Of a DNA stretch of 64,000 bases, positions 1-64,000 are shown piece after piece. How positions within the stretch are numbered: position 1 is the stretch's first letter; each line of letters starts with the position of its first letter. The notes under the pieces are model-generated. The model saw only the letters and a list, made by a program, of their open reading frames with translations, was not told the origin of the DNA and did not search any database. The DNA is taken from the NCBI GenBank assembly GCA_000092065.1, contig CP000594.1. One strand, written 5' to 3'. A program made the translations under genes and the position numbers. Source of the DNA: Ostreococcus lucimarinus (Eukaryota).

Positions 1-126
1 CCCTAAACCCTAAACCCTAAACCCTAAACCCTAAACCCTAAACCCTAAACCCTAAACCCTAAACCCTAAACCCTAAACCCTAAACCCTAAACCCTAAACC
101 CTAAACCCTAAACCCTAAACCCTAAA
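1..126. repeat. Telomere repeat array, (CCCTAAA)x18, the C-rich strand of TTTAGGG, at the chromosome terminus
   Basis: Perfect heptamer CCCTAAA repeated 18 times from position 1. TTTAGGG is the plant/green-algal type telomere. Its orientation marks this as a left chromosome end. Confidence 0.95.
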
Positions 127-450
127 AGTCATCCAAACCCTAGTTTACCCCGCCCTCACTAACGTAGCCCTCAACCCTAAACCAGTATCACACATTTCCA
201 AAAAAACCCAAACCGCGGCCTACACCCGCGTCGACGTAAAGGGCCGGGTCGCCGCCGGCACCCAGAGTTCCGCACACGCGCGCTCGTACACAGATGTAAA
301 TGCGTGTTTCCGACACATCCGCAAAATTCCAGCGTCGTCGACCGCCAGTGTAGTGGTTTTGGTGACCCCTTTACTCGCGCAACTTTCAGGGCGCCAAAAG
401 CGCGCAACTGCTAACCCTAGTTTCTTACCCTAGTTTTAGGGAGGCGCGTT
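127..450. repeat. Degenerate telomere-like subtelomeric sequence
   Basis: Decayed copies (aaaccctag, ccctcaaccctaaacc) follow the array. An inverted ccctagttttaggg motif sits near 410-440. There is no coding signal here. Confidence 0.5.
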
Positions 451-655
451 CGAGGGGCGACGCGTGCTGGAAGACGACGCGGGGCGACGACGGCGCGGGT
501 TCGTCGTGATATCACGAGATAATTTCGACTCTCTCTTCGATTCGTATTTTTTTTAGATTTTTCCGACTCATCTAATTCTCGCACATCCTCGGTGTACTCG
601 CGGGACGACGACGGCGACGATGGCGGATTCGGCCGAACGCACGAGTACTGGACGC

Positions 656-2263
656 CTACTTTCTGATTGCTCTAAGTTCGTCATGCATTTCACCCAGTCG
701 TTCGGCCTCAGCCGTCAGCTGCTTCACGTCGCCGATCGACAGCGCATCCGCTTCAATTTTAGGAAGCATGACGACGCGTCGCGCCTTGTGAAGCGCCTCG
801 ATGGCGTGCTTGAACTCGCCTTCGGGCTTCGGAGGAATCCAGGCGCCACCGGTACGGGTACGTACGGCGAGCGACGCAACATCCTCGGCGAGCGACGCGA
901 CGGCACGCCGGACGTCGGATACAAGCGTCTGGTCGGGTGTGTTCAACGCTGTAGGCATCGGCGGGCATCGCGTACGGCATCGCCGCGGGCGGCTGGTTGT
1001 ACATCCACCATTGCGGCGGCGGCGGGCGTTCCGACGAACTGCGCGGCGTTCGGAGTCCTCGGTGGTTCCGGTGGTTGTGGTGGTTCCGGCGCTTGCTGCG
1101 TCAGTGGCCTCGGCACTCGAATGCGCGACTCGCGCCGTTCGTTCGTTCATCGCGGTTGCGTCCGTGAGGTGTTCGTCAACGCTCTTCGCACCTGAAACAG
1201 CTGCCTCTTTTCCATCTTTAGCCGAAGGCTTCTTCATTCGCAAAACCGTGACGTCGTAGAGCACAAAGTCTGTTTCAGTCTCGGGCGCGAGGATCAGTCG
1301 TCGACAGTCCTTTCGACAACCGATGATACCGCGTGCGAGCGCTTCGGGTAAGCCCGAATCGTCGTCGCCGATTCGTTTCACTTTCAAACCCGCGACGCGC
1401 TTCGACGTTTCGTCGAACAACTGCAACGCCAAAAAGTCATACGGCTCGCTCGCCGGCGGTAAACCACCTCGGACGGCTTCATAGTTCAGCTGCACGCTAT
1501 CACCCTTTTCCAAAGTCGCACCACCGCTTGAAGAAGATTTCTCTGTGCTAATATCTAAGACGATTGCCTCGAGGCTCTCGCGACGCGCGACAAACTGCGC
1601 GATGGTGATTTGCGCCGCCACCGCCAGCCAATCGCTCTCGTCACGCGTTAAAGCGCTGAATAAAATCGCGTCGTCGTGATGAATCGTCACGTAATTATCT
1701 CTCTGCAGCTCGCACGTCAGACGCGCGTCGATGACTCGTCGTACGAGCGGTCGTTTTTCGACGTCGTAAACGAGCAAACTTCGCTTGCTCGCCGACGCGC
1801 AGTCTAAAATAGCCAATCCGGCCGCGCCCACGGCGACGTACTCGCCATCTTTGAATCGGTAGACCTGCGACAACGACGTTCCGAATCGCAAGCGCTCGGC
1901 TTCGGTTCCGCTCGCCGACGCCGAGACGGACGAACACTCTCGCGCCGAGTCTGAACGGGCGTCGTCATCCAAGACGACCGCGGAGGACGATGAAGCCTCG
2001 CGAACGTCGTCATCCGTATCAATCGCGTCGTGCATGACGTTCGCTTCACCCTCTGCGACAGCATCATCGACGACTCCGCCGATTTCGTCATCATCGAGAA
2101 CACCATCATCGTGTGCAGCTTCGCCGGCCGTCGTCTCCTCGTGCGCAGCGTCGCTAGCCGTCGTCACCTCGATCGGGACGGCATCGACGTCGACATCCTC
2201 GTCGCCGAATAATCGCGATCGACGCTTCGAACGCTCTCGCCCACCAGGGTCGTTCGCGGGCAT
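656..2263 (-). CDS. Hypothetical protein, Arg-rich and low-complexity in its C-terminal third; the first gene inward from the telomere
   Basis: Continuous minus-strand ORF 656..2773. The first in-frame ATG (MPANDPGG) is at 2263. The middle region (FKDGEYVAVGAAGLAILD...DFLALQLFDETSKRVAGLKVKRIG...DFVLYDVTVL) reads as a genuine folded domain, but I do not recognise the family. Confidence 0.4.
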   Translation of the reverse strand: MPANDPGGRERSKRRSRLFGDEDVDVDAVPIEVTTASDAAHEETTAGEAAHDDGVLDDDEIGGVVDDAVAEGEANVMHDAIDTDDDVREASSSSAVVLDDDARSDSARECSSVSASASGTEAERLRFGTSLSQVYRFKDGEYVAVGAAGLAILDCASASKRSLLVYDVEKRPLVRRVIDARLTCELQRDNYVTIHHDDAILFSALTRDESDWLAVAAQITIAQFVARRESLEAIVLDISTEKSSSSGGATLEKGDSVQLNYEAVRGGLPPASEPYDFLALQLFDETSKRVAGLKVKRIGDDDSGLPEALARGIIGCRKDCRRLILAPETETDFVLYDVTVLRMKKPSAKDGKEAAVSGAKSVDEHLTDATAMNERTARVAHSSAEATDAASAGTTTTTGTTEDSERRAVRRNARRRRNGGCTTSRPRRCRTRCPPMPTALNTPDQTLVSDVRRAVASLAEDVASLAVRTRTGGAWIPPKPEGEFKHAIEALHKARRVVMLPKIEADALSIGDVKQLTAEAERLGEMHDELRAIRK

Positions 2264-2499
2264 CTTCGTCCTCGGACGCGCCTCGGACGCGCCCGTCTGT
2301 GACGTGAGCGGCCGCAAAACTTGACGCGGGTTCGCCCGTCGACGGCGGCGGGCGACGGTGATCGCGTACACCGGCACCACGGCACCGCGGCACACTCGGC
2401 GCCAACGTCGCCGCGCGCGACGCGTTCGCGTCGGCTCGTCAATTACGGCAGTCGAACGATTGGAGTAGTGTCGTCGATTCAAAAGCTTCGTCCAGCGGC

Positions 2500-4392
2500 A
2501 TGGCTGGCGATGACGTGGTGGGGACGAGTGACAACGTCGACGTCGAAGCGTTCCAGTCGCGCGATCGCGTGAATTGGGCCGACGACGGTGACGCGGCGAG
2601 CTCGTCGGACTCGGACTGGCTCGAACACGACAAAGCCGACGAAAGCTCCCTTGGAATCGATGTGATTCGTCGATTGATGACGGCGAACGAACATGACGAA
2701 AACGTGGAATGGGCGCGCGTGAATCAGTCGGCTTCACGGCTCGGCACAATGCGACAACAAGAGATCCTTGCATTGGAACGTGCGACCGCGAAGAAACTGC
2801 GTAAACACAGGCGGAGGACGAAAGTCACAAGCAAAAGCAAAGCACGAATCTTATCCTCCGAAACGTCAAGAATGGAGCTTCCTGAATCCACGGTTTTGAC
2901 GTTGACGTCGGCCAAAGAGTCAGCGAAGAGGATCGTATCAATCAGGGACGATATCGAGGTGGTGATTCACGACGTCCAGACCAGCGGCGGCGTGTACAAA
3001 TCATCGCATAAAAAAACGTTCGTGCAAATAGCGTGGAAGGAAAAACGAAATGCAACTCGCAAGGTCAAGACACGGAGAATAGAGGGTACAGAGAATCCAT
3101 CTTGGGACGCGCAAGGGAAGTTCATCTTTCAGAATTGTCGGGCGAATGCGGCTGGCAGCAAATTCGTCATCAAACTAAAGGAAGTGCGCTGGTTTAAAAG
3201 AGAAACAGTCGTTGGTTACGCAAAGATTCCGAGTACTTTGGTTCCATTGGATGGGACGAAGTTGAAGCTTCGCATCGCGCTCGTGACGAAAAGGCACAGA
3301 GCCAAGGCTGTGCTGAGCATGACAATCGGAAAAGCGACGTTTGAGGAGCCAGCGCTGGGGGAGGGTGGACACTTTCCCGTCGTCACCGGCGCCGAACAAG
3401 AACTCGTCTCATTCGAAGGAAACTTTCCCTCCAGGCGCGAAAAATTAGACTTGATGGTTGTTAACGTGATGAGCGCTCGCGGCGTATTCGACGCCGATGG
3501 GTTCGGTACGAGCGACGTGTTCATCAGACTCGGTTTCGACACTACGCCCATCGAAGAACGCTACCAAACTACGATTAAGTACCGCACTCGCAATCCTGAG
3601 TGGAACGAGCGTTTCTTGTTGCGTGTACCAAGCGTCGATGCAGCTAGGGGCGAACCCAAAGCAATCGTGTTCACGGTGTGGGACAAGGACAGATTCTCGC
3701 CGAGCGACTTCCTTGGGGCCGCCGCTATTCCACTCGACCGTGTTTCGACTACTGGCAGCGTCGCGGATTTGGACATGGATTTGAAGGCTAGAATTGCGCC
3801 GGACCTCGCGGGTGAGGTGTGCTTCATCCATCCACGCGCACCCGCAGATTTGGGTAAACTTCGAGTCAAGGTTTCGGCGCTCATCAGTGACGCCGCCGAA
3901 ACAATCGCAAAGACAGTCAATTTAGGAAGGATAGATCCCACTGAAGGCACAAGTCTGGCTACGAGCGTACACGTCGCCGTCATCGCGGCGAGAAAGTTGT
4001 TACATGTTGACACCAAAGGGTCCTGCGATGCTTTCGCGTACGTGCGAATGGACAATGCGCCCAAGAATGAATTCTGCAGGACAGATACAATCGCAAACAC
4101 GCTCCATCCCGTGTGGAACAACGGCATGGGAAAGACCTGTTCTCTCATCGCTCGTCCGGGCTCTGGAGATGTCTTGTTTCAATTGTACGATCGCAACCTG
4201 CTTAGCAAAACGCTCATGGGAACTGCGTCGGTGTCGTTGGCGTCTCTGCCTCCAGATGGTTCATGGACACAAATCGCAACTCCAGTTTATGGCCAGGACA
4301 AGAATCGAAACACTCTCGTCGGCGGTTCGGACAGTTCCATGGCATGGAACGCTCCAGAGAGAGTGAAGGGTGAAACTCATCGTTCGCCTTAG
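2500..4392 (+). CDS. Multiple-C2-domain protein, N-terminal segment; probably the same gene as 4370..7339 (MCTP/QUIRKY-like)
   Basis: Real ATG at 2500. C2-domain signatures are present (GTSDVFIRLGFDTTPIEERYQTTIKYRTRNPEWNERF...VWDKDRFSPSDFLGAAAIPL, plus a second C2 at DAFAYVRMDNAPKNEFCRTDTIANTLHPVWNN). The frame ends at 4392, and the downstream frame continues the same kind of protein. Confidence 0.55.
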   Translation: MAGDDVVGTSDNVDVEAFQSRDRVNWADDGDAASSSDSDWLEHDKADESSLGIDVIRRLMTANEHDENVEWARVNQSASRLGTMRQQEILALERATAKKLRKHRRRTKVTSKSKARILSSETSRMELPESTVLTLTSAKESAKRIVSIRDDIEVVIHDVQTSGGVYKSSHKKTFVQIAWKEKRNATRKVKTRRIEGTENPSWDAQGKFIFQNCRANAAGSKFVIKLKEVRWFKRETVVGYAKIPSTLVPLDGTKLKLRIALVTKRHRAKAVLSMTIGKATFEEPALGEGGHFPVVTGAEQELVSFEGNFPSRREKLDLMVVNVMSARGVFDADGFGTSDVFIRLGFDTTPIEERYQTTIKYRTRNPEWNERFLLRVPSVDAARGEPKAIVFTVWDKDRFSPSDFLGAAAIPLDRVSTTGSVADLDMDLKARIAPDLAGEVCFIHPRAPADLGKLRVKVSALISDAAETIAKTVNLGRIDPTEGTSLATSVHVAVIAARKLLHVDTKGSCDAFAYVRMDNAPKNEFCRTDTIANTLHPVWNNGMGKTCSLIARPGSGDVLFQLYDRNLLSKTLMGTASVSLASLPPDGSWTQIATPVYGQDKNRNTLVGGSDSSMAWNAPERVKGETHRSP

Positions 4393-7339
4393 CGCAACAA
4401 GAGAACCTTTCGCGAATGCTCCCAAACCGCCGCCCATATCCGAAATTGATAGATACGTCGTACATCACGAAACCAACAAATACTTGTACGTTCAGGGCAT
4501 GACATACGAAGGGTTACCGATTCGTCACGGCGCCAAGAGCACAAATATGCAGATCCGCATGTCGCTCAACACGCATAAGGATATAGTCTACGGAAGCGTG
4601 CAAAGGGGTGTGATGTCTAACTTTCACTTTGATCCCGAAGTCGCGGTGTTGCCGAAGACGACTCTAAGTCGGACATTGACGATTCAGGTTGTCTCAGAAC
4701 TGAAGAGTGTGTACGGCTCGCACACGTTTAGAAAGGCCTCGCGGAAAGTATTGAACTTGATGGGACTTGAGAAAAAGAAAGAGGATGATTTGTTCACATT
4801 AAACGAGACGAATGGAGACGTAAACGTCAATCAAAGCGATGACGATGAAGACGCAGACATTCAGTACGCGCAGAGTGATGAGATTTTTGTGAAAGGGAGT
4901 GCCATCGGTTACGTGCAGATTCCCGTCGAAGACTTGCTCGTCGGAGACTTGGTGCGAAAAAAGTTGAAACTCAAGCCGATGATGATGACAAAGTCCTGGC
5001 TCAAGATGAAGGAAGACCAATTGGGCGAAATAGAAGTCATGATTGGCTGCGGTTACTCGAAATTGGCACCGAAGGACTTGGAATTGATCAGCCAAGTCGC
5101 AAGACCGACGATCGGGAAGTTCTCATTCAACATCGCCTCCGTCGTTGGCGATCGAACGCCGTATCAACATGTCGCACCGATCATCGACAGCGTGCTCTCC
5201 ATGACTGATGAAAACGAGAAGTTTGGACGACATGTATACGCGACGGTGATGTGGGATGGTCGCGAAGAGAACATTAAATCTTCGCAAGAACGTTTCAACT
5301 TTTCCATAACGGAAATTTCTGGCGAAATCAGGGTACTTTTCAAGTGCCCGGATGCGATCAGTGGTGGCGAGCAGATTCTAGGCGCGATTTCGATTCCAAT
5401 CTCCAGCGTTCTCAAAGCGCAGGGTAGCTCCATCGATGCTTGGTTTAACATCACGCCTCCAAATCCAGCATTTCTGACGGAAAATGAAATGGCTGACCCG
5501 AGTCACGCCATGTGCGTGTACGCGCGTTCGAGTAATAATCCAAACGACTGGCAAGGTTTCGCTCGCATCAGGCTTTCTTTCGTACCAAAGGGTGGTAGCG
5601 CGCCGTGGGAGTGGTATCTCAAACAATCACCGATGGGGGTGAAGACGGCGCACATACCGGATACCATCGATGGTGTGCTCTTGAGTCTGCGGCATTTCGT
5701 CGAGTCTGTGCTCCTTCCCGCCAAGACGTTTGCAAGGGCGGCGATTTTCTACTCAAAGCCAGAGAGTCGATTGCTCAAGCTTTTATGGTTTGCGTATCAT
5801 ACCACGTGTTGCGCAGTGTTTCAATGTAAAATGGTGAGTACATTCATACTTTTATGGATAGTTCCTGGCTTGTTTTACACTGGTTTCTGCTCAAGCATCG
5901 TCGTCAGCGAGATTTGGTCAAACGTGTCTGCGTTTAAAGATGATGACGATGAGCTTGAAGCGTTGCGCGTTGAAGTCAATAAGATGGCTAAGATGCGAAA
6001 CAAAAAGATTCGCGAATTTAGAGATAAAACTTTGGAAAAGTGGAGATTGAAGAAGTTGCTTAGCCAAGGTCGCGACGTGACCATCTCGAGCGACGCCGTG
6101 AACGAAGGTGTAAGACGTCGCAAAGCAAAGCGCGCTCGCTTGGGTGTCGACGACGAACTTCCAGCGGTGGCGACCGTGTTTTTGCCGCGAAATATGATGA
6201 ACTACGTCATTGCTGTGGTCACGTCGTCGAATCCCGCAGAAATCGTGTTGAGGGCTATCAAAAAAATTGTTTGGAAATTACTCAATGTGATAAAAGGCGC
6301 AAGCGTCAAGTTGGTGCGAATTGACAAGGTACTCGCGTCTGGTGGCCCTCGAGTCATGCCAGGTCTGTGTCGGCGCGTGGGTGTAGAGTTGGAAACACTC
6401 GCAGATAAGTTTGGCCGACCCACACAGTTGGTTTCGTGGGGAAATACCACTTTGACCATGTATTTCTCGCTACTCACGTGCGCGCTGACGTTAGCGTTCT
6501 GTTGCGCTCTCTTTGCGTTGCAGCAATTCTTTGCATTTATCGACCATTACTCTCCTCTGCGCATCTGGCACGTCATCTGGTTCATCGGAATCGCGCCTAC
6601 TTTACCGTTTTTGAGTGAACAAATGTTGCAAGCAGCGGTAGCGCTCGACACGGGCATGCAGCTCTTCGTCGGTCTGTACGTGCCTGTGCGGCCAATTTCT
6701 CTCGTCACCATAAAAGCGATCAAACAGTCGCTCGACATCCAACTCACAGATAACTGTAAAGTTTTGTACGAAACGGTGAAAAAGGAAGTGAATGCGGAAA
6801 TCACGAACCGAGAGCTTTTGAGACGAAAGCAAGAGGCGGAAAAACTGGGCGCTTCGCAGAGAAATTTCTGCAAGAACAGATCGAATCCGATCGCCTGGCT
6901 AGCTTCGGCAATTCAACGCGCGCCGACGGAACGGGACATGATGCACGAAGCACGTATGCGCGCGCTCATGGTTCCTGGGCACGCACACCCACCCGATGTA
7001 TCGATTTTCCGAGAAAATGTCGACGTGAGACGCGCCTCCGCCTACGCGCTCGGAAAGCTGCTCGCGTTCGCCATCGCCATTCCCATCAGAGCGCTCAACG
7101 CGCCCATGGGCGTGATGAAAATGTCTAGCGAGAAACGGTTGGATGCATATGATGCGTGCACGCAACTGTGCGCTCTCAATTGGCTGCGTTACGAGTCCCG
7201 AGGCAATCTCCCCTTCGGACACCGCAAAACCGTCGTCACACCGATGGCCGCCGACGGCATTGAACGCTCGCCCGCGGGCGCTCGCATCGTCGACGTCGTC
7301 GACGAAGACATGACGAAATCAAGCATCGAATCGACATAA
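4370..7339 (+). CDS. Multiple-C2-domain and transmembrane-region protein, C-terminal segment (MCTP-like); frame-shifted continuation of 2500..4392
   Basis: Open frame from 4370 (a GTG, not a real start) to the TAA at 7339. It has further C2-like regions and several hydrophobic segments near the C-terminus (LLTCALTLAFCCALFALQQFFAFIDHY, IWHVIWFIGIAPTLPFL). The locus is lower in GC (about 50%) than its flanks. Confidence 0.5.
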   Translation: MKLIVRLSATREPFANAPKPPPISEIDRYVVHHETNKYLYVQGMTYEGLPIRHGAKSTNMQIRMSLNTHKDIVYGSVQRGVMSNFHFDPEVAVLPKTTLSRTLTIQVVSELKSVYGSHTFRKASRKVLNLMGLEKKKEDDLFTLNETNGDVNVNQSDDDEDADIQYAQSDEIFVKGSAIGYVQIPVEDLLVGDLVRKKLKLKPMMMTKSWLKMKEDQLGEIEVMIGCGYSKLAPKDLELISQVARPTIGKFSFNIASVVGDRTPYQHVAPIIDSVLSMTDENEKFGRHVYATVMWDGREENIKSSQERFNFSITEISGEIRVLFKCPDAISGGEQILGAISIPISSVLKAQGSSIDAWFNITPPNPAFLTENEMADPSHAMCVYARSSNNPNDWQGFARIRLSFVPKGGSAPWEWYLKQSPMGVKTAHIPDTIDGVLLSLRHFVESVLLPAKTFARAAIFYSKPESRLLKLLWFAYHTTCCAVFQCKMVSTFILLWIVPGLFYTGFCSSIVVSEIWSNVSAFKDDDDELEALRVEVNKMAKMRNKKIREFRDKTLEKWRLKKLLSQGRDVTISSDAVNEGVRRRKAKRARLGVDDELPAVATVFLPRNMMNYVIAVVTSSNPAEIVLRAIKKIVWKLLNVIKGASVKLVRIDKVLASGGPRVMPGLCRRVGVELETLADKFGRPTQLVSWGNTTLTMYFSLLTCALTLAFCCALFALQQFFAFIDHYSPLRIWHVIWFIGIAPTLPFLSEQMLQAAVALDTGMQLFVGLYVPVRPISLVTIKAIKQSLDIQLTDNCKVLYETVKKEVNAEITNRELLRRKQEAEKLGASQRNFCKNRSNPIAWLASAIQRAPTERDMMHEARMRALMVPGHAHPPDVSIFRENVDVRRASAYALGKLLAFAIAIPIRALNAPMGVMKMSSEKRLDAYDACTQLCALNWLRYESRGNLPFGHRKTVVTPMAADGIERSPAGARIVDVVDEDMTKSSIEST

Positions 7340-7444
7340 TATACTTCTACGATTACAATTCTTGATACATTTCTAGTAATGCGGCAAATAGTACAAACTT
7401 GTAACACCACGCACGCACGCACGCACACGCGCGCCGCGAACCAC

Positions 7445-8038
7445 TCATTGCACCTCGTGGTTCCAAGAATACGAGTCGTCTTCGGACGGTGGAAACGGTT
7501 CCTCCCACGCGCGCACTGTCGGCTTCATGACGCTCCGTCTTCGTCGTCCCTGCGTGCGCAAGCCCGCAATTTGAGCTTCGATTTGCGCCCGCATCTCCGG
7601 CGTTCCCACCGCGTTGTTTTCCTCATAATCGTTCGCGCGCGACGCCCGTGCCTGTTCCCGCTCTCTTCGCAACGCTCGCAACTGTTCGCGCCACTTTGAT
7701 TTCCACGCCTCAGTCTTGACGTCGTTCAAATTCCCGATAGTGCTCGACGTCAGCATTTCGTACGCCTTTTTCGCCCGCAAAAACGTCATGATTCGTTCAT
7801 CCTTCTCCTCCTCGCTCGCGTCCACGCACGCGTTGACGACGTCTGGGTGATTCAACTTGGCGCAGCGCTTGTACGCCCGCTTACACGCGTCGCGCGACGC
7901 TCCGCGCGCGACGCCCAGTGCGTCGTACGGGGACGACGACGAAATCGACGCGAAGAACGCGTCGGCATCGAACGACGCCCGCGCGTGCGCGGAAACTTGG
8001 CGTCGACGACGACGCAGACACGCTCGACGACGCGCGCC

Positions 8039-8072
<34 letters not shown>

Positions 8073-8089
8073 GAGCGCGCGTTGGACAT
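7445..8089 (-). CDS. DnaJ (J-domain) protein
   Basis: J-domain signature YDALGVARGASRDACKRAYKRCAKLNHPD. The start is taken at MSNARSTTTT (8089). Alternative in-frame ATGs are at 8290 (MSPINSARRSV) and 8356. Confidence 0.6.
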
Positions 8090-8223
8090 CGCGATCGCGC
8101 GAACGACGCGCGCGTCCGTTTCCACGCCGCTCGGGACGCGCGCGTCGGCGCGCACCGACGCGCGATGTGCGGACGCTCGCGCGAGCGTGACGAGCGGACG
8201 CTCGCCGCGCCATTCGCCGTCGC

Positions 8224-9261
8224 ATGCGCGTGCGAGCGACTGACGTTGCGCGCACGCGACGGATCGCCGCGCTGAATTTATCGGCGACATTGCGAGCGCG
8301 AGCACCGACGCGCGCGCGCATGGGCGCCCACGCGTCGTCGGCATCGGCGTCGGCATCATCGGCGCTCGTCAGCGCGGACTGGCTGGACGCGCACCGCGAT
8401 GACGTGCAGATCGTCGATGCGTCGTGGCACATGCCGGATTTGAAGCGAAACGGTGCGCGTGAACACGCGCGCACGCGGTTGACGCCGCAGACGGTGTTCT
8501 TCGACGTGGACAAGGTGAGCGACGGGCGAAACCCAGCGCCGCACATGCTGCCGAGCGCGAAGGCGTTCGAGGCGGCGTGCGAGACGTTGAAGCTGACGAA
8601 AACGAAGCCGATCGTGGTGTACGACACGAATGGAATGTTCTCAGCCGCGCGTGCGTGGTGGATGTTTCGCGCGCACGGATGGGAAAACGTGAAAGTTTTG
8701 GACGGAGGGAAACCTGCGTGGGACGCGCGCGCGTACGCGAGCGACGACGCCGAGCGCGCGGAGGAAGACATCGCGGCGCACGTCGATGCGTGCGCGCGCG
8801 CGATGCGCGCGCTCGGTGACGATGTGCCGGGTGATTTCAAAGGTACGCGCGCGGAGTTGGTGAAAACGAAAAGAGAAGTCGTCGAAAACATCCAAACTAA
8901 ATCGTTTCAAGTCGTCGACGCGAGAGGCGCGGCGCGCTTTCGCGGCGAGACGAAGGAGCCGCGCGAGGGCGTGCGTTCGGGGCACATTCCTGGAAGTAAA
9001 AATGTGTTCTTCGGCGAACTTTTGAACGAAGACAAAACGTTCAAGCCCGTTGAAGCGCTTCGCCAGGTGTTCGAGACGAGCGGGTTAGATTTGAGCGCCT
9101 CGGCGAAACCCATCGTGGCTTCGTGCGGCACCGGCGTCACGGCGGCCATCGTAGCTCTCGGATTACATGAATGCGGCGTCGAGGCCGCGGTGTACGATGG
9201 ATCTTGGACTGAGTACGGTGCGGACGCGCAGTGTCCACTCGCCACGGGACCGGCGGCGTGA
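8224..9261 (+). CDS. 3-mercaptopyruvate/thiosulfate sulfurtransferase (tandem rhodanese domains)
   Basis: Two rhodanese domains. The active-site loop is CGTGVTA (the MST-type CG[ST]GVTA). The N-terminus is ADWLDAH...VDASWHMP. There is a real ATG at 8224, giving an R-rich presequence; an alternative ATG lies at 8320. Confidence 0.75.
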   Translation: MRVRATDVARTRRIAALNLSATLRARAPTRARMGAHASSASASASSALVSADWLDAHRDDVQIVDASWHMPDLKRNGAREHARTRLTPQTVFFDVDKVSDGRNPAPHMLPSAKAFEAACETLKLTKTKPIVVYDTNGMFSAARAWWMFRAHGWENVKVLDGGKPAWDARAYASDDAERAEEDIAAHVDACARAMRALGDDVPGDFKGTRAELVKTKREVVENIQTKSFQVVDARGAARFRGETKEPREGVRSGHIPGSKNVFFGELLNEDKTFKPVEALRQVFETSGLDLSASAKPIVASCGTGVTAAIVALGLHECGVEAAVYDGSWTEYGADAQCPLATGPAA

Positions 9262-9752
9262 GAACGCGCTCGTTCTCACGTTCTGTGACTCGTTTGCACG
9301 TTCGACTCGCTCGGCTTCCAGTCCGCCTTGCGCGGCGGAAAGTTCTTTACGCTGGGTTTATACCTCGACTCCTTCCCACTCGATCGCGCCGCCGGGTGTA
9401 TGCACCCTACAGTGGTGTGATCGATGTCCCCCTCGCGATCGGTCGACACCGACTGAGCGAAGAAATCGTACCACGCGTGTTCTTGGCCCTGCTTTTTCGC
9501 CTCGTCGGGTCCAAACTCGCACTCGTACAAGGAACCGCGTCGTTCGGGTTCGCTCTCGCGCGCGCCGCCGGCGTGAATGCTGTATCCCATCGTTCGATCG
9601 ATGTATTCGAATCTCTCGCGCCGTGTTGTGTTGTAACGCCTCCAGAAACGCCCGCCTCGATTTCCGCGCCGGCGTTAGTCTCGCCGCCGACGCGACATGT
9701 GGATCAGATTTCGAGACGCCGCCGCCACCCACGCGGCACTTTACGACACGAC

Positions 9753-10479
9753 ATGGCGACCGAACGCACGTACATCATGATCAAGTGCGTGTGCGAAACG
9801 CGACGCGCGCGAGGCGCGATCGTGAACGATCGACGCGCGCGAGACGTCGTGCTTCTCGCGCGGCGACGCGACGCGACGCGACGCGACGCGACGGCGCGAT
9901 CGAACGACGACGGATGATTGGACGGATGGTTGGATCCATCGGACCGCGCGAAACCCATTCGGCATCGAATCGATGACGAAAGTGCTTCACACGACTGAAC
10001 CGCGCGCGCGCACGCGGTACAAAGACTGACGGATCACGCGCGTGCGCTCGCGGTGCAGGCCGGATGGCGTCCAACGCGGGTTGGTCGCGGAAATCATCGC
10101 GCGCTTCGCTCGCAAAGGGTTCACCTTGCGGGCGTTGAAGATGCAAAACGTGAGCAAGGAACACGCGGAGAAGCACTACGCGGATTTGAGCTCTAAACCG
10201 TTCTTCGGTGGGTTGGTTTCTTACATGTGCTCCGGTCCGGTCGTCGCCATGGTGTGGGAAGGCAAGGACGTCGTGAAGACGGGCCGAAAGATTATCGGCG
10301 CCACCAACCCGGCGGCGAGCGAACCGGGTACGATTCGCGGCGATTTCTGCATCGAAGTCGGTCGTAACGTCATCCACGGCTCCGATGCCGTTGAAAGCGC
10401 GAACCACGAAATCGCTCTTTGGTTCCCGGAGGGCGTGTGCGAGTACGAATCTTGCGCCAAGGCGTGGATCTACGAATAA
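9753..10479 (+). CDS. NDK: Nucleoside diphosphate kinase; two exons, join(9753..9784,10059..10479)
   Basis: Exon 1 encodes [11 protein letters not shown]. The intron runs 9785..10058 (274 nt) with donor GTGCGT, branch CTGAC and acceptor TGCAG. Exon 2 continues [21 protein letters not shown]...[20 protein letters not shown], giving a canonical 150-aa NDK. Confidence 0.85.
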
Positions 10480-10702
10480 ATGTAGACGCTCGACTCGCGC
10501 GTCGTCGAGGCGAACGTCGGGTCCGACCGCCGCGTGAAGACGACGCCATGCGATTAATACTAAATCATCCAAATAACAAATCGTGGTCGTACCGTCGTCC
10601 TCGTCCTCGTCACAACTTTGTTTGTGTCTCGCTCGTCACGCTCGTCTCTGCGCGCTCCGCGCGCGTCCGCACTTCGCGCCGCCGCGGGCGCGTCGTCCGT
10701 CG

Positions 10703-12301
10703 ATGGACGCCCCTAAACCGATCGCCGCGACGACGCACACCGTCGACGATGAGACCGTCACGCTCGCGCAGCGTCGCCAGGCGCAGAGTTCGTTCCTCGC
10801 GCGCGTCGCCGGCGGTGTGTTAGTCCTCACCGTGTTGGTTGGGTGGCGGTTGATGATTGGCCTCAACACGCTCGCCATCGATCCTCGGACGATGAAGATG
10901 CGGCAGGACTTTGCGGGGTTGGTGAACGCGCGAGACCTCGCGCGCGAGCGCGCGTCATCGTCGTCTACGCAGGCGATGCGCGCGACGAAACGTCTCGCCG
11001 AGAACGCGAGCGCGAGCGCGGCGACCGCGCCGACGAAGAACGCACCGACGAAGAACGCCGCCGAGCCCGGCGACTTCTCGTCGTCGTTGCGTCGACTGCA
11101 AGGCATGGAGGAGGACTTGGACTTCATCGGGCGCGCCGGCGTGCCAGACGCAGGACGAAAAAATCCGTGTTGGACGACTGGCGACTCGACGCCGCCGATG
11201 TGTTTGCCGTACTTTTACATCCTCGGCGCGTGGCAGAGCGGGACTGAGGAATTAGGCTCAAGACTTCTCGCGGGCGCGCCCACGGTCGGCGTCGTGCGCG
11301 CGCCGCATTTTTGGAACGAACACACGAAGACGCTCGAAAATTACGCAAATACTTTCGCGAGCGTCGCGACGATGGAGAGAAACGTCGTCGCGGGCGACGC
11401 CTCGCCCGGATACCTCGCGACGTCGTGGAGCGAATCCATACGGTTTCATCGAGCGTACTTGGATCACATGCGAGATTGTTGGGCGGAGTGTCAAACTAAG
11501 AGCTCAAAGTTTGAAGACGACGAGAGCGCGAAGGACACGGCGGATGAAGACGCGGCGCGACGAGGGACGTCGCGCGCGTCGCCGCGTAGAAGATGCATCG
11601 ACGGCGTGGAAGGGGATCCCAAAGCGCCGGGATGCGTAGGAGAGGCGAACGCAAAGGATCCTTACGACGAGAGCGGCGGGCACGGGCTATCGCTTCCGCA
11701 TCTGATGTCAACGGTGTACGGTTCGTCACCGCCGCGTTTCGTCGTTATCGTACGCGAACCGGGCGCGCGCCTGCATTCGGCGTTTTGGCATTACGAACAT
11801 TACAAGAAACAATATGGTGCCAACGAAGACGGTTTCGCGGCGTACGCGGAACAGATGATGACGATGTTTCAAAAGTGTCTCGACCGAGGCAATCCGTTGA
11901 GAGGATGCGCGAATCGTTTTGAGACGTATTCACCCGAGTTCGAAGCCGTGTTTTACCACGCCGACGCGCTGATCAAATCCATGTACGACGTCTTCCTCGA
12001 AACGTGGCTCGATGTTTTCCCGCGCGAGTCCTTCCTCGTCGTCAAGGGCGAAGATTTATGGAGCGACGACGTCAACACGTCAACAGCGGCGATGCGTCGC
12101 GTGCTGAAGCACTTGGACCTCGACGCGAGCGACGAAACCGCGCGACGTCTCGCGACGATGAACGCGACGTCGAACGACTGGCGATTCGCGCGAGACGATC
12201 CCGAACGCGTCATGCGCGACGACATTCGCACGAAACTGGACGCGTTTTTCGCCCCACGGCTCCAGCGATTGGCGACTCTCGTCGGCGAAGACCTCTATTG
12301 A
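10703..12301 (+). CDS. Type II membrane sulfotransferase-like protein
   Basis: N-terminal transmembrane anchor (GGVLVLTVLVGWRLMIGL). The C-terminal sulfotransferase-like region is RFVVIVREPGARLHSAFWHYEHY...FLVVKGEDLWSD. The first ATG is MDAPKP at 10703. Confidence 0.5.
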   Translation: MDAPKPIAATTHTVDDETVTLAQRRQAQSSFLARVAGGVLVLTVLVGWRLMIGLNTLAIDPRTMKMRQDFAGLVNARDLARERASSSSTQAMRATKRLAENASASAATAPTKNAPTKNAAEPGDFSSSLRRLQGMEEDLDFIGRAGVPDAGRKNPCWTTGDSTPPMCLPYFYILGAWQSGTEELGSRLLAGAPTVGVVRAPHFWNEHTKTLENYANTFASVATMERNVVAGDASPGYLATSWSESIRFHRAYLDHMRDCWAECQTKSSKFEDDESAKDTADEDAARRGTSRASPRRRCIDGVEGDPKAPGCVGEANAKDPYDESGGHGLSLPHLMSTVYGSSPPRFVVIVREPGARLHSAFWHYEHYKKQYGANEDGFAAYAEQMMTMFQKCLDRGNPLRGCANRFETYSPEFEAVFYHADALIKSMYDVFLETWLDVFPRESFLVVKGEDLWSDDVNTSTAAMRRVLKHLDLDASDETARRLATMNATSNDWRFARDDPERVMRDDIRTKLDAFFAPRLQRLATLVGEDLY

Positions 12302-12658
12302 GAACATTGATTTGTATTGTACAACACCCGCGCGCGCTTCGCTCGCCTCGCCTCGCCTCACCGCGTCGGCGTCACCACACCGATCGCTCGCTCCACCCGT
12401 CGTCCTCTCGCCGTCGTCGTTCGCTCGCTCCAAAACGCGCCGTCGCGCTCCGGCGCCCCCACGTTCGCCGCGCTCGTCTCGCCGTCGCTCATCGCCCACG
12501 CGCTCGCGCTCGCCCCGATCACCAGCGCGCACACCGCCAAAACGCTCGCGCACCGCGCGAACCTTTCCATCGCGCGTCTTCCCGCGCGTTCGCGCGTCTT
12601 CTCGATCCCCATCGCGTCGTCGTCGTCGCCGACGTCCCACGCCGCGTCGCACGTCCAT

Positions 12659-12696
<38 letters not shown>

Positions 12697-13311
12697 GCGC
12701 TCGCGGTCGCGCGTCGTCGCGGGCTTCGATCGCGTCAGCATCGTCGCGCGCCGCGCGATGCCGCGTCTCGGACGACGACCGACGACGCGTCGTTCGCCCG
12801 CTCGACGCGCGCGCGACGACCCGACGACGGACGACGGCGAAAAAGACGAACGGCGGCACGGCGGAACGGCGGAACGGACGGATGGAAACACGGACCCCTG
12901 GGGTTTAGTGAGGGTGGTGATTCGACGACGTCGCCCCCGCCGGCGCGTCACTCCGCGCGTGCGATCGACGACGACGATGCGGCGATGGCGCGAGGCGACG
13001 ACGACGCTCGAACGCGTCGCGTCCGCGTCGGCGCGATGCGCGGCGACGGCGTCGACCTCGCGGGCGACGATCGCGGCGACGACGCGGGCGGCGAGCGCGG
13101 CGACGACGCGGGCGACGGCGACGCGGGCGGCGAGGAGCGTCGAGACGACGACGGTGGCGACGCGAGCGATTGCGGGACGCGCGACGAGGGACGCTGCGCG
13201 CGGCGGCGGCGACGCGCGGACGACGAGGTCGAAGGCGCTGGGCGGCGGCGGCGGCGGCGGCGCTGGGCGGCGCGGCGTTATTCCACGGGCTGGGCGCGGT
13301 GTTTAGAACGA
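12302..13311. repeat. About 1 kb GC-rich low-complexity tract of triplet microsatellites, (GTC)n and (GGC)n among others
   Basis: (GTC)12 near 12661-12700 and (GGC)7 near 13240-13262. All six frames are open but encode only R/A/S/D-rich junk. It lies between the sulfotransferase stop and the first ATG of the ABC1-kinase frame. Confidence 0.6.
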
Positions 13312-15150
13312 ATGCGCGCGAACGACGGCGTCGTCGCGGACGCGGACGCGGCGAACGAACTCGCCGTCGTGGACGCGGCGAGCGAACGCAAGTCGTGGGC
13401 GCACGCGGCGAAGACGTGGGCGCGCGCGGCGCAGTTGTGCGTCGTCTTCTCGCCGCTCGCGCTCTTGGCGCCGATTTTACTTCGCGACGGATGGACGTGG
13501 GGGAATGAGCTCTGGTACGGGCTCTTGCGTCGAATTCTCGAAGCGTCGGGACCGGCTTTCATCAAGTGGGGTCAGTGGGCGAGCACGAGATACGACGTCT
13601 TCCCGGCGGCTTTGTGCCGCGAGCTCGAGCGCTTGCAGGCGGGCGCGCCCGAGCATAGCTGGAAAGAGACGAAGGCAATTTTAGAACGCTCGTACGGCGT
13701 CGGAGCCGACGGTAAGCTGAACAAGTTTGAGGAGATCTTCGAGTGGTTCGATGAGAAAGTGCTCGCGAGCGGGTCGGTGGCGCAAATTCACCGCGCTCGG
13801 CTCAAGCCGGGCGTCGCAGAGGAGCATCTCACCGCCACCGAATTCGCGTTGCGACTGACGCGTTCGGTCGGAGCCGGGATTGAACTCGTGATGAGTGGAC
13901 AGATTTCTCGAGCAGCGATGGGTATGCTCGAGGAATGGCGAGACGGCGCCGCGGGCATGGGTCGAGAAGTCGAGCGGCTCGTCAACGGGCGCATTCGTCG
14001 CGGCGGGCAAAAACGCGAAGTCGCCGTCAAGGTTCGACACCCGGGCGTGGTTGACGCGCTGACGCGTGATTTCGAAATACTGGTGTGGATGGCCGGTCTT
14101 TCAAAAAGCATCAAATGGCTCGAGCCTTTGCAACTCGAAAATACGATTCAACAGTTCGGCGTGCACATGCTTCAGCAAGTCGATTTCAGGCACGAGGCGG
14201 ACAACTTGGACAAGTTTCGAAAGAGCTTTTTACTCATGCCGGCGATTAGTTTCCCTACGCCGATCCCAGGGTTAGCGACGGAGGAGATTTTGGTGGAGAC
14301 GTACGAGGAGGGCGTGAGCATTGCCTCTTATTTGCTCTCCCCCGAAGCAGACAAGGAGATGCTCGGAAGCGAGCAAAACAAAACGCTCGCAGGTTTGGGA
14401 GTGAAAACGTTGTTCAAGATGCTCATCGATGACAACTTTTTGCACGCAGACTTACACCCGGGTAATATTCTCGTTCGGTTACCTAACGGCGTCGCGCACA
14501 CGCTTTCGAGCATCGTGCGCGGAAACGCGTCGACGTCCTTGAAGGATCTCGCCGACGTCGACGGCGAGTCGACGTCGACGCTCTCCGACGCGTCGCCAGA
14601 AATCATCATTTTAGACACTGGTTTGGCGACGCGGCTGACGCCGTTTCATCAAGCATCGCTCGCGAAGATGTTTCACGCCATCGTTACGTGGGATGGGTCC
14701 ACGGTCGCCGACTCCATCTTGTCTTTTGCCGACAACGTCAAGGCGAATGTCGATTACACGGATTTCCGAGCCGACATCGCGAAAGCGGTGGACCAATTTT
14801 CGTCTACCACGCCGCGTGCTGGCGAGTGTATGGGGGCGATATTTGAAACCGTGCAAAAGTACCATTTGTGTTTAGATCCCAACGTGATGATCGCGGTCGT
14901 GACCGTGATGGTGCTGGAGGGCTGGCAGTGGCGGTTGGACCCGACGGTGAACATTCTCGACTACCTCGACGACGTGCTGAAGGCGAGCGCGCGCAAGTAC
15001 GCGAGACTGGCAATCGCGGATTATGCGCTCAGAGATATGTGGTCACCTTTTAGCGAACCGAACGCGTTCTCCGCGACGGCAGCGGACCCGATGGCGGCTT
15101 TAAAAGCTCAAGGCGACGACTACGTCGGCGCCGCGGTGTACGGAATGTAG
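13312..15150 (+). CDS. ABC1/ADCK (UbiB) family atypical kinase
   Basis: ABC1 motifs GPAFIKWGQWASTR, EVAVKVRHPGV and FLHADLHPGNILV. 13312 is the first in-frame ATG downstream of the low-complexity tract, but the frame is open back to 12004, so the true start is uncertain. Confidence 0.65.
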   Translation: MRANDGVVADADAANELAVVDAASERKSWAHAAKTWARAAQLCVVFSPLALLAPILLRDGWTWGNELWYGLLRRILEASGPAFIKWGQWASTRYDVFPAALCRELERLQAGAPEHSWKETKAILERSYGVGADGKLNKFEEIFEWFDEKVLASGSVAQIHRARLKPGVAEEHLTATEFALRLTRSVGAGIELVMSGQISRAAMGMLEEWRDGAAGMGREVERLVNGRIRRGGQKREVAVKVRHPGVVDALTRDFEILVWMAGLSKSIKWLEPLQLENTIQQFGVHMLQQVDFRHEADNLDKFRKSFLLMPAISFPTPIPGLATEEILVETYEEGVSIASYLLSPEADKEMLGSEQNKTLAGLGVKTLFKMLIDDNFLHADLHPGNILVRLPNGVAHTLSSIVRGNASTSLKDLADVDGESTSTLSDASPEIIILDTGLATRLTPFHQASLAKMFHAIVTWDGSTVADSILSFADNVKANVDYTDFRADIAKAVDQFSSTTPRAGECMGAIFETVQKYHLCLDPNVMIAVVTVMVLEGWQWRLDPTVNILDYLDDVLKASARKYARLAIADYALRDMWSPFSEPNAFSATAADPMAALKAQGDDYVGAAVYGM

Positions 15151-15160
15151 TTTTGTAGCA

Positions 15161-15628
15161 TCAATTTCTATTCTTCGAATCTAGGACTATAGTCACCGGC
15201 CCATCGTTAACGATGTGCACGTCCATCATCGCCCCGAACTCGCCGTCTTCAATCTTGCCAACCTTGTCTTTGTACTCTGAACGCGCTCGAGTCAAAAATC
15301 TTTCATACAGCTCCCGCGCCGCCGTTGGCGCCATAGCGCGGTGATAACTAGGCTTGTTCCCTTTCAACTCCGCGTGTAAGGTGAACTGCGATATGAACAA
15401 AACATCTCCCTCGATCGCCACGATAGAGCGCGCCCAGGACTTGTCGCCGTCGACATCATCAAAAAGTTTTGTGTTGAAGACTTTTCGCACGATGAACTCC
15501 ACGTCGTCATCGTCGTCATCGGCCGCGATTCCCACCAGCACGACGGCCCCGCGCGCTATGTCTCGTGTAACTCCGCTCGCGCGCACTCTCACCGATCCGC
15601 TCGCGCAGCGTTGGATCACCGCACGCAT
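15161..15628 (-). CDS. DTD: D-aminoacyl-tRNA deacylase
   Basis: MRAVIQRCASGSVRV...SQFTLHA...GNKPSYHRAMAPTAARELYERF, a typical DTD of about 155 aa. The stop lies 11 bp from the ABC1 stop, so the 3' ends converge. Confidence 0.85.
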   Translation of the reverse strand: MRAVIQRCASGSVRVRASGVTRDIARGAVVLVGIAADDDDDDVEFIVRKVFNTKLFDDVDGDKSWARSIVAIEGDVLFISQFTLHAELKGNKPSYHRAMAPTAARELYERFLTRARSEYKDKVGKIEDGEFGAMMDVHIVNDGPVTIVLDSKNRN

Positions 15629-16179
15629 ACTCGTCGCGAAGTAGTGCACTGTGAAGTGTTCTTATGCGCGCTGGAGCGTGCGAAACGTGCGACGATACGG
15701 CGAGCGTGCGGAACGCGACGATACGGCGAGCGTGTGGCGTGATCACCATCACCGCGCGCCGTCGCCGAGTGCGCGGCGATGCGCGTCGTCCCGGAGACGC
15801 CCGACGCGGACACTTGAGACTAGGCGCACACACGGATCATTTCGCAATCTTGGTCCGTGTGTCGTAGGACTCGCCGCGCGTCTCGACCCTCTCCAGACGC
15901 GACCGCACCGTCTTTTCCCGACGCAAAGGTACGCGAGCGACGACGACGACGACGCGCGCGCGCGACGACGACGTCCAAGACTTTGCTGGCGATCGGTATA
16001 GACGTCGTCAGAGCGCTCGACGGGCGCGCATCGCGCGCTCGAGGGCGCGCGATCGCGCGAGATCGCGCACAAACCCTCCAGCGCGACCGCGCGCGCGCGT
16101 CGATGGAGTCTCGCGAACGCGACACTGACCTCGAGCGGGTTCGTTTGACGCGCGCAGGGTTAGAACACCTTAATTAGAC

Positions 16180-16629
16180 ATGGCGAAGCGCACTAAGAAA
16201 GTTGGTGCGTCCTCGCGCGAGACGTGACGCGGCGAACGCGGATGCCGCGTGTTTAGGGCTTGCGACGATGACGCTCGCGCGAGCGTCGCCCGCGCGCGAC
16301 TCGATCGCGATCGTCGTTCGCGGTGCGCGTGTGACGCAAATCACTGACAGAAATGTTTTCTTTCGTCAATCGCAGGCATCGTGGGCAAGTACGGCACGCG
16401 TTACGGCGCCTCCCTCCGTAAGGTCGTGAAGAAGCAAGAGGTTTCTCAACACTCGAAGTTCTTCTGCGACTTCTGCGGTAAGTACGGCATGAAGCGTAAG
16501 GCTGTCGGCATCTGGAGCTGCAAGGGGTGCAACAAGACCAAGGCGGGTGGTGCTTACAGCCTCAACACCGGCGGTTCGGTGACTGTGCGCTCCACCATTC
16601 GTCGTTTGAGAGAGGCGACTGAAAAGTAA
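16180..16629 (+). CDS. RPL37A: 60S ribosomal protein L37a (eL43); two exons, join(16180..16204,16376..16629)
   Basis: Exon 1 encodes MAKRTKKV plus G(1/3). The intron runs 16205..16375 (171 nt; GTGCGT, CACTGACAG branch, poly-T, CGCAG). Exon 2 encodes [35 protein letters not shown]...C-x2-C zinc ribbon, giving 92 aa. Confidence 0.9.
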
Positions 16630-16926
16630 TGGGCGTTTGGGGCGTCGCGCGCGGCGACGCGGGGGCGTGTGAACACGCGCCTCGCGCGTCTCGCGCGCAC
16701 GTTTCGCGCTCTCGAAACGCGCGCGTTTGACTACGCGGGTTTCTCATAGCTAGTTCGGTTTGTAATGCGAGCGGCGGTTCGTTTTCAACGCGGCGTTCCT
16801 CGCGCGCGGCGCGTCCTCCCCGCGCCTACCGCGGGCTGGGATTGAACGGACGTTGACCCGGTCGAATAGGGGTTCCTAAGCTTCACTATTACTAAGCGCT
16901 ATGCATTCTAGTAGGTTCTGCGCATC

Positions 16927-18579
16927 TCACCGTCGCTCGCGCGGTGTGGACACGTGCGCGAGCGAGATTTTCGCAAACGCCGCGCTCGTAGCGACGTCTT
17001 CCATCTCGACCCGGCGCGCCTCGGCGAGCTTATACGCGCCCTGCAGGATTCTTTTGATACCCAGACGCCACGTGATGGCGAGCTTCAAGTTTTCGCTTCC
17101 GTCTTTCCACCCAAGGAGTGTTTCCTCGTCACTTTTTGCCGTCGTCGGAAAGCTCAACAGCCGCGCGGCGGCGGCGTCTCGAATCGCGGCGAACGCTTCG
17201 CGCTCGGCATCGCGACCGAGCGCACCACCTCTGCGCGCGACGTCTCGCATTTCTTTTTCGTTCATTCTCACGGACGAACGCTTTTTCGCGAACGCGATGC
17301 GCGCGTCGGCTAAATCGTCCCAATCGAAGCCGCCGACGAAGACTTTCAGGGACGTCGTGGTCTCGGCGCCGTCCACGGGGACGTCCAGGGCGTAGTAATC
17401 TTGAGGGTTCTCGTTCGGTCCGAGCGTGAATCCGTAAAACTCGAGAAGTTCCAGGTTGGTGTACTCGCCGTAGCACACGAAAATTTCCTCATCCGCGGCT
17501 ATCGACCGACGGCCGTCGGGCTGGCGCGCGGCGCGAAACGCAAACGTTTTCGATTCTTCGTCCCACGCCCCGTCTCCCGGTATCGGGTCCGTCGCGACCT
17601 CTCTTGACGACGCCGACGTCGTGTTTCCTTCGTTCACGCCGAACGCCGGCGCGCCGAGGACGTCGATCAAGATGGGCGGATCGTGCGGCGCGTAGTTGAA
17701 CATGTCGCCCATCGGACACAACGCGCCCGCCTCGTGAAACGGCACGGAGACCGCGCGCGAACTCACGGTCGCGCGCGCCCACTCGTATAACGCGAACGCC
17801 TCTCGCTCGTCTTCGCCGACGATGTCCACGACCTCTTTCTTCACGTCCTCGAACGCCTTCCGCAACGCCTCGCTCGCGCGCTTCGCCGTCGTCTCGGCGC
17901 GCGCGTCCTGCAGCGCCGCTCGCTCCTCCTCCGACCACGTTTGCAGCAGATTATACCGCGCGGGCATCGACGCGACGTACGGCGCGAACGCATCGCTCGC
18001 TCCCGCGCATCGGTGTCGCAGCAATTTCAACGCCAGCTCGTCCGTCGGCTTCATCTTTACCCTCGCGTCCTCGCTCGCGTCTCGCGCGTCGCACGCGATC
18101 ATCGCGTCGCGCGGCGCGACGATCAAGTTTTTCGTCTCCCGCGTCGCGCCGTCGATCGTTTCGCGCGCGAACACGCCTCTCCGCGTCGTCGTCCCCGTCG
18201 TCGCGCGCGCCGTCGTCTCGCGCACGCGCAGCGCGTCGTCGTTCCACGACACCCCTCGCGCGCGCGCCCATCGCGCGAGCGCCGCCGTCGCGTCGTCCGT
18301 CGTCGTCGTCGTCGTCGGTCGCGCCGTCGCGTCGGTCGCGTCGCCGAGTCGGCCGGTCGCTCGGTCGTCGGCGTCGACGTCTGGTTCGCCGACGGCGCGC
18401 GCGATTCGAACTTTTTCGCGACGCGCCAATCCATCCGACGCGGCGCCGTCCAGGGTGCGATTGGATTTGAAATCGTCGCTCGCGACGCGACGCACGTCGA
18501 CGCGAGTCCGCGGTGACGCGCGCGCGCGCGGTGATCGCGCGCGCGCGATTCGGTGCGCGCGCGCGTCCCGGACCGCCAT
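16927..18579 (-). CDS. SET-domain protein-lysine methyltransferase, Rubisco-LSMT/SETD3-like, probably plastid-targeted
   Basis: SET region TTRRGVFARETIDGATRE...LIVAPRDAMI...HEAGALCPMGDMFNYAPHD. The LSMT-like substrate-binding signature is EEIFVCYGEYTNLELLEFYGF. The start is taken at MAVRDARAH (18579). Confidence 0.7.
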   Translation of the reverse strand: MAVRDARAHRIARARSPRARASPRTRVDVRRVASDDFKSNRTLDGAASDGLARREKVRIARAVGEPDVDADDRATGRLGDATDATARPTTTTTTDDATAALARWARARGVSWNDDALRVRETTARATTGTTTRRGVFARETIDGATRETKNLIVAPRDAMIACDARDASEDARVKMKPTDELALKLLRHRCAGASDAFAPYVASMPARYNLLQTWSEEERAALQDARAETTAKRASEALRKAFEDVKKEVVDIVGEDEREAFALYEWARATVSSRAVSVPFHEAGALCPMGDMFNYAPHDPPILIDVLGAPAFGVNEGNTTSASSREVATDPIPGDGAWDEESKTFAFRAARQPDGRRSIAADEEIFVCYGEYTNLELLEFYGFTLGPNENPQDYYALDVPVDGAETTTSLKVFVGGFDWDDLADARIAFAKKRSSVRMNEKEMRDVARRGGALGRDAEREAFAAIRDAAAARLLSFPTTAKSDEETLLGWKDGSENLKLAITWRLGIKRILQGAYKLAEARRVEMEDVATSAAFAKISLAHVSTPRERR

Positions 18580-19645
18580 GGCGCGCGCGTCCGTCGCGCC
18601 GGCGCGAGGCGACGTCGCCGCGCGTCGCCGAAGCGCGCGACGCGCGGCTCGAGGACGCGTCGGTGCGTCGCGTCGCGTCGCGCGCGACGCGACGCGCGAT
18701 GCGACGTACGCGAGCGGGCTGGCGACGCTGGAATCGTGCGTCGAGGCGGAGCAGTTCGATCGAGCGATGATGGAGGAGCTCTTCGACGTGGCGGACGCGA
18801 TGGAGCGCGTGCGACCGGGCGCGCCGGAGTCGACGATGCTGCAGGGATACCTGATGAGCACGCTGTTTTATGAACCGTCCACGCGCACGCGATTGTCGTT
18901 CGAGGCGGCGATGGGACGACTGGGCGGCGGCATCGTCAGCACGGAGAGCGCGGGGGAGTACTCGAGCGCGGCGAAGGGGGAGACGCTCGAGGACACGATG
19001 CGAACGGTGGAGGGATACGCGGACATCGTCGTTCTGAGACATTTCACCGCGGGGTCGGCGCGCCGAGCGGCGAACGCGATCGGGAAACCACTCATCAACG
19101 CAGGCGACGGACCGGGTCAGCACCCGACGCAAGCTTTGCTCGACGTGTACACGATTCGCAAAGAAATCGGCAGGTTGGACGACTTTAAAATCGCCCTCGT
19201 CGGCGATTTGGCCAACGGGCGCACGGTGCGCTCGCTCGCCAGCGCGTTGACGCAATTCAACAACGTCAAGTTTTACTTCGTGGCCCCGGATGTGGTGAAG
19301 ATGAAGGACGACATAAAGGACTTGTTGACGAGCAAAGGTATCGAGTGGGAGGAGGCGACCGACTTGGCCGCCGTGGCGGCGGATGTGGACGTTTTGTACC
19401 AAACGCGAATTCAAAAAGAACGATTCGCGAACCCGGAAGATTACGCCAAAGCGAGCGGAAAATACATCGTCGACCGCACCATCATGGACGCTTTGCCGAA
19501 ATCGTCCGTCGTCATGCACCCCTTACCTCGCGTCGACGAAATCGTCGTCGACGTCGACGACGATCCGCGCGCCGGATATTTCCGTCAAGCTCAGAACGGT
19601 CTCTTCATTCGCATGGCGCTCTTGAAAGTGTTGCTGCGCGTGTAA
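18578..19645 (+). CDS. PYRB: Aspartate carbamoyltransferase catalytic chain with N-terminal presequence
   Basis: LFYEPSTRTRLSFE, HPTQALLD and HPLPRV motifs. The first ATG is MARASVAP (18578), giving about 60 aa before the catalytic domain. A TGTAA overlaps the stop. Confidence 0.85.
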   Translation: MARASVAPARGDVAARRRSARRAARGRVGASRRVARDATRDATYASGLATLESCVEAEQFDRAMMEELFDVADAMERVRPGAPESTMLQGYLMSTLFYEPSTRTRLSFEAAMGRLGGGIVSTESAGEYSSAAKGETLEDTMRTVEGYADIVVLRHFTAGSARRAANAIGKPLINAGDGPGQHPTQALLDVYTIRKEIGRLDDFKIALVGDLANGRTVRSLASALTQFNNVKFYFVAPDVVKMKDDIKDLLTSKGIEWEEATDLAAVAADVDVLYQTRIQKERFANPEDYAKASGKYIVDRTIMDALPKSSVVMHPLPRVDEIVVDVDDDPRAGYFRQAQNGLFIRMALLKVLLRV

Positions 19646-19692
19646 TACTCGCGTTATCGCAACTACGTTTCCTACTATTGTCCTGACATCTT

Positions 19693-21063
19693 CTAACGTT
19701 TTCTACTTCGCTGTTCTCGGAGTTCGTTCTCGCATCGCTCGCATCGACACACAAAGCCGTAATCGCACAGCTCGTCGTTTCGCTCGTCGCGCGACTTCGA
19801 GGCCTCGTCTGATACGTACGAGATCGTCAACTCTTCCCCGGCTGCGATATCGCGCCGCGCGATGATGACGCACGCGCCGTCGATGTCTTCCTCTCCCTTC
19901 ATCGGCTCACAGTTCGGGTCGCAGTCGTGATTGAATCCGGATTGTACGGAGAACAACGCGCTGCCGAGGAGCGGAATGTCGTACTCCGTATCCAAGGCGT
20001 CGAGCAGTGGCTGCGTGACGCGCATCGCCGCTCGCTTCTCTTCACCATCTGGCGCCGCGTCGATCGCGAGAAAGTAATTCTCAACCGGGCTCTCCACGAC
20101 GAGCTCGAGGTTGTTCAGTTCAAACGCTCCGATGAGTCTGCCGTACGTCTCGAGCGTGAAGAATCGCGGCCAAGCGTTCGCCGTTTCGCCCCAAGCCGAT
20201 CGAAGCAAGTCCAAAGAGTCTTGCGCGAGCGTTCGCAACGTCGTGCGGAATTCCATTTCCGCGCGCTCGTCTTCGCAGTCGTGCGGCGTCGCCACGCTTT
20301 CCCACCAAGGCGCGTTGGCGACGACGGCGAACGGCAGGCGCGCAAAGTCTTCCGCCGCCGAAGCGTCCCGCTCGATCTCCTTTCCGCTCGACCCGTCGTC
20401 TCGATCTCTCGCGCTCGCCCGCGACGCTCGCGCGCACATCGTCGCCACCGCCTTGGCCGCTAAAATAAATATATCGTTCGTCTCCCTCGCGTGCGCGTAA
20501 AATTCATCCAACGCCCGCTTATTCGTCGCCGTCCCCTTCTCTCCCGGACACATGAGCGACTCTCTCTCGCGCCACGCCTCGGACGCGCACGCCTCGGAGC
20601 AGTACACGTTTCGCGCGCACGCGCCCAAACATCCAACTTCACGCGGTCCATCGAACGCATCCGCGCCCGGAAGCGTCGCCTCACCGCTCGCCAGCTTCAC
20701 CAAATCCTCGCGCGTCGTCGGTTTCGGCGGCGCCGCGTTCGCGTACTTTTCCAGCAGCCTTCGTCCGACCGCGCTCGACACCGTCCCGACGTATCGATGG
20801 CAATTTTCGCACGCGCGCGCGTGTTTCACGTTTTCCTCGTGCTGCGCTCCCACGAGCGCGCGCTCGATCATCACGCACTCGCCTCGCTCGAACGCGCGCG
20901 TCGCGAAGACGCCTCGACCTCCGCCTCGACGTTCGCGCGCGCGCGCGACGGCGACGTCGCACGCCGTCATCGCGCCGTTCGACGCGCGCGCGCGACACCG
21001 CGCGATCGCGCATCGCCAGTGTTCGTCCACCGCCGCGCGCGCGTCCGCGCCCACCGGCTCCAT
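19693..21063 (-). CDS. SET and MYND domain (SMYD-like) protein
   Basis: N-terminal SET region GRGVFATRAFERGECV. MYND zinc finger CENCHRY...CLGACARNVYCSEAC. C-terminal SET motif GFNHDCDPNC...ELTISY. The start is taken at MEPVG (21063). Confidence 0.7.
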   Translation of the reverse strand: MEPVGADARAAVDEHWRCAIARCRARASNGAMTACDVAVARARERRGGGRGVFATRAFERGECVMIERALVGAQHEENVKHARACENCHRYVGTVSSAVGRRLLEKYANAAPPKPTTREDLVKLASGEATLPGADAFDGPREVGCLGACARNVYCSEACASEAWRERESLMCPGEKGTATNKRALDEFYAHARETNDIFILAAKAVATMCARASRASARDRDDGSSGKEIERDASAAEDFARLPFAVVANAPWWESVATPHDCEDERAEMEFRTTLRTLAQDSLDLLRSAWGETANAWPRFFTLETYGRLIGAFELNNLELVVESPVENYFLAIDAAPDGEEKRAAMRVTQPLLDALDTEYDIPLLGSALFSVQSGFNHDCDPNCEPMKGEEDIDGACVIIARRDIAAGEELTISYVSDEASKSRDERNDELCDYGFVCRCERCENELREQRSRKR

Positions 21064-21244
21064 GCGTCGACCCGAGTCGCGGAGTGCGACGCGAGACACA
21101 CTGCGCGACGCGACGCGAAGGATTGGGCGTCCGGTGGACGGTGGCGTTCGACACACCGCGACGCGCGTTCGCGCGTTCGACGCGTCGGAAGAGGACCGAG
21201 CGCGACGCGACGCGGACGGCGAGGCGCGATCGAACGCGCGCGCG

Positions 21245-22417
21245 ATGACGACGACGACGACGAACCACGCGCCGAGCCCGTCGACGCAGGAGGTGAAAAA
21301 GTTTACGCAAATTTGCGCAAAGTGCGCGAGACACACGGCGATCGTCGAGGACCACGCGTCGGGAGATTTGATATGCACCGAGTGCGGACTGGTGATCGAG
21401 TCGAGGATCATCGACGAGTGCTCGGAGTGGCGGACGTTCGGGGACGGGGATAAGGATCGCGGAGGCGCGGATCCGTCGCGGACGGTGGGGGCGACAAACG
21501 TCATGCTCACGGGCGGCGGGCTGAGCACGACGATCGGGAAGAATCCGGACGGGACGTACAACGCCACGCTGACGCGATTGCATAATCGAGGGATGAACCC
21601 GGACAAGGCGTTGATCAGCGCGTTTCACAGCATCGGGGAGTTCGCGGACGCGATGGGTATGAATCGAGTGGTGCGCGACGGGGCGTGCGATTTGTATCGA
21701 ATGGTGACGTCAGCGCACTCGACGTTGGGGAAATCGAACGTGGCGATGTACGCGGCGTGTTTGTACATCGCGGCGAGGCAAGAGGGGATGACGCGGACGT
21801 TTAAGGAGGTGTGCGGGGCGGCGCAAGGGACGACGGTGAAGGAAATCGGGCGGTGCTACAAATTCATCTTAAAGGTGTGCGATGGGTTAAACATGCAGAT
21901 GAACGAGCAGATGATCACGCCTGAATTACTTACGAATCGATTCTGCGGTAATTTGGGGATGAGCGATCACGACTTCTTAAAACTCTGCTCACACATCGTG
22001 CGAACGTTTAGAGAGCTGAGAGATTCCGAGGGGCACAAGAGCGAGAAGCAGCCGGCGTCCGTGGCGGCGGCGGCGATTTTCATCGCCTCCGTCGTGCGTG
22101 AAATGCACAAAGACAAGGCAAGCTTGTTTCGCATTTCCGAAGTGAGTGGGATGGCGGAGGTGACCATTCGAACGTCGTTTTTTGACATGGTGCCGTACGC
22201 GTCGAGGCTTTTGCCGTCGGCGCATCAGGGAAAATTAGCAGACTTGTTGACCGAGGCGGAGAAGATGCGCGAGGGATCTACGATGGCGCTGCCGTCACAC
22301 GCGACGAGACAATCATTCCATCCCGCTCCGCAACCCGCGGTGCCTTTGTTGAAACTCGAATTAGACGGCCCGATTGAAGTGCCCGGCGACGTCCTCATTA
22401 AAGAAGAATTGAAGTGA
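21245..22417 (+). CDS. TFIIB: Transcription initiation factor IIB
   Basis: N-terminal zinc ribbon CAKCARHTAIVEDHASGDLICTECGLVIESRIIDECSEWRTF followed by two cyclin-like repeats. The ATG is at MTTTTTNH. It lies divergent from the SMYD gene, 181 bp away. Confidence 0.85.
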   Translation: MTTTTTNHAPSPSTQEVKKFTQICAKCARHTAIVEDHASGDLICTECGLVIESRIIDECSEWRTFGDGDKDRGGADPSRTVGATNVMLTGGGLSTTIGKNPDGTYNATLTRLHNRGMNPDKALISAFHSIGEFADAMGMNRVVRDGACDLYRMVTSAHSTLGKSNVAMYAACLYIAARQEGMTRTFKEVCGAAQGTTVKEIGRCYKFILKVCDGLNMQMNEQMITPELLTNRFCGNLGMSDHDFLKLCSHIVRTFRELRDSEGHKSEKQPASVAAAAIFIASVVREMHKDKASLFRISEVSGMAEVTIRTSFFDMVPYASRLLPSAHQGKLADLLTEAEKMREGSTMALPSHATRQSFHPAPQPAVPLLKLELDGPIEVPGDVLIKEELK

Positions 22418-22432
22418 AATAACAAATTTCTA

Positions 22433-23995
22433 TTAGAGTTCTTTCTTGTCACCCACCTGCAAGCGCTCGCGGAAATCTTCCACCATCTTCGGCAAACCTT
22501 CGCGCAACGTGATTTTCGGCTCCCATCCGAGCGCCGTTTTGGCGAGCGTGATGTCCGGCTTGCGGCGCCCGGGATCATCCGCCGTGTTTTCCTTGAATTC
22601 GATTTTCGCATCCTTGTTCACGACTTCCTTGACGACTTCCGCGAGCTCGATCATGGTGAACTCGCCGGGATTCCCAATGTTCACCGGACCGATTTCGTTT
22701 TCGTTATCCATGAGCGCCATCAAGCCCGCGACCAAGTCGTCGACGTATTGAAACGAGCGAGTTTGTTTGCCGTCGCCGTACACGGTGAGCGGCTCGCCGC
22801 GTAAAGCTTGGGAGACGAAGTTCGAAACGACGCGTCCGTCTTCGAGCGCCATGCGCGGACCGTAGGTGTTGAAGATACGCGCGATTCTGATGTCCACACC
22901 CTCTTGGCGGTGGTAATCAAAGCAAAGCGTCTCCGCCACGCGCTTGCCTTCGTCGTAGCACGAACGCACGCCGATCGGGTTGACGTTGCCCCAGTAGGAT
23001 TCCTTTTGCGGGTGCTCCAAAGGATCACCGTAAACCTCAGATGTGGACGTCAAGAGCATTCGTGCGCCCACGCGCTTAGCCAAACCAAGCATGTTGAGCG
23101 TTCCCATAACCGAAGTCTTGATCGTTTTCACGGGATTGTGCTTGTAGTGCACCGGAGACGCCGGGCACGCGAGGTGATATATTTGATCCACCTCGACGAG
23201 CATGGGCTCGACGACGTCGTGTCGAATGAGCTCAAAGAAGGGGTTTTGCAAGTGGTGCATGATATTTTCTTTGCGACCGGTGAAGAAGTTGTCGGCGACG
23301 ATGACGATGTTTCCGCGCTCCATGAGTCGGTCGACGAGGTGCGAGCCGACGAAACCAGCGCCACCAGTGACCAACACGCGCAAGCGCGTCGCCTTGGGAA
23401 TCGGCACGGGCATCGTCTTCGCCACGGTACCGCGTCCGACGGGTTCAGACGCACCGATTTCGCCGACAGTGGACGATTTAGACGCCGATTGACCGACGAC
23501 GCCGATTTCCGCCACATCCACGGACAACGCGCTCGCAACCTTGGACGATTTCGACGACGACTTCGACGACGACTTCGACGACGGCTTCGACGACACCGCA
23601 TCTATCATCGTCGTCGACGCACGCACGTCGCCGTCCACCGCCTCGTCGCCGTCCACCGCCTCGTCGACGCCCACGACCTCGTCCTCGTTCTCATCCGCGA
23701 AGCTCGTCGTCGACTTTTTCGTTTCGAAAGTTTTCTCCATCATCGCCGACGCCCCCGTCGCTCGCGTTTCCTCGCCGTCGCGTCCTTCCTCCATCTTCAT
23801 CCCTCTTCCCTGCGTCGCGAATCGCGACGCGCCGACGTCGCCGTCGTCTCTCGCGTCTTCGTTCGCGCGCGCGTATCCTCGCTCCGTCGTCCCTCGCGGG
23901 CTCGTTCTCGTCCCGCTCGTCCCCGCGGCGCACACCAGCGCGATCGCGATGACGAGCATCAGCGCGCACGCGCGCGAACCTCGTCCGCGCGCCAT
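22433..23995 (-). CDS. UXS: UDP-glucuronate decarboxylase (UDP-xylose synthase), type II membrane form
   Basis: [18 protein letters not shown]...[11 protein letters not shown]...catalytic YxxxK, highly conserved end to end. N-terminal signal anchor [25 protein letters not shown] plus a Ser/Lys-rich stem. Confidence 0.9.
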
Positions 23996-24305
23996 CTTAT
24001 CGCGCGCGCGTCCGAGAATCTTATGAATCACCGACGACGATCGCGTCGCGGATAGCCTCGTCGACGGCGTCGCGTCGCGCGTCGCTCGCGCGCGATCGGG
24101 CGTCGACGCGCGTCGGGCGTCGGCGCGGTCGTTCGCGTCGTTCGCGTCGTCCGGGGCGCGTCGCGCGCTCGATGACGGGCGATTCGCACCGAGTCGCATG
24201 CGCGCGCGTGTGCGGGAAAGTGTCGGAAAAATGTCCGGAAATCTCCGAGCGGCGGCGACGCGCGGTCGGATTACGCGGAGACTACGCGAATGGATCACAA
24301 GGGCG

Positions 24306-24351
24306 CTAGGAAGAGGGTCGGGCGGAGACGGGGAGGAGCGTGACGGCGTCA

Positions 24352-24389
<38 letters not shown>

Positions 24390-25934
24390 GTCGACGACGG
24401 CGAGCTCGACGGCGTCGACGCCTTCGGGGGACTCGCGCGACCTGCGAACGGCGAAGGAGAGATAGCCGACGGAACACAGGACGGTGTAGACGGCGTATCG
24501 AATCCACGCCAGAGCGCCGAGACCGGCGATTAAGACGCACGTCAGGAGGACGCCTAAAGCGGGGAGGAAAGGGACGAACGGGGCGCGAAACGTCTTCGGC
24601 GCGTGCGTCATCGGAAGCGTCAAAAAGCTGCACGCGCTCGCGACGACGGCGGCGAGGGCGACGGCGCCAAACCAGGAGATTCGCGCGCGCGCGCGGTAGT
24701 CCACGCCGAACGCCATCGATGAGACGAAGAGCGCGCCCGCGCGCTTCAAAGCCGGCGCGCGACGGGCGAAATCGTCGTCGTCTCGAGGCGCGCATCTGGA
24801 CACGATGAGTCCCAAATTAACGCCGCAAAAGATGCTCAACGTGCCGATGCTCACGAGCTGGGCGAGTATGTTGATGTCCAACAGCACCGCCAGCGCGCCG
24901 GTGACGGCGCCACTGAATATCGACGCGTTTGCCGGCGTGCCGTGCTTTTCGCTGACGCGCGAGAACCACTTCGGGAGCAAACCGTCTCGCGCCATCACCA
25001 TGAAGATGCGCGGCTGCCCCATCATCGAAAGCAACAGCGACGTCGTGATGGCGGCGACGGCGCCGATGGACACGATGGTCGCGATCGCGGGCATACCGTA
25101 CGCCGTGAACGCCATCGCGAACGGGGCGTTGACGTCGATGTCGTCGTACGAAACCATGCCCGTGATCACGACGCACATCGCGCAGTACAACGCCGCGCAA
25201 ATCCCGAGCGATCCCAAAATACCAAACGGCAAATCCGCCGCGGGATTGGCGACTTCTTCCGCGCACGTCGCCACGGTGTCGAAACCGACGAAGGCAAAAA
25301 TCACCACCGACGCACCGGATATTATTCCACGCATCCCGTACGGCGCGAACGGCGTCCAATTCGACGGTTGAATCTCCGGCGCGCCCGCCAAGAGAACGAC
25401 GGCGACGACGACCAAACTCGCGTACGTCACCGCCGCGTTAAACCGCGCCGTCTGTTTCGCCCCGCTCACGAGCAGCGCCGTCATGCCGCAAACCACGATC
25501 CCAGCTATTAAATCTATCTCCATCAACCCATCGATCACGCGCACTCGCGCGCGCCGCGCCTCGACGCCGAACGCCGCCGTCGCGTACGACGTCCACCCGC
25601 GCGCGATCGCCGCGCTCGCTATGGTGAGCTCCAGCGCCAGATTACACCCCGTGAGAAACGCCGCGTACTCCCCGAACGTGCCGTACACGTAATTATACGC
25701 GCTCCCCGCCACCGGCATCGCCACCGCGAACTCCGCGTACGCCAATCCCGTCACCGCGCTCGTAAACGCGCTCAGCGCGTACGACGCCGCCACCGCCGGT
25801 CCCGCGTGTTCCCTCGCCACCGACCCCGTGAGCACGAACACGCCCGCCCCGATGATCCCGCCCACGCCGAGCGTCGTCAGGTCCGCGCGCGTCAGCACCT
25901 TTCGCAGCGCCCCGCTCGCGCCGCGCGCGTCGTC

Positions 25935-25966
<32 letters not shown>

Positions 25967-26054
25967 TCGTCGTCCCGAGGCGGTCGCGCGTCACGCGCAT
26001 CGCGTCGCGCATCACGCGCGCGCGCGTCGTTCGATCGCTGAAGAACGACGCCAT
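24306..26054 (-). CDS. Cationic amino acid transporter / APC-family amino-acid permease
   Basis: [41 protein letters not shown]...12 predicted TM helices. The start is MASFFSDR (26054). The C-terminal DADADADA is encoded by a (GTCGGC)n microsatellite at about 24355-24393. Confidence 0.8.
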
Positions 26055-26153
26055 CGACGCCGACGACGACGACGCCGAAGACGACGCCGACGACGCGACG
26101 CGACGCGCGACGACGTGCCGCGCCGACCCGCGCCGACCCGAATCGACCGCGCG

Positions 26154-26243
26154 GTGAGACTGAAACGGTGAGACTGAAACGGTGAGACTGAAACGCACAC
26201 ACGAACCTCACCTCAGAGTGAGACTGAAACGCACACACGAACC
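26154..26243. repeat. Tandem 13-mer GTGAGACTGAAAC (x3, +1) alternating with GCACACACGAACC (x2) in the divergent region between the transporter and ARC6
   Basis: Direct reading: ggtgagactgaaac x3, gcacacacgaacc, tcacctcaga, gtgagactgaaac, gcacacacgaacc. Confidence 0.8.
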
Positions 26244-26543
26244 CAAGGCGAACAAAATTCAAAATGTCGCGTCCCTCGACCGACGCGGACCGCGCGGCGA
26301 CGACCGAACACGGCGACGCGCCGACGCGCGACGCGCTCGGGCGAACGACGCCCGCGACGCGCTCGAGTCAAATCGCGCGCGCGCGGCGTCGACGGACGCG
26401 ACGCGCGCGCGCGCGAGGGCGAGGCGAACGATCCACAAAGGGGCGAGCGATCCGGCTGTCGCGCGAACACGCGCGGGCGAACGACGCGAACGACGCGCGA
26501 CGCGCGAGGCGACGCGTGAACGACGGGCGAAGGGTCGGGAAAG

Positions 26544-29189
26544 ATGAGGACGCGCGCGATGGCGACGACGCGCGGGACGACGATGCGGACGACGACGACG
26601 ACGAGGAGGAGGAGGAGGACGACGACGCGAAACGCGACGACGACGACGAAGACGACGAGACGAAGCGCGACGACGACGAAAGCGGTCGAAGACGAGGAGA
26701 ACGCGAACGCGTGGGATGAGGGGGTGGTGAACGGTGACGACGCGGTCGGGGCGAACGCGTACGGGGGGGAAATCTTCCACCTCGAACGCACGGCGTACGA
26801 GGCGTACGGCGAGACGGCGCGCGGCGGCGCGGCGGCGTACGAGGAAGAGACGGCGGAGGGCGACGACGACGTCAACGCGCGACTGTTCGTCGCGGGTGGG
26901 ATGTCGGCGTACGGCGGCGCGAGCGAAGATAAGTCGACGACGGCGGCGTACGCGACGAATGGGAACTCGTCTTACGAGTCGCCGAAAACCGTCGCGCAAG
27001 CCGCGGCGGAGATCGAGGCGGGAGAAGAAGACGCGCCGTATTACGCCGAAATGGCTGCCGCGGAGAAAGCACAGCAGAAAGCGTACGCGCCGATGGCGGC
27101 GATGAAGCCGCCCGTGGACGACGAGGAGGAGGATTACGAGATTCCAGGAATCCACGCGTCGCCGACGCAAGGCTGGACGGGTGGCGGCTTCGACACCCCC
27201 GAAGGTACCATCGCGCTTCCTTTGTCTTATTACCAAATTTTGGGTTTGACGGCGGCTCGGTCGACGCCGAACGCGCTTCCGCGCGCGGCGCTCGCCGTCA
27301 TGGATGCCCAGCTCACCGAGGGGTACTCGCCGTACATGCTCGAACAACGTCTCTCGCTCATCGACGAAGCCGTGGCGGTGTTGAAGGACGAAGAGGCTCG
27401 AAGACAACACGACGACGACATCGCCGAAGGGATCTTGACCCCAGTCGAGCCGCATCGCGCGGCGGCCGCGCTCTGCCTGCTCCAGGAAGCCGGCGAGTAC
27501 GAGGCTGTTTTGGAATTTGAGCACGTCGTCGCGCAGTGCGTGAGCGGTCGCCGGCATCGCCGCGACGTCGCGCTCACCGTGGCGTTGGCATTGTGCGAGT
27601 ACGGTCACATGGCGCTCGTGGCGAATCCGCCACGATTTGCCGAAGGATGTGAACTGCTCGACATGGGTTCGAAGACGCTCTCGAGCGTGGCGGGCAGCTC
27701 CTTTGCTCCCGAAGTTCGTCGCAACATTGCGCTGTCGTATCACGACGTGGCGCCAGGATACGTCTTGGAGTTGCTGGCCTCACCTTTGGAGGCTCGATCC
27801 GAACGTGCTTTGGGCTTGCGTGCTCTTCGTTCATTGCTGTGGACGAAAGATCCGGCGCAACAGCTCGAGCAGCGCGCGGCTTTCATGGAGCAAGCCAACG
27901 AATTGCTTACGGCGCAAGAACAAGTGTCTCTCTTCATCGACGCTCCGGATTACATCGCCCTTGATTCCGACGAAGTGTACAAGAGCGCTCTCGCCCACGT
28001 CGTCGCCGGCGTGATTGATCGTAAACCGATGATGATTGCCGATGCGGACGAGATTCTGCATCAAATCCAACTCGCCTCTTTGGAATCCGCCGACATCAGT
28101 CACTTTGCTGACGTCGGCGTCGAACGCGCCGTGTGCCAAATTTTGCTCGGCCAGCTCGACGAGGCGGAGCACACGCTCGGTCTGCGCGACGATACCGTCG
28201 ATCCGGGTTTGTTGCAATACATCGAGGACCGTTCTCCGAGCGGAGACATCGCGGAAGGGATGTGCTCGATGGCGGATCAATGGTTGGTAGACGTCGCGTT
28301 CCCGCTCTTCCGCGGTTCAAACGCGCGTGGAACGCCCACCCTCGATGAATGGTTTTCCACACCGAGCGTTCAAGGTTTCGTCGGGCGAATGAGCTCGATT
28401 CCCGTATTGATTCGTATTCAAGGCGCGATCGCAGCCGCGAAGCGTGTCGTCGTTTCCAGCGTCGATTCCGTCGTCACGGCTTTCGCGCCGACACCCCCAG
28501 CGCTGCAATTCGGCGTCTCGGACGCGCAGCGCCGCGTCGTCGCCGTGGCCAAGCTCGGCGTGTTCGCCGGTATCGCGTTCGCCGTGAGTGGTCGCACTGG
28601 TAATGTCAGCGCGCCGAAGCTGCCGACTTTGAACCCGCTCGCACCGTTGCAAGCCGCCGTCGGAACCGCCGGGAGCACGATTTCAAAGTTGAAGATGCCG
28701 ACGTTGAACATGCCGAAGATGGACGTCAAGACGCCGCGTCGCGAATTAGGCCCGCCCACGCGAGTGGCGCCCAAACCTCGCCCTACGCCCGCGGTGACCA
28801 TGGATAAAGGTACGGCGGAGAAGCTCGTGCGCAAGTGGCAAATGGCCAAGGCGCAAGCGATGGGTCAACGCCACAACACGCGTTACTTGGATGGCATCTT
28901 GGATGGACCCATGTTGCAACAATGGAAGACGCGCGCTGAAGACGTCGCCACGCACGGCTGGGCTTGGGAGTATAAACTTAACGATCTCAGCATTGACTCC
29001 GTGCAGGTCATCGGCACGGAGAAGGTATTCGTAGAGACGACGCTCACGGAGGTGGCGGTGTTAAAGGATCGCGCGCGGAACGAGCCCGACGACGTCTACG
29101 AAAGCACTTATCGCGCCAAGTACGAGCTCAAGCGATGTGAGACGGGTAAAAACGCCTGGCGTATCGTTGGTGGGTCTGTGGTTTATTAA
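26544..29189 (+). CDS. ARC6: Plastid division protein ARC6 (Ftn2 homologue) with long acidic low-complexity N-terminus
   Basis: J-like region YYQILGL. Single TM VVAVAKLGVFAGIAFAVSG. C-terminal DUF4101-type domain KLVRKWQMAKAQAMG...WAWEYKLNDLSIDSV...YRAKYELKR...WRIVGGSV. The start is uncertain: the frame opens at 26544 ATG. Confidence 0.65.
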   Translation: MRTRAMATTRGTTMRTTTTTRRRRRTTTRNATTTTKTTRRSATTTKAVEDEENANAWDEGVVNGDDAVGANAYGGEIFHLERTAYEAYGETARGGAAAYEEETAEGDDDVNARLFVAGGMSAYGGASEDKSTTAAYATNGNSSYESPKTVAQAAAEIEAGEEDAPYYAEMAAAEKAQQKAYAPMAAMKPPVDDEEEDYEIPGIHASPTQGWTGGGFDTPEGTIALPLSYYQILGLTAARSTPNALPRAALAVMDAQLTEGYSPYMLEQRLSLIDEAVAVLKDEEARRQHDDDIAEGILTPVEPHRAAAALCLLQEAGEYEAVLEFEHVVAQCVSGRRHRRDVALTVALALCEYGHMALVANPPRFAEGCELLDMGSKTLSSVAGSSFAPEVRRNIALSYHDVAPGYVLELLASPLEARSERALGLRALRSLLWTKDPAQQLEQRAAFMEQANELLTAQEQVSLFIDAPDYIALDSDEVYKSALAHVVAGVIDRKPMMIADADEILHQIQLASLESADISHFADVGVERAVCQILLGQLDEAEHTLGLRDDTVDPGLLQYIEDRSPSGDIAEGMCSMADQWLVDVAFPLFRGSNARGTPTLDEWFSTPSVQGFVGRMSSIPVLIRIQGAIAAAKRVVVSSVDSVVTAFAPTPPALQFGVSDAQRRVVAVAKLGVFAGIAFAVSGRTGNVSAPKLPTLNPLAPLQAAVGTAGSTISKLKMPTLNMPKMDVKTPRRELGPPTRVAPKPRPTPAVTMDKGTAEKLVRKWQMAKAQAMGQRHNTRYLDGILDGPMLQQWKTRAEDVATHGWAWEYKLNDLSIDSVQVIGTEKVFVETTLTEVAVLKDRARNEPDDVYESTYRAKYELKRCETGKNAWRIVGGSVVY

Positions 29190-29233
29190 GTGAAGTCGCA
29201 CCGGCACGAGAATTGTAACGCTATCTAAAGTTT

Positions 29234-30295
29234 TCACCTCGCGCCGGCGCCACCGTTTTCGGCGTCAAAGTCGCGCTTGACTTTCCTCGCGAATTCCCAA
29301 AGGTACACTTCGCCCCCGATGTGCGTGATGTGATTTAATACGTCTACGTGTGGGCGGTTGGCCGACAAGTCGACTCGCCCAGCGCCGACGACGGTGACAC
29401 CGTAGCCTGCGTCATCGGCGACTTTTTGCAACTCCTTCGGTCCGATGCCCGTCATCGTCACCAAACCTCTCAACGCGTCGTCCAAATCCTCGTCTTCCCG
29501 CTTCGACTGCATGAAGAAACAAAAATTTTCGGCGTCCGACTTATTTTCAAACGCCAAGACATGAAACTTGTCTTCCGGTCTCGCGCGCGGCGGGATGTTA
29601 TCCGGAACCATTTGCATCGCGAACAAGCGCGAGTCTCGACTTCCCATCGGCGTGATCATGATCAAGTGCAACGCGCGCGCGTCTCGCCACCAGTACGGAT
29701 CGAGCAATTGCGGATGCTCGCCCTTGTCGTCATCGTCATCGATATTAACGGGGTCGAACTCTTCCCCGAATGTATCCAAAACGTCCGCGTACTTCTCCAA
29801 GAGCGCTTCCTCGCTAAACGCCCCGCTCGCAATGTCCGCCTCCATGCGCTTCATCGCCTCGACGAGTTCGGGCGGGTACTCCGGTTCGCGCGGCGCTTCT
29901 CGCGCGTTCGTCCGCGGCGACGACTCGACTTCAGCGTTTCGCACCACCTCCGCATCATCCACCGGGTGCGCCGCGCTCTCCTTTCTCAAAATCGAATTCA
30001 GGTATTCGTCCGCGGGCGTCCACTGCGCCGACGCGCCCGGCATCGGCGCCTTTTTCTCGCGCGCCTCCTTCGCGCGCGCGCGCGCCGCGAGCTCGGCGTC
30101 CAACCGCGCGCGTTCGGCGTCACCCTCCGACGCTTCCTCGCCTTCACCCCCTTTCACGCGCACGCGCTCTTTCCATTCCTCGGCGCGTTTCGCCGCGTCT
30201 CTTCGCGCGTCTCGCCGTCGTCGAATCTCCGTCGCCTCGGCGCGCGCCGCCTTTGCGCGTTTCATCGTCTTTTCGCTCGGCCATCTCCGCGCCAT
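29234..30295 (-). CDS. Conserved hypothetical protein (possibly DUF3110-like), Lys/Glu/Arg-rich N-terminus
   Basis: The C-terminal region HVLAFENKSDAENFCFFMQSK...VADDAGYGVTVVGAGRVDL looks conserved. The first ATG is MARRWPSEK at 30295. Its stop lies 45 bp from the ARC6 stop. Confidence 0.45.
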   Translation of the reverse strand: MARRWPSEKTMKRAKAARAEATEIRRRRDARRDAAKRAEEWKERVRVKGGEGEEASEGDAERARLDAELAARARAKEAREKKAPMPGASAQWTPADEYLNSILRKESAAHPVDDAEVVRNAEVESSPRTNAREAPREPEYPPELVEAMKRMEADIASGAFSEEALLEKYADVLDTFGEEFDPVNIDDDDDKGEHPQLLDPYWWRDARALHLIMITPMGSRDSRLFAMQMVPDNIPPRARPEDKFHVLAFENKSDAENFCFFMQSKREDEDLDDALRGLVTMTGIGPKELQKVADDAGYGVTVVGAGRVDLSANRPHVDVLNHITHIGGEVYLWEFARKVKRDFDAENGGAGAR

Positions 30296-30774
30296 GCTCT
30301 CCGCCAACTCCGCCACCTCGACCGCCGCGCGCAGCACCTCTTCATCCGGATCTCGTCCCGCCGCCCCGATCGGCGACGCGTTTCCTCCGCGCGCCCTCCA
30401 ACGCGAAGACGCTCAGCGCCGCCGCCGAAATCGCCGCCGCGCACGCCGCGGCGACTGAAATCTCCATCGCGCGCGCGTCTCGCGTCGACATCCCGCCGTC
30501 GATCGCGCCTCCGACGCACGCGCGTCCCGTCGTCGTCGCCGTCGTCGTCGCCGTCGTCGTCGCGTCGTCCACGACGTTCGCGCGCGCGCGCGCGTTCGTC
30601 GCGCCGTCGCCATCCGCGTCAGCGCGACGCCGCGCGTCGTCGCCGCGCGCGCGCGTCGCGCGTCGTCCGGCGCGCGTCGTCCGGAGCGCCGACGGCGACG
30701 CGCGCGACGCCGTGGCGCGCGTCGCCGTCGCGCGCATGCCGCGGCGTCGTCGCGCTGTGGCGTCACTCGTCGAC

Positions 30775-30816
30775 GCGTTCGCGTTCGCATTCGCATTCGC
30801 ATTCGCATTCGCATTC
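30775..30816. repeat. Hexanucleotide microsatellite (GCRTTC)7 immediately 5' of the p25-alpha gene ATG
   Basis: gcgttcgcgttcgcattcgcattcgcattcgcattcgcattc, ending 6 bp before the ATG at 30822. Confidence 0.9.
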
Positions 30817-30821
30817 GATCG

Positions 30822-32036
30822 ATGATTCCGACGCGACGCGACGACGCCGACGACGCGACGCCGACGACGACGCGCGCGATGGAGGACGCGACGACCGCCG
30901 ACGCGACGACCGCCGACGGACGCGACGCGACGACCGACGACGAAATGAATCGAACGAATCGATCGGTGCCGCGCGCGACGAGCGTGCGAGAAAAGATTGC
31001 GCTCTACGACGGCGCCGACGAAGCGGCGAAGGCGCGAACGCGCGCGAACGACGAAGAATCGTCGGTGTCGCGAGAGACGGTGGCGAAGCTGCGCGCGAGC
31101 GATCTGGAGGAGGCGCTGACGAGGGCGTTCGACGCGTTCGGGTCGTTTGGCCGACGACGAGACGCGGAGACGCGCATGGACGGCGCGCGGTTCGCGAAGC
31201 TGTGCAAAGAGGTGATATTTAAGGGCGCGGGGGACGACGCGCGGGAGGGGAAGTTGCGACGCGCGGAGATCGCGTTCGCGCGCAGGGCGAAATTGAATCG
31301 GAAGATTGATTACGAAGATTTTCGCGCGTTGGTGATGGAGGATTGCGCGAACATCGATCGCGGCGACGACGAGGACGGCGAGGCGGACGCGATCGCGACG
31401 TGCGCGAAATTGATCGGTTGCGAACCGAGCGTGGAGTCGGCGTTGAGCCCGGGTAAAGTGCGATTCCACGACGAGCGCGAGCGTTACACCGGGGTGCAAG
31501 CGGAGAAGCACGGTCGCGGCGCGCTCGAACGCGCGGCGTCGAGACGCGGCGAGTCGGTGGAAACGCACGCCGCTCCGGAGGAGGCCAGCCTGCCCGACGT
31601 CAAAGGATTGTTCACCGCGTTCGAGTCGTTCTTGCAGTTTTCACCGCCGCAGTCCGCGCTGTCGTGCTCCAGGTGGGTGAAGATTTGCGAAGACTGCGAG
31701 CTGTTCGAGGCGCACGGGCTCGATCACCCGAGCGCGGGCATCGTCTTCAACGCCGTCGCCACGGCGAATCGTAAGACGCTCGACTTTGATGCGTTCAAAA
31801 CCGTTCTCCATCTCGCCGCCCAACGCGCCGGGAGCGAATTTTTGGTGTTCGCGCGCGCCGTCGCCGCGGGCGAGCCGCGCGTGCGCTCTGCTCTGGCCAA
31901 CTCGCCGTCCTCGCCGCTCCGTTTCCACGATGAAGTCGCCACGTACACCGCGACGCACAAGGCGACGCATCGCGATAAAGTATTGTCTCCCCGAGCGCTG
32001 AGCATTCGCAAGCGCGCGGGCATCGCGGACGATTAG
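30822..32036 (+). CDS. p25-alpha/TPPP-domain protein, with two TPPP-like domains
   Basis: Two copies of the p25-alpha pattern (DGARFAKLCKEVIFKG...IDYEDFRALV; SCSRWVKICEDCELFEA...LDFDAFKTVLHLAAQRAG). Confidence 0.65.
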   Translation: MIPTRRDDADDATPTTTRAMEDATTADATTADGRDATTDDEMNRTNRSVPRATSVREKIALYDGADEAAKARTRANDEESSVSRETVAKLRASDLEEALTRAFDAFGSFGRRRDAETRMDGARFAKLCKEVIFKGAGDDAREGKLRRAEIAFARRAKLNRKIDYEDFRALVMEDCANIDRGDDEDGEADAIATCAKLIGCEPSVESALSPGKVRFHDERERYTGVQAEKHGRGALERAASRRGESVETHAAPEEASLPDVKGLFTAFESFLQFSPPQSALSCSRWVKICEDCELFEAHGLDHPSAGIVFNAVATANRKTLDFDAFKTVLHLAAQRAGSEFLVFARAVAAGEPRVRSALANSPSSPLRFHDEVATYTATHKATHRDKVLSPRALSIRKRAGIADD

Positions 32037-32529
32037 ACTGTGTATCGCGCGCGCCGCCGCGATTCGATTTGCAAACCAAAGCACGCACCGCACGCCAGAC
32101 GCGATGCCGCACCTCACGACGCGACGCTCGACGCTCGAGGTGCGAAATTCGCGCGAGAGACGCGACGGCGATGCGACGCGCGTCGCGCGCGATGCGACGC
32201 GCGCCTCGAACGCGTCGCGCGCGACGAAACGACGACGATCTCGCGTCGCGGCTGACCCTAAGCCGAACGCATCATCGGTCGCCGCCGTCGTCTGACGACG
32301 CCCGATCGACGCGCGCGCGACGGGAACGACGAACGAAGACTGACGTTAAACGCGCGATGATTCGGCGGACAGTGACTGCGCGAATAGACTCGTTCGATGA
32401 TTTACGAAACCACCTCGGCGCTGTTTAGGTCGTTTTTGAAGTCGTCGCGCAACGACGATAAGTTTAGCCACGAAGGTAAGCGAAAGAGCGGACCGGGAGA
32501 GAAAGCGTCGGCGAATAAACCTGTTATGG

Positions 32530-32973
32530 ATGATTAATTCTGGAGAGATGACGTCGAGTGTGGAGACGACGGAGCCGAGATTGAGGCACGAAATGTTCGT
32601 CGCCGACGTTCGAGGCGTCGAGTTGGCGTTTCAAGTGTATCACTTGCACGACCAATTGTTTGCGTACATCGGCGGTTGCGATGGGCGTTTTTCGGAATGC
32701 GCGTTTGGGGTAAAGGCGCGAAGTAGTTTGGGAGGCGGCGGCGTCGCGACGACGACGTTGCTTGGAACGGAGGCGTCGGCTCGAGCGTCGAGCGACGCCG
32801 CGAGACGATTAGCTTTGAGATCGGGAAAGTCGATCGTGATGAGCGTCAACATGCCCGCGGGCGCGGAGGAGCTCCAGGGTGACGCTGAGAAGGTTTTGAT
32901 TCGGTACTTGCGCGAAAATCACGCGTTGGAAGGAGAAATGAACGACCTCGAACGCGCCTTGGGCGGCATGTAG
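32530..32973 (+). CDS. Small protein, possibly proteasome assembly chaperone 4 (PSMG4/PAC4)-like
   Basis: Real ATG. The pattern FQVYHLHDQLFAYIGG...TTTLLGTEASARASSDAARRLALRSGKSIVMSVNMP resembles the PSMG4 core (FHVMRL..LFLWVGA...STSLLGDTSD...LAQRLARKTNKQVFVSYNL). Confidence 0.4.
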   Translation: MINSGEMTSSVETTEPRLRHEMFVADVRGVELAFQVYHLHDQLFAYIGGCDGRFSECAFGVKARSSLGGGGVATTTLLGTEASARASSDAARRLALRSGKSIVMSVNMPAGAEELQGDAEKVLIRYLRENHALEGEMNDLERALGGM

Positions 32974-33067
32974 CGTACGCTCGCGTTTGTTATGAGAGAC
33001 GAGTGACGTTCGCGACGACACCACCGCGAGACACCGCGCTTCTACGATTTCTCTATCGATACACACA

Positions 33068-33624
33068 TTACAATTCCTCTATCATCTTCTTCGAGCGCTT
33101 CGCGTTCTTTGACGCCGCGCCGCTCTGTTTCGTCGGCACCACGAGCGTCTCCGCCTTGACCTCGTCTCGCGTCTCCTCGTGCGCCACCCCCGCGCGTTTC
33201 GCCGCCACGCGCACCGCGTCGTCTGTTTTCAAATCCACCACCCCGAGTCCCAAATCCTGCGTTCCAATCGCGCGCACGCGTCGAGTCAGTCGATCGATCG
33301 TTCGTTCGAGTCGCCGTCGCCGCGCGCGTCCCGCGCGCGCTCCTTCGTCTCCACGCACCATTTCGATCCTCGCCGCCCCGTCGTCGTCGCTCGCGACCTC
33401 GATGTTCACCTCGCTCGCCGTTTTCGTCGCCAGCGCCTCGTTCGCGCTCGCGAGCGACGGTAAAAACGTCGCGAGTTTGCCCAACAACGGACTCTGTTCG
33501 GGACGCGAAATGTTTGGCGGCGCCCGCGTCGTCGCGTCGTCGTCGCGTCGCGCGCGCGTCGCGAGCACGTCGAACGGGTCTTTCTTCGCGTCGTCGATCT
33601 CGAGCCTCTCGCGCGCGCGCGACA
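33068..33624 (-). CDS. Hypothetical basic protein (185 aa) ending KKMIEEL
   Basis: ATG at MSRARERLEIDD. Charged, probably nucleolar/nuclear. No family recognised. Confidence 0.35.
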
Positions 33625-33669
33625 TGACGACGACGCGACGCGATGTGACGACGAATGCCCGACGCCCGA

Positions 33670-34271
33670 CTATCGCACGCGCTCGCACACGTACAACACC
33701 GGCGCGTTCTTGCGATTCACCACCGCGTGCACCACGACGGTGAAGTCCTTGGGCGACAATTCGGCGAACGCGCGACGCACCGCCTCGTTTTCCTCCGCGC
33801 CGCCGTCGTGACCGAGGTAGGCGACGACGGTGAACACGCCGCCGAGCCGCAGCGTCCGCGTCCCCGCGCGCACGAGTCGCGCCGACGTCGACGCCTCCGT
33901 GCGCGTTCTTCGCGCGCGTTCGTCCGCGCGCAGGCCCGGGGCGGGTAAGTACCCCAGGTTCGCCATCAGCACGCCGACGTCGCGCGCGCGCGTCGCCGCC
34001 ATCGCCTCCAACGCGTCGGCGTGACACCTCTGCTCGAAGGCGAACCGACGCGGCGCGACGCGCGCGTCCTCGAACGCGCGCGTCGACGCCTCCAGCGCCT
34101 CGCTCGCGACGTCGAAGCCGCGAATGATGACGTCGGGCGACGCGCACTCGAGCGCGAGGTACAGCGCGTCGCGTCCGCACCCGAGCGTCGCGTCGACGAC
34201 GACGTCGCCGTCGGCGCGCACGCGCTCGCACCACGCGCGACGCGCCCAGCGCAGGACGTCGGCGTCACCGA

Positions 34272-34305
<34 letters not shown>

Positions 34306-34377
34306 ACGCGCCGCGCGCGCGCGCGGCGGCGCGGCGCCGCGCGCGGGGCCCGCGGGCGCGCGCGCGATTCGCGTCAT
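33670..34377 (-). CDS. SAM-dependent methyltransferase of the putative rRNA methylase (YtqB-like) family
   Basis: GDVVVDATLGCGRDALYLA...VIRGFDVASEAL...LMANLGYLPAPG matches the rRNA-methylase family pattern GDxVVDATxGNGxD...GFDIQ...NLGYLPGGD. Confidence 0.6.
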
Positions 34378-34399
34378 TCACTGACGCGACGACGCATCC

Positions 34400-35137
34400 A
34401 TGTCGCGCCGCGCGTTCGCGCCGACGCGCCAGAGCTCGGGCGCCGGACGCGCGGCGACGCGCGCGGCGACGCGAGCGCCGCGTTTGAGCCGCGCGAGGAC
34501 GCGCTCGAACGCGTCACCGCGCGATGATGTCGTCGACGACGTCGGTGACGCCGACGACGCGCGCGTCGACGCGTTTGAGCCGCGCGTGGACGCGCGCGCG
34601 ACGACGTCGGCGCTCGTCATCGGCGCGGCGTTCTTCGTCGTGAATCGACGCGTCGCGGCGGCGGTGGCGAAGCGAAGGGCGAGGGAGGAGGTGGAGGAGG
34701 AGAAGCGACGCGTCGCGCTCGAGCGACTGCGCGGCGGGGCGTCCATCGACGACGAAACCGAGATCGACGAGCGATTGCGACGGGCGTACGAGGAGGAAGC
34801 GAAGTCTAGGGAGGTGTTCTTCGGGTTGTTCAGGGTGCGAATGCCGCAACCGCTCGGGAAACCGTTGTCGGAGGTTGAGGCGGAGGAGGCGCGAGTGGCC
34901 GAGGCGAGCGGACGGCGAAGGAACGGTTCGGACGACGCCCGCGCGGGTCGCGAAGGGATGGCGGAGACGCCGCCGTGGTGGATGACGACCGTGAGCGCGA
35001 TCGTGTTGGTGCTGTTGACGTGGTCGAGCGTGGGATTGGGGAGCGTCGATCGCGTCGCCGAAGCGCCGCGGTTGACGCCGGATGAAATCGAACGATTTCG
35101 CGCGGGCGGCGGTGGCGGCGGCGGTGGGGGGGCGTGA
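34400..35137 (+). CDS. Hypothetical membrane protein (two TM segments), ending in a Gly run
   Basis: Real ATG 22 bp from the divergent methyltransferase start. TM segments ALVIGAAFFVV and VSAIVLVLLTWSSVGLG. No family recognised. Confidence 0.35.
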   Translation: MSRRAFAPTRQSSGAGRAATRAATRAPRLSRARTRSNASPRDDVVDDVGDADDARVDAFEPRVDARATTSALVIGAAFFVVNRRVAAAVAKRRAREEVEEEKRRVALERLRGGASIDDETEIDERLRRAYEEEAKSREVFFGLFRVRMPQPLGKPLSEVEAEEARVAEASGRRRNGSDDARAGREGMAETPPWWMTTVSAIVLVLLTWSSVGLGSVDRVAEAPRLTPDEIERFRAGGGGGGGGGA

Positions 35138-35399
35138 ACGCACCTACGACAGTATTTTTAATTTAATCTCATTGTTTCAGCGCGATCGCATCGAGCGCGC
35201 GCGTCGCCGCGACGACCTCGGCGCTTCCTCGGCGCCCGAGACGAAGCCGTCACGATCGCGCGCGCGCGCGCGTCGACGACGGCGTCCAACCGCGCGCGTC
35301 ATGCGCGACGTTCCGCGCGACGCGCGTCACCGCGCGCGCGCGTCACCGCGCGATCGGCGCTCGAAAAATCGTCGCGACACTGGATGGGTGTCGTCCGCG

Positions 35400-37433
35400 A
35401 TGACGCTCGCGATGGCGCTTACGTTGGCGCTGCGCGGCGCGTCGTGCGACGCGCGCGCGACGTCGTCGCGCAAACTGCTGCGACGCGAACCCGCCGGCGC
35501 GTCCAGGCCGGTCCATCGCGAACACCTGTCGTCTGGGGTGTCCAAGGAGCTCGTGCAAAGAGTCGCGCGCCGGGACGGCGGCGTCGCGGTGACGTTTGCG
35601 AACGAAGGCATGTACGACTTCGTGGTGAACTGGTGCGAACACATGGACGAAATCGGGATTACGAATTATTTAGTCGGGGCGATGGATGAGAGCTTATACG
35701 GTCGGTTGCGAAAGATTGGCGTCAACGCGTGGTTGATGGGATCGAAAAATATCGACGACGACGAAGTGAAGAAGGATTTCGGTTGGGGGACGAGGACGTT
35801 TCATAAGATGGGACGGGATAAGATTCGTTTAGTGCACGAGCTGACGAAGACTGGGTTTGATGTCATCGTCACGGACGTAGATGCGGTGTGGTTACGCGAC
35901 CCATTTCCGTTTTTGAGGCGATATCCCAAAGCGGATGCGTTGGTGAGCATCGATAATTTGCGCAATCATACCTCGGTCGTGGCGACGCAAGCGAATCACG
36001 CGGTCGATGGGGAAGGCTTAGAGCACAGCGCGTGCGGTGGGAACAAAAACATCGGTATTATGTGGTTTCGCTCGACCGAAGGCAGTCAGTCGTTCACGCA
36101 AGAGTGGTTGAACAAGCTCGAGTCAAATGACAAAGATTGGGATCAAGTCGTGTTTAACAAGTTGGTCGAGCAGGGCGGGTGCGAAACGGCGCGCGACGGG
36201 AGCGGTGTCGCCCCGGCGTATGGTGGCGGGCTCATGCTAGGAATCTTGCCGGTGGCGTTCTTTGCGAACGGTTACACATATTTCACCGAACGTCTTCACG
36301 AAATGTTCGGCTTGAAACCGTACGCTGTGCACACGACGTTTGGTTACGCAGGCACGGTTGGGAAGCGACATCGCCTGCGAGAGGCGAACCAGTGGTACGG
36401 CGATAAATACGAACCGACTTATTTTCAAGGGAAATTCATGTCGTACACGCCGCGGCTGCTCAAAGATGTCGATTACGCCGAATTCGTCAAGCGTGGCCAC
36501 CCGAATGAAGAAAATACACCCATGCTCGAGAGAGACGAGGACGTTGTGTTGGAGCACATGCGATTCGTCAATCATCAACTCGCGCAATTGTACGAAGCTG
36601 CGGTCGTCGCGAAGCATCTTGGACGTGCGTTGATTTTACCGCCATTTGCGTGCGGGTTAGATCGCGTTTGGTTCCCTCACAAAGGGCGATATCCCGGTGC
36701 TTTGCTCAAGCTTCCATTCGTGTGCCCTGCGGATCACGTGCTCAAGATTGAAGAGTTGCACGAATTCGCGCAAGACTATCGCGAATTTTCGTTTTTAGGG
36801 CATCCTTACATGCCGCGTCACTTTTTGACGAGTGAGAACGTTCGCCGCGTTGAGATTCCGTGGAGCGCAGCATTCGAGGCAACCATTCCTTTTCACGACA
36901 AGCTTCGCGCATGCTTTGAAAAGCGCGACAGAAAGCGAGGCGATGAGTCGTGTCTACCCGAGGGAAATGCAGTCTTCCGTGCTGCCGAAACGATCAAGCT
37001 ATCGGCACGCCTTGGTTCGCTCGACGCGTTGTCTGTCAACCTTGAGTCAGCAAAAGACGTCAAATTCTTGCACTTTGACACAATCATAGGCCTCACGGAG
37101 ACGTCACAGGCTACGACGGCGATGACGACACAGATTCCTCTCGGCGACTGGGGCATGGCACAGGGCACGAATGAAGACCTCGGCAAATTGGATTACAGCC
37201 TTGACAACGTTTCAATCTTTGGTGACGCGCCGCCTTCGCCGTCCAAGAACGAAACTCACGAACCGGAGGAAAGCGCCGAAAGATCAAGCGAAAAAGAGAG
37301 CGAGGCGTCGACGGCCGATGATGTGAAAGTGAGCATCGAGGCCGGTCTCATGAAGATGTTCCATGGCGATAAGAATAAAGTCGAAAGTGCCGTGCGCGCG
37401 ATTATGGAAGCTCAAGCGCTCGAAGCGGCTTAG
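35400..37433 (+). CDS. Golgi nucleotide-diphospho-sugar glycosyltransferase (GT77 / RRA-XEG113-like)
   Basis: Signal anchor MTLAMALTLALRGASC. Nucleotide-diphospho-sugar transferase domain VTFANEGMYDFVVNWCEHM...GFDVIVTDVDAVWLRDPF. Confidence 0.6.
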   Translation: MTLAMALTLALRGASCDARATSSRKLLRREPAGASRPVHREHLSSGVSKELVQRVARRDGGVAVTFANEGMYDFVVNWCEHMDEIGITNYLVGAMDESLYGRLRKIGVNAWLMGSKNIDDDEVKKDFGWGTRTFHKMGRDKIRLVHELTKTGFDVIVTDVDAVWLRDPFPFLRRYPKADALVSIDNLRNHTSVVATQANHAVDGEGLEHSACGGNKNIGIMWFRSTEGSQSFTQEWLNKLESNDKDWDQVVFNKLVEQGGCETARDGSGVAPAYGGGLMLGILPVAFFANGYTYFTERLHEMFGLKPYAVHTTFGYAGTVGKRHRLREANQWYGDKYEPTYFQGKFMSYTPRLLKDVDYAEFVKRGHPNEENTPMLERDEDVVLEHMRFVNHQLAQLYEAAVVAKHLGRALILPPFACGLDRVWFPHKGRYPGALLKLPFVCPADHVLKIEELHEFAQDYREFSFLGHPYMPRHFLTSENVRRVEIPWSAAFEATIPFHDKLRACFEKRDRKRGDESCLPEGNAVFRAAETIKLSARLGSLDALSVNLESAKDVKFLHFDTIIGLTETSQATTAMTTQIPLGDWGMAQGTNEDLGKLDYSLDNVSIFGDAPPSPSKNETHEPEESAERSSEKESEASTADDVKVSIEAGLMKMFHGDKNKVESAVRAIMEAQALEAA

Positions 37434-37469
37434 ATACCTAGCTAGAGAGTTTGTAACAATATGCAAAAT

Positions 37470-38741
37470 CTACTCGTCGTCTGCGTCCTCGCGCGGTCGT
37501 GCAATAGTTTCCAGCGCCGACGCGGCGTCTGTGAGATTCTCTACGGGAAATCCCAATGCACTTTGAATGACGTTGCAGACGGCGCGCGTTCGCTCGACAA
37601 CGGAAGCTATTTCGTTCCTATCAGAACTCAGAATGTTATTTCGAAGCGTCGCCGCGAGCTCCTTCCACTCGGTTTCGACTTCGCTTCGTGACAAAGCGCC
37701 GGGAAACGCCCCGATAGCAAATATCTGAATCGCAAAATGACCGAGCGTGAGTTCCATCTCGTCCGTCGTCGCGTTTGGCGCACGTTTCGAGTGCCCACTC
37801 TTCAGAAGTGCGTTCGCGGAAGACTTGGACACAACGTCTACGGACAACTGGGCGCGCCGCACCTCTCGCAAGCAAGTCGCGAACGCTGTTTCATCGTCGC
37901 CAAAAAGTCGAACACACAACACTCGCGCGCGCGCGCACGATGATGGATCTAAAGCATCGCGATATTTCATCATCGCCGCGTCGAAGTCACTCCCCGCGAT
38001 CAACTCGCGCGCGACCTCGCGCGCGACGACGCGCGCGGCGGCGCACCACGACGTAATCGCTCGCTTGATTTCAGCTTCCACGCTTGCCTCGGCGTCCGCC
38101 ATCGTAGCTTCCAGCATGGTGCGCACCGCGTCAGCGCTCAAGCGTTCACCATCATGCTTGCGCCACACCTCGAGTTGTCGTCGCATCTCGCGCAAAGATG
38201 CGCACACCGTCTCGTGCTCGCCCGCTCGCTGCGCGTCTCTCAACGATTTCGCCGCTCGCGATAGCTCCAAACGAAACTTCGCCGCTTTGAACCCAACCTC
38301 GTACGCTCGCGCCCGCATAGTTTCCATCGTCGCTTCATTCGTGAATTGTTCCCTCATCCGCAAACCATTCTCGATCTCGCGCGCCATCGCTCGCGATTTC
38401 CGCCGCGCGTTCGCCAACGCCTCGCTCGCCGTCGCCGCGTCCCGTCGCGCTTCTCCGCTCGACCTCGGCGCCATCGCCCGCGCCTCGCGCGCCTCGCGAC
38501 GAATCATTCGCGATATTCGTTCGACATCGTTCCCATCGCGCCGCAGAATCTTCCGCAGCGCGTCCACGACCGCGTCGTCGTCGTCGTCGTCGTTTTCATT
38601 AAACTGCAACAGAAATCCATCCATCGCATCCATCGCCTCTCGTCGCGTCACCGACGTCGCGCGACCGCTCGCGCGTCTCGCATCGCGTCCATCGCGCTCG
38701 TCCTCGCTCGCGTCGGCGTCGCTGTCGTGAAAGTACCCCAT
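37470..38741 (-). CDS. Hypothetical helical/coiled-coil protein (423 aa)
   Basis: Clean ORF starting with ATG (MGYFHDSDAD), acidic N-terminus, long predicted helices. No family recognised. Confidence 0.4.
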   Translation of the reverse strand: MGYFHDSDADASEDERDGRDARRASGRATSVTRREAMDAMDGFLLQFNENDDDDDDAVVDALRKILRRDGNDVERISRMIRREAREARAMAPRSSGEARRDAATASEALANARRKSRAMAREIENGLRMREQFTNEATMETMRARAYEVGFKAAKFRLELSRAAKSLRDAQRAGEHETVCASLREMRRQLEVWRKHDGERLSADAVRTMLEATMADAEASVEAEIKRAITSWCAAARVVAREVARELIAGSDFDAAMMKYRDALDPSSCARARVLCVRLFGDDETAFATCLREVRRAQLSVDVVSKSSANALLKSGHSKRAPNATTDEMELTLGHFAIQIFAIGAFPGALSRSEVETEWKELAATLRNNILSSDRNEIASVVERTRAVCNVIQSALGFPVENLTDAASALETIARPREDADDE

Positions 38742-38984
38742 GACGGCGCCGTCGCGCTCGACGCGTCGCCGTCTGCGACCAACGACTCGGCACTGTCCGA
38801 CGCGTCGCCGTCGCGCGCACGACGCGTCATGGCGGATTCGAGCGCGCGCGCGTTCGCCAGCGTCACCAAGCGTCGTTTACTGGTGCGTCGTCGACCGCGC
38901 GTTCCCGCGCGCGCGAAGGCGCCGATGAACGCGCGACGCGCGACTGACTGCGACGTTTGGATGTTTGGCGCGCGTTAGGTGGAC

Positions 38985-41044
38985 ATGCTGACGACGAAAC
39001 TGCGCGATCGCGCGAGCGCGTGGCGGGTGTTGATCGTCGATGATACGTCGCTGCGGGTGGTGTCGTCGGCGTGCAAGATGAGCGATCTCGCGGAGGCGTG
39101 CGTGAGCGGTACGAGGAGGCGAGGCGACGAACGAGACCGACGCGAAGGCGAACCGAACGCGAACGCGAGGGAGGTGAGAGACGCGCGCGTGACTGACCGA
39201 TGGACGATGCGTCGTCGTCGTCGCTCGCAGTCGTGGAAAATTTGGACGTCGCGCGCGCGCCGCAACCGACGCTGGACGGGGTGTATTTCATCGCGCCGAG
39301 CGAACGCTCGGTGGCGCGCGTCGTGGAGGATTGCGAAAAGAAGCTGTATCGTAAGGCGCACGTGTTTTTTACCTCGGCCGCGCCGCGAGGGGTTTTGAAC
39401 GCGATCAAAGCGAGCAAGGCGTGCGTGTCCATGCTCGGGAACTGCAGTGAGATGAATCTGGAGTACTTTACGGTGGATCCGAAAGGTTTCAGCGTCGGCG
39501 TAGAGGACGCTTTGCGAGGGACGTTTGCGGTCGGATCGGAACAGTCGCAGGCGCAGGCGAGAATGATGGATATGATCGCGCAGCGGTTGGCGACGGTGAT
39601 GGTGTCGCTCGGGGAGATTCCGTCGATTAGGTACATGGCCAAGGTTGGGAATAAGAAGAGCGACGTATCGCGCGGCGTCGCCGACCGACTCGATCGTTCG
39701 CTCACCGCTCTTTTGCGCGCAAAAGGTGCGGAGGCGGCGAAGAACAATCCCACGTGCGACGTGTTGATCGTCGATCGCTCGTTCGACGTCATCACGCCCG
39801 TGGTTCACGAGTGGACGTACGAAAGCATGGTGACGGATTTGTTAAACGTGCCGAACGGCGTGTATCAGTACAAGATCACGACGAAGAAGGGCGAAGAATC
39901 AAAAGAAGCCGTGCTCGGGGAGAACGATCCGCTGTGGGTCGAGCTTCGCCACGCGCACATCGCCGAAGTTTTAACCGTATTAGCGGATAAAGCGAAAACG
40001 TTCGCGAACGTCGGTCCGGATGGGGGCGTTGTTGGTGGCCGTGATTTAACCACCGGTCAATTGAAGAAAGCCGTCGAGGCGTTGCCCAGAGTGTTGGAGC
40101 AACAAGCCAAACTTTCGGTGCACACGTCTATCGCTGGTGAGATCAACGCTGTTTTGCAAAAGTCCGCGTTGAGCGAGGTCGGGCGCTTGGAGCAAGACGT
40201 GGTGTTCGGCGACGCGACGAGCAAAGATCTCATCGCGTTGTTCAACGACCTCGACTCGCGCGGCGTGCGTTTGCCCATGGTGGAGAAACTTCGTCTATTG
40301 CTGTGCTACGTCAGTTCGCACCCGCAAAAGATTGACGAAAGTGAAAAGAAGCGATGGATGACGAACACTGGGCTGACGCTCGCGGACGTGAACATCTTGC
40401 AAAATCTAGAGTTATTGGGCGTGAAGGTTCTGAAAGACGGCGCATCGAATCCGTTTTCGAGCTCGATGTTTGGCTCGAGTACCAAGAGCATTCGACCGAA
40501 AGTGCTCGAACGCAAAGGCGCGGGGAGCGAGTGGGATTTATTTAGATTTTTACCCACGATGGCGGGCTTGGTGACCGAGCTTGATGCGGGAACTCTCGAC
40601 GCGACGGAGTATCCATCCGTCGGAATCTCTCCGGGAGCGGCGAACGCGCCGCCTACGATGATGTCGCCAACGAAATCGCGCTCGGTGCGCACGCGAACTG
40701 AAGCGTCGTGGGCGACACACAGTAGCGCGGGTAGCTTAGGCGGCGACGGCGACTCCGAGAGATCGGCATCGGGGACGAATCATCGACGAAGTGACTCCAT
40801 GACGTCGAATCGCGCGGCGAGCCAGCGTTCGAGTCGTCGCCTCATAGTCTTCGTCGTGGGCGGTATGACTCGTGGTGAGTTGCGCGAGGCACACGTCCTG
40901 AGTCAGAAATTACACCGTGAGGTCATCATCGGCTCCACCTCGCTCGAAACTCCCGCGTCGTTCGTAGAAAAACTCGCCGGCTTGGCGTCTGTCGCTTCGA
41001 TTCCAGAGAAATACGCCGACATCGCGGATTTGTCTGGACTGTAA
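38985..41044 (+). CDS. SEC1: Sec1/Munc18-family syntaxin-binding protein; two exons, join(38985..39108,39231..41044)
   Basis: Exon 1 encodes MLTTKLRDRASAWRVLIVDDTSLRVVSSACKMSDLAEACVS. Intron 39109..39230 (GTACGA, GTGACTGACC branch, CGCAG). Exon 2 encodes VVENLDVARAPQPTLDGVYFIAPSERSV...LIVDRSFDVITPVVHEWTYESMV. Confidence 0.8.
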
Positions 41045-41162
41045 TGGAAATAAACCTCGCGGAGTTCATGCGATACGTAAACGAGTGACGCTATACGAGA
41101 AGTACGATACATGAATGAGTGATACAGGAAGAAATACAGACTAAAATCGCGCGCAATCGCCG

Positions 41163-41612
41163 TCACATGACGGAGCAACACGTCGGTTGCGTCGCCGACG
41201 CGTCCTTGTTTGCCTCCGACGCCCGCTTCCGCGTCTCGCCCCGCGTCGACGCATTCTCGCTGACGATGAGATGCGCGATGCGTACCTCGCCACTCACGAA
41301 TCCGCACCACTTCAACGCCTTCGAGTCCGGCTCTAAAATTTTCCCGTCGAGCACCACGCGCAGGTACGCCGGCGACGCCGGCTTGGGCGACGTCGCCTCG
41401 TCCCCGTCCCCGATCGCCCCATCCGACGTCTCGCGCGCCAACCACGGCGCGTCCCACAGCGCGCGTTTCAAATCCGCCACCGTCGCGTTTTCATCCTCTA
41501 AAACCACCGGCCCTACGTCCGCGCCCTCGACGCGTCGCGCCTTGACGCGAAACGCCGCCGCCGCCGTCGTCTCACCTTCGTCCCCGCGCGCCCGCTCGCG
41601 CGCCGCGTCCAT
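41163..41612 (-). CDS. Membrane-anchored ubiquitin-fold protein (MUB/UBL3-like) with C-terminal CaaX box
   Basis: Ubiquitin-like fold region (VEGADVGPVVLEDENATVADLKRALWD...LRVVLDGKILEPDSKALKWCGF). C-terminus CCSVM is a prenylation CaaX motif. Confidence 0.6.
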   Translation of the reverse strand: MDAARERARGDEGETTAAAAFRVKARRVEGADVGPVVLEDENATVADLKRALWDAPWLARETSDGAIGDGDEATSPKPASPAYLRVVLDGKILEPDSKALKWCGFVSGEVRIAHLIVSENASTRGETRKRASEANKDASATQPTCCSVM

Positions 41613-41894
41613 GCCCGCGCTCGAATCGACCGACCGCGCGCCCCAACGCGCGCCGATCCGAGCTCGCGATCGCTCGTATCACCGCCGCGCCGGTCCGACG
41701 ACGCCGATCCGACGCAAAAATCCAAATCCAATCCGATCCGTTCGACGCCGCCGCCTCGCGTCCGCGCCGCCGCCTCGCGTTCGCGCGCGATCCGCGCGCG
41801 TCTCCCGACGCCGTCCTCGCGCGTCCGTCCCGTCCCGAGGCGTCCCGTCGCGCGTCGCGCGTCGCGCGATGCCGTTCGGTCGAATCGGCGCGCG

Positions 41895-41940
41895 TCGATC
41901 GGTCGATCGATCGATCGATCGATCGATCGATCGATCGATC
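41895..41940. repeat. (GATC)n tetranucleotide microsatellite, about 10 units, in the MUB/CCT divergent region
   Basis: cgatcggtcgatcgatcgatcgatcgatcgatcgatcgatcgatcg. Confidence 0.9.
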
Positions 41941-42362
41941 GCCGCGCGCTCGAACCTCACCTCGAGGTTCGCGTCGCGTTCGTCGAAACCGACCCGCGCC
42001 GCGGACGGTTCGGTTCGAGTCAACGCGGCGCCGCGGCGCGATCGAGCGCGAAACCGCGACGCCGCGAACGCGCGAACGCGATGGCGGCGCCGATGGTGCG
42101 CATGCCCGATGGGCGATTAATAGTGCGTGTCGCGACGGCGACGGCGCGGACGACGCGACGCGCGACGCGCGAAGAGACGCGATCGGAACGCGCGCGCGCG
42201 ATGGCTCGCGACGGCGGATGAAGAGGATGATTTCGAGCGATGCGACGTCGCGCGAACGACGAGGGGGGGGGCGCGCGACGGAGGAGGGGTCGAAGAATTT
42301 GTGTGCTTCGAGCGCGGACGTCGCGCGGGACGTCGGCGCGACGCGGGAGACGCGAGGCGGCG

Positions 42363-44097
42363 ATGATGGTGATGATGAAGACTGAAGACTGAAGACTGAC
42401 GCTCGCGAACGAACGCGCGAACGCAGCAACCGCAAATCGTGCTGCTCAGGGAAGGCACGGACACGTCGCAAGGACGCGGACAGTGCGTGTCGAACATAAA
42501 CGCGTGCTGTGCGGTGGCGGATACGGTGCGAACGACGCTTGGACCGCGAGGATTAGATAAACTCGTGCGAGACGCGCGAGGAAACACGACGATTTCCAAC
42601 GACGGCGCGACGATTATGAAACTGTTGGAGATTGTGCATCCGGCGGCGAAAACGCTCGTGGACATCGCGAGAGCGCAGGATAGCGAAGTGGGGGACGGGA
42701 CGACGACGGTGGTGATACTGGCGGGGGAGCTGTTGAAGGAGGCGAAGACGTTCATCGAGGACGGCGTGCACCCGATGAATGTCATCAAGTCGTTTCGAGA
42801 GGCGTGCGATTTGGCGACGGCGCGCGTGCGCGAATTGGCGACGTCCATCGAAGGGAACAGCGCGGAGGAGAAGGATGAACTTTTGAAGAAATGCGCGATG
42901 ACGACGCTGAGCTCCAAACTTGTAGGAGGGGAGAAGGACTTCTTTGCCGACATGTGCGTCAAGGCGGTGCGCTCGCTCGATCAAGACTTGTTGGACCCGA
43001 AGATGATTGGCGTGAAAAAGGTCATGGGCGGAGGGATGACGGATTCGTTCTTGGTGGATGGCGTGGCGTTTAAGAAGACGTTCGCCTACGCCGGCTTCGA
43101 GCAAATGACGAAGAGCTTCAAAAAGCCGAAGATTTTGGCGCTCAACATGGAGCTCGAACTGAAGAGCGAAAAAGACAACGCCGAGGTGCGCCTGAGCGAT
43201 CCGACCAAGTATCAAGAAATCGTTGACGCTGAATGGAACATCATTTACGAGAAGCTCGACAAATGCGTGGCGTCGGGAGCGAACATCATTCTGAGTAGAC
43301 TCGCGATCGGGGACTTGGCGACGCAATATTTCGCCGACCGCGGATTGTTTTGCGCCGGTCGCGTAGACGCGCAGGATTTGGAACGCGTGACGCGCGCCAC
43401 CGGCGCGCCGGTGCAGACCACGGTGAACAACATCACGGACGCCCAGCTCGGATCGTGCGAGTTGTTCGAAGAGATTCAAGTCGGTAACGAACGGTACAAC
43501 ATTTTTAGAGGTTGTCCGCAGGCGAAGACATGCACGCTCATCTTGCGCGGCGGCGCCGAGCAATTCATCGAGGAGGCGGCGCGCTCGCTCAACGACGCCA
43601 TCGAAATTGTTCGCCGCGCGGTGAAGAACGCGGCGATCGTCCCTGGTGGCGGTGCGATCGATATGGAGTTGAGCAAGTACTTGCGCAACCACGCGCGCAC
43701 GGTGGCGGGCAAATCTCAGCTCTTCATCAACGCCTTTGCCAAAGCTTTAGAAATCATCCCGCGACAGCTCTGCGACAATTCCGGGCACGACGCGACCGAC
43801 GTGTTGAACAAGCTCAGACAAAAGCACGCGGGCGATGACGGGGCGAATTTCGGCGTCGATGTCAACGGAGGTGGCATCTGCGACACGCACGAACGCTTCA
43901 TCTGGGAACCGAGCCTGGTGAAAATCAACGCCCTGAACGCCGCCACCGAAGCGACGTGCTTGATTCTCTCCGTGGACGAAACCGTGAGAAACCCGCGAAG
44001 CGAAGGCGCGGATGAAGGCATGGGTGGCGGCGGTGGTCGGGGCATGCCGATGGGAGGTAGAGGAGGTGGTCGCGGCCGGGGTCGCGGCCGACGATAG
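42363..44097 (+). CDS. CCT7: T-complex protein 1 subunit eta (CCT7); join(42363..42368,42427..44097) with a 6-nt coding micro-exon
   Basis: Exon 2 opens [16 protein letters not shown]...[25 protein letters not shown] and ends with the CCT-eta RG-rich tail [26 protein letters not shown] sits in frame 9 codons upstream of exon 2, so the Met must come from exon 1 (ATGATG). The 58-nt intron GTGATGATGAAGACTGAAGACTGAAGACTGACG...CGCAG has a CTGAC branch and yields MMQPQIVLL, compared with animal MMPTPVILL. Confidence 0.8.
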
Positions 44098-44145
44098 ATT
44101 TGTTGAATACATACAACCTTAACATTTGTTACACAAACCGCACAA

Positions 44146-46503
44146 CTAGTCGCCGTCGTCGCTACTGAGCTCGCCGCTAAGAATGGAATCGTCGACGTAC
44201 AGATCCGAGGTATCCAACGCGTTGATGTATCTCGCGAGCATCGCCGCGGACTCCTCAGCCTCTTCTAATTCTTCTAAACGCACTTTCGCGTCCTCGTCTT
44301 GAAGATGCGCGTATTTAGGCGCCCAGGGCGAACCGGGTTCGTCGTCAATGGGCGACCCTGGACTCGTCTCGCTCGCCGGTTCGGGCGTCGGCGCGGCAAC
44401 GGATGGCGACTGTGCGGACATCAGAGCGTCTCTCGACAATCGCGACGCTTCGTCCGGCAAGTGCTCGTCCACATGCACGTTTCTCGCGGCGAGAAGGACG
44501 TTGTGTATGAGCATCACCGCCACCGGTTCGAAAATGCCCGACGACGTCAGCGTCGGCGTGCGAACGCCCGTCGTCAAATCCATGATGTCCCTGGGCGTGA
44601 GCACGGCGAATTTCTTCGGCGCAAATTGAGCGGCGGCGTAAGATGCGAGTCCAATCGACGTCGCGGAGGCTAAAGATCCTAGCAACGAAGGTGCGCCTCG
44701 CGACAAGTGCGCGTCGGCGCTTTCGTCGAGTACGTCTTCGTCCGCGGCGCCGCAGCGGCGCGAAAACGGCGCGCCGTCGAGCAACATTCCGAACACTTCT
44801 TCCGCCGTCTCTTCGACATCTCCCGGACTCGATGGTCGCATCGTCGACGCCCATTCTGACGAAGCGAACGCGCACGTCACGGCGTGTCGGGAAACTTCGT
44901 CCGCGTGGCGCGGATACGCCTTGGCTAATCGCGACCGCAGCGTCGCCATGCGAGGATGTCGGCACACGCCGTCCAGAACAATCGTCGACGCCGGTGCGAG
45001 TCGGCCGCGTTGCGCGCGACCGACCAGACGCAGCGTCGCGACTTCAAATGCGCTCAACGACGGGTGCGATGCGACGCGAAGAGCAAACATCGCGTGACCG
45101 GTTGAACGAAATTTCGGAAGCGCGTCGAGCTCGCTCGGATCCGTCGCCGGACACTTTCCGGTGTCCGCGCCGAGGGTCAGCGCGGAGTACAATATATCGA
45201 TCCAATTCGCCCCGCGTCCGACGCCGGTGACTTTTTCGACGACGCGCGACACGCTCCCGCCTCTCGTCTGCAGTCCGCACATCGGATCCCTGAGCAACTT
45301 CCACGCCTCGGCGTGCGGATCCAAGTACGCCGAGCTTCGACACAGCGTCACTCCCAACCGCATGCCGAGTCGAACGCGCTCGCGCGGAGGAAGCGTGGCG
45401 AGGAGTAAGAACGGGCGTATCAAACCGGCGCGGTACGCCTTGTCTCGGTAATCGCTCTCGCGGTCGAGAACGTCAAATATGAACCCCGCGCGCTCGTCCG
45501 CGGCTTCGCGTTTCGCCAGCCGCAAATCCCACCCGCGCGCGATCTCCTCCGCCGACGCCGTCGCCGTCGCCGCGTCGTCCCCGCGGCTCAGCGCGCGCTT
45601 AAACGCCTTCGCCAACGCCCCGATCGTGGGCACGGACACGTGTCCACCGATGTTTATTCTGCGCGTCGTCGTCTCCGCCGCGGCGCACCTCGCGCACGAT
45701 CCCCCACCCGGCCGCGAGCGCTTGCGCATCACCTCCGCGTCCTCGCCGCACCGCTCGCACGCCGCCGTCCCCCCCCCACACACCATGCACTCGTACGCGT
45801 CGCTCCCGCGCGTCCCACGCCTGACGTGCGAACTCTTTTCCCCGCACCACGAGCACCACGCGACGCGTCTCGTCGCCGCCGCGAACGCCTCGCTCGTCGT
45901 CCACGTCTCCACCCATCCCGCGCACTTCGCGCACCTCCCGTCCCCGATCTTCGCGAATCCCTCCGCGCATCGTTCGCACTTGTGCGTCGCCCTCGCGCAC
46001 CGCGCGCAGTGACTCAGATACGTCCCTCTTCTCCCCGTCGCTCGCGTCACTCGATGTCGCGTCTCTTTGCCGCACCACGAGCACCGCCCGCTCGGCGACA
46101 TCCTTCGCGCGACGCTCTCCACCCCGTCCCCGCCCTCCGCGTCCGACCACTTGAATCCATCATTATTTTTCGTCACCGCGCACGCGCACGCCAGGCACGC
46201 GTCGTCGTCCCATCCGTCGCCGCTTCTCGCCATCGCTCGACACGTCGCGAACCGCGCGCACGCCCGCGTCCGTCCCGCGCACGCCCCGCACGCGCGCGGC
46301 GCTCGCGCGGCGCTCGACCGCGTCACCGCCGCGTGCGACGTCTCGTGGAAGCACCACGAGCACCGCGCGATGAGCGCGCGCGTCGCGGCGGGCGTCGGCG
46401 CGTCGCGCGACGTCGAGGCGCCGGACGCGCTCGGCGTCGCGCTTCGCGTCGAGCGCGCGCGCGAGCTCGGCGCGCGGTCGAGCGCGTCGCGCGCGTCGCG
46501 CAT
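44146..46503 (-). CDS. Hypothetical 785-aa protein with three repeated Cys-rich modules (CSWCG-x-ET/KS-x-H ... C-x2-C ... C-x-RC)
   Basis: ATG at 46503. The modules are CSWCFHETSHAAVTR..., CSWCGKETRHRVTR...HCARCARATHKCERCAEG, and WCSWCGEKSSHVRRG...ECMVCGGGTAACERCGED. The remaining roughly 500 aa are unrecognised. Confidence 0.5.
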   Translation of the reverse strand: MRDARDALDRAPSSRARSTRSATPSASGASTSRDAPTPAATRALIARCSWCFHETSHAAVTRSSAARAPRACGACAGRTRACARFATCRAMARSGDGWDDDACLACACAVTKNNDGFKWSDAEGGDGVESVARRMSPSGRCSWCGKETRHRVTRATGRRGTYLSHCARCARATHKCERCAEGFAKIGDGRCAKCAGWVETWTTSEAFAAATRRVAWCSWCGEKSSHVRRGTRGSDAYECMVCGGGTAACERCGEDAEVMRKRSRPGGGSCARCAAAETTTRRINIGGHVSVPTIGALAKAFKRALSRGDDAATATASAEEIARGWDLRLAKREAADERAGFIFDVLDRESDYRDKAYRAGLIRPFLLLATLPPRERVRLGMRLGVTLCRSSAYLDPHAEAWKLLRDPMCGLQTRGGSVSRVVEKVTGVGRGANWIDILYSALTLGADTGKCPATDPSELDALPKFRSTGHAMFALRVASHPSLSAFEVATLRLVGRAQRGRLAPASTIVLDGVCRHPRMATLRSRLAKAYPRHADEVSRHAVTCAFASSEWASTMRPSSPGDVEETAEEVFGMLLDGAPFSRRCGAADEDVLDESADAHLSRGAPSLLGSLASATSIGLASYAAAQFAPKKFAVLTPRDIMDLTTGVRTPTLTSSGIFEPVAVMLIHNVLLAARNVHVDEHLPDEASRLSRDALMSAQSPSVAAPTPEPASETSPGSPIDDEPGSPWAPKYAHLQDEDAKVRLEELEEAEESAAMLARYINALDTSDLYVDDSILSGELSSDDGD

Positions 46504-46641
46504 CGTCGCGGCGGACCGCCGCGCGACGCGCGCTCGCGACGCGCAGTGACGCGACGATGCGCGACGCTTTGATTGATGCGTGCGATGCGTTGATTCATTT
46601 AATTCATTTAATCGCCGCGCGTGCGTTCGCGTCGACGCGTC

Positions 46642-47478
46642 TCAGCGTCGGGCGCGACGCACGCGATCGCGCATTCTGAACGCGCGGTCGTCCGGCGACG
46701 CGCGCTCGAAGGCGACGTCGCGAGGCGCGTCGACGACGGCGCGGCGGACGCGCTCGGGACGCTCGGGAAGCGGCGGCGCGGGTCTGCGCGCGGCGTCGAC
46801 GTCTAAACCGGCGAGCAAACGCGTGAGCTCTCGCGTGCTCACGGGACGCTCGCCCGGGGCGCGCGTCATGCACACGGCGTCGACGCCGTCGGCGTAGTAA
46901 CCGCGACGCGAGCCGCGCGTCTCGAAGCCGCACTTTTCGTACATGGCCAACGCGGCGACGTTGGTCGCGCGCACCTCCAACGCGGCCGCGTTCGTCGGCT
47001 GCAGACCTAACATGGCTTTTAACACGCGCGCGCCCAGGCCTCGGCGTCGCAGCGATCGCCTGGTCGCGATTTGCGTCACCTGCGTCTCGCCCGCCACGCA
47101 GACGCAAAATCCAATCGCGCCGACGACGCGCGCGTCCGATTCGCTCGCCTCGCCCGCCGCCGGCACCGCCACCAGCGCTCTGTGCGTCTTCGACGTCTCC
47201 GCGTCGACGCTTCGCTCGAGATCGTCTCGCACCGTCGCCTCGCTCCAATCGACGTCGGCGTCCGCGCACAGCGCCGTCGCCGCGTCGAAGTCGCGTCGAC
47301 GCGCCGGTCGAATCGCCCACGCCGCGACGCCTTCGCACAGCGCGTCCGTCGCGCTCGACGACGCGTCGCGAGAAGACGCGTTTCGCGACGCGTCACGTCC
47401 CGTCCGCGTCCGCGTCCGCGTCGCGCCGCGAATCGTCGCGAAACGCGGCGTCGTCGCGCCACATTCTCGAATCTTCAT
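46642..47478 (-). CDS. GNAT-family N-acetyltransferase (RimI/NAT-like)
   Basis: Acetyl-CoA-binding motif IATRRSLRRRGLGARVL plus VRATNVAALAMYEKCGFE. The start is MKIRECG (47478). Confidence 0.6.
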   Translation of the reverse strand: MKIRECGATTPRFATIRGATRTRTRTGRDASRNASSRDASSSATDALCEGVAAWAIRPARRRDFDAATALCADADVDWSEATVRDDLERSVDAETSKTHRALVAVPAAGEASESDARVVGAIGFCVCVAGETQVTQIATRRSLRRRGLGARVLKAMLGLQPTNAAALEVRATNVAALAMYEKCGFETRGSRRGYYADGVDAVCMTRAPGERPVSTRELTRLLAGLDVDAARRPAPPLPERPERVRRAVVDAPRDVAFERASPDDRAFRMRDRVRRARR

Positions 47479-47655
47479 TCGTCGCGCGCGCGCGCGCGCG
47501 CGCCGCGTCCGCGTCGCCGGCGCGCGTCCGCGCGCTCGAGCTTCGCAGGTCTCTGTACGCGCGTCCGCGGACGCGCACGAGCGCGCGCTCGTTCGCGGGC
47601 GACGCGATGATGACGACGCGCGATGCGACGCCGGCGATTCGATTCGCGCCGCACA

Positions 47656-47937
47656 ATGCCGCGCGACGACGACGACGACGCGCGACGACGCGCGGACGCG
47701 CGCGCGACGGTGTCCGGCGAGCGACGCGACGGCGCGCGTCGCCGCGCGCGCTCGAGGTCGAGCGAGGGACGACGACGACGGTCGAGGTCGGATTCGCGAC
47801 GACGACGACGACGACGCGACGACGCGAGCGACGACGCGCGCGACGACGACGCGCGCGAGCGACGACGCGCGCGACGGTCTCGGTCTCGGTCTCGGTCGCG
47901 ATCGAGGGACGACGCGCGACGAAGGCGACGACGACGG

Positions 47938-47972
<35 letters not shown>

Positions 47973-49440
47973 GCGCGGGCGGACGCGACGCGCGAGTCGA
48001 GATCGCGAACGACGCGAGGGAAGGACGAGGCGGCGAAGGAGTCGAAGCGAAAGCGCGCGGAACGAACGAAGAGGACGAAGATCGAGAAGCCGGGATCGCG
48101 AGCGACGGCGAGGACGGTCGAGATCGAGGTCGAATTCGAAGACGCGGCGACGCGGCGGACGAGCGAGAGCGTCGCGATGGGACGAGGACGGCGACGAGGA
48201 CGGGGACGGGGAGACGAGGGTGGATTTTGACGACGCGCGAAGGGACGCGGGGAGAGGTGATGAGAAATCGACGCAGTTGAAGACGCAGATCGAGATGATG
48301 CGAGCGCTGAGCTCGACGACGAAGGATGGGGTGAAGCGAGCGATCGAAGAGGCGCGAGAAAAGGCGGCGACGTTGATGGGAGAGGCGGCGCCGGCGCGCG
48401 TCGCGGCGGCGAAGGGTGACGCGAGCGGTGAAAGTGCGAGTGGTGGTGGGGATGCGCGCGCGCCCGTTCGGACGATGGCCGTTAATGTCGCGAAGGCGGC
48501 GCCGAAAAGCGCGCGCGACGACGAAGACGCGGGCGTCGTCGGAGATGGCGCGAATAGTAAAAAGGCGACGTATTGCGTGGAGCACTACGACATGGACGTC
48601 AAGTACGAAGGTTTAATCATCGGTCCGGGAGGCGCTACGATTCGTAAGCTGCAGCAGGACATCGGGACGTCCATCGAGGTCGTACGTGGCGAAGGGAAAT
48701 TACAAATTAAAGGATCCAGAGAGAAAATTGAGTACGCGCGGAAGATGCTCGATGAATTCTTCGAGCAAAAAGGATCGAAGACTGTCAAGGTGAAGTGCAA
48801 GGCACGATCGGGTCTGATCATAGGTAACGCTGGACAAACGATCAAAGCCCTTAAGGAGCAAACTGGCTGTCGTATAGAAGTCATGCGAGACGTCGAAGAG
48901 TGCGTCATCACGGGCCCGGGCGATCGCGTCAAAGTGGCGCAAGCCATCGTGGAGAAAATGATTGCGGATTCCTGGGAAGAAGGTGCCGATGGCGATATTA
49001 CCATCGTCGAGGAAGTGATTCCGTGCGCGTACAAGGCTGGCGCTATCATCGGTCCAAGCGGTGGGACGATTCGGCACATTCGCGAAACGACTGGAGTGGC
49101 GATTGACATCGAGCGCGGCGCGGACGGTTGCAAAGCGAGCGATCAGTGCCGCATAATCGGCACGCCGGCGCAAGTTAAAAAAGCTGTCGAAATTGTTCAT
49201 CAACTCTTGAAGGAGATGAACCAAGCGCAGTTGCAAGCCGCTCCAGTGGTACCGCCAATGTATGCGTACGGATACGGAACGATGCCCAACGCATACGCCG
49301 CCGTTCCGGGAATCCCAGTCAATTCATCGCAGATGCAGCAGATAGATCCGCAGACTGCCGCGTATTACGCGCAATGGCAGGCGTACTATGCGGCTCAGCA
49401 AAATACTGTGATGCCTCCGCACCCACCAGCCGATGGGTGA
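47656..49440 (+). CDS. KH-domain RNA-binding protein with N-terminal RS/RD-rich domain and C-terminal Q/Y-rich tail (FUBP/KSRP-like)
   Basis: Three KH domains (LIIGPGGATIRKLQQDIGTSIEV; LIIGNAGQTIKALKEQTGCRIEV; AIIGPSGGTIRHIRETTGVAIDI). N-terminus RSRSRSRSRSRDD...poly-D. C-terminus YAYGYG...AAYYAQWQAYYAAQQ. The start is uncertain. Confidence 0.6.
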
Positions 49441-49639
49441 CGGCTTGATGAGACTGAATGCGACTAGTTGCATGAGACTCGATCGATGGCTCAACGACTT
49501 AGTGGAAAGCGACGCGATTTGATTTGGAATTGAACTTAAGATCTGCTTACACGTTTGACTCTTTTCAATTTTTCGATTTTTTTGGTTCATCTCTGTTAAC
49601 TGCGCAAGTATAACTTACGGCGGGGGTATTATTTATTGC

Positions 49640-52600
49640 TCAGGCTGGCGTCGGTACGGCCGAAATCCAGCGCGCGTTGGCGAGCTCTGCGAGGTGGTTG
49701 TGAAACGACGTGTCCGCGTAGAGCGGGAAAGAAGGCGACGTCAAGCTCGTGTACTTGAGATCGCCGTCGACGTAGAACTCAATCGCGCCCGCGTCGTTCA
49801 CGATCACTTGGAAAGTCTCACCCGCGACGAAGACGCCGGCATCGAACTTGTTCACGCCCTTCTCTTGGAATCGGACCTGATTGCCGTTGCAGAACACGGC
49901 GTAGTCGATGGTCGTTTGGCTGTGGCCCGAGGGCGTGCTCGACAAGCCAAACTGCAAGTGCCTGTTGTCGGTGCGCATGCAGTCGCCGGAAATGCCGCGA
50001 ATCTCGTCGCCGACTTTCGTGATGGCGCGCGCGCTGTACGCGCCTCTTGCCCAGTTGTTCCCGCCTTGAGTACGTTTGAGGTAGCCCTGTTTGCCGTCCG
50101 TCGTCATGCCCTGCGAAAGTCCGACCCACTCGATGAGATCCAAGTCGTTCGCACCCTCGTGGACAGTCTGTATCCAGGAGACTCGAGAGAAAGACGCGCC
50201 TGCAGTGTTGAAGCGCGCGGTGGCGTAGAGCGGGAAGGCAGGCGCCTCATCAGACGTCGCAAACGCCGCGCCATCCTTGTAGTACGTGACGACGCCCGAG
50301 TCGAGCACGACCACTTGGAACGTCTCACCGACGAAGTAATCGCCAAAGTCGCCGTCGCGCACGACGCCGTGTTCGGAGATGCGGATCACGCCGTTGTCGC
50401 ACACAATGCCGAAGTCGACCACCTCGTCGACGGAGTTCGTCGAGCCAGAGTTCAAGCCAATCATCATGGACTTGTCCGTTTGGTCGCAATCCGCGGAGAC
50501 GCCACGCACTTCGTCGCCGATCTTCGTGATGGCACGTTTGCTCGTGGCGCCGACGTTCCAGCCACTGCCTGCCATTGTGCGCGTCACTTGGCCCGCGGAA
50601 GACTCGACGCCTTCCGCGTCTTCAAACTCCATGGCCGCCAAGTCGTTCGCGCCCTTGACAACCTTGTGAACCCAGCGCGCGTTGGCCAGCTCTGCGAGGT
50701 GGTTGTGAAACGACGTGTCCGCGTAGAGCGGGAAAGAAGGCGACGTCAAGCTCGTGTACTTGAGATCGCCGTCGACGTAGAACTCAATCGCGCCCGCGTC
50801 GTTCACGATCACTTGGAAAGTCTCACCCGCGACGAAGACGCCGGCATCGAACTTGTTCACGCCCTTCTCTTGGAATCGGACCTGATTGCCGTTGCAGAAC
50901 ACGGCGTAGTCGATGGTCGTTTGGCTGTGGCCCGAGGGCGTGCTCGACAAGCCAAACTGCAAGTGCCTGTTGTCGGTGCGCATGCAGTCGCCGGAAATGC
51001 CGCGAATCTCGTCGCCGACTTTCGTGATGGCGCGCGCGCTGTACGCGCCTCTTGCCCAGTTGTTCCCGCCTTGAGTACGTTTGAGGTAGCCCTGTTTGCC
51101 GTCCGTCGTCATGCCCTGCGAAAGTCCGACCCACTCGATGAGATCCAAGTCGTTCGCACCCTCGTGGACAGTCTGTATCCAGGAGACTCGAGAGAAAGAC
51201 GCGCCTGCAGTGTTGAAGCGCGCGGTGGCGTAGAGCGGGAAGGCAGGCGCCTCATCAGACGTCGCAAACGCCGCGCCATCCTTGTAGTACGTGACGACGC
51301 CCGAGTCGAGCACGACCACTTGGAACGTCTCACCGACGAAGTAATCGCCAAAGTCGCCGTCGCGCACGACGCCGTGTTCGGAGATGCGGATCACGCCGTT
51401 GTCGCACACAATGCCGAAGTCGACCACCTCGTCGACGGAGTTCGTCGAGCCAGAGTTCAAGCCAATCATCATGGACTTGTCCGTTTGGTCGCAATCCGCG
51501 GAGACGCCACGCACTTCGTCGCCGATCTTCGTGATGGCACGTTTGCTCGTGGCGCCGACGTTCCAGCCACTGCCTGCCATTGTGCGCGTCACTTGGCCCG
51601 CGGAAGACTCGACGCCTTCCGCGTCTTCAAACTCCATGGCCGCCAAGTCGTTCGCGCCCTTGACAACCTTGTGAACCCAGCGCGCGTTGGCCAGCTCTGC
51701 GAGGTGGTTGTGAAACGACGTGTCCGCGTAGAGCGGGAAAGAAGGCGACGTCAAGCTCGTGTACTTGAGATCGCCGTCGACGTAGAACTCAATCGCGCCC
51801 GCGTCGTTCACGATCACTTGGAAAGTCTCACCCGCGACGAAGACGCCGGCATCGAACTTGTTCACGCCCTTCTCTTGGAATCGGACCTGATTGCCGTTGC
51901 AGAACACGGCGTAGTCGATGGTCGTTTGGCTGTGGCCCGAGGGCGTGCTCGACAAGCCAAACTGCAAGTGCCTGTTGTCGGTGCGCATGCAGTCGCCGGA
52001 AATGCCGCGAACCTCGTCGCCGACTTTCGTGATGGCGCGCGCGCTGTACGCACCTCTTGCCCAGTTGTTCCCGCCTTGAGTACGTTTGAGGTAGCCCTGT
52101 TTGCCGTCCGTCGTCATGCCCTGCGAAAGTCCGACCCACTCGATGAGATCGAGATCCCGTGAACCTTTATGAACAACTTTTATCCACTTCACATTTTCGA
52201 GGTGTCCTCCACCTTCATCAACGTATCCATCGGCAAACAATGGGAAGATCGGTTCTCTGCTACTATTGTAGACAGAATGTCCTTCTTTATAATAGTGAAC
52301 GATACCCTCGTCATTAAATGCGACCTGGAACGTTTCTCCCGCGAGGTATGTTCCGATCGTGGCCATAAGCTCACCGTCTTCGTAAACTTCCATTGTTCCG
52401 GCATTGCAACCAACGGCATACTCAATAGCATCGCCATCCGAGGGTGTGTAATGAGCGCTGCTCAAACCGAATATCATTTTCGTTGTTGTGTCACTGCAAT
52501 CCGCAGAAATACCGCGAACTTCGTCATAAATTTTAGTTACGGCGCGTTTACTTGTCGAGCGCACAATGTCCATTTTTTCAGGTGTAACCGGCAAGTACAC

Positions 52601-55600
52601 GTCGCCGTGTGACACTTCACATCGCTGGACTGTTTCAAAGTCCATCATGTTTAGCCAATGCATGTGGCTTAGCTTCGCACCTTCGGTGAAGATTCGAGCC
52701 TGGGAGTAAAGAGGGAATTCAACACTTTTAGTGCTGACATGAAGAACATTACCATTTTGCAGATACTCGATGACACCATGCTCGTTGATGACGATAGAAA
52801 ATGTCTCTCCAGGGCTGTACGCCGAAGGAGGCTCGACAATGCGCTCGTGCCTTTGGAAGGCTGACGCATTGTGTTGGTCATTTATGTATTCGGGTGAATC
52901 ACTATCCAATGAATCAAGTGCCAAGTCTGGCGAAGTACCAAGATGTGTTGAAGGCGGTGGACCTTGAGCATCGTTCTCCGGGGTCGGGACTTGAAGTTGG
53001 CCTTCAATCCCATGTGGTGTATTCGGCTCGGGACGTCGATGTGGCTCGATTGTTTTGATGACAACTCCATCTTCAAGGAGACGCAACGTTCCGGCATCAC
53101 AGTATATCGCAAAGGACAGGTTCGTCTGCGCCGGAGCAGTAGCGGTTTCATTCGCAGCGGTTTCATTCAACTGAGCATCTTGATCACCTTGCACCATGAG
53201 TCCAAACATCATCTGTGACTTGTTGTCGGAACAATCGGCAGACACGCCTTTTTTGGTGTCATTCCAACCGCGAATTGATGAACGACTCGTTGCGAAAGCA
53301 AGTAATGAAGCTTCTTCGATGCGTTTTGCCGCCTCTTCACTCAACACGTGAGCGAGAGATCCAGGTGTAAGAGTCGCATTCTCAGGTAGAAGGAACTCAA
53401 CAGGCTCAAGGTCATCGGCACCTTCAATGATTCGGTAAACCCAGCGCGCGTTGGCCAGCTCTGCGAGGTGGTTGTGAAACGACGTGTCGGCGTAGAGCGG
53501 GAAAGAAGGCGACGTCAAGCTCGTGTACTTGAGATCGCCGTCGACGTAGAACTCAATCGCGCCCGCGTCGTTCACGATCACTTGGAAAGTCTCACCCGCG
53601 ACGAAGACGCCGGCATCGAACTTGTTCACGCCCTTCTCTTGGAATCGGACCTGATTGCCGTTGCAGAACACGGCGTAGTCGATGGTCGTTTGGCTGTGGC
53701 CCGAGGGCGTGCTCGACAAGCCAAACTGCAAGTGCCTGTTGTCGGTGCGCATGCAGTCGCCGGAAATGCCGCGAATCTCGTCGCCGACTTTCGTGATGGC
53801 GCGCGCGCTGTACGCGCCTCTTGCCCAGTTGTTCCCGCCTTGAGTACGTTTGAGGTAGCCCTGTTTGCCGTCCGTCGTCATGCCCTGCGAAAGTCCGACC
53901 CACTCGATGAGATCCAAGTCGTTCGCACCCTCGTGGACAGTCTGTATCCAGGAGACTCGAGAGAAAGACGCGCCTGCAGTGTTGAAGCGCGCGGTGGCGT
54001 AGAGCGGGAAGGCAGGCGCCTCATCAGACGTCGCAAACGCCGCGCCATCCTTGTAGTACGTGACGACGCCCGAGTCGAGCACGACCACTTGGAACGTCTC
54101 ACCGACGAAGTAATCGCCAAAGTCGCCGTCGCGCACGACGCCGTGTTCGGAGATGCGGATCACGCCGTTGTCGCACACAATGCCGAAGTCGACCACCTCG
54201 TCGACGGAGTTCGTCGAGCCAGAGTTCAAGCCAATCATCATGGACTTGTCCGTTTGGTCGCAATCCGCGGAGACGCCACGCACTTCGTCGCCGATCTTCG
54301 TGATGGCACGTTTGCTCGTGGCGCCGACGTTCCAGCCACTGCCTGCCATTGTGCGCGTCACTTGGCCCGCGGAAGACTCGACGCCTTCCGCGTCTTCAAA
54401 CTCCATGGCCGCCAAGTCGTTCGCGCCCTTGACAACCTTGTGAACCCAGCGCGCGTTGGCCAGCTCTGCGAGGTGGTTGTGAAACGACGTGTCCGCGTAG
54501 AGCGGGAAAGAAGGCGACGTCAAGCTCGTGTACTTGAGATCGCCGTCGACGTAGAACTCAATCGCGCCCGCGTCGTTCACGATCACTTGGAAAGTCTCAC
54601 CCGCGACGAAGACGCCGGCATCGAACTTGTTCACGCCCTTCTCTTGGAATCGGACCTGATTGCCGTTGCAGAACACGGCGTAGTCGATGGTCGTTTGGCT
54701 GTGGCCCGAGGGCGTGCTCGACAAGCCAAACTGCAAGTGCCTGTTGTCGGTGCGCATGCAGTCGCCGGAAATGCCGCGAATCTCGTCGCCGACTTTCGTG
54801 ATGGCGCGCGCGCTGTACGCGCCTCTTGCCCAGTTGTTCCCGCCTTGAGTACGTTTGAGGTAGCCCTGTTTGCCGTCCGTCGTCATGCCCTGCGAAAGTC
54901 CGACCCACTCGATGAGATCCAAGTCGTTCGCACCCTCGTGGACAGTCTGTATCCAGGAGACTCGAGAGAAAGACGCGCCTGCAGTGTTGAAGCGCGCGGT
55001 GGCGTAGAGCGGGAAGGCAGGCGCCTCATCAGACGTCGCAAACGCCGCGCCATCCTTGTAGTACGTGACGACGCCCGAGTCGAGCACGACCACTTGGAAC
55101 GTCTCACCGACGAAGTAATCGCCAAAGTCGCCGTCGCGCACGACGCCGTGTTCGGAGATGCGGATCACGCCGTTGTCGCACACAATGCCGAAGTCGACCA
55201 CCTCGTCGACGGAGTTCGTCGAGCCAGAGTTCAAGCCAATCATCATGGACTTGTCCGTTTGGTCGCAATCCGCGGAGACGCCACGCACTTCGTCGCCGAT
55301 CTTCGTGATGGCACGTTTGCTCGTGGCGCCGACGTTCCAGCCACTGCCTGCCATTGTGCGCGTCACTTGGCCCGCGGAAGACTCGACGCCTTCCGCGTCT
55401 TCAAACTCCATGGCCGCCAAGTCGTTCGCGCCCTTGACAACCTTGTGAACCCAGCGCGCGTTGGCGAGCTCTGCGAGGTGGTTGTGAAACGACGTGTCCG
55501 CGTAGAGCGGGAAAGAAGGCGACGTCAAGCTCGTGTACTTGAGATCGCCGTCGACGTAGAACTCAATCGCGCCCGCGTCGTTCACGATCACTTGGAAAGT

Positions 55601-56137
55601 CTCACCTGCGACGAAGACGCCGGCATCGAACTTGTTCACGCCCTTCTCTTGGAATCGGACCTGATTGCCGTTGCAGAACACGGCGTAGTCGATGGTCGTT
55701 TGGCTGTGGCCCAAGGGCGTGCTCGACAAGCCAAACTGCAAGTGCCTGTTGTCGGTGCGCATGCAGTCGCCGGAAATGCCGCGAATCTCGTCGCCAACTT
55801 TCGTGATGGCGCGCGCGCTGTACGCGCCTCTTGCCCAGTTGTTCCCGCCTTGAGTACGTTTGAGGTAGCCCTGTTTGCCGTCCGTCGTCATGCCCTGCGA
55901 AAGTCCGACCCACTCGATGAGATCCAAGTCGTTCGCGCTTTCCACGGTCCCTTGTCTCGCCACCGTGCGCACGATCGTCGGTCTCTCTCCTAACCCGACG
56001 CCCAGCGCGCTCAGCGCCAGCCCCGCGCACGCCGCCCGCGCGCCCCATCGCCAGATTCCACCGGAAACCTCCTCGCGACGCCTCTCCGACCGCAACAACG
56101 GCGTCGCCTCATCCCTCGACGTCCACCTCGCCGCCAT
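49640..56137 (-). CDS. Giant membrane-anchored protein of about 12 tandem SPRY-like domains (2165 aa, single exon)
   Basis: Uninterrupted 6.5-kb ORF; the first ATG is MAARW at 56137. N-terminal hydrophobic anchor AACAGLALSALGVGLG. Each module of about 165 aa carries SPRY hallmarks (W..GA.S.RAITK.GDE.RG.S.DC...GETFQVVVLDSGVVTYYKDGAAF...PAFPLYATARF). Modules alternate A/B in a 335-aa supermodule. There are two diverged central modules. Confidence 0.7.
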   Translation of the reverse strand: MAARWTSRDEATPLLRSERRREEVSGGIWRWGARAACAGLALSALGVGLGERPTIVRTVARQGTVESANDLDLIEWVGLSQGMTTDGKQGYLKRTQGGNNWARGAYSARAITKVGDEIRGISGDCMRTDNRHLQFGLSSTPLGHSQTTIDYAVFCNGNQVRFQEKGVNKFDAGVFVAGETFQVIVNDAGAIEFYVDGDLKYTSLTSPSFPLYADTSFHNHLAELANARWVHKVVKGANDLAAMEFEDAEGVESSAGQVTRTMAGSGWNVGATSKRAITKIGDEVRGVSADCDQTDKSMMIGLNSGSTNSVDEVVDFGIVCDNGVIRISEHGVVRDGDFGDYFVGETFQVVVLDSGVVTYYKDGAAFATSDEAPAFPLYATARFNTAGASFSRVSWIQTVHEGANDLDLIEWVGLSQGMTTDGKQGYLKRTQGGNNWARGAYSARAITKVGDEIRGISGDCMRTDNRHLQFGLSSTPSGHSQTTIDYAVFCNGNQVRFQEKGVNKFDAGVFVAGETFQVIVNDAGAIEFYVDGDLKYTSLTSPSFPLYADTSFHNHLAELANARWVHKVVKGANDLAAMEFEDAEGVESSAGQVTRTMAGSGWNVGATSKRAITKIGDEVRGVSADCDQTDKSMMIGLNSGSTNSVDEVVDFGIVCDNGVIRISEHGVVRDGDFGDYFVGETFQVVVLDSGVVTYYKDGAAFATSDEAPAFPLYATARFNTAGASFSRVSWIQTVHEGANDLDLIEWVGLSQGMTTDGKQGYLKRTQGGNNWARGAYSARAITKVGDEIRGISGDCMRTDNRHLQFGLSSTPSGHSQTTIDYAVFCNGNQVRFQEKGVNKFDAGVFVAGETFQVIVNDAGAIEFYVDGDLKYTSLTSPSFPLYADTSFHNHLAELANARWVYRIIEGADDLEPVEFLLPENATLTPGSLAHVLSEEAAKRIEEASLLAFATSRSSIRGWNDTKKGVSADCSDNKSQMMFGLMVQGDQDAQLNETAANETATAPAQTNLSFAIYCDAGTLRLLEDGVVIKTIEPHRRPEPNTPHGIEGQLQVPTPENDAQGPPPSTHLGTSPDLALDSLDSDSPEYINDQHNASAFQRHERIVEPPSAYSPGETFSIVINEHGVIEYLQNGNVLHVSTKSVEFPLYSQARIFTEGAKLSHMHWLNMMDFETVQRCEVSHGDVYLPVTPEKMDIVRSTSKRAVTKIYDEVRGISADCSDTTTKMIFGLSSAHYTPSDGDAIEYAVGCNAGTMEVYEDGELMATIGTYLAGETFQVAFNDEGIVHYYKEGHSVYNSSREPIFPLFADGYVDEGGGHLENVKWIKVVHKGSRDLDLIEWVGLSQGMTTDGKQGYLKRTQGGNNWARGAYSARAITKVGDEVRGISGDCMRTDNRHLQFGLSSTPSGHSQTTIDYAVFCNGNQVRFQEKGVNKFDAGVFVAGETFQVIVNDAGAIEFYVDGDLKYTSLTSPSFPLYADTSFHNHLAELANARWVHKVVKGANDLAAMEFEDAEGVESSAGQVTRTMAGSGWNVGATSKRAITKIGDEVRGVSADCDQTDKSMMIGLNSGSTNSVDEVVDFGIVCDNGVIRISEHGVVRDGDFGDYFVGETFQVVVLDSGVVTYYKDGAAFATSDEAPAFPLYATARFNTAGASFSRVSWIQTVHEGANDLDLIEWVGLSQGMTTDGKQGYLKRTQGGNNWARGAYSARAITKVGDEIRGISGDCMRTDNRHLQFGLSSTPSGHSQTTIDYAVFCNGNQVRFQEKGVNKFDAGVFVAGETFQVIVNDAGAIEFYVDGDLKYTSLTSPSFPLYADTSFHNHLAELANARWVHKVVKGANDLAAMEFEDAEGVESSAGQVTRTMAGSGWNVGATSKRAITKIGDEVRGVSADCDQTDKSMMIGLNSGSTNSVDEVVDFGIVCDNGVIRISEHGVVRDGDFGDYFVGETFQVVVLDSGVVTYYKDGAAFATSDEAPAFPLYATARFNTAGASFSRVSWIQTVHEGANDLDLIEWVGLSQGMTTDGKQGYLKRTQGGNNWARGAYSARAITKVGDEIRGISGDCMRTDNRHLQFGLSSTPSGHSQTTIDYAVFCNGNQVRFQEKGVNKFDAGVFVAGETFQVIVNDAGAIEFYVDGDLKYTSLTSPSFPLYADTSFHNHLAELANARWISAVPTPA
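49650..52165. repeat. Tandem array of near-identical 1005-bp units (about 2.5 copies), 3' block of the SPRY gene
   Basis: Sub-ORFs repeat at exact 1005-bp offsets (49694/50699/51704; 49818/50823/51828) with identical translations. GC is about 65%. Confidence 0.9.
53430..55990. repeat. Tandem array of near-identical 1005-bp units (about 2.5 copies), 5' block of the SPRY gene; same unit as 49650-52165
   Basis: Offsets 53468/54473/55478 and 53592/54597/55602. Translations are identical to the 3' block units. Confidence 0.9.
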
Positions 56138-56393
56138 CGTCGCGCCCGTCTCCCTCACGCGCGCGCGAAATCGATTCAACACCTCCTCACGGCACCGCAA
56201 ACGTCACGAGTCGACGCGCGTCGCCTCGTTCTTTCGCGCGCGCTCGCACCGCGTGGGTCCCGAGACCGGTCGCGCGAGTTATTTCTCCGCCCCGCTCACT
56301 CGCTCGTTCGACGCGCGCCTCGCCGTCGCGGCCGCGCGTCGCTGAATGCCGCGCGCGCCCGGTCCGCGCTGATTGTGCTGACTCGTCAAAGGT

Positions 56394-56477
56394 GTTACGC
56401 GAGTGGGTCGTCGCTTGAGTCATGAACCCTCGATGGTTACGCGAGTGGGTCGTCGCTTGAGTCATGAACCCTCGATG
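56394..56477. repeat. Perfect 42-bp tandem duplication in the SPRY / glucosidase-II-beta divergent region; each copy carries an ATG
   Basis: GTTACGCGAGTGGGTCGTCGCTTGAGTCATGAACCCTCGATG x2. Copy 1's ATG opens a 12-codon uORF (MNPRWLREWVVA*). Copy 2's ATG (56464) is in frame with the downstream gene. Confidence 0.85.
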
Positions 56478-56541
56478 GTTGATTTGTTTCGCCTTTTCGG
56501 TCGTGGCACACGAACCGCACTTCGCGACGCCTCGACCGACG

Positions 56542-58053
56542 ATGCGGCGTCGCGCGCGCGCGACGCTTCGCGCGGCGTGCGTCGCGTGCGTCCTGTCCGC
56601 GACCGTCGTCGCCGCGTCGACGATGCGCGCCGACGCGCGACGCGCGGCGCGGCGAGGCGTCGACCCGATGGCGATCGCATCGTACGACGTCGAGACGTTT
56701 CGCTGCGACGACGGCGCGACGACGCTCGCGATCGCGCGCGTGAACGATGATTATTGCGATTGCGCGGACGGGTCGGACGAACCGGGGACGAGCGCGTGCG
56801 CGGGTCGAGGGCTGGGGAGGGATTCGTTTTACTGTCGAAACCTCGGGGCGACGCCGCGCGCGGTGCCGAGTTCGCGAGTGGACGACGGCGTGTGCGATTG
56901 CTGCGACGGTAGCGACGAAGCGCACGGGAGAAAGGGGACGGTGTGTGAGAACACGTGCACTAGCGAGGCGCGGGCGAGGCGAGAGACGTTGATGGCGACG
57001 CTGGCGGAGCACACAAGAGGGGCGAAGGCACGCGGGAAGGCGGCGGGCAAGGCGAACGGAAAGCGAGAGGGCTGGATTAGGGAGCGCGCGGCGTTGGAGA
57101 GGGAGATGAGCGGGAAGAGGGAGCGTGTTGAGGCGTTGAGAGTCGAGGCGGAGGCGGCGGAAGAGGAAGAGCGGAAGATTCGCGAGGAGAAGGAGGCGGA
57201 GGAAGCCGAGGCGAAGGAGAAAATCGCGGCGGACGCGGTCAAAGCCGAGGATGCCGAGAACGACGCAGGCGCGGCGGAACGAGACGTGGAAAATTCTAAC
57301 GTCGACGAACCGGAAGCTCCAGCAGAGGAGACGGATGAGGAGCGCGGCAAACGCATCGCGAGTCAGTGGATCTCAAACGACGAGAAGAGCGCTGACGACT
57401 CTTCGGCGAGCGAAGAAGAAAAAGTCGCCGCCGAGGGCGCTGTTGAGAGCGACGACTTTATGAGACCCCCTCGCAAGGTTGGTTCGTTCTTTAAACGCTT
57501 GCGGGACGTCGTGCGTCGACCTCGCGACGCCGTACTCGCGTCGCAGGCAAAGTCAAAGCGAGACGCGTACGACGTCGAGCGGCGCGCGCTGGAGGCCAAC
57601 GACGATAAACTCAGAGAGCTGCGAGAAAACATCGATCGCGATTACGGCCCGGACGACGCTCTTATTTCGTTACAAGGTTTGTGTTTCGATCAGAAGATAG
57701 AAAAGTACGTGTACAAGGCGTGCCCGTTTGGTGAGGCCAAACAAGACAACACGCAACTTGGACGAAACTCTGAAGGCGTCCGAATCGACGCCGACGGTAA
57801 GACGATGACTCTGAAATTCGCAGACGGCGACGCGTGTTGGAACGGTCCGAAGCGCTCGCTCACGCTCACCCTCAAATGTGGCGACAAAGAGCGCTTAGCC
57901 GCGATCGAAGAACCGTCTCGATGCGAATACGTCGGCGTCTTCTACGCCCCCGCGGCGTGCGACGACGCCTCCGTCTTCGCCTTGGAGCGCGAGCTCAGCG
58001 ATCTCGACCGCATCCTCGCGGCGTCTTCCATCTCACCGCGCGACGAATTGTAA
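56542..58053 (+). CDS. Glucosidase II beta subunit (PRKCSH-like) with MRH domain and C-terminal RDEL
   Basis: Signal peptide MRRRARATLRAACVACVLSATVVAAS. Motifs FRCDDGATTLAIARVNDDYCDCADGSDEPGTSAC and DGVCDCCDGSDE. C-terminal MRH domain KYVYKACPFGEAKQDN...LKCGDKE...CEYVGVFYAPAAC. Ends ...RDEL. The alternative in-frame ATG at 56464 would bury the signal peptide. Confidence 0.85.
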   Translation: MRRRARATLRAACVACVLSATVVAASTMRADARRAARRGVDPMAIASYDVETFRCDDGATTLAIARVNDDYCDCADGSDEPGTSACAGRGLGRDSFYCRNLGATPRAVPSSRVDDGVCDCCDGSDEAHGRKGTVCENTCTSEARARRETLMATLAEHTRGAKARGKAAGKANGKREGWIRERAALEREMSGKRERVEALRVEAEAAEEEERKIREEKEAEEAEAKEKIAADAVKAEDAENDAGAAERDVENSNVDEPEAPAEETDEERGKRIASQWISNDEKSADDSSASEEEKVAAEGAVESDDFMRPPRKVGSFFKRLRDVVRRPRDAVLASQAKSKRDAYDVERRALEANDDKLRELRENIDRDYGPDDALISLQGLCFDQKIEKYVYKACPFGEAKQDNTQLGRNSEGVRIDADGKTMTLKFADGDACWNGPKRSLTLTLKCGDKERLAAIEEPSRCEYVGVFYAPAACDDASVFALERELSDLDRILAASSISPRDEL

Positions 58054-58079
58054 TCCACGCGTTCGTCGTCCCCGCTCGA

Positions 58080-58265
58080 TCACACGTCGAACCCCTCCGC
58101 GCGCAAACACTTCAGGTGTTGCTCAATCTTCTCCCTGCACGCCCCGTCCTCGTCCGCCCCGTGCGTCACCACGCACTCGTCCCGCGCGCGCTTCGTCTCC
58201 GGACACGCGCAGCATATTTTCTTCGGCTTTTCTTTCGTCTCCGCTTTGCTCGCCGCGCCTCCCAT
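58080..58265 (-). CDS. COX17: Cytochrome c oxidase copper chaperone COX17
   Basis: MGGAASKAETKEKPKKICCACPETKRARDECVVTHGADEDGACREKIEQHLKCLRAEGFDV, with the KPKKICCAC copper site and twin Cx9C. Confidence 0.9.
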   Translation of the reverse strand: MGGAASKAETKEKPKKICCACPETKRARDECVVTHGADEDGACREKIEQHLKCLRAEGFDV

Positions 58266-58318
58266 CGCGCGCGTCGGAATTTGACGTCACTCCTGGTCCG
58301 CGCGCGCGTCTCGCCGCC

Positions 58319-59974
58319 ATGTCGCGCGTCGCGACGCCCGCGCCGCGCGCGCCGCTTCGCTCGACGCGCGCCTCGCGATGCGCGCGCGCGCGTCGTCCCT
58401 CTCGCGCGACGACGACGCGATGCGCGCCCGCGCGCGACGCGACGACGCGTTCGATGACGCGCGGGCGACGCGCGGGCGCGCTCGCGCCGGCGCCGATGAC
58501 GCGCGCGGGCGCGGCGACGCGGCGACGCGCGCTGCAGACGACGGAGGACACGCCCGTGAGCGCGGAGGCGAGGGCGGAGGCGTACGATTGGCGCGCGCAC
58601 TGGTACCCGGCGGCGTACGTCGCCGACGTGGAGAAGGACGCGCCGCTGACGTTTACGCTCCTGGGCGAACCGCTGGTGTTCTGGCGGGACAAGAGCGGCG
58701 AGATGCGCTGCGTCGCGGATAGGTGCCCGCACAGGTTGGTACCGCTGAGCGAAGGACGCGTCAACGAGACGGGTGAGCTCGAGTGCGGGTATCACGGGTG
58801 GACGTTTACGGGAGAGGGTAAGTGCACGTCCATTCCGCAAATCGAGCAAGGGACGGGTTTGGAGACGGCTTTGAAGTCTCCGAGATCGTGCGTCGCGGCG
58901 TACCCGACGAAAGAGGCGCAAGGCATGCTTTGGGTGTATCCGACCTCGATGGATAAAGCGCCGGCGACGCTGCCAGATTTGCCGCTAATCCCAGAGTACG
59001 ACGACCCGGAGTGCGTGTGTCAAGACATCTTTCGGGATCTTCCCATGGATTGGGCGACTTTGCTTGAAAACGTCATGGATGTTAGTCATGTGCCGTTTAC
59101 GCATCACAACAGCGTTGGTAAGCGAGAAAATGCGACGCCAGTGAATTTGGAATTGGCGAGCGCCGCGGGCGTCACGGCGAACGGATTCGAAGGGATATGG
59201 AAGGAAGGTCCGAGGAAAGGTAAATATGGGTCTCAATACACCGAGTTCAAAGCACCGACGTTAATGCGCCACACGCTCAAGACGGAGGCTTTCACGACGC
59301 TCACCGTCGTGTACGCGGTGCCGACGACACCCGGCCGATGCCGACTTATGGCGCGATTTCCATTCATCTTCAAATCGGCGTTGCCGCGATTCTTTTTCGG
59401 TCTTTACCCGCAATGGTTCTCGCACACGAATCAAAATGCAATTTTAGAGGATGACCAAATCTTCTTGCACAAGCAAGAGCGATTGATCGAGGTTGAGCAA
59501 AAAGAAGGCAAGTCATACGCGCAGTCGTGCTACATGCCCACCAAGGCAGACGTCTACGTTTCGGCGTTCCGCAAGTGGATTGTCGACGTCGCCGGCGGCG
59601 GTCCAGCGTGGCCGAAGGATATGCCCACTGATTTGCCACCGCAAGAAACCACGCGCGAGGCTTTGCTCGATCGCTACCATTCGCACACGATAAACTGCAA
59701 GTCGTGCGCCAGCGCTTTGGCGAAAATCGGCAAGGCGCGAAAGGCGCTTCGCGTGCTCACCTTTGTCGCTCTCGCCGCTGCCGTGGCGACTTTTGCGCGA
59801 GCAGTACCGTTGAAGTACACGATCGCCTTGTCGGTACTATCCGCCGCGTGCGCTTTGGTTCGCGAGAAACTCGGCGCGTTTGCCGCGAAGATGAAAATCG
59901 GGCCGTATCCGCCACCGCGCAGACCGCCATCCATGATGGAGGCAGCGTTGCAACAAGCGCGAATCGCGTTTTAA
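58319..59974 (+). CDS. Rieske [2Fe-2S] non-heme iron oxygenase of the PAO/TIC55/PTC52 family, plastid-targeted
   Basis: Rieske CPHRLVPLSEGR...ECGYHGWTF. PAO-type mononuclear iron region. C-terminal TM (LRVLTFVALAAAVATFA). Ser/Thr/Arg-rich transit-peptide-like N-terminus. It lies divergent from COX17 by 53 bp. Confidence 0.75.
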   Translation: MSRVATPAPRAPLRSTRASRCARARRPSRATTTRCAPARDATTRSMTRGRRAGALAPAPMTRAGAATRRRALQTTEDTPVSAEARAEAYDWRAHWYPAAYVADVEKDAPLTFTLLGEPLVFWRDKSGEMRCVADRCPHRLVPLSEGRVNETGELECGYHGWTFTGEGKCTSIPQIEQGTGLETALKSPRSCVAAYPTKEAQGMLWVYPTSMDKAPATLPDLPLIPEYDDPECVCQDIFRDLPMDWATLLENVMDVSHVPFTHHNSVGKRENATPVNLELASAAGVTANGFEGIWKEGPRKGKYGSQYTEFKAPTLMRHTLKTEAFTTLTVVYAVPTTPGRCRLMARFPFIFKSALPRFFFGLYPQWFSHTNQNAILEDDQIFLHKQERLIEVEQKEGKSYAQSCYMPTKADVYVSAFRKWIVDVAGGGPAWPKDMPTDLPPQETTREALLDRYHSHTINCKSCASALAKIGKARKALRVLTFVALAAAVATFARAVPLKYTIALSVLSAACALVREKLGAFAAKMKIGPYPPPRRPPSMMEAALQQARIAF

Positions 59975-60068
59975 TCAGGCGTTTTAATCAGGCGATTCAG
60001 TTAGTATATTCATGATTACAACCATTTTTACGCTCATCTCTCATCGTCATCGAACAGTCACGACGATA

Positions 60069-60628
60069 TTACGAAAACGCGAGCGTCTTCGACCCCGATT
60101 CCAGACACGCCGAACATCTCCAGGAGACGCTCCTTGAGAGGCGCGAGAGCAATCCAGCCTTTTTTGCGCATCTCGCGTGCACGAAGCGTTCGCATGCGCG
60201 ACAGCGCAGCCAGGGATTAATTAATTCGAACGAGCGATGTTCGATGCGCACGTCAAGATGGGTTTCACACAGCGCGCACGCTTGTTCGTTCAAGACGAGA
60301 CGAGAACGCGCGCGCGTGCGCGCGCGCGTGCCCAACGCCGCCGGCGCGGATCTCGGCACGAATAATTTCTCCAGCGACATCTCGAATGTGGGCTCGTCGT
60401 AACGCGTGTTGAACATCTCCGTGAGCACGCGCGCTCGCGCGGTCTCGAACGCGTCCGCCGCGAGTTGTTCCGCGCAAACTCGTCTCTGCGGCGCAGTGAG
60501 TGAAAATTCAAATTTGAACGAAACTTTTGACGTACCTTGAGCGTTTCTGGCGTGCGCGCGCGTCGAACGAGCTCGATTTCGAAGTGTTTTGTCGTTTTTC
60601 GTTGCGCTCTATCCTTTTTGGGCGGCAT
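60069..60628 (-). CDS. Small Cys-rich (zinc-finger-like) protein; two exons, join(60536..60628,60069..60485) on the minus strand
   Basis: Exon 1 encodes MPPKKDRAQRKTTKHFEIELVRRARTPETLK. The 50-nt intron (GTACGT...CCGCAG) is 60486..60535. Exon 2 continues in frame RRVCAEQLAADAFETARARVLTEMFNTRYDEPTFE...CALCETH...CRACERFVHARCAKK...CSACLESG. Confidence 0.5.
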
Positions 60629-60750
60629 GAGACGGTGAAGAGGCGACGAATGAAGTCTGTTGTGTTGTCAAAGCGTCGAGGCGAGTCGATGTTCTATCAT
60701 CATTGTAGACGTCTATCATTGTAGGCTATCATCGTTGTAGACGCTTCTTG

Positions 60751-63700
60751 CTATACTAGGAAATCGCTATCGCCGATTAACAACTCCGTTGTCTTGGGCG
60801 AGGTTTCGTCGGCGATGAAGAAGTGGCGCTCGGCCATGTTTTCTTCGTCGCCCATGGTAGAACCGCCAAGCACAGGCGGAACAACGGAGAAAAACTTTTC
60901 AGTGACGCGTTCAAGCAACACGCCTTCGTCGACGAGATGGTTCAACGCGCGCGCAATGAGGTGAATTGGGTACGATTTGCCAAGTGCATTCACGATCCGC
61001 GTCTCCGAGGATCCCGGTTGGTTGAGCGCCACGGCGGCGGCGGCGCGTGTGCAATTTTCAAACGCCGCATTGTCGGCGAAATCCATGGCGTTCTCTGAAG
61101 GCATGGAATATACGATTTCGTTCTCGTGCGTTTCCGTTCGAAGGGCTCCACTCGAAACAAGCACGCCGAGCGCATGATGCACGTTGTACGCTCCAAGTGC
61201 TCCAAAGGTCTCGGCGACTTTCGCCACTCGAAGTTCATCGATGATGACTTGACTCGGTACCGCTGTGCCAGCTTTTTCAACAATCTTCAAGCACTTCGAT
61301 TCTACGTTCTTTAAATTTTTTGCGGGCAAGCGAAGCGTACCGACGGTTTCCACCGCGACTTCTGCACTCGCTTTCGAAGCGTCGAGAATTTCAATCTTCA
61401 CGCTGTGCATCGCCTTGACTGCGACGTTGGGCGATTTAAAGTACGTCGAATCGCCAGCACCTTGACCGTTGAACGCTTGTGGTAACGAGTCTCCCACCGA
61501 GTCAGTCGTGGTAGACATAGCAACTCTATTGTCGACCAATGCTTGGCATAGAGTGAGGACTTGCGGACCGTTCGGAGCGATGCAGGCTACAGTGTTTGGG
61601 GCGTTAGCGTCGAAGAGTGTCTGCGCGTAACTGAGCGCGTCCACTCGAGGCGAGGGCACGACGTGGTCGTGCAAATCCTTGAACGGAACTGTGATTTCCT
61701 CGTCGACGTCTGAATCATCGTAGTCACTAACGTCGTCTTCGTCGCTATCATCGCTCTCGTCCTGAAATGAGATGGCGCGTCGGCGAAGAAATGCGATTGG
61801 CGCGAGACGCGCAAGGATAATGTCGTCGTCGGCCTCAGTGAGATCTCGACCGGCTCGGATTCGACGAACTTTTTCCTCCCGTTTTTGCCTCATGCGATTG
61901 CCGTGTCGAGGTGACTTGGGCACGTCGCGTCGTGAGAGAGGATAAGGCACTGGGAAGTCATGCAAGACTGCGCGCGTAGCTTGCAAAACTTGTTTCGCGA
62001 TGCCCTCTGACCATTTTCCGGTGCAATCCCAGATTTCATCCCAGCGATCGATCGCTTCGGAACTATCCGGCGTCGGTGACGGTAAATGAGGAAGCGCACT
62101 ATCGCGCCGAGCGCGAGCGCCGCGCTCGTAAAATTCTGCCCCGATTCGAAGTATAGCGTCGTGTCTCTGGGTCTTGATATCGCCTTCGTCTTCACCTTCG
62201 CCAACGGTGAGTTGTCTCCAACGCTTTACCACCGTACGCTTCTTCACTACTGGATAACGCGAACGCCACATTGGATCAGAGTACACCACTGACGCACGAT
62301 AGTCACGTTTTTCTGCTCTCAAAGCGTTCGTTCCAGAAAGCGCGATGAAACGAATCATGCAAAACACCAAGAATTCGTCCTCTGACGGGCCAAAGATGAA
62401 TTTCTTGCGCGAGGTGGTTACACCAAATTCACCGTCGCTTTCGTCGTCATCGAACAACTCTTGCGGAGCGACTCTACTATCATCTATGTTTTCTTTTGCT
62501 AAGGCGCTCGATGGGGATTCAATGTGCGATAAAGAGTCCAATCGAAGCGTCGGTGCACGCGCTGTGTTCGCCGGCGGCATAATCGAGCGTTGCGACACAC
62601 GACTGCTTACTTTGAAGCGAGAGTAGTGCGCATACATGTTCAACGCCCTAGCCGCCACGTCTGATGAAACCACTCCATCTGTCACGGCTGCACATATTTT
62701 CGCATAGCAAAAATTTCGCCATGTTTGCTTGATGTGATTCAAATCGTCCGGGAGATCAAGATCTTGGGCGAGTTGCTCGACGCGAAGCGCGTCTTCGTTG
62801 GGCAACCCAGATTCTGCAAGAGATTCGATCGCCGCACCGACGAGCGATTTGTTTTCACTTGCTGAGCCATCGTTCAGATGTTCATCTTTGGTCGAAACCT
62901 CCGCGCGGACGAGCAACAGATGGAGAAGTGCGTCCCAAGCCTCTCGTAAACGATCCATGAGAATGATGCAGTTATCCAACGATAGTGCCCACTTGCGATT
63001 CCACGCGCGCACTGAAGTGATTCGAGGGTAAGTGAAGTCTATAGCCGGGTGCGCGTTATCCATCTCAGGTTTACCCTTAAACGTATTCTCTAGCGCACTC
63101 CAATATTCTCGCGCGCCGGTTTCGGTCGTGACGTCAAAATTTTCGCTCCACGAACTCTCATCCTCGGTGTCGGCAGGTTTCGTTTGAAATCGCGCGCTCT
63201 TTCTGAGCGTTAACACGAGTTCTATTGATTCAGTCGCCTCGTTATACTGAGGCACCTCGTAAAGTAATCCGAGCGTCATCAATCGCTGTGTGAGCCTGGA
63301 CATGTAATACGTCGATTGTACTTTATCACGTAATTCTCTCGGTAAATCTTTCACGAGCTTTTCGCGCAAGCCCTCGGCTTTGATGTGCTCTAAATCTTGA
63401 GCGACAATAGATTTTGACTCCGTGCTGTTCACCACTTTAATGTAAATCGAAATCGGCATTGATCCATCCAGTACGTCGCCGTTAATCGCGCCGTCCTCGG
63501 AGCCGCGCTCGAAAACGTTTGCAACCAAGTACAAGTGTAGGGCTTCGAGACGAACGAGCGCAGACTTGATGTAACCCAACCCGATAGCGTGAAAGTCGTG
63601 AAGCGTCCGGTAATTAGAGCGAATGTCAACATCGTCCTCCATGACTACGTCTCGCGTCGCGATTGCAGACGCCGGCGGCGCCGGCAACGCCTGCATCGGT

Positions 63701-64000
63701 TCGACGCGCACGACTTCACTCAAGCCAAGTTTCTTAATCGTGCGCTGCCTATGCGCTACCTCCGTCGTTTGAATGTCATCTTTCAGCGCCTCGATAAAAG
63801 CCGCATCCTCGGCGCTCGCCGGATCAAATGGGTAGTCAATGTGAAACAGAATCTTGTCTGGCGGACGTTCCGTCACACTCCACGCGATCTCGCGCACGAC
63901 GCCTTCGCCGTTACGAACGACGTTATCGACGATCGCATTGATACTTTTCTTGTCGACAGCCTTATACAATCCGCCTTCGGCGGCGGCGAGCCACGTGCTC
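60751..64000 (-). CDS. Large conserved-looking hypothetical protein, 5'-partial (more than 1080 aa; the N-terminus lies beyond the window edge)
   Basis: The frame is open from the stop at 60751 to the window edge. Composition is non-repetitive and globular-looking. An acidic Ser/Asp stretch (DESDDSDEDDVSDYDDSDVDEE) is present. GC is about 50%. No family confidently recognised. Confidence 0.45.
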   Translation of the reverse strand, partial: STWLAAAEGGLYKAVDKKSINAIVDNVVRNGEGVVREIAWSVTERPPDKILFHIDYPFDPASAEDAAFIEALKDDIQTTEVAHRQRTIKKLGLSEVVRVEPMQALPAPPASAIATRDVVMEDDVDIRSNYRTLHDFHAIGLGYIKSALVRLEALHLYLVANVFERGSEDGAINGDVLDGSMPISIYIKVVNSTESKSIVAQDLEHIKAEGLREKLVKDLPRELRDKVQSTYYMSRLTQRLMTLGLLYEVPQYNEATESIELVLTLRKSARFQTKPADTEDESSWSENFDVTTETGAREYWSALENTFKGKPEMDNAHPAIDFTYPRITSVRAWNRKWALSLDNCIILMDRLREAWDALLHLLLVRAEVSTKDEHLNDGSASENKSLVGAAIESLAESGLPNEDALRVEQLAQDLDLPDDLNHIKQTWRNFCYAKICAAVTDGVVSSDVAARALNMYAHYSRFKVSSRVSQRSIMPPANTARAPTLRLDSLSHIESPSSALAKENIDDSRVAPQELFDDDESDGEFGVTTSRKKFIFGPSEDEFLVFCMIRFIALSGTNALRAEKRDYRASVVYSDPMWRSRYPVVKKRTVVKRWRQLTVGEGEDEGDIKTQRHDAILRIGAEFYERGARARRDSALPHLPSPTPDSSEAIDRWDEIWDCTGKWSEGIAKQVLQATRAVLHDFPVPYPLSRRDVPKSPRHGNRMRQKREEKVRRIRAGRDLTEADDDIILARLAPIAFLRRRAISFQDESDDSDEDDVSDYDDSDVDEEITVPFKDLHDHVVPSPRVDALSYAQTLFDANAPNTVACIAPNGPQVLTLCQALVDNRVAMSTTTDSVGDSLPQAFNGQGAGDSTYFKSPNVAVKAMHSVKIEILDASKASAEVAVETVGTLRLPAKNLKNVESKCLKIVEKAGTAVPSQVIIDELRVAKVAETFGALGAYNVHHALGVLVSSGALRTETHENEIVYSMPSENAMDFADNAAFENCTRAAAAVALNQPGSSETRIVNALGKSYPIHLIARALNHLVDEGVLLERVTEKFFSVVPPVLGGSTMGDEENMAERHFFIADETSPKTTELLIGDSDFLV

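Follow-up and report, generated by a model that had tools for sequence, protein, structure and literature searches.

Three low-GC stretches at an Ostreococcus chromosome end lie in the interiors of long genes

Genes of low GC content near the end of an Ostreococcus chromosome raise the question of whether they record an unusual history, namely different recombination, relaxed gBGC or recent acquisition, or whether they belong to the normal compositional range of the genome. We addressed this question for three stretches (2800-7350, 52160-53440 and 60700-64000) of a 64-kb window, a term that denotes the whole 64,000 nucleotides analysed. The sample comprises this window and ~0.5 Mb of related contigs, with about 70 genes in total. 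The stretches noted as low-GC islands do exist, but they are ordinary, being the interiors of long genes at the end of a standard Ostreococcus chromosome.

Composition of the window and its three long genes

The window begins at a chromosome end, as the telomere repeat (CCCTAAA)n extends up to position 126, which agrees with the location given in the preliminary description. The repeat also opens L001 and L012, two independent metagenome contigs from this lineage, ~2.4-2.6 kb upstream of the C2 gene. The proposed Mamiellophyceae affiliation is likewise borne out, with a window protein sharing a 90% cluster with XP_001421372.1 of O. lucimarinus CCE9901, encoded on a 708,927-bp contig; the window belongs to the O. 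lucimarinus clade. A tRNA scan of the window found none.

The GC content of the three stretches is 0.512, 0.479 and 0.528, respectively, compared to 0.626 elsewhere in the window and 0.610 over its entire length. Each is the lowest of its size in the window, and no other 4.5-kb window falls below 0.577. The low-GC stretches described earlier therefore exist, but at 48-53% GC rather than 45-52%, and the surrounding GC content measures ~61-63% instead of the claimed 65-68%. Nor do they stand as discrete islands on a flat background. The whole window forms a GC sawtooth, with gene 5' ends at 0.70-0.74 and 3' ends at 0.53-0.56, in which the three stretches are the longest and deepest troughs. The three longest ORFs of the window contain one stretch each. 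The features are as follows:

1-126, no strand: telomere repeat (CCCTAAA)n, read directly from the sequence
2500-7339, plus strand: multi-C2-domain membrane-protein gene, ~1,613 codons, no intron (Pfam, family profile, homologue clusters)
4373-4375, plus strand: extra A in an A-run (GAAACTC; relatives GAACTC), splitting the C2 ORF into 2500-4392 and 4370-7339
49640-56137, minus strand: lineage-specific repeat gene, ~2,165 codons from the first ATG (ORF; earlier called the SPRY gene)
49678-52139, minus strand: distal 2.46-kb block of 1,005-bp units, GC 0.607, GC3 0.80 (repeat search)
52168-53437, minus strand: diverged core of the repeat gene, aa 922-1345, the second low-GC stretch (alignment, composition)
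53452-55913, minus strand: promoter-proximal 2.46-kb block of 1,005-bp units, twin of 49678-52139 (repeat search)
60751-64000, minus strand: TFIIIC B-block-binding-subunit-like gene, 3' 1,082 of 1,543 codons, continuing past the window end (match to P0072)

The product of the gene at 2500-7339 contains three Pfam C2 domains (E = 3e-36), and its family profile matches PDB C2 domains of synaptotagmin, dysferlin, myoferlin, otoferlin and MCTP2. Homologues form 11 clusters of 1,601-1,660 aa. MCTP and ferlin proteins likewise carry several C2 domains; however, their C-terminal modules (PRT_C in MCTP; FerI, FerB and DysF in ferlins) find no Pfam match in this product, and Pfam searches with its C-terminal 989 or 512 aa gave no match at E ≤ 0.1. 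Because the C-terminal module is without a Pfam match, we do not file the protein under either family and use no more specific description than a multi-C2 protein with hydrophobic segments at its C-terminal end. An intron at the change of frame was considered and rejected, as relatives read through with one A fewer; the ORF is intact (1,612-1,618 aa) in every same-lineage environmental copy examined. Pseudogene decay was also discarded as a source of the low GC, since intact orthologues share the composition.

The repeat gene is built of beta-sandwich-like domains of ~167 aa each. Pfam yielded just a weak summed Laminin_G_3 (ConA-like) signal, and a PDB sequence search with the repeat unit gave no match. 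Set among ordinary housekeeping genes, it is nearly an orphan with two database relatives only, and is absent between PRKCSH and KH in contigs L008 and L009. Its two blocks are ~99.8% identical; their 1,005-bp units exceed the period limit of Tandem Repeats Finder, which missed them, and were found by a separate repeat search. Between the blocks lies the core, which shares 35-40% aa identity with the repeat unit.

The third gene is completed by P0072, which is 100% identical to the in-window query over its full length. Its homologues form nine clusters, and the gene is one ORF of 1,543 codons. P0072 scores below the Pfam cut-offs, with 14.3 bits against PF04182 (cut-off 22) and 20.7 bits against PF24101 (GTF3C1 extended winged-helix, cut-off 30). 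The orthologue P0077 exceeds the PF04182 (B-block_TFIIIC) cut-off with 25.5 bits, and several orthologues have precomputed PF04182 or PF24101 matches. A PDB sequence search with the family profile returned nothing meaningful.

Codon usage separates the three coding sequences from their neighbours, as had been suggested. Against 26 comparison CDSs (25 other genes and a single unit from the repeat gene; GC 0.630 ± 0.042, GC3 0.755 ± 0.064), their z-scores lie between -2.4 and -3.6 for GC and between -2.35 and -4.8 for GC3. Nc is 52-54.5 compared to 42 ± 5 in these window neighbours, and the use of NCG codons differs with p = 1e-7 to 1e-23. The fraction of GCG drops from 0.72 in neighbours to 0.42, that of ACG from 0.75 to 0.40 and that of CCG from 0.63 to 0.36; GCC, ACC and CCC do not drop, and GGT rises. 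The encoded proteins are low in Ala, Arg and Gly and high in Ile, Lys, Asn and Leu. When 68 Ostreococcus genes from the window and related contigs are pooled, gene GC spans 0.516-0.746 and GC3 0.55-0.92, and the C2 and TFIIIC-like genes are the tail of this continuum.

For the C2 gene (GC 0.517, Nc 54), GC1, GC2 and GC3 are 0.53, 0.42 and 0.60; the neighbours have a GC1 of 0.63 and a GC2 of 0.51, and the GC3 deficit amounts to -0.155. Codon positions 1 and 2 carry about half (~55%) of the GC deficit. Relative to neighbours, the protein contains 9.2% Ala (13.6%), 6.4% Arg (9.7%) and 5.5% Ile (3.5%), and the gene has 96 CpGs per kb compared to 171. The TFIIIC-like gene has a GC of 0.53 and a GC3 of 0.58 inside the window, and 0.563 and 0.63 as a whole; its GC3 goes from 0.89 down to 0.51, then to 0.58 at the end.

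The core of the repeat gene sits apart from the other two genes. With a GC of 0.48 and a GC1, GC2 and GC3 of 0.58, 0.41 and 0.45, it differs little from the repeats at the first two positions (0.57 and 0.44 there), whereas GC3 differs by 0.35. The homologues on L010 and L011 show the same GC3 step. Three of the four sequence contexts give a GC of 0.34-0.37 at four-fold sites of the core, and its synonymous sites sit near mutational equilibrium (~0.35 GC) in almost every context; for O. tauri, an equilibrium GC of 36.8% compared to 59% observed has been reported (PMC5455958). The flanking blocks keep a GC3 of 0.82 even in non-CpG contexts, a high and context-independent level that would be expected from gene conversion between repeats. 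The core looks like an island partly because it is flanked by these two near-identical high-GC3 blocks.

CpG content and distance from gene starts

In 1-kb windows, GC content and CpG density correlate with r = 0.96, the two being in part arithmetically coupled, and masking of CpGs reduces the GC standard deviation from 0.063 to 0.026. After masking, the background retains a GC of 0.431 and the three stretches retain 0.402, 0.401 and 0.393, and the contrast between background and stretches shrinks from 0.10-0.15 to 0.03-0.04. CpG dinucleotides hold over half of the G+C bases of the window; the background carries 0.171 CpGs per bp, and values reach up to 0.22 per bp. The GC heterogeneity of the window is mostly heterogeneity of CpG.

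The CpG observed/expected ratio ranges from 1.3 to 2.0 over 2-kb windows, and non-coding segments have ratios of 1.6-2.1. At four-fold sites, the frequency of C is 0.54 if the next codon begins with G and 0.16 otherwise (p = 3.5e-252), and sites following a second-position C carry G at 70-77%. The CpG-making force works on DNA and not on codons, because the third-position C follows the first base of the next codon and non-coding DNA shares the CpG excess. In neighbouring genes, four-fold GC3 is 0.82-0.88 in CpG-capable contexts compared to 0.61 in non-CpG contexts; in the C2 gene of the window, the values are 0.60-0.70 and 0.61. The same pattern recurs in C2 orthologues (L002, L003, L035) and TFIIIC-like orthologues (L007-L009), with GC3 at non-CpG sites somewhat lower in C2 orthologues of other lineages (0.50-0.60 vs 0.63-0.66). 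Alongside the GC3 deficit of the C2 gene, the CpG-made fraction of CpG-capable sites is 0.44-0.60 compared to 0.65-0.79.

This fraction changes with position in the gene. Averaged over a 72-gene metagene, it declines from 0.79 to ~0.66, while non-CpG GC3 stays at 0.58-0.66, and in the TFIIIC-like gene it declines from 0.82 to 0.45. Aligned at the ATG, CpG density drops from ~0.22 to ~0.13 per bp across 1.2 kb. The GC gradient from 5' to 3' is present at all codon positions; a literature search found no published description of a 5'-to-3' GC or CpG gradient in Ostreococcus. As a function of the distance d to the nearest start codon, GC is fitted by 0.541 + 0.163 exp(-d/850 bp) (Spearman rho = -0.61, p = 2e-34). 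Because CpG enrichment decays and non-CpG GC3 is flat, DNA located over 1-2 kb away from any start falls to a floor of ~0.54 GC, and genes of 4.6-6.5 kb produce long GC troughs.

Distance alone leaves a remainder. For the three stretches, the fit predicts 0.572, 0.544 and 0.549 compared to 0.513, 0.489 and 0.526 observed, which corresponds to 48-77% of each GC deficit; its R2 is only 0.37, and residuals are -0.059 for the C2 gene and -0.055 for the repeat-gene core. Within its second hundred codons the C2 gene is already lower than the metagene; therefore, distance from the start is an incomplete account and only part of the cause in this gene. A general dependence of GC3 on gene length found no support beyond two long genes, with a Spearman rho of -0.30 when they are included and -0.08 (p = 0.50) when they are left out. 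Beyond the three long genes the sample holds no gene of more than 900 codons, which renders length alone inseparable from gene-specific effects.

Taken together, we consider it probable that the three stretches are troughs of CpG density, each within one of the three longest ORFs at a chromosome end that is ordinary for Ostreococcus. CpG enrichment is strongest at gene starts and fades over ~850 bp, leaving the interiors of long genes CpG-poor, and the C2 gene adds a shortfall of its own on top of this decay. The enriching regime may be that of Dnmt5-methylated picoalgae, with dense methylation between nucleosomes. DNMT5 is present in Mamiellophyceae (PMC9861306), and a passage in PMC5728721, citing Huff & Zilberman 2014, places picoalgal methylation in linkers exclusively. 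The decay along genes may reflect something anchored at the transcription start, for which nucleosome phasing with methylation or transcription-coupled repair are candidates. According to the abstract of Huff and Zilberman's 2014 article (Cell 156:1286), the Dnmt5 regime reportedly "enriches CG dinucleotides". Nucleosome-scale CpG periodicity (150-200 bp) is absent, both by autocorrelation in typical genes, the C2 gene and the TFIIIC-like gene and by ATG-aligned averaging over ~75 genes; because of this, the sequence itself gives the link to linker methylation no support.

More tentatively, local composition in Ostreococcus might be set mainly by a promoter-anchored, CpG-enriching process that decays over ~1 kb and is tied either to nucleosome phasing together with Dnmt5 methylation or to mismatch repair directed at CpG. 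In that case, neither recombination nor expression but the length of a gene and the distance of a site from the nearest transcription start would decide local GC. If so, the repeat gene would serve as a within-gene assay in which gBGC and CpG enrichment are separable in a single transcript: one side of the step would be near equilibrium (~0.35 GC), and the other, at a GC3 of ~0.82, would consist of blocks homogenised by gene conversion. Should the CpG decay extend genome-wide, composition would be tied to linker-methylation chromatin, and the use of GC3 as a proxy for expression or recombination would change.

Persistence among orthologues and rival explanations

The C2 orthologues sampled comprise 32 loci from at least five lineages with 44-100% aa identity. 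Their GC3 is 0.52-0.65, their single ORFs measure 1,532-1,679 aa, and GC1 and GC2 are conserved among them. In 16 of 17 single-ORF loci, GC3 of the C2 gene lies under that of the lowest flanking gene, with flank means of 0.70-0.79; in the lineage at 44-46% identity, individual flanking genes have a GC3 of 0.63-0.76. On L003 the C2 gene is internal rather than telomeric and has different neighbours, and its deficit is unchanged. Synonymous divergence is saturated (dS >1.2 or undefined). Because GC3 is low in lineages with saturated dS, the C2-specific shortfall found in every sampled lineage is a stationary property of the gene and not a historical relic. TFIIIC-like orthologues from three lineages (48-100% aa identity) have a GC3 of 0.62-0.66 and conserved gene order; dS saturation was computed for C2 orthologues, and persistence of the TFIIIC-like composition is judged from GC3 at 48-55% aa identity.

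This persistence bears directly on an origin from foreign or recently relocated DNA, be it horizontal transfer, a virus or former outlier (mating-type) genes with a composition still unadapted. The atypical composition for the window would fit, as would the nearly orphan, position-specific repeat gene and the reported enrichment of outlier regions in HGT candidates (PMC3491373). However, every contig examined that carries a C2 or TFIIIC-like homologue is of Ostreococcus type (GC 0.54-0.62) and has flanking genes in common with the window. Low GC3 occurs beside GC3-rich neighbours in at least five C2 lineages and three TFIIIC-like lineages, and recent acquisition, as proposed earlier for the C2 gene and the last gene, is rejected because orthologues keep low GC3, in the C2 gene although dS is saturated. 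The TFIIIC-like gene would, in addition, be a core eukaryotic housekeeping gene. Small AT-rich introns are lacking, and the core of the repeat gene is homologous to its own flanking repeats and found no relative in a viral-contig scan. As a general account, foreign origin is scarcely credible, and for the C2 and TFIIIC-like genes it is effectively refuted. Very improbable as a sole cause is a composition driven by the proteins, whose greater need for Ile, Lys, Asn and Leu and smaller need for Ala, Arg and Gly would lower GC by itself. The reduced and conserved GC1 and GC2 of the C2 gene, the non-synonymous share of its deficit (~55%) and its shifts in Ala, Arg and Ile all point in this direction, but the synonymous deficit, seen both in C2 GC3 and in the CpG-made fraction, is left unexplained, and the core and repeats of the repeat gene differ in GC3 at near-equal GC1 and GC2. 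Protein composition is insufficient alone and remains a component of the best explanation.

Two further accounts address the synonymous sites themselves. Under weak translational selection, rarely expressed genes would be less selected for preferred G/C-ending codons and drift towards an AT-biased equilibrium. The raised Nc, the largest losses in the commonest codons (GCG, ACG, CCG) and a low GC3 that is gene-intrinsic and kept in orthologues are compatible with this, and codon bias in O. tauri increases with expression (rho = -0.22 for Ncp; PMC3673656). Yet a third base that tracks the next codon is not expected from tRNA-level selection, non-coding DNA shares the CpG excess, and GC3 passes from 0.80 to 0.45 and back within one ORF, i.e., at one expression level. 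Moreover, the islands use more GGT, a codon described as weakly optimal in O. tauri, and a preprint finds CDS GC and expression to be negatively correlated in that species (10.1101/2025.04.21.649811). We therefore give weak selection little credence. A local reduction of gBGC or recombination, possibly with recombination events starting at promoters, is comparably unlikely. In its favour, site-frequency spectra and a correlation of chromosome GC with recombination rate have been taken as evidence of gBGC in O. tauri (PMC5498103). Among the genes of the window, GC12 co-varies with GC3 (rho = 0.57, p = 0.002), the 5'-to-3' gradient touches all codon positions, and the near-identical repeat blocks are GC3-rich where CpG is impossible. 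Context-free gBGC should, however, lift every four-fold site, whereas non-CpG GC3 is flat along genes and equal (0.61) in the C2 gene and its neighbours. The deficit of the C2 gene is also the same beside the telomere and at the internal locus with other neighbours, and chromosome ends usually recombine more, not less. Relaxed gBGC or a different recombination history, as put forward in the preliminary description, is thus not the best fit for a deficit that lies mainly in CpG-forming contexts and has no gradient outside them.

Comparison with known systems

The likeness to the low-GC outlier regions of Mamiellophyceae, which had been suggested for these stretches, is not supported. The organism group is the same, GC lies ~10 points under the surroundings and GC3 is lower; the reduced CpG methylation reported for outlier regions (preprint 10.1101/2025.04.21.649811) would also fit a CpG-poor composition. 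Outlier regions, however, span 150-650 kb, are rich in small introns and are non-colinear between species (PMC3491373, PMC8557840). They comprise BOC1, which lies on the big outlier chromosome and is a candidate for the mating-type region, and SOC, the small outlier chromosome (PMC3491373, PMC8557840, PMC5498103). Elevated expression and spatial insulation are further traits of BOC1. They form contiguous blocks of 70-630 genes (193-633 in BOC1), whereas the present stretches measure 4.5, 1.3 and at least 3.3 kb, involve one gene each and have flanks of 0.60-0.74 GC inside the window. BOC1 contains many AT-rich introns of 40-65 bp, while the C2 and TFIIIC-like genes are single ORFs, and the low-GC units here are intron-less ORFs of 1.3-4.8 kb. 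Little colinearity is found in BOC1; here, the gene orders C2-DnaJ-Rhodanese and PP1-TFIIIC-PaO-PRKCSH-KH are conserved at 48-55% aa identity. Transposable elements are a feature of outlier regions, and species-specific genes one of SOC. SOC is a whole low-GC chromosome of ~150 kb (O. lucimarinus chromosome 18: 149 kb, 53% GC), in contrast to a window of 0.61 GC whose relative sits on a far longer contig. Its genes are mostly species-specific, without orthologues or colinearity, which is unlike the C2 and TFIIIC-like genes and like the repeat gene. A horizontally acquired island, in turn, would be absent in close relatives or have its nearest homologues outside the lineage, which is true of neither the C2 nor the TFIIIC-like gene; its composition would still be drifting, whereas that of the C2 gene is stationary. 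Single-gene GC dips on standard Mamiellales chromosomes should accordingly not be called mini outlier regions or horizontal transfers, and in these genomes CpGs should be masked, or CpG context conditioned on, and gene-start distance corrected for before GC or GC3 is read.

In grasses and other plants, genes show a 5'-to-3' GC gradient with GC-rich starts, and long genes have lower mean GC and GC3. Such gradients were reportedly described for grasses and other plants by Wong et al. in 2002 and Glemin et al. in 2014. The plant gradient is usually ascribed to recombination and gBGC and concerns GC3 generally, whereas the synonymous part of the gradient described here is found only in CpG-forming contexts. 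As in the study of O. tauri codon bias (Michely et al. 2013, PMC3673656), genes spread along a GC3 axis and the island genes are weakly biased; the bias here, however, crosses codon boundaries and shifts abruptly within one ORF, neither of which is expected from tRNA-level selection.

There is also a likeness to the Dnmt5-methylated picoalgae, in which CpG, as Huff and Zilberman are said to have found in 2014, is over-represented in coding and non-coding DNA alike, as it is here. Synonymous base choice in the window is governed by CpG formation, which resembles this picoalgal regime.

Three low-GC stretches in the longest genes

Three stretches of the window have reduced GC, and they are contained in its three longest ORFs:

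2800-7350, GC 0.512: stretch 1, held by a multi-C2 gene of 1,613 codons (2500-7339)
52160-53440, GC 0.479: stretch 2, the diverged core of a repeat gene of ~2,165 codons (49640-56137, -)
60700-64000, GC 0.528: stretch 3, the 3' two-thirds of a 1,543-codon gene (60751 onward, -) that continues past the window end

Each is the lowest for its size in the window (elsewhere the 4.5-kb minimum is 0.577), which bears out the dips of the preliminary description. The observation is real but overstated: the proposed background of 65-68% GC is too high, as we measured 0.626 outside the stretches (0.610 for the entire window), and it is not flat but forms a sawtooth, from 0.70-0.74 at gene 5' ends to 0.53-0.56 at 3' ends. 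Relative to 26 comparison CDSs, the stretch-bearing genes reach z-scores of -2.4 to -3.6 for GC and -2.35 to -4.8 for GC3, with an Nc of 52-54.5 vs 42 +/- 5.

The window genes are ordinary nuclear genes, compact and nearly without introns, including DnaJ, rhodanese, ABC1 kinase, OTCase, SET, TFIIB, ARC6, Sec1, CCT chaperonin, PaO and glucosidase II beta subunit. One window protein shares a 90% cluster with XP_001421372.1 of O. lucimarinus CCE9901 (708,927-bp contig), so the source organism belongs to the O. lucimarinus clade of Ostreococcus. (CCCTAAA)n occupies the window start up to position 126, so the window begins at a chromosome end; the telomere repeat likewise opens two same-lineage metagenome contigs. 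Nearest to the telomere lies:

656-2260 (-): gene without a Pfam domain

Against the close relative L001, its product has 92.8% amino acid identity (dS 0.078, dN/dS 0.68), compared with 98-99.7% (dS 0.005-0.026) for most of its neighbours; it is an unusually divergent, fast-evolving subtelomeric gene.

The 2500-7339 gene carries three Pfam C2 domains, and its family profile matches the C2 domains of synaptotagmin, ferlin and MCTP. No C-terminal family module was recognisable with Pfam, and we call the predicted product no more than a multi-C2 protein whose C-terminal segments are hydrophobic. Its orthologues (11 protein clusters and 32 metagenome loci, 44-100% amino acid identity) form a single ORF of ~1,530-1,680 aa with a GC3 of 0.52-0.65 in every lineage. 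Of 17 scored loci in which the gene is a single ORF, 16 have flank means of 0.70-0.79 and a C2 GC3 lower than that of any flanking gene; individual flanking genes of the 44-46% lineage have 0.63-0.76. As dS between C2 lineages is saturated (>1.2 or undefined), the low GC3 is kept at equilibrium independently in each lineage. The gene is internal in locus L003, flanked by OTCase and DnaJ, and its neighbours differ again in the 44-46% lineage, so telomere proximity is not the cause.

In the window, the gene order runs telomere, unknown gene, C2, DnaJ, rhodanese and others, then ABC1, DTD, L37ae, RubSB, OTCase and SET. The SET-to-OTCase block of L003, in which the genes are ordered differently, lies directly upstream of C2 (L003, L004 and L005 compared with window 1-21600), and a rearrangement in the window lineage therefore placed C2 beside the telomere. 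An extra A in the A-run at 4373-4375 (GAAACTC vs GAACTC) breaks the window ORF, which is intact (1,612-1,618 aa) in all same-lineage environmental contigs examined; it is probably an assembly homopolymer error, or a very recent strain-specific frameshift.

P0072, a window-lineage protein of 1,543 aa, matches the in-window part of the last gene with 100% identity along the whole query. B-block_TFIIIC and GTF3C1 winged-helix domains are found on its orthologues and are sub-threshold in the window lineage; the gene probably encodes the large subunit of TFIIIC. The order PP1-TFIIIC-PaO-PRKCSH-KH is kept across its lineages.

CpG context and distance from gene starts

The C2 deficit amounts to -0.10 at GC1, -0.09 at GC2 and -0.155 at GC3. 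Ala, Arg and Gly are depleted in the island proteins, and Ile, Lys, Asn and Leu are enriched. Synonymous loss is centred on NCG codons (GCG 0.72 to 0.42, ACG 0.75 to 0.40, CCG 0.63 to 0.36, TCG 0.43 to 0.24), while GCC, ACC and CCC do not decrease; 4-fold sites were therefore tested by sequence context.

GC3 at 4-fold sites by ability to form CpG
CpG-capable: neighbours 0.82-0.88; C2 (window) 0.60-0.70; TFIIIC-like part 0.57-0.65
Unable to form CpG: neighbours 0.61; C2 (window) 0.61; TFIIIC-like part 0.51

In neighbour genes, third-position C reaches 54% before a next-codon G vs 16% otherwise (p = 3.5e-252), and third-base G is 70-77% after second-position C. Other-lineage orthologues repeat the pattern, with an extra, smaller deficit at non-CpG sites. 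Non-coding segments have a CpG o/e of 1.6-2.1. In 1-kb windows, GC tracks CpG density (r = 0.96); with CpG masked, the SD of GC shrinks from 0.063 to 0.026 and the island-background contrast from 0.10-0.15 to 0.03-0.04 (0.431 in the background vs 0.39-0.40 in islands). Throughout the window and loci L002-L009 and L035, CpG o/e is 1.3-2.1, bases outside CpG have a GC of just 0.43, and the third base at 4-fold sites is largely picked to form CpG with the adjacent base, also when that base opens the next codon.

Averaging 72 genes into a metagene places this signal relative to gene starts. The CpG-made fraction (the share of CpG-capable 4-fold sites forming CpG) declines from 0.79 at codons 1-50 to ~0.66 past codon 300, with non-CpG GC3 flat at 0.58-0.66, and CpG density falls from ~0.22 to ~0.13 per bp within 1.2 kb of the ATG. 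Outside the stretches, the GC of the window was fitted with three parameters as a function of d, the distance from the closest start codon: GC = 0.541 + 0.163 exp(-d/850 bp) (Spearman rho = -0.61, p = 2e-34, R2 = 0.37). Applied to the stretches, this model accounts for about half or more of each deficit.

GC expected from start distance
C2 stretch: model 0.572; observed 0.513; deficit explained ~48%
Repeat-gene core: model 0.544; observed 0.489; deficit explained ~60%
TFIIIC-like stretch: model 0.549; observed 0.526; deficit explained ~77%

Along the TFIIIC-like gene the CpG-made fraction falls steadily from 0.82 to 0.45, which resembles an extension of the generic gradient. For C2, by contrast, the fraction falls abruptly past ~150 codons in all lineages, a component specific to this gene. 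Start codons are uncertain in GC-rich upstream ORF parts, and for the per-gene statistics the starts were trimmed wherever gene calls in L001 or the positions of domains made this possible. Such parts (5' parts of 12004-13000, 17822-18500, 20552-21300 and 22433-24352) remain open for 250-330 codons before the first domain that can be recognised; they are Ala- and Arg-rich with a GC of 0.70-0.74, and lie at divergent gene pairs, overlapping opposite-strand ORFs.

The repeat gene and its diverged core

The core is a different case from the C2 and TFIIIC-like stretches. The repeat gene, with only a weak ConA-like signal in Pfam, has an X-core-X layout in one ORF, formed by two blocks that differ at ~4 positions:

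49678-52139 (-): 2.46-kb block of 1,005-bp units
53452-55913 (-): 2.46-kb block of 1,005-bp units

The two core domains share 35-40% amino acid identity with the units, and GC1/GC2 are near-equal (0.58/0.41 in the core vs 0.57/0.44). GC3 drops from 0.80 to 0.45 and rises to 0.80 again precisely where the blocks meet the core, and does so at the same place in two other-lineage homologues (L010 and L011; 61-64% amino acid identity). As the step lies within a single ORF, expression is not its explanation. Core 4-fold sites have a GC of 0.34-0.37 in three of four contexts, near the mutational equilibrium of 36.8% measured in O. tauri (PMC5455958). The repeat units reach 0.82 at non-CpG 4-fold sites vs 0.61 in ordinary genes, a context-independent enrichment that would be expected from gene conversion (gBGC) among near-identical repeats.

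Loci L008 and L009 are without the gene at the syntenic site between PRKCSH and KH, only two database relatives were found, and no relatives were found in viral contigs. The repeat gene (49640-56200, -) is lineage-specific. The same-strain short-read contig L007 stops where it begins. Beside its 5' end, where the PRKCSH-like gene (56464-58053) starts, a 42-bp sequence is perfectly repeated in tandem (2.1 copies, 56394-56480). The core's closest database relative, L010 (GCA_038116375.1, JAYNUQ010000082.1), is a 1,948-bp contig deposited in a 'Candidatus Poseidoniales archaeon' MAG; because it codes a homologue 64% identical to the Ostreococcus repeat gene, the contig probably comes from a picoeukaryote and was mis-binned.

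Mechanism and known regimes

The evidence best fits a process acting on the DNA itself, which would enrich CpG and lose strength away from gene starts. The stretches are CpG-poor interiors of very long genes, and a genome-wide regime would have produced them. Selection on codons at the tRNA level would predict neither a third base that depends on the first base of the next codon nor the non-coding CpG excess. On possible weak expression of the three genes, published work is divided (PMC3673656 vs preprint 10.1101/2025.04.21.649811). Context-free gBGC would predict neither flat non-CpG GC3 nor equal values in C2 and its neighbours; the relaxed gBGC proposed preliminarily is consequently not the best fit, with non-CpG GC3 flat along genes and at 0.61 in both. 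We consider the CpG-specific 5'-to-3' decay and the conserved GC3 step of the repeat gene to be the parts that merit genome-wide follow-up.

The CpG regime behind the stretches is largely known already: Huff and Zilberman reportedly described a CpG-enriching regime in 2014 in picoalgae methylating with Dnmt5. DNMT5 is reported from Mamiellophyceae (PMC9861306), as is methylation confined to linkers in PMC5728721. No nucleosome-scale CpG periodicity was found in the sequence, so we only infer that the CpG decay may be tied to methylation and nucleosomes.

Recent acquisition of the C2 and TFIIIC-like genes, a further early suggestion, is rejected: C2 orthologues share low GC3 across their full identity range and in every lineage despite saturated dS, and the TFIIIC-like gene has a GC3 of 0.62-0.66 in three lineages. 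The suggested likeness to the low-GC outlier regions of Mamiellales does not hold either. What defines those regions is an extent of hundreds of kb, the presence of small AT-rich introns and a lack of colinearity (PMC3491373, PMC8557840), and the three stretches differ from them in size, introns and colinearity alike.

What the first reader, a model, noticed from the sequence alone, without database searches (positions are those of the whole stretch)
44146..46503. Unrecognised 785-aa protein with a thrice-repeated CSWCG...H / CxxC / CxRC cysteine module
Three tandem modules of about 45 aa share the pattern W-C-S-W-C-[GF]-x-[EK]-[TS]-x-H ... C-A-R-C ... C-E-R-C. This looks like a treble-clef or zinc-ribbon unit that I cannot assign to a named family. 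The following 500 residues are also unassigned. It is a candidate novel zinc-binding module.
Basis: seen in the sequence. Interest (0 to 1): 0.5.

Follow-up and report, generated by a model that had tools for sequence, protein, structure and literature searches.

The report
Triple zinc module on JukA-like protein
This Ostreococcus gene encodes three copies of an unnamed 65-residue, eight-cysteine zinc module joined to a helical domain related to the bacterial anti-phage sensor JukA/YaaW, an architecture shared by bacteria and scattered eukaryotes and not found in the databases and literature I could search.

Summary
ORF 44146-46503 (-) encodes 785 aa with three tandem Cys-rich repeats.

The "unassigned 500 residues" can be assigned. 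They form a divergent YaaW/JukA (UPF0174, Cbp3-like) domain. This was shown at family level, and for the window protein only by transitive inference.

The family has 914 representatives at 50% identity. It occurs in Myxococcota and other bacterial MAGs, and in Chlorophyta, Amoebozoa, Holozoa and CRuMs. The module also occurs fused to phospholipase D (protists) and to DUF726 hydrolases (bacteria).

My best reading is a membrane-proximal sensor or adaptor. The zinc modules would recognise a target and the JukA-like domain would engage a membrane-anchored client. The function is inferred, not shown. I rate it a new variant of a known kind, of moderate to high interest.

The parts
44146..46503 (-). 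Complete intron-less CDS of 785 aa plus stop codon. It falls in the 90%-identity cluster that holds Ostreococcus lucimarinus CCE9901 XP_001421374.1 ('predicted protein, partial').
   Evidence: ORF list. The 100%-identical cluster P0001 contains XP_001421374.1.
46369..46503 (-). N-terminal Arg/Ser/Ala/Thr-rich extension (residues 1-45). It is poorly conserved, and most non-Mamiellales members lack it.
   Evidence: Alignments A1 and A5.
46171..46368 (-). Zinc module 1 (residues 46-111). Ligands: C48, C51, C72, C75, C82, C88, C103, C106. Conserved His: H56.
   Evidence: Module HMM E 2.2e-15. Cys positions.
45898..46089 (-). Zinc module 2 (residues 139-202). Ligands: C141, C144, C166, C169, C176, C179, C191, C194. 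Conserved His H150 and closing Trp W201.
   Evidence: Module HMM E 5.7e-16. Translation check. AF2 pLDDT about 90-96 over this region.
45679..45861 (-). Zinc module 3 (residues 215-275). Ligands: C217, C220, C239, C242, C249, C252, C270, C273. Conserved His: H226.
   Evidence: Module HMM E 7.9e-13. All eight Cys are invariant in the 20-sequence alignment.
45529..45678 (-). Linker with an insertion specific to the Ostreococcus clade (RRINIGGHVSVPTIGALAKAFKRALS...; residues 276-325).
   Evidence: Present only in the closest orthologues in alignment A1.
44413..45528 (-). All-alpha YaaW/JukA-like (UPF0174, Cbp3-superfamily) domain, residues 326-697. It carries the invariant family motifs AGLIRPF (359), HAEAW (397) and ANW (432), and the C-terminal helix GIFEPVAVMLIHNVLLAARNVHVDEH (656-681). 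Residues about 584-655 are predicted disordered.
   Evidence: Family C-domain HMM matches residues 352-547 at E 1e-46. AF2 model pTM 0.75, all-helical. Family-to-YaaW homology. Translation check.
44149..44412 (-). Mamiellales-specific acidic C-terminal tail (residues 698-785). It includes the conserved stretch EESAAMLARYINALDTSDL.
   Evidence: Alignment A1. Bacterial and other eukaryotic members end at the ...I-x-D-Y-Y terminus and lack this tail.

Best explanation
The gene encodes a member of an uncharacterised but widespread protein family. Three tandem copies of a 65-residue, eight-ligand (probably two-zinc) 'CSWC' module, built from zinc-ribbon-like beta-hairpins, precede an all-helical domain. 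That domain is homologous to bacterial YaaW/JukA, the sensor of the Juk anti-jumbo-phage system and itself a Cbp3/UQCC1-like domain.

The most likely mode of action is as a membrane-proximal sensor or adaptor. The JukA-like domain would bind a membrane-anchored or hydrophobic client. The rigid zinc modules would act as target-recognition units, for a protein or a lipid head-group.

Shown:
- the architecture;
- conservation of every metal ligand;
- homology of the family's C-domain to YaaW/JukA;
- recurrence of the same module in front of membrane-lipid enzymes (phospholipase D, DUF726 hydrolases).

Inferred:
- zinc binding and which ligands pair;
- membrane association;
- the sensor/adaptor role;
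- any role in antiviral defence.
For: Module:
- 409 copies in 155 fetched proteins, most often three per protein. The eight ligand positions are about 100% Cys, except the sixth, where the second Cys of the third pair is 77% at its usual column and lies one position later in the C-x3-C variants, and the last, which is C 87% / H 12%.
- The AF2 model of residues 40-290 has pLDDT 86 and pTM 0.76 and consists only of beta-hairpins. The first and second CxxC pairs sit at strand ends and turns, as in zinc ribbons.

C-domain:
- BLASTP of P0040 residues 269-511 against an Acinetobacter YaaW homologue (residues 23-231) gives 27.7% identity over 249 aa, 59 bits, E 1.4e-13.
- hhalign of a 274-sequence family profile against an 8-sequence YaaW alignment gives probability 94%, E 1.4e-7, 194 collinear columns.
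- The PADLOC JukA model is the only hit for P0040 (E 3.3e-4) and for P0039 (E 8.7e-3).
- JGI itself names P0040 'YaaW (UPF0174)'.
- The window protein belongs to the same family: E 1e-46 to the C-domain HMM, and all invariant residues are present.

Context:
- The module is fused to phospholipase D in P0319, P0320, P0327 and P0333.
- It is fused to DUF726 hydrolase in L013.
- In L014 a DUF726 hydrolase gene lies directly downstream of the bacterial homologue.
- P0237 and P0256 carry LRRs in front of the full architecture.
- Several eukaryotic members have strongly hydrophobic C-terminal segments.

Literature:
- JukA senses phage proteins anchored on the early-infection vesicle and is paired with effectors that include phospholipases (PMC13282480).
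- JukA fusions to a patatin-like hydrolase and to a 'Zn-finger' are noted in bioRxiv 10.1101/2022.09.17.508391.
Against: - The direct comparison of the window's own subfamily with YaaW is not significant (hhalign E 0.41). PADLOC JukA and Pfam PF03981 do not hit the window protein. The assignment for this gene is therefore transitive, through bacterial-type members.
- In Ostreococcus the Gly-rich hydrophobic C-terminal segment typical of YaaW is degenerate and predicted disordered.
- No coordinates were available, so the zinc-site geometry could not be checked.
- There is no expression, localisation or phenotype evidence.
- No viral homologue or virus-linked context was found.
- The gene lies among ordinary housekeeping genes.
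Confidence: 0.6

Rival explanations
1. It is an organellar assembly chaperone. The Cbp3-like domain would hold a newly made hydrophobic membrane subunit, as Cbp3/UQCC1 does for cytochrome b. The zinc modules would act like the DnaJ-type zinc fingers of plastid assembly factors. The Arg/Ser/Ala-rich N-terminus would be a transit peptide.
For: - YaaW matches Pfam PF03981 Ubiq_cyt_C_chap at E 7.7e-16.
- The JukA family aligns with Cbp3 along its length (bioRxiv 10.1101/2022.09.17.508391).
- The window protein has a 45-residue basic, hydroxylated N-terminal extension.
Against: - Most eukaryotic members (Balamuthia, Clastostelium, Chromosphaera) and all bacterial-type members start directly at the first module, with no presequence.
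- The family occurs in non-photosynthetic organisms and in bacteria.
- Pfam PF03981 does not hit any family member tested.
- The module's other partners are lipid hydrolases, not assembly factors.
Confidence: 0.12
2. It is a nucleic-acid-binding zinc-finger protein, such as a transcription or RNA regulator.
For: It has tandem Cys-rich modules and a basic composition. The Balamuthia homologue is labelled 'TFIID subunit 1' in NCBI.
Against: - That label has no support: Pfam finds no TFIID or other DNA-binding domain in it.
- No similarity to any DNA- or RNA-binding zinc-finger family reaches threshold.
- The fusion partners are PLD, DUF726, ELMO and LRR, not nucleic-acid enzymes.
Confidence: 0.05
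3. It is an RBR/IBR-like or other cross-braced ubiquitin-system module. Three consecutive two-zinc domains resemble RING1-IBR-RING2.
For: It has three consecutive domains of eight ligands each. There are scattered weak hits to zf-UBR, zf_UBZ and zf-C3HC4_3.
Against: - All these hits are far below the curated cut-offs and are inconsistent between modules.
- No IBR or RING hit was found for any whole protein.
- The three copies are equivalent repeats, not three different domain types.
Confidence: 0.04
4. It is a chance Cys-rich ORF or an annotation artefact in GC-rich DNA.
For: GC-rich DNA gives many long spurious ORFs on both strands here.
Against: - Orthologues at 63-85% identity and homologues down to 22% identity conserve all the ligands.
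- 914 representatives were found in 1.84 billion proteins.
- The AF2 models are confident.
- No shuffle reached the observed CxxC count.
Confidence: 0.01

Closest known systems
JukA / YaaW (UPF0174; PADLOC JukA; Pfam PF13099 DUF3944 + PF03981), sensor of the bacterial Juk anti-jumbo-phage system
   Same: - Collinear similarity over almost the whole length of YaaW, about 240 aa.
- A shared C-terminal motif: G-x-x-x-[RY]-x-x-x-P-A-[VA]-x-Q-I-x-x-x-R.
- An association with lipid-hydrolase partners.
   Different: - The family carries three N-terminal zinc modules.
- It is too divergent for the curated JukA and PF03981 models, with no hit for the window protein.
- It is encoded in eukaryotic nuclear genomes as a stand-alone gene, with no effector operon.
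- In Mamiellales the hydrophobic C-terminal segment is degenerate and an acidic tail is added.
- No immune function has been tested.
Cbp3 / UQCC1 (Pfam PF03981), mitochondrial cytochrome b assembly chaperone
   Same: It belongs to the same superfamily as YaaW/JukA (bioRxiv 10.1101/2022.09.17.508391). Both are all-alpha domains that bind a hydrophobic client.
   Different: There is no detectable direct similarity. Most members have no presequence, Cbp3 has no zinc modules, and the phyletic patterns differ.
Zinc ribbons (e.g. LysW, the Rpb9/TFIIS C-terminal domain, eL42) and Pfam double zinc ribbons (DZR, Zn_ribbon_6)
   Same: CxxC knuckles sit at the tips of beta-hairpins. The best, though weak, structural neighbours include zinc ribbons.
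   Different: The module has eight ligands in a fixed C2-x20-C2-x6-C2-x15-C[C/H] spacing, with its own conserved non-ligand residues (S4, W5, H12, R22, Y25, T34, M44-A45-R46, D53, W66). No ribbon model reaches threshold.
PX/PH and C2 domains of canonical eukaryotic phospholipase D
   Same: They occupy the same N-terminal position in front of the HKD catalytic domains in protist PLDs. This suggests an analogous targeting role.
   Different: They are unrelated folds. Lipid or membrane binding by the zinc module is untested.

Membership tests
JukA / YaaW (UPF0174) | Collinear, near full-length sequence similarity to bona fide YaaW/JukA proteins | tested here: met
   Met at family level. P0040 against the Acinetobacter homologue gives E 1.4e-13 over 249 aa. 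The profile-profile comparison gives probability 94%, E 1.4e-7, 194 columns. For the window protein the link is transitive: family HMM E 1e-46, but direct hhalign E 0.41.
JukA / YaaW (UPF0174) | Match to the curated models (PADLOC JukA; Pfam PF03981 / PF13099) above threshold | tested here: not met
   The window protein has no hit in Pfam or PADLOC. P0040 and P0039 hit PADLOC JukA only weakly (E 3.3e-4 and 8.7e-3). E. coli YaaW hits JukA at 1.3e-57 and PF03981 at 7.7e-16.
JukA / YaaW (UPF0174) | Gly-rich hydrophobic C-terminal segment ending in the ...[YF]RVT[IV]PAV[IV]Q[IV]... motif | tested here: inconclusive
   It is clear in bacterial-type members (GSSLGRVFPAAIQILNQR). In the window protein only a degenerate form remains (SSGIFEPVAVMLIHNVLL), and the preceding segment is predicted disordered.
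JukA / YaaW (UPF0174) | Genomic pairing with an effector gene (JukB, hydrolase, etc.) | tested here: inconclusive
   In bacterial locus L014 a DUF726 hydrolase lies directly downstream, and small conserved upstream ORFs occur in several loci. Other loci (L012, L016, L009) show no recognisable effector. The test does not apply to the eukaryotic gene, whose neighbours are CCT, GNAT and KH genes.
JukA / YaaW (UPF0174) | Relocalises to the infection site and confers immunity | not testable with these tools
   This needs an experiment.
Zinc ribbon | Two CxxC knuckles on successive beta-hairpins forming a three-stranded sheet | tested here: met
   Judged from AF2/DSSP, a prediction only. In module 2, strands 99-102, 108-116, 123-127 and 133-136 of the model carry C102/C105 and C127/C130 at strand ends and turns.
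Zinc ribbon | Significant structural superposition on solved zinc ribbons | tested here: inconclusive
Zinc ribbon | Stoichiometric zinc binding | not testable with these tools
   Only indirect support exists: eight near-invariant ligand positions and Cys/His alternation at the eighth.
   Whole proteins gave no hit at E<=10 or E<=1. Among isolated modules, zf-CHY matched 4 of 23 with best E 0.027, which is below the cut-off and about what 23 queries would give by chance. B-box and Rpr2 were not among the 25 most frequent families shown.
IBR / RBR | IBR or RING model match, or structural similarity to RBR modules | tested here: not met
Cbp3 / UQCC1 | PF03981 match | tested here: not met
   No family member tested hits PF03981. 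The relationship holds only through YaaW.
Cbp3 / UQCC1 | Mitochondrial targeting | not tested
   No targeting predictor was run. Most members begin directly at module 1, without a presequence.

The most novel reading that the evidence does not exclude
The protein is a eukaryotic counterpart of the bacterial Juk sensor. It would be an innate antiviral sensor or adaptor, for example against prasinoviruses in Ostreococcus, that recognises virus-derived proteins or virus-associated membranes. The CSWC double-zinc module would be a previously unrecognised recognition domain. The same domain would direct phospholipase D and DUF726 lipases to their targets in other organisms. That would make this a further immune module shared between bacteria and eukaryotes.
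Probability: 0.17. Interest if true: 0.85.

Novelty: new variant of a known kind. Interest (0 to 1): 0.6.

Why it matters
- It defines a conserved two-zinc domain that has no Pfam or NCBIfam entry and no PDB relative, although it is widespread. The family profile finds 914 representatives at 50% identity, spanning bacteria and at least four eukaryotic lineages.
- It gives a first annotation to a family labelled 'predicted protein' in Ostreococcus and mislabelled 'TFIID subunit 1' in Balamuthia.
- It shows that JukA/YaaW-like domains other than Cbp3 exist in eukaryotic nuclear genomes. The paper that described JukA recognised only Cbp3 in eukaryotes.
- The module is shared between JukA-like proteins, phospholipase D and DUF726 hydrolases. 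This gives a testable hypothesis for how Juk-type sensors and lipid-hydrolase effectors are targeted.
- O. tauri, a close relative, can be modified by homologous recombination (my own knowledge), and Ostreococcus has well-studied viruses. An immune role could therefore be tested directly.

Tried and rejected
- **Pfam, NCBIfam and PDB sequence searches** of the whole protein and of 10 diverse members gave nothing significant.
- **Pfam scan of 23 isolated modules** gave only scattered sub-threshold hits (DUF7129, zf_UBZ, zf-CHY, zf-UBR, RH_dom). I rejected them because they are inconsistent and vanish when whole three-module proteins are scanned.
- **AFDB Foldseek** was not available, so predicted YaaW/JukA models could not be compared.
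- **E. coli YaaW as a single sequence** against the family profile was not significant.
- **The third large homologue search**, run on YaaW, returned only near-identical E. coli sequences and was wasted. I obtained diverse YaaW homologues from plasmids instead.
- **Window-anchored hhalign against YaaW** gave E 0.41.
- **PDB search with a YaaW homologue** found no solved relative.
- **Viral contig scans** with the module alignment and with the window protein found no relatives.
- **Literature search for 'WCSWC'** found nothing relevant.
- **C-domain-only proteins with other N-termini** showed no Pfam domain in 17 tested.
- **The small bacterial upstream ORFs S1 and S2** have no counterpart in the eukaryotic proteins or in the window.
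Full report
**1. The observation**

The minus-strand ORF 44146-46503 is intact (ATG to stop, 785 aa). It lies in a GC-rich, intron-poor eukaryotic region. Its neighbours are a CCT/TCP-1 chaperonin gene (42439-44097, +), a GNAT acetyltransferase (about 46642-47400, -) and a KH-domain protein (47623-49440, +). A 100%-identical protein cluster contains XP_001421374.1, 'predicted protein, partial [Ostreococcus lucimarinus CCE9901]'.

Of the 31 Cys, 25 lie in residues 46-275, and there are 11 CxxC motifs. Shuffles give a mean of 1.18, and none of 100,000 shuffles reached 11. The three repeats match one another at E 3e-11 to 4e-14. So the repeat is real and far beyond chance.

It is 61-66 aa with four Cys pairs, at residues 46-111, 139-202 and 215-275.

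**2. The module**

It finds 409 copies in 155 proteins (333 unique), most often three per protein.

The consensus is GWCSWC-x5-H-x9-R-x2-Y-x-C-x2-C-x3-T-x2-C-x2-C-x3-M-A-R-x6-D-x2-C-x2-[C/H]-x-G-x4-W. The ligand positions behave as follows:
- The eight ligand positions are essentially invariant.
- The sixth shifts by one residue in C-x3-C variants.
- The eighth is Cys in 87% and His in 12% of copies, the kind of substitution expected of a metal ligand.

An AlphaFold2 model of residues 40-290, made with a 17-sequence alignment, is confident (pLDDT 86, pTM 0.76). It consists only of beta-hairpins joined by short helices. The first two CxxC pairs of each module sit at strand ends and turns, as in a zinc ribbon. 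The third and fourth pairs follow in a second small knuckle pair. I infer two Zn per module, probably bound sequentially.

**3. Is it a named family?**

- Pfam gave no hit at E<=10 for the protein and nothing significant for 10 diverse members.
- NCBIfam gave nothing.
- PDB sequence searches with the protein, the family profile and the module profile gave nothing better than E 0.04.
- Foldseek's best match was E 0.53, to Rpb9.
- Scanning 23 isolated modules against Pfam at E<=10 gave only scattered sub-threshold hits. DUF7129 matched 6 of 23, and zf-CHY, zf_UBZ and zf-UBR matched 4 of 23 each. These do not recur when whole three-module proteins are scanned, so I treat them as Cys-spacing noise.

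This is an unnamed double-zinc module of zinc-ribbon character.

**4. The rest of the protein**

The family alignment shows a conserved helical region after the modules. Its invariant motifs are AGLIRPF, HAEAW and ANW, and it ends in a conserved C-terminal helix. An AF2 model of this region is all-alpha with pTM 0.75.

JGI labels one metagenomic homologue, P0040, 'YaaW (UPF0174 family)'. I tested this lead as follows:
- E. coli YaaW alone was not convincing.
- Diverse YaaW homologues recovered from plasmids were convincing. P0040 residues 269-511 align with residues 23-231 of an Acinetobacter 'DUF3944 domain-containing protein' at 27.7% identity over 249 aa, 59 bits, E 1.4e-13.
- A 274-sequence profile of the family's C-domain aligns with an 8-sequence YaaW alignment over 194 collinear columns, at probability 94% and E 1.4e-7.
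- The PADLOC JukA model is the sole hit for P0040 (E 3.3e-4) and P0039 (E 8.7e-3), while E. coli YaaW scores 1.3e-57.
- YaaW itself matches Pfam PF03981 (Ubiq_cyt_C_chap, i.e. Cbp3) and PF13099.

**5. Distribution and architectures**

A profile search of 1.84 billion representatives found 914 proteins at E<=1e-3, 521 at <=1e-10 and 184 at <=1e-30.

Named eukaryotic sources are:
- Chlorophyta: Ostreococcus, Pyramimonas and Cymbomonas. Other sequences that group with the Ostreococcus clade in the alignments, which I take to be Mamiellales, are unnamed.
- Amoebozoa: Balamuthia, Clastostelium and Cochliopodium.
- Holozoa: Chromosphaera.
- CRuMs: Diphylleia.

A scan of one genome per prokaryotic species found the full architecture in MAGs of Myxococcales, Bradymonadales, Polyangiaceae and Acidimicrobiia. 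The Polyangiaceae copy is on a 129-kb contig. The scan also found a single module fused to a DUF726 alpha/beta-hydrolase in a Pseudomonadota MAG. Metagenome loci show uninterrupted ORFs of about 530 aa in contigs of 40-69% GC.

Among 190 family proteins examined:
- 110 have modules plus the C-domain.
- 55 have the C-domain without modules. Many are fragments, but some are complete with other N-termini that match no Pfam family.
- 24 have modules without the C-domain.
- The module-only set includes four phospholipase D enzymes, each with two modules at the N-terminus, and one DUF639 protein.
- Two proteins carry LRRs in front of the full architecture, and one carries an ELMO domain.

No viral homologue was found.

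**6. Mechanism**

JukA (formerly YaaW) is described as the sensor of the Juk system. According to the literature:
- It relocalises to the site of phiKZ infection and recruits JukB.
- It occurs with varied effectors, and fused to a patatin-like hydrolase, a GTPase, TerB or a 'Zn-finger' (bioRxiv 10.1101/2022.09.17.508391).
- A 2026 review states that it detects phage proteins anchored in the early-infection vesicle, and that the effectors include phospholipases (PMC13282480).

In my data the zinc module and the JukA-like domain share the same partner class:
- module + JukA-like domain;
- module + DUF726 hydrolase;
- a DUF726 gene directly downstream of the bacterial homologue in L014;
- module + PLD in protists.

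Several eukaryotic members also have strongly hydrophobic C-terminal segments.

The best-supported reading is a membrane-proximal sensor or adaptor. The JukA/Cbp3-like domain would engage a membrane-anchored or hydrophobic client, and the zinc modules would supply target recognition. This is inference by homology and by domain association. Nothing here shows zinc binding, membrane binding or any role in defence.

The rivals are less well supported, for the reasons given under each:
- an organellar Cbp3-like assembly chaperone;
- a nucleic-acid-binding zinc-finger protein;
- an RBR-like ubiquitin module;
- an artefact.

**7. Novelty and verdict**

The JukA preprint recognises only Cbp3 as the eukaryotic branch, and mentions a 'Zn-finger' fusion only as a tree label. 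I found no description of this module and no model for it in Pfam, NCBIfam or PADLOC.

I classify the finding as a new variant of a known kind:
- an unnamed double-zinc, ribbon-type module;
- a eukaryotic and myxobacterial branch of the YaaW/JukA family.

Domain-level conclusions are fairly secure and functional ones are not. Interest is 0.6. The most novel reading that my evidence does not exclude is a eukaryotic Juk-like antiviral sensor, to which I give a probability of about 0.17.

**Limitations**

- The AFDB fold library was unavailable.
- One large search was wasted.
- No model coordinates could be inspected.
- Many representative proteins carry no taxonomic label.

Noticed in passing
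L014:6072-6419, L015:1834-2166, L009:~698-1006 (S1); L016:2813-3148, L010:1399-1641, L011:1205-1528, L017:221-552 (S2): Bacterial-type homologues are preceded on the same strand by one or two conserved small ORFs of about 110 aa. S1 copies match each other at E 1e-12 to 4e-16, and S2 copies are found by tblastn at E 3e-11 to 2e-48. This suggests a 2-3 gene operon. The ORFs have no significant Pfam match and no counterpart in the eukaryotic proteins or in the window.
   Followed up: partly
L014:8401-9705 (+), with L014:2919-4046 and L014:4999-5583 upstream: Directly downstream of the bacterial homologue lies a DUF726 alpha/beta-hydrolase (E 2.3e-9). Its N-terminus has four copies of a different Cys repeat (C-x-C...C-x2-C). 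Upstream lie a YhcG PDDEXK nuclease and a putative zinc metallopeptidase. The context resembles a defence island.
   Followed up: partly
L012:3752-5356 (Polyangiaceae MAG, 129-kb contig; L015 carries the same sequence): The homologue here has 58% GC between flanks of 71-78% GC. It also carries one in-frame stop after codon 412, although tblastn aligns through it. This could be a recently acquired island, a pseudogene or a sequencing error.
   Followed up: partly
P0047 (Balamuthia mandrillaris KAL6068421.1); P0017 (NCBI, 449 aa): The Balamuthia family member is named 'Transcription initiation factor TFIID subunit 1', with no supporting domain. P0017 joins a fragment of an orthologue's C-domain to a KH domain (PF00013), which is probably a gene-model fusion.
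   Followed up: partly
listing (P0062-P0180) and plasmid hits H2-H7: E. coli and Klebsiella YaaW sequences (237-241 aa, PF13099 + PF03981) are widely named 'acidic protein MsyB' in NCBI records, whereas RefSeq K-12 calls the gene yaaW. From my own knowledge MsyB is a different, shorter E. coli protein, so this looks like a propagated misannotation.
   Followed up: no
window 44149-44412 (-), residues 698-785: There is a Mamiellales-specific acidic C-terminal tail. The Ostreococcus clade conserves the stretch EESAAMLARYINALDTSDL. More distant green-algal homologues (the roughly 35-42% identity group, not named by any source; I take them to be other Mamiellales) have TG-x-ADRF-x-PA...DDGWPS-x-DEDE instead. 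It may be a short linear interaction motif.
   Followed up: no
window 46001-48000: This is the window's GC maximum (73%). It contains the intergenic or 5' region of the gene, a GNAT acetyltransferase on the minus strand, and the extremely Arg/Asp/Ser-rich N-terminal half of the KH-domain protein. Long spurious ORFs appear in all frames here.
   Followed up: no
P0300 (739 aa, C-domain-only member): Residues 83-206, N-terminal to the JukA-like domain, give a weak Pfam RdRP_2 (viral RNA-dependent RNA polymerase) hit at E 4e-4, below the cut-off. It is probably spurious.
   Followed up: no

What the first reader, a model, noticed from the sequence alone, without database searches (positions are those of the whole stretch)
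49640..56137. 6.5-kb single-exon gene built from a dozen SPRY-like domains, with two blocks of near-identical 1005-bp repeats flanking a diverged low-GC core
The encoded protein has an N-terminal hydrophobic anchor followed by about 12 SPRY/ConA-like modules. This is an unusual architecture, since SPRY usually occurs once or twice per protein. At the DNA level the outer roughly 2.5+2.5 supermodules are almost base-identical (1005-bp period, 65% GC). The two central modules are strongly diverged and markedly AT-richer (52160-53440). That pattern is what ongoing unequal crossing-over or GC-biased gene conversion would homogenise at the flanks while sparing the centre. Such arrays are also prone to assembly collapse or expansion, so copy number may be polymorphic. 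The function is unknown; candidates are a lumenal/extracellular lectin-like or protein-interaction scaffold.
Basis: partly seen in the sequence, partly recalled or inferred. Interest (0 to 1): 0.75.

Follow-up and report, generated by a model that had tools for sequence, protein, structure and literature searches.

The report
Length-variable repeat-domain membrane protein gene
A 6.5-kb intron-less gene of the tiny marine alga Ostreococcus lucimarinus encodes a probably membrane-anchored chain of 12 SPRY-shaped beta-sandwich domains; its near-identical 1-kb repeats are kept alike within a genome and their number differs (12 to 18 domains) between wild relatives, and the domain belongs to a large uncatalogued family best known from giant bacterial surface proteins.

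Summary
Window 49640-56137 (minus strand) is one ORF identical to O. lucimarinus XP_001421376.1, an uncharacterised "predicted protein". Its order is N-tail/anchor, A-B-A-B-A, C-D, A-B-A-B-A. The A-B supermodule is 1005 bp, and copies differ at 0-5 sites. GC3 is 0.80-0.82 in A/B and 0.45 in C/D.

Syntenic metagenome contigs carry 5+CD+5, 7+CD+5, 7+CD+7 and 9+CD+7 modules. A species about 60% identical has 9+CD+7, with its own homogenised repeats and the same GC3 contrast. This shows concerted evolution with copy-number polymorphism.

The likely product is a type II membrane protein. It has a conserved DEATPLL tail motif, one probable disulfide per module, and sequons only in C/D. It would display a flexible extracytosolic binding array. 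The ligand and function are unknown.

The parts
49640..56137 (-). Complete single-exon CDS (2165 aa plus stop) = O. lucimarinus XP_001421376.1 / UniRef100_A4S716, 'predicted protein'
   Evidence: ORF list and translation; exact-sequence look-up
56093..56113 (-). Codons for D9-L15, DEATPLL: an acidic dileucine-type motif ([DE]xxxL[LI]) in the N-terminal tail. It is invariant across species while the rest of the tail diverges.
   Evidence: N-terminal alignment of five homologues. The sorting role is inferred from established knowledge of the motif and was not tested.
55988..56044 (-). Only hydrophobic stretch of the protein (aa 32-50, GARAACAGLALSALGVGLG); putative signal anchor
   Evidence: Kyte-Doolittle 19-mer maximum is 1.34 here and 1.63-1.68 in orthologues
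53423..55939 (-). N-proximal repeat block A1-B1-A2-B2-A3. Modules: A1 55433-55939, B1 54935-55432, A2 54428-54934, B2 53930-54427, A3 53423-53929.
   Evidence: Repeat finder, six-frame HMM, difference lists
52649..53422 (-). Module C. It is a diverged module with an insertion of about 90 aa rich in Pro/Ser/Asp. It carries 7 of the 8 N-x-S/T sequons. GC3 is 0.45.
52166..52648 (-). Module D. It is diverged (34% identical to A) but complete. GC3 is 0.45. It carries one sequon.
49643..52165 (-). C-proximal repeat block A4-B3-A5-B4-A6 plus a short C-terminal tail (..WISAVPTPA). Modules: A4 51659-52165, B3 51161-51658, A5 50654-51160, B4 50156-50653, A6 49643-50155.
56138..56463 (.). Divergent intergenic region shared with the glucosidase II beta-subunit gene (ORF 56464-58053 +). 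It overlaps a 42-bp tandem duplication (56394-56480) that is itself copy-number polymorphic.

Best explanation
This is a real, intact nuclear gene of Ostreococcus lucimarinus.

Predicted product (inferred, not shown). It is a type II single-pass membrane protein. A short cytosolic N-tail carries a conserved acidic-dileucine sorting motif. A weak signal anchor follows. The rest is a long extracytosolic chain of twelve beta-sandwich domains of about 165 aa, each stabilised by one disulfide. The domain has an SPRY-like, ConA-type fold. By sequence it belongs to a large uncurated family whose other members are mostly giant secreted or surface proteins of Bacteroidota and other bacteria, plus phage virion proteins. 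The protein therefore most likely works as a multivalent binding or adhesion array on the cell surface, or in a compartment topologically equivalent to it. Its reach and valency would be set by the number of modules.

Evolution at the DNA level (shown). The A-B supermodule (1005 bp) is kept nearly identical within a genome. Unequal recombination and gene conversion act among interior repeats, including across the unique C-D core. The same processes add or remove whole A-B units, so natural haplotypes carry 12 to 18 modules. Edge units and the C-D core escape homogenisation.

GC3 contrast (inferred). The gap between 0.80 in the repeats and 0.45 in the core, inside one mRNA, is best explained by a DNA-level process. 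GC-biased conversion in the recombining repeats, and little of it in the core, is the likeliest candidate.
For: Gene reality and copy number:
- The CDS is identical to the NCBI protein.
- The same 5+CD+5 layout appears in an independent metagenome contig, L006.
- Syntenic contigs with 99.1-99.7% identical flanks carry 7+CD+5 (L003), 7+CD+7 (L005) and 9+CD+7 (L004). Every difference is a multiple of A-B.

Concerted evolution:
- Interior A units are identical across copies and across these haplotypes. B units are identical in 19 of 21 copies.
- The L007/L008 haplotype class differs from them by about 6% (A) and 1.8% (B) yet is homogeneous within itself.
- Edge units keep position-specific variants across haplotypes.
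- A species with only 56-71% identical A/B modules (L002, 531-kb contig) has the same (AB)nA-C-D-(AB)mA plan, 9+CD+7, with its own homogenised units.

GC3:
- A/B 0.80-0.82 against C/D 0.45, with equal GC1 and GC2. The same contrast is seen in L002: 0.70-0.75 against 0.41-0.50.
- The 22 ORFs of the window span 0.57-0.85.

Fold and family:
- A profile search finds 4605 representative proteins, many with 3-25 copies.
- T9SS sorting domains are present in P0077 and P0078.
- hhalign of alga against Bacteroidota domains gives 99.8% probability, E 1.7e-27.
- Bacteroidota genomes carrying the domain were named by a GTDB scan.
- Phage virion-protein PHROGs and a solved 'structural protein' also match.

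Topology:
- The protein has a single hydrophobic stretch, and DEATPLL is invariant.
- Two Cys per module are near-invariant in the alga. Both are lost together in one module of P0006.
- All 8 sequons lie in C/D.
- The di-domain model has good domains but pTM 0.55, with a pLDDT dip at the junction. That gives no confident fixed interface, as in beads on a string.
Against: - No experiment and no expression data were available. Localisation, glycosylation, the disulfides and any ligand are all inferred.
- The anchor is only weakly hydrophobic in this species (1.34).
- Solved SPRY domains are mostly intracellular protein-binding modules. A fold match does not say whether the ligand is a protein or a glycan.
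- The sequencing technology of the metagenome assemblies is inferred from contig names and lengths. L003 has frameshifts, so it is a noisy long-read assembly, and copy numbers from such assemblies can be wrong.
- GC-biased conversion was not tested directionally, because substitutions could not be polarised. It also does not by itself explain why C/D GC3 lies below the local genomic range.
Confidence: 0.6

Rival explanations
1. Assembly artefact: the near-identical units are mis-assembled or over-expanded copies of one unit, and the real gene has one or a few modules.
For: Short-read metagenome assemblies do give one-module versions with the same N- and C-termini: P0007 (237 aa, 1-kb contig) and P0010/P0011. 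L008 shows only 5 modules without C-D.
Against: The termini of P0011 match those of the 18-module gene in the 531-kb contig L002, so the one-module forms are the collapsed ones. Five independent contigs of 103-301 kb traverse full arrays in the same synteny, and one reproduces the reference layout exactly. Position-specific variants in edge units recur across assemblies.
Confidence: 0.04
2. A one-off recent duplication. The repeats are alike only because they duplicated very recently, with no ongoing homogenisation or turnover.
For: The two 2.49-kb blocks differ at only about 7 sites. A single recent duplication of ABABA-CD would give that.
Against: The same two-sided architecture exists in a species whose modules are only 56-71% identical, with repeats homogenised to that species' own sequence. 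A second haplotype class (L007/L008) is homogenised to a different sequence. Copy numbers differ among haplotypes that are 99% identical in the flanks.
Confidence: 0.08
3. A cytosolic or nuclear SPRY-type protein-interaction scaffold. This takes the first reader's SPRY reading literally.
For: The best structural matches are intracellular SPRY/B30.2 domains: SPRYD3, TRIMs, RanBP9/10, Ash2L, DDX1.
Against: There is no sequence match to SPRY. No RING, B-box, SOCS or PRY partner domains are present. The protein has an N-terminal hydrophobic segment, paired conserved Cys and clustered sequons. Its demonstrable homologues are secreted or surface bacterial proteins and virion proteins.
Confidence: 0.08
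4. An endomembrane (ER, Golgi or vacuole) lectin-type receptor rather than a surface protein. The dileucine tail would send it to an endosomal or vacuolar compartment, and the array would bind glycans in the lumen.
Against: The linkage to glucosidase II beta is not conserved in the related species L002 or in L001. A cargo receptor has no obvious need for a 12-18-module array of variable length. SPRY matches outrank the lectin matches.
Confidence: 0.2
5. The low-GC C-D core is a later insertion from a foreign or low-GC source, not a spared part of the original array.
For: Its GC3 of 0.45 is below every ORF in the window.
Against: C and D are clear homologues of A/B (HMM scores 207-267 for D). 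Their GC1 and GC2 equal those of A/B. They occupy the same position, with the same low GC3, in a species about 60% identical. So the state is old and maintained.
Confidence: 0.05

Closest known systems
SPRY / B30.2 domains (Pfam PF00622; e.g. SPRYD3 2yyo, TRIM67 7qs5, RanBP9 5ji7, Ash2L 6e2h)
   Different: Identity is 8-12%. Pfam SPRY matches neither the protein nor any of 60 family members. hhalign against TRIM21 PRYSPRY gives 0.3% probability. There are no PRY, RING, SOCS or other partner domains. The predicted location is extracytosolic with a disulfide. There are 12 tandem copies instead of 1-3.
Uncurated repeat domain of giant Bacteroidota T9SS surface proteins (Flavobacterium, Chitinophagaceae, Cytophagales and others), of other bacteria, and of phage virion proteins (PHROG 19691/26502; PDB 26gp_Q 'structural protein'; Cellulophaga phage phi13:1 S0A0Y9)
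   Same: Demonstrable homology: hhalign 99.8%, E 1.7e-27, 29% identity. The profile search finds 4605 representative proteins, 441 of them at E<=1e-30. The domain is typically present in 3-25 tandem copies on secreted or surface proteins.
   Different: The alga uses an N-terminal signal anchor with a dileucine tail instead of a signal peptide plus a C-terminal T9SS sorting domain. The algal modules have a Cys pair and a highly conserved S-x-RA-x-TK-x-x-DE-x-x-G-x-S-x-DC segment that the bacterial domains lack. The algal copies are near-identical, whereas the bacterial copies within one protein are diverged.
Tandem-repeat cell-surface adhesin genes whose repeat number varies by intragenic recombination (yeast FLO/ALS type; from general knowledge)
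   Same: In-frame repeats of high identity. Copy number changes in whole units between individuals. Repeats are homogenised within a gene.
   Different: The unit here is a pair of whole folded domains of about 165 aa each (1005 bp), not a short Ser/Thr-rich spacer repeat. A unique two-module core interrupts the array. No adhesion phenotype is known.
The 'accordion' tandem repeat on the small outlier chromosome of O. mediterraneus / O. tauri (PMC13390643)
   Same: Same genus. Repeat units of 1-2 kb whose number (3-8) expands and contracts between closely related lines.
   Different: It is a different locus on the outlier chromosome. Its ORFs have no recognisable domains and show no evidence of purifying selection. 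It is not one long in-frame gene. The gene here lies on a 709-kb standard-size record among housekeeping genes.

Membership tests
SPRY / B30.2 (Pfam PF00622) | Significant match to the SPRY sequence profile | tested here: not met
   There is no SPRY hit for the whole protein at E<=1. 0 of 60 domain sequences of the family hit SPRY at E<=1. The family profile against TRIM21 PRYSPRY gives hhalign probability 0.3%. No PDB SPRY was found by profile search.
SPRY / B30.2 (Pfam PF00622) | SPRY-type bent beta-sandwich fold | tested here: met
SPRY / B30.2 (Pfam PF00622) | Usual context: intracellular, 1-3 copies, combined with PRY, RING/B-box, SOCS box, LisH/CTLH and similar domains | tested here: not met
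   No such domains appear in the Pfam scan. There are 12 copies. The N-terminal anchor, Cys pairs and sequons point to an extracytosolic location.
Concanavalin A-like lectin/glucanase superfamily (Pfam clan CL0004) | Jelly-roll / beta-sandwich fold shared with LamG, L-type lectins and GH16 | tested here: met
Concanavalin A-like lectin/glucanase superfamily (Pfam clan CL0004) | Sequence match to a member family (e.g. Laminin_G_3, PF13385) | tested here: inconclusive
   The whole-protein summed score is 44.8 bits (E 1.9e-11), but no single stretch passes. Single modules give nothing.
Concanavalin A-like lectin/glucanase superfamily (Pfam clan CL0004) | Carbohydrate- or metal-binding site residues | not tested
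   No residue-level superposition was possible with the outputs available.
Uncurated bacterial / phage / protist repeat-domain family (no Pfam or NCBIfam model) | Significant profile-profile homology over the whole domain | tested here: met
   hhalign 99.8%, E 1.7e-27, 152 columns. hmmsearch finds 4605 proteins at E<=1e-3. No Pfam or NCBIfam model covers the domain.
Uncurated bacterial / phage / protist repeat-domain family (no Pfam or NCBIfam model) | Occurs as tandem arrays in very large secreted or surface proteins | tested here: met
   There are 12 copies here. Relatives have 3-25 copies in proteins of 1.5-6.5 kaa.
Uncurated bacterial / phage / protist repeat-domain family (no Pfam or NCBIfam model) | T9SS C-terminal sorting domain (Bacteroidota members) | tested here: not met
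   It is present in P0077 and P0078 and absent from the algal protein, as expected for a eukaryote.
Tandem gene-internal arrays under concerted evolution | Paralogous units within a genome are more alike than units between lineages | tested here: met
   Interior units show 0-2 differences within an array against about 30 (A) and 9-10 (B) between haplotype classes. Between species they are 56-71% identical at the protein level.
Tandem gene-internal arrays under concerted evolution | Copy number varies by whole units between individuals | tested here: met
   12, 12, 14, 16 and 18 modules at the same syntenic locus. The caveat is that these are metagenome assemblies, not read-level evidence.
Tandem gene-internal arrays under concerted evolution | Edge units escape homogenisation | tested here: met
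   The units next to N, C, D and the C-terminus differ from the interior consensus by 6-13 nt. They keep the same variants across haplotypes.
Type II (signal-anchor) membrane protein with acidic-dileucine sorting signal | Single N-proximal transmembrane segment | tested here: inconclusive
   There is one hydrophobic stretch only. Its Kyte-Doolittle value is 1.34 here and 1.63-1.68 in orthologues. No dedicated TM or signal predictor was available.
Type II (signal-anchor) membrane protein with acidic-dileucine sorting signal | [DE]xxxL[LI] in the cytosolic tail | tested here: met
   DEATPLL is invariant in five homologues while neighbouring residues vary. Its function was not tested.
Type II (signal-anchor) membrane protein with acidic-dileucine sorting signal | Experimentally determined topology and localisation | not testable with these tools
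   This needs tagging, protease protection or surface labelling.

The most novel reading that the evidence does not exclude
Ostreococcus, a naked cell with one of the smallest eukaryotic genomes, keeps a surface 'measuring-stick' adhesin or receptor built from a bacterial-adhesin-type domain. The domain may have been acquired from, or shared with, Bacteroidota or their phages. Module number (12-18) and the fast-evolving A module (dN/dS 0.74 against 0.02-0.30 for neighbouring genes and other modules) would be tuned by recombination in natural populations. They would modulate contact with bacteria, viruses or mating partners. The unique low-GC3 C-D core would be a conserved functional hinge or processing site that is protected from recombination.
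Probability: 0.15. Interest if true: 0.8.

Novelty: new variant of a known kind. Interest (0 to 1): 0.55.

Why it matters
1. It gives a name and context to an uncharacterised 2165-aa protein of a model picoalga. It also exposes a very large domain family with no Pfam or NCBIfam model: 4605 representative clusters across Bacteroidota surface proteins, phage virion proteins and protists. The fold is that of SPRY, so annotation pipelines either miss the domain or mislabel it. Examples are phage proteins called 'Ash2' and IMG fragments called 'IspG'.

2. It is a clean natural example of concerted evolution inside one gene. Interior units are identical, edge units and a unique core escape, and wild haplotypes differ by whole units. 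The GC3 step from 0.80 to 0.45 within a single mRNA removes expression level as a confounder. That makes the locus a good test bed for GC-biased gene conversion in a compact haploid genome.

3. If the protein is on the cell surface, a length-polymorphic binding array is a candidate for alga-bacteria, alga-virus or gamete recognition. No such molecule is known in this organism.

4. In practice, short-read assemblies collapse this gene to one module. Gene catalogues therefore under-represent it.

Tried and rejected
- Tandem Repeats Finder reported nothing in the gene, because its maximum period is 500 bp. The repeat finder and offset comparisons were used instead.
- phmmer and profile searches of PDB sequences with the algal modules gave only a chance antibody hit. 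The broader family profile gave one real hit, a 620-aa phage 'structural protein'.
- The Pfam whole-protein hits HasA, Enolase_N, PAP2 and U79_P34 were rejected. They are sums of sub-threshold matches over 12 repeats, and no stretch passes on its own.
- NCBIfam gave nothing for the module. PHROGs gave nothing for the algal module itself.
- The viral-contig scan (IMG/VR) found no relative, so there is no sign of a prasinovirus copy.
- The AFDB50 fold library was unavailable.
- The first genome-contig scan with the 60-sequence alignment failed for lack of a conserved stretch. It was repeated with six Bacteroidota domains.
- A functional link with the neighbouring glucosidase II beta gene was considered and dropped, because the linkage is absent in L001 and L002.
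- The long antisense ORFs (49694-52162 +, 53468-55993 +) were treated as by-products of a stop-poor, GC3-rich repeat, not as genes.
- The 3' side of the L008/L007 mosaic comparison was uninformative, because L007 has a 100-N scaffold gap after module D.
- Literature searches for the accessions, and for Ostreococcus plus SPRY, found nothing on this gene.

Full report
**1. What is there**

Window 49640-56200 holds one uninterrupted reading frame on the minus strand. From the first ATG (56137) it encodes 2165 aa. An exact-sequence look-up identifies it as XP_001421376.1 / ABO99669.1 / UniRef100_A4S716, a 'predicted protein' of Ostreococcus lucimarinus CCE9901, on a 708,927-bp record. The neighbours are ordinary green-alga housekeeping genes: a KH protein, a GNAT, glucosidase II beta, pheophorbide a oxygenase, TCP-1 and Sec1.

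The protein has a 66-aa N-terminal region followed by twelve modules of about 165 aa, in the order A-B-A-B-A-C-D-A-B-A-B-A. At the DNA level:
- The A-B pair is a 1005-bp unit.
- The six A regions are 99-100% identical, with spacings of 1005, 1005, 1764, 1005 and 1005 bp.
- The two 2.49-kb blocks differ at about 7 interior sites.
- Neighbouring units inside a block differ at 2-5 sites.

The repeats are 59-62% GC and the core (52166-53422) is 46-50% GC. The repeat GC is about 60-62%, not 65%. The compositional difference lies entirely in third codon positions: GC3 is 0.80-0.82 in A/B and 0.45 in C/D, with the same GC1 and GC2.

**2. What the module is**

Pfam gives no SPRY hit. For the whole protein it gives only sums of sub-threshold matches, the most sensible being Laminin_G_3, with no single stretch passing. 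An alignment of 19 modules from this protein and its metagenomic relatives (A1) gave a confident AlphaFold2 model: pLDDT 92.8, pTM 0.89, a 13-strand beta-sandwich.

Fold searches place the model as follows:
- Foldseek agrees, with TM 0.66-0.73 to SPRY domains at about 10% identity.

So the fold is ConA-like and closest to SPRY.

At the sequence level the module is not an SPRY domain:
- 0 of 60 family members hit SPRY or any ConA-like Pfam model at E<=1.
- The family profile against TRIM21 PRYSPRY gives an hhalign probability of 0.3%. My query was verified as identical to 2IWG.

**3. The real relatives**

A word-indexed search found only 14 clusters, all of them metagenomic Ostreococcus-like fragments. 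An exhaustive HMMER search of 1.84 billion representative proteins with the module profile found far more: 4605 proteins at E<=1e-3 and 441 at E<=1e-30.

Most of these are very large proteins with 3-25 copies of the domain. Examples:
- P0077 and P0078 end in a T9SS sorting domain, and P0081 has a Calx-beta domain.
- A scan of GTDB genomes with six such domains found 48 loci, nearly all in Bacteroidota, including Flavobacterium, Chitinophagaceae, Cytophagales, Flammeovirgaceae, Cyclobacteriaceae and Cryomorphaceae.

Profile-profile comparison of the algal modules with these bacterial domains gives 99.8% probability, E 1.7e-27 and 29% identity over 152 columns. Bacterial-type domains also match phage 'virion structural protein' PHROGs 19691 and 26502. 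The family profile hits a solved 620-aa phage 'structural protein', 26gp_Q, at E 1.3e-4. In BFVD the best structural matches are a marine phage protein labelled 'ash2' (TM 0.82, 24% identity) and a Cellulophaga phage structural protein.

Eukaryotic members include a Roombia truncata protein and Tara Oceans metatranscriptome sequences. One of the latter, P0086, again alternates two module types.

No Pfam or NCBIfam model covers the domain. The '12 copies is unusual' argument therefore falls away. For this family, tandem arrays on secreted or surface proteins are the rule.

**4. Copy number and concerted evolution**

Look-ups of cluster members returned contigs with the same gene order: PaO, COX17, glucosidase II beta, this gene, KH, GNAT. 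Their flanks are 99.1-99.7% identical to the window over most of their length. Module counts at this locus:

| Locus | Source | Modules |
|---|---|---|
| window | reference | 5+CD+5 |
| L006 | ENA, 123 kb | 5+CD+5 |
| L003 | ENA, 103 kb, with frameshifts | 7+CD+5 |
| L005 | IMG 3300046163, 301 kb | 7+CD+7 |
| L004 | IMG 3300047157, 280 kb | 9+CD+7 |

The last two are intact ORFs of at least 2765 and 3100 aa. Every difference is a multiple of the A-B unit.

The units behave as expected under concerted evolution:
- Interior A units are identical within and among these haplotypes. B units are identical in 19 of 21 copies.
- The units adjoining N, C, D and the C-terminus carry 6-13 position-specific differences that recur in every haplotype.
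- A more distant haplotype (L007, flanks 93.7% identical) has 9 modules before C. Its units differ from the reference type by about 30 nt (A) and 9-10 nt (B), yet they are uniform among themselves.

A different species (L002, a 531-kb polished contig with different neighbours) has the same plan with 9+CD+7 modules. Its A and B modules are 56-57% and 71% identical to the reference, and again nearly identical to one another.

Units are alike within genomes, different between lineages and variable in number, and the edges are less homogenised. That is the signature of unequal recombination plus gene conversion. Identical A units on both sides of C-D show that exchange crosses the core.

One-module 'genes' in short-read contigs (P0007, P0011) have the termini of the long genes. 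P0011 matches L002.

I infer that the long contigs come from long reads. The evidence is their Flye-style names, 100-N scaffold gaps, frameshifts in L003, and the fact that they traverse 6.5-9.5 kb of near-identical 1-kb repeats. I could not inspect the reads.

**5. The GC3 step**

Across 22 ORFs of the window, GC3 runs from 0.57 to 0.85. In the three ORFs profiled in 300-nt stretches, no stretch falls below 0.50. A/B (0.80-0.82) sit at the top of that range, and C/D (0.45) lie below it.

The same contrast exists in the related species L002: A 0.75, B 0.70, C 0.41, D 0.50. All modules are on one mRNA, so expression-linked codon bias cannot explain the difference. C and D are old, bona fide modules with normal GC1 and GC2, which argues against a foreign insertion.

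GC-biased conversion in the recombining repeats, with a core that takes no part, is the simplest reading. It is an inference. Why the core sits below the genomic range remains unexplained.

**6. The likely product and how it works**

- The only hydrophobic stretch is aa 32-50. Its Kyte-Doolittle value is 1.34, and 1.63-1.68 in orthologues.
- Upstream of it, DEATPLL is invariant in five homologues while the rest of the tail varies. It fits the acidic-dileucine signal [DE]xxxL[LI] of membrane-protein cytosolic tails (established knowledge).
- Each algal module has two near-invariant Cys. In one module of P0006 both are replaced together. This suggests a disulfide.
- All eight N-x-S/T sequons lie in C (7) and D (1). 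C also carries an insertion of about 90 aa rich in Pro, Ser and Asp.
- A two-module model has well-folded domains (pLDDT 83.4) but pTM 0.55 and a confidence dip at the junction. It gives no confident fixed interface.

Together with the secreted or surface nature of the homologues, the best model is a type II membrane protein. It would expose a flexible, multivalent chain of binding domains at the cell surface or in an endosomal or vacuolar lumen, with reach and valency set by module number.

Between the two haplotype classes, the A module has dN/dS 0.74 (23 nonsynonymous and 9 synonymous differences). The values for comparison are 0.30 (B), 0.25 (C), 0.18 (COX17) and 0.02 (TCP-1). A is therefore the fast-evolving module. 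The counts are small and this is not proof of positive selection. The ligand and the biological role are unknown.

**7. Comparison with known things and novelty**

- The gene is annotated but uncharacterised. Searches of the literature found nothing on it.
- In the same genus, a 1.8-kb 'accordion' repeat with 3-8 copies has been described on the outlier chromosome of O. mediterraneus and O. tauri (PMC13390643). It is a different locus and lacks a recognisable coding array.
- The behaviour resembles tandem-repeat adhesin genes of fungi and bacteria. Here, though, the unit is a pair of whole folded domains, and the array is split by a conserved unique core.

I rate it a new variant of a known kind. 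It is real, tidy and useful: an uncurated domain family, a gBGC test bed and a candidate surface molecule. It is not a new principle.

**8. Open points**

L008 has reference-like flanks (99.2%) but L007-type units, only five modules and no C-D. Its upstream region is a mosaic of the two haplotypes, and the switch to L007-type sequence falls about 40 nt into the first A unit. It may be a natural recombinant or deletion allele, or it may be a chimeric consensus. Read-level data are needed to tell.

Noticed in passing
window 56394-56480: There is a perfect 42-bp tandem duplication (2.1 copies) in the 327-bp divergent region between this gene and the glucosidase II beta gene. It overlaps the first ATG of ORF 56464-58053. 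The window, L004 and L005 have two copies. L003 and L006 have one.
   Followed up: partly
L008 4001-6724 (ENA ERZ10646520 contig_21777): This is a syntenic allele with only N+A-B-A-B-A+C-terminus and no C-D core. Its repeat units are of the divergent L007 type, although its flanks are 99.2% identical to the window. The upstream region is a mosaic of both haplotypes. It may be a recombinant or deletion allele, or an assembly chimera.
   Followed up: partly
window 49694-52162 (+) and 53468-55993 (+): Two antisense ORFs of 822 and 841 aa run through the two repeat blocks. Most likely they are stop-free by-products of the GC3-rich repeats and not genes.
   Followed up: no
P0021, P0024 (IMG contig of 249,284 bp): Fragments of this protein are named '4-hydroxy-3-methylbut-2-en-1-yl diphosphate synthase IspG/GcpE' by JGI/IMG. 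Nothing in the sequence supports that name, and it looks like an annotation error. A marine phage relative is labelled 'histone methyltransferase complex subunit ash2'.
   Followed up: no
P0007, P0010, P0011; L001 8001-8747: Short-read metagenome contigs present this gene as a one-module protein of 237-250 aa (anchor + A + C-terminus). P0011 has the termini of the 18-module gene in L002, so it is a collapsed array. P0010 sits in an 80-kb k141 contig with different neighbours and might be either.
   Followed up: partly
window 60751-63969 (-) and 44146-46503 (-); also 4370-7339 (+): ORFs 60751-63969 (1072 aa) and 44146-46503 (785 aa) have no Pfam match at E<=0.001. ORF 4370-7339 (989 aa) was not scanned. 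ORFs 4370-7339 and 60751-63969 lie in the other low-GC stretches of the window (about 0.49-0.53 GC; GC3 0.57-0.60).
   Followed up: no
P0086 (Tara Oceans metatranscriptome, ERR1719464): This is the closest non-Ostreococcus relative (168 bits per domain). It also alternates two near-identical module types. The two-module supermodule under homogenisation may therefore be older than the genus.
   Followed up: no
window A modules compared with L007 9255-9761: Between the two haplotype classes, the A module has 23 nonsynonymous and 9 synonymous differences (dN/dS 0.74). This is well above B (0.30), C (0.25), COX17 (0.18) and TCP-1 (0.02). The counts are small.
   Followed up: partly
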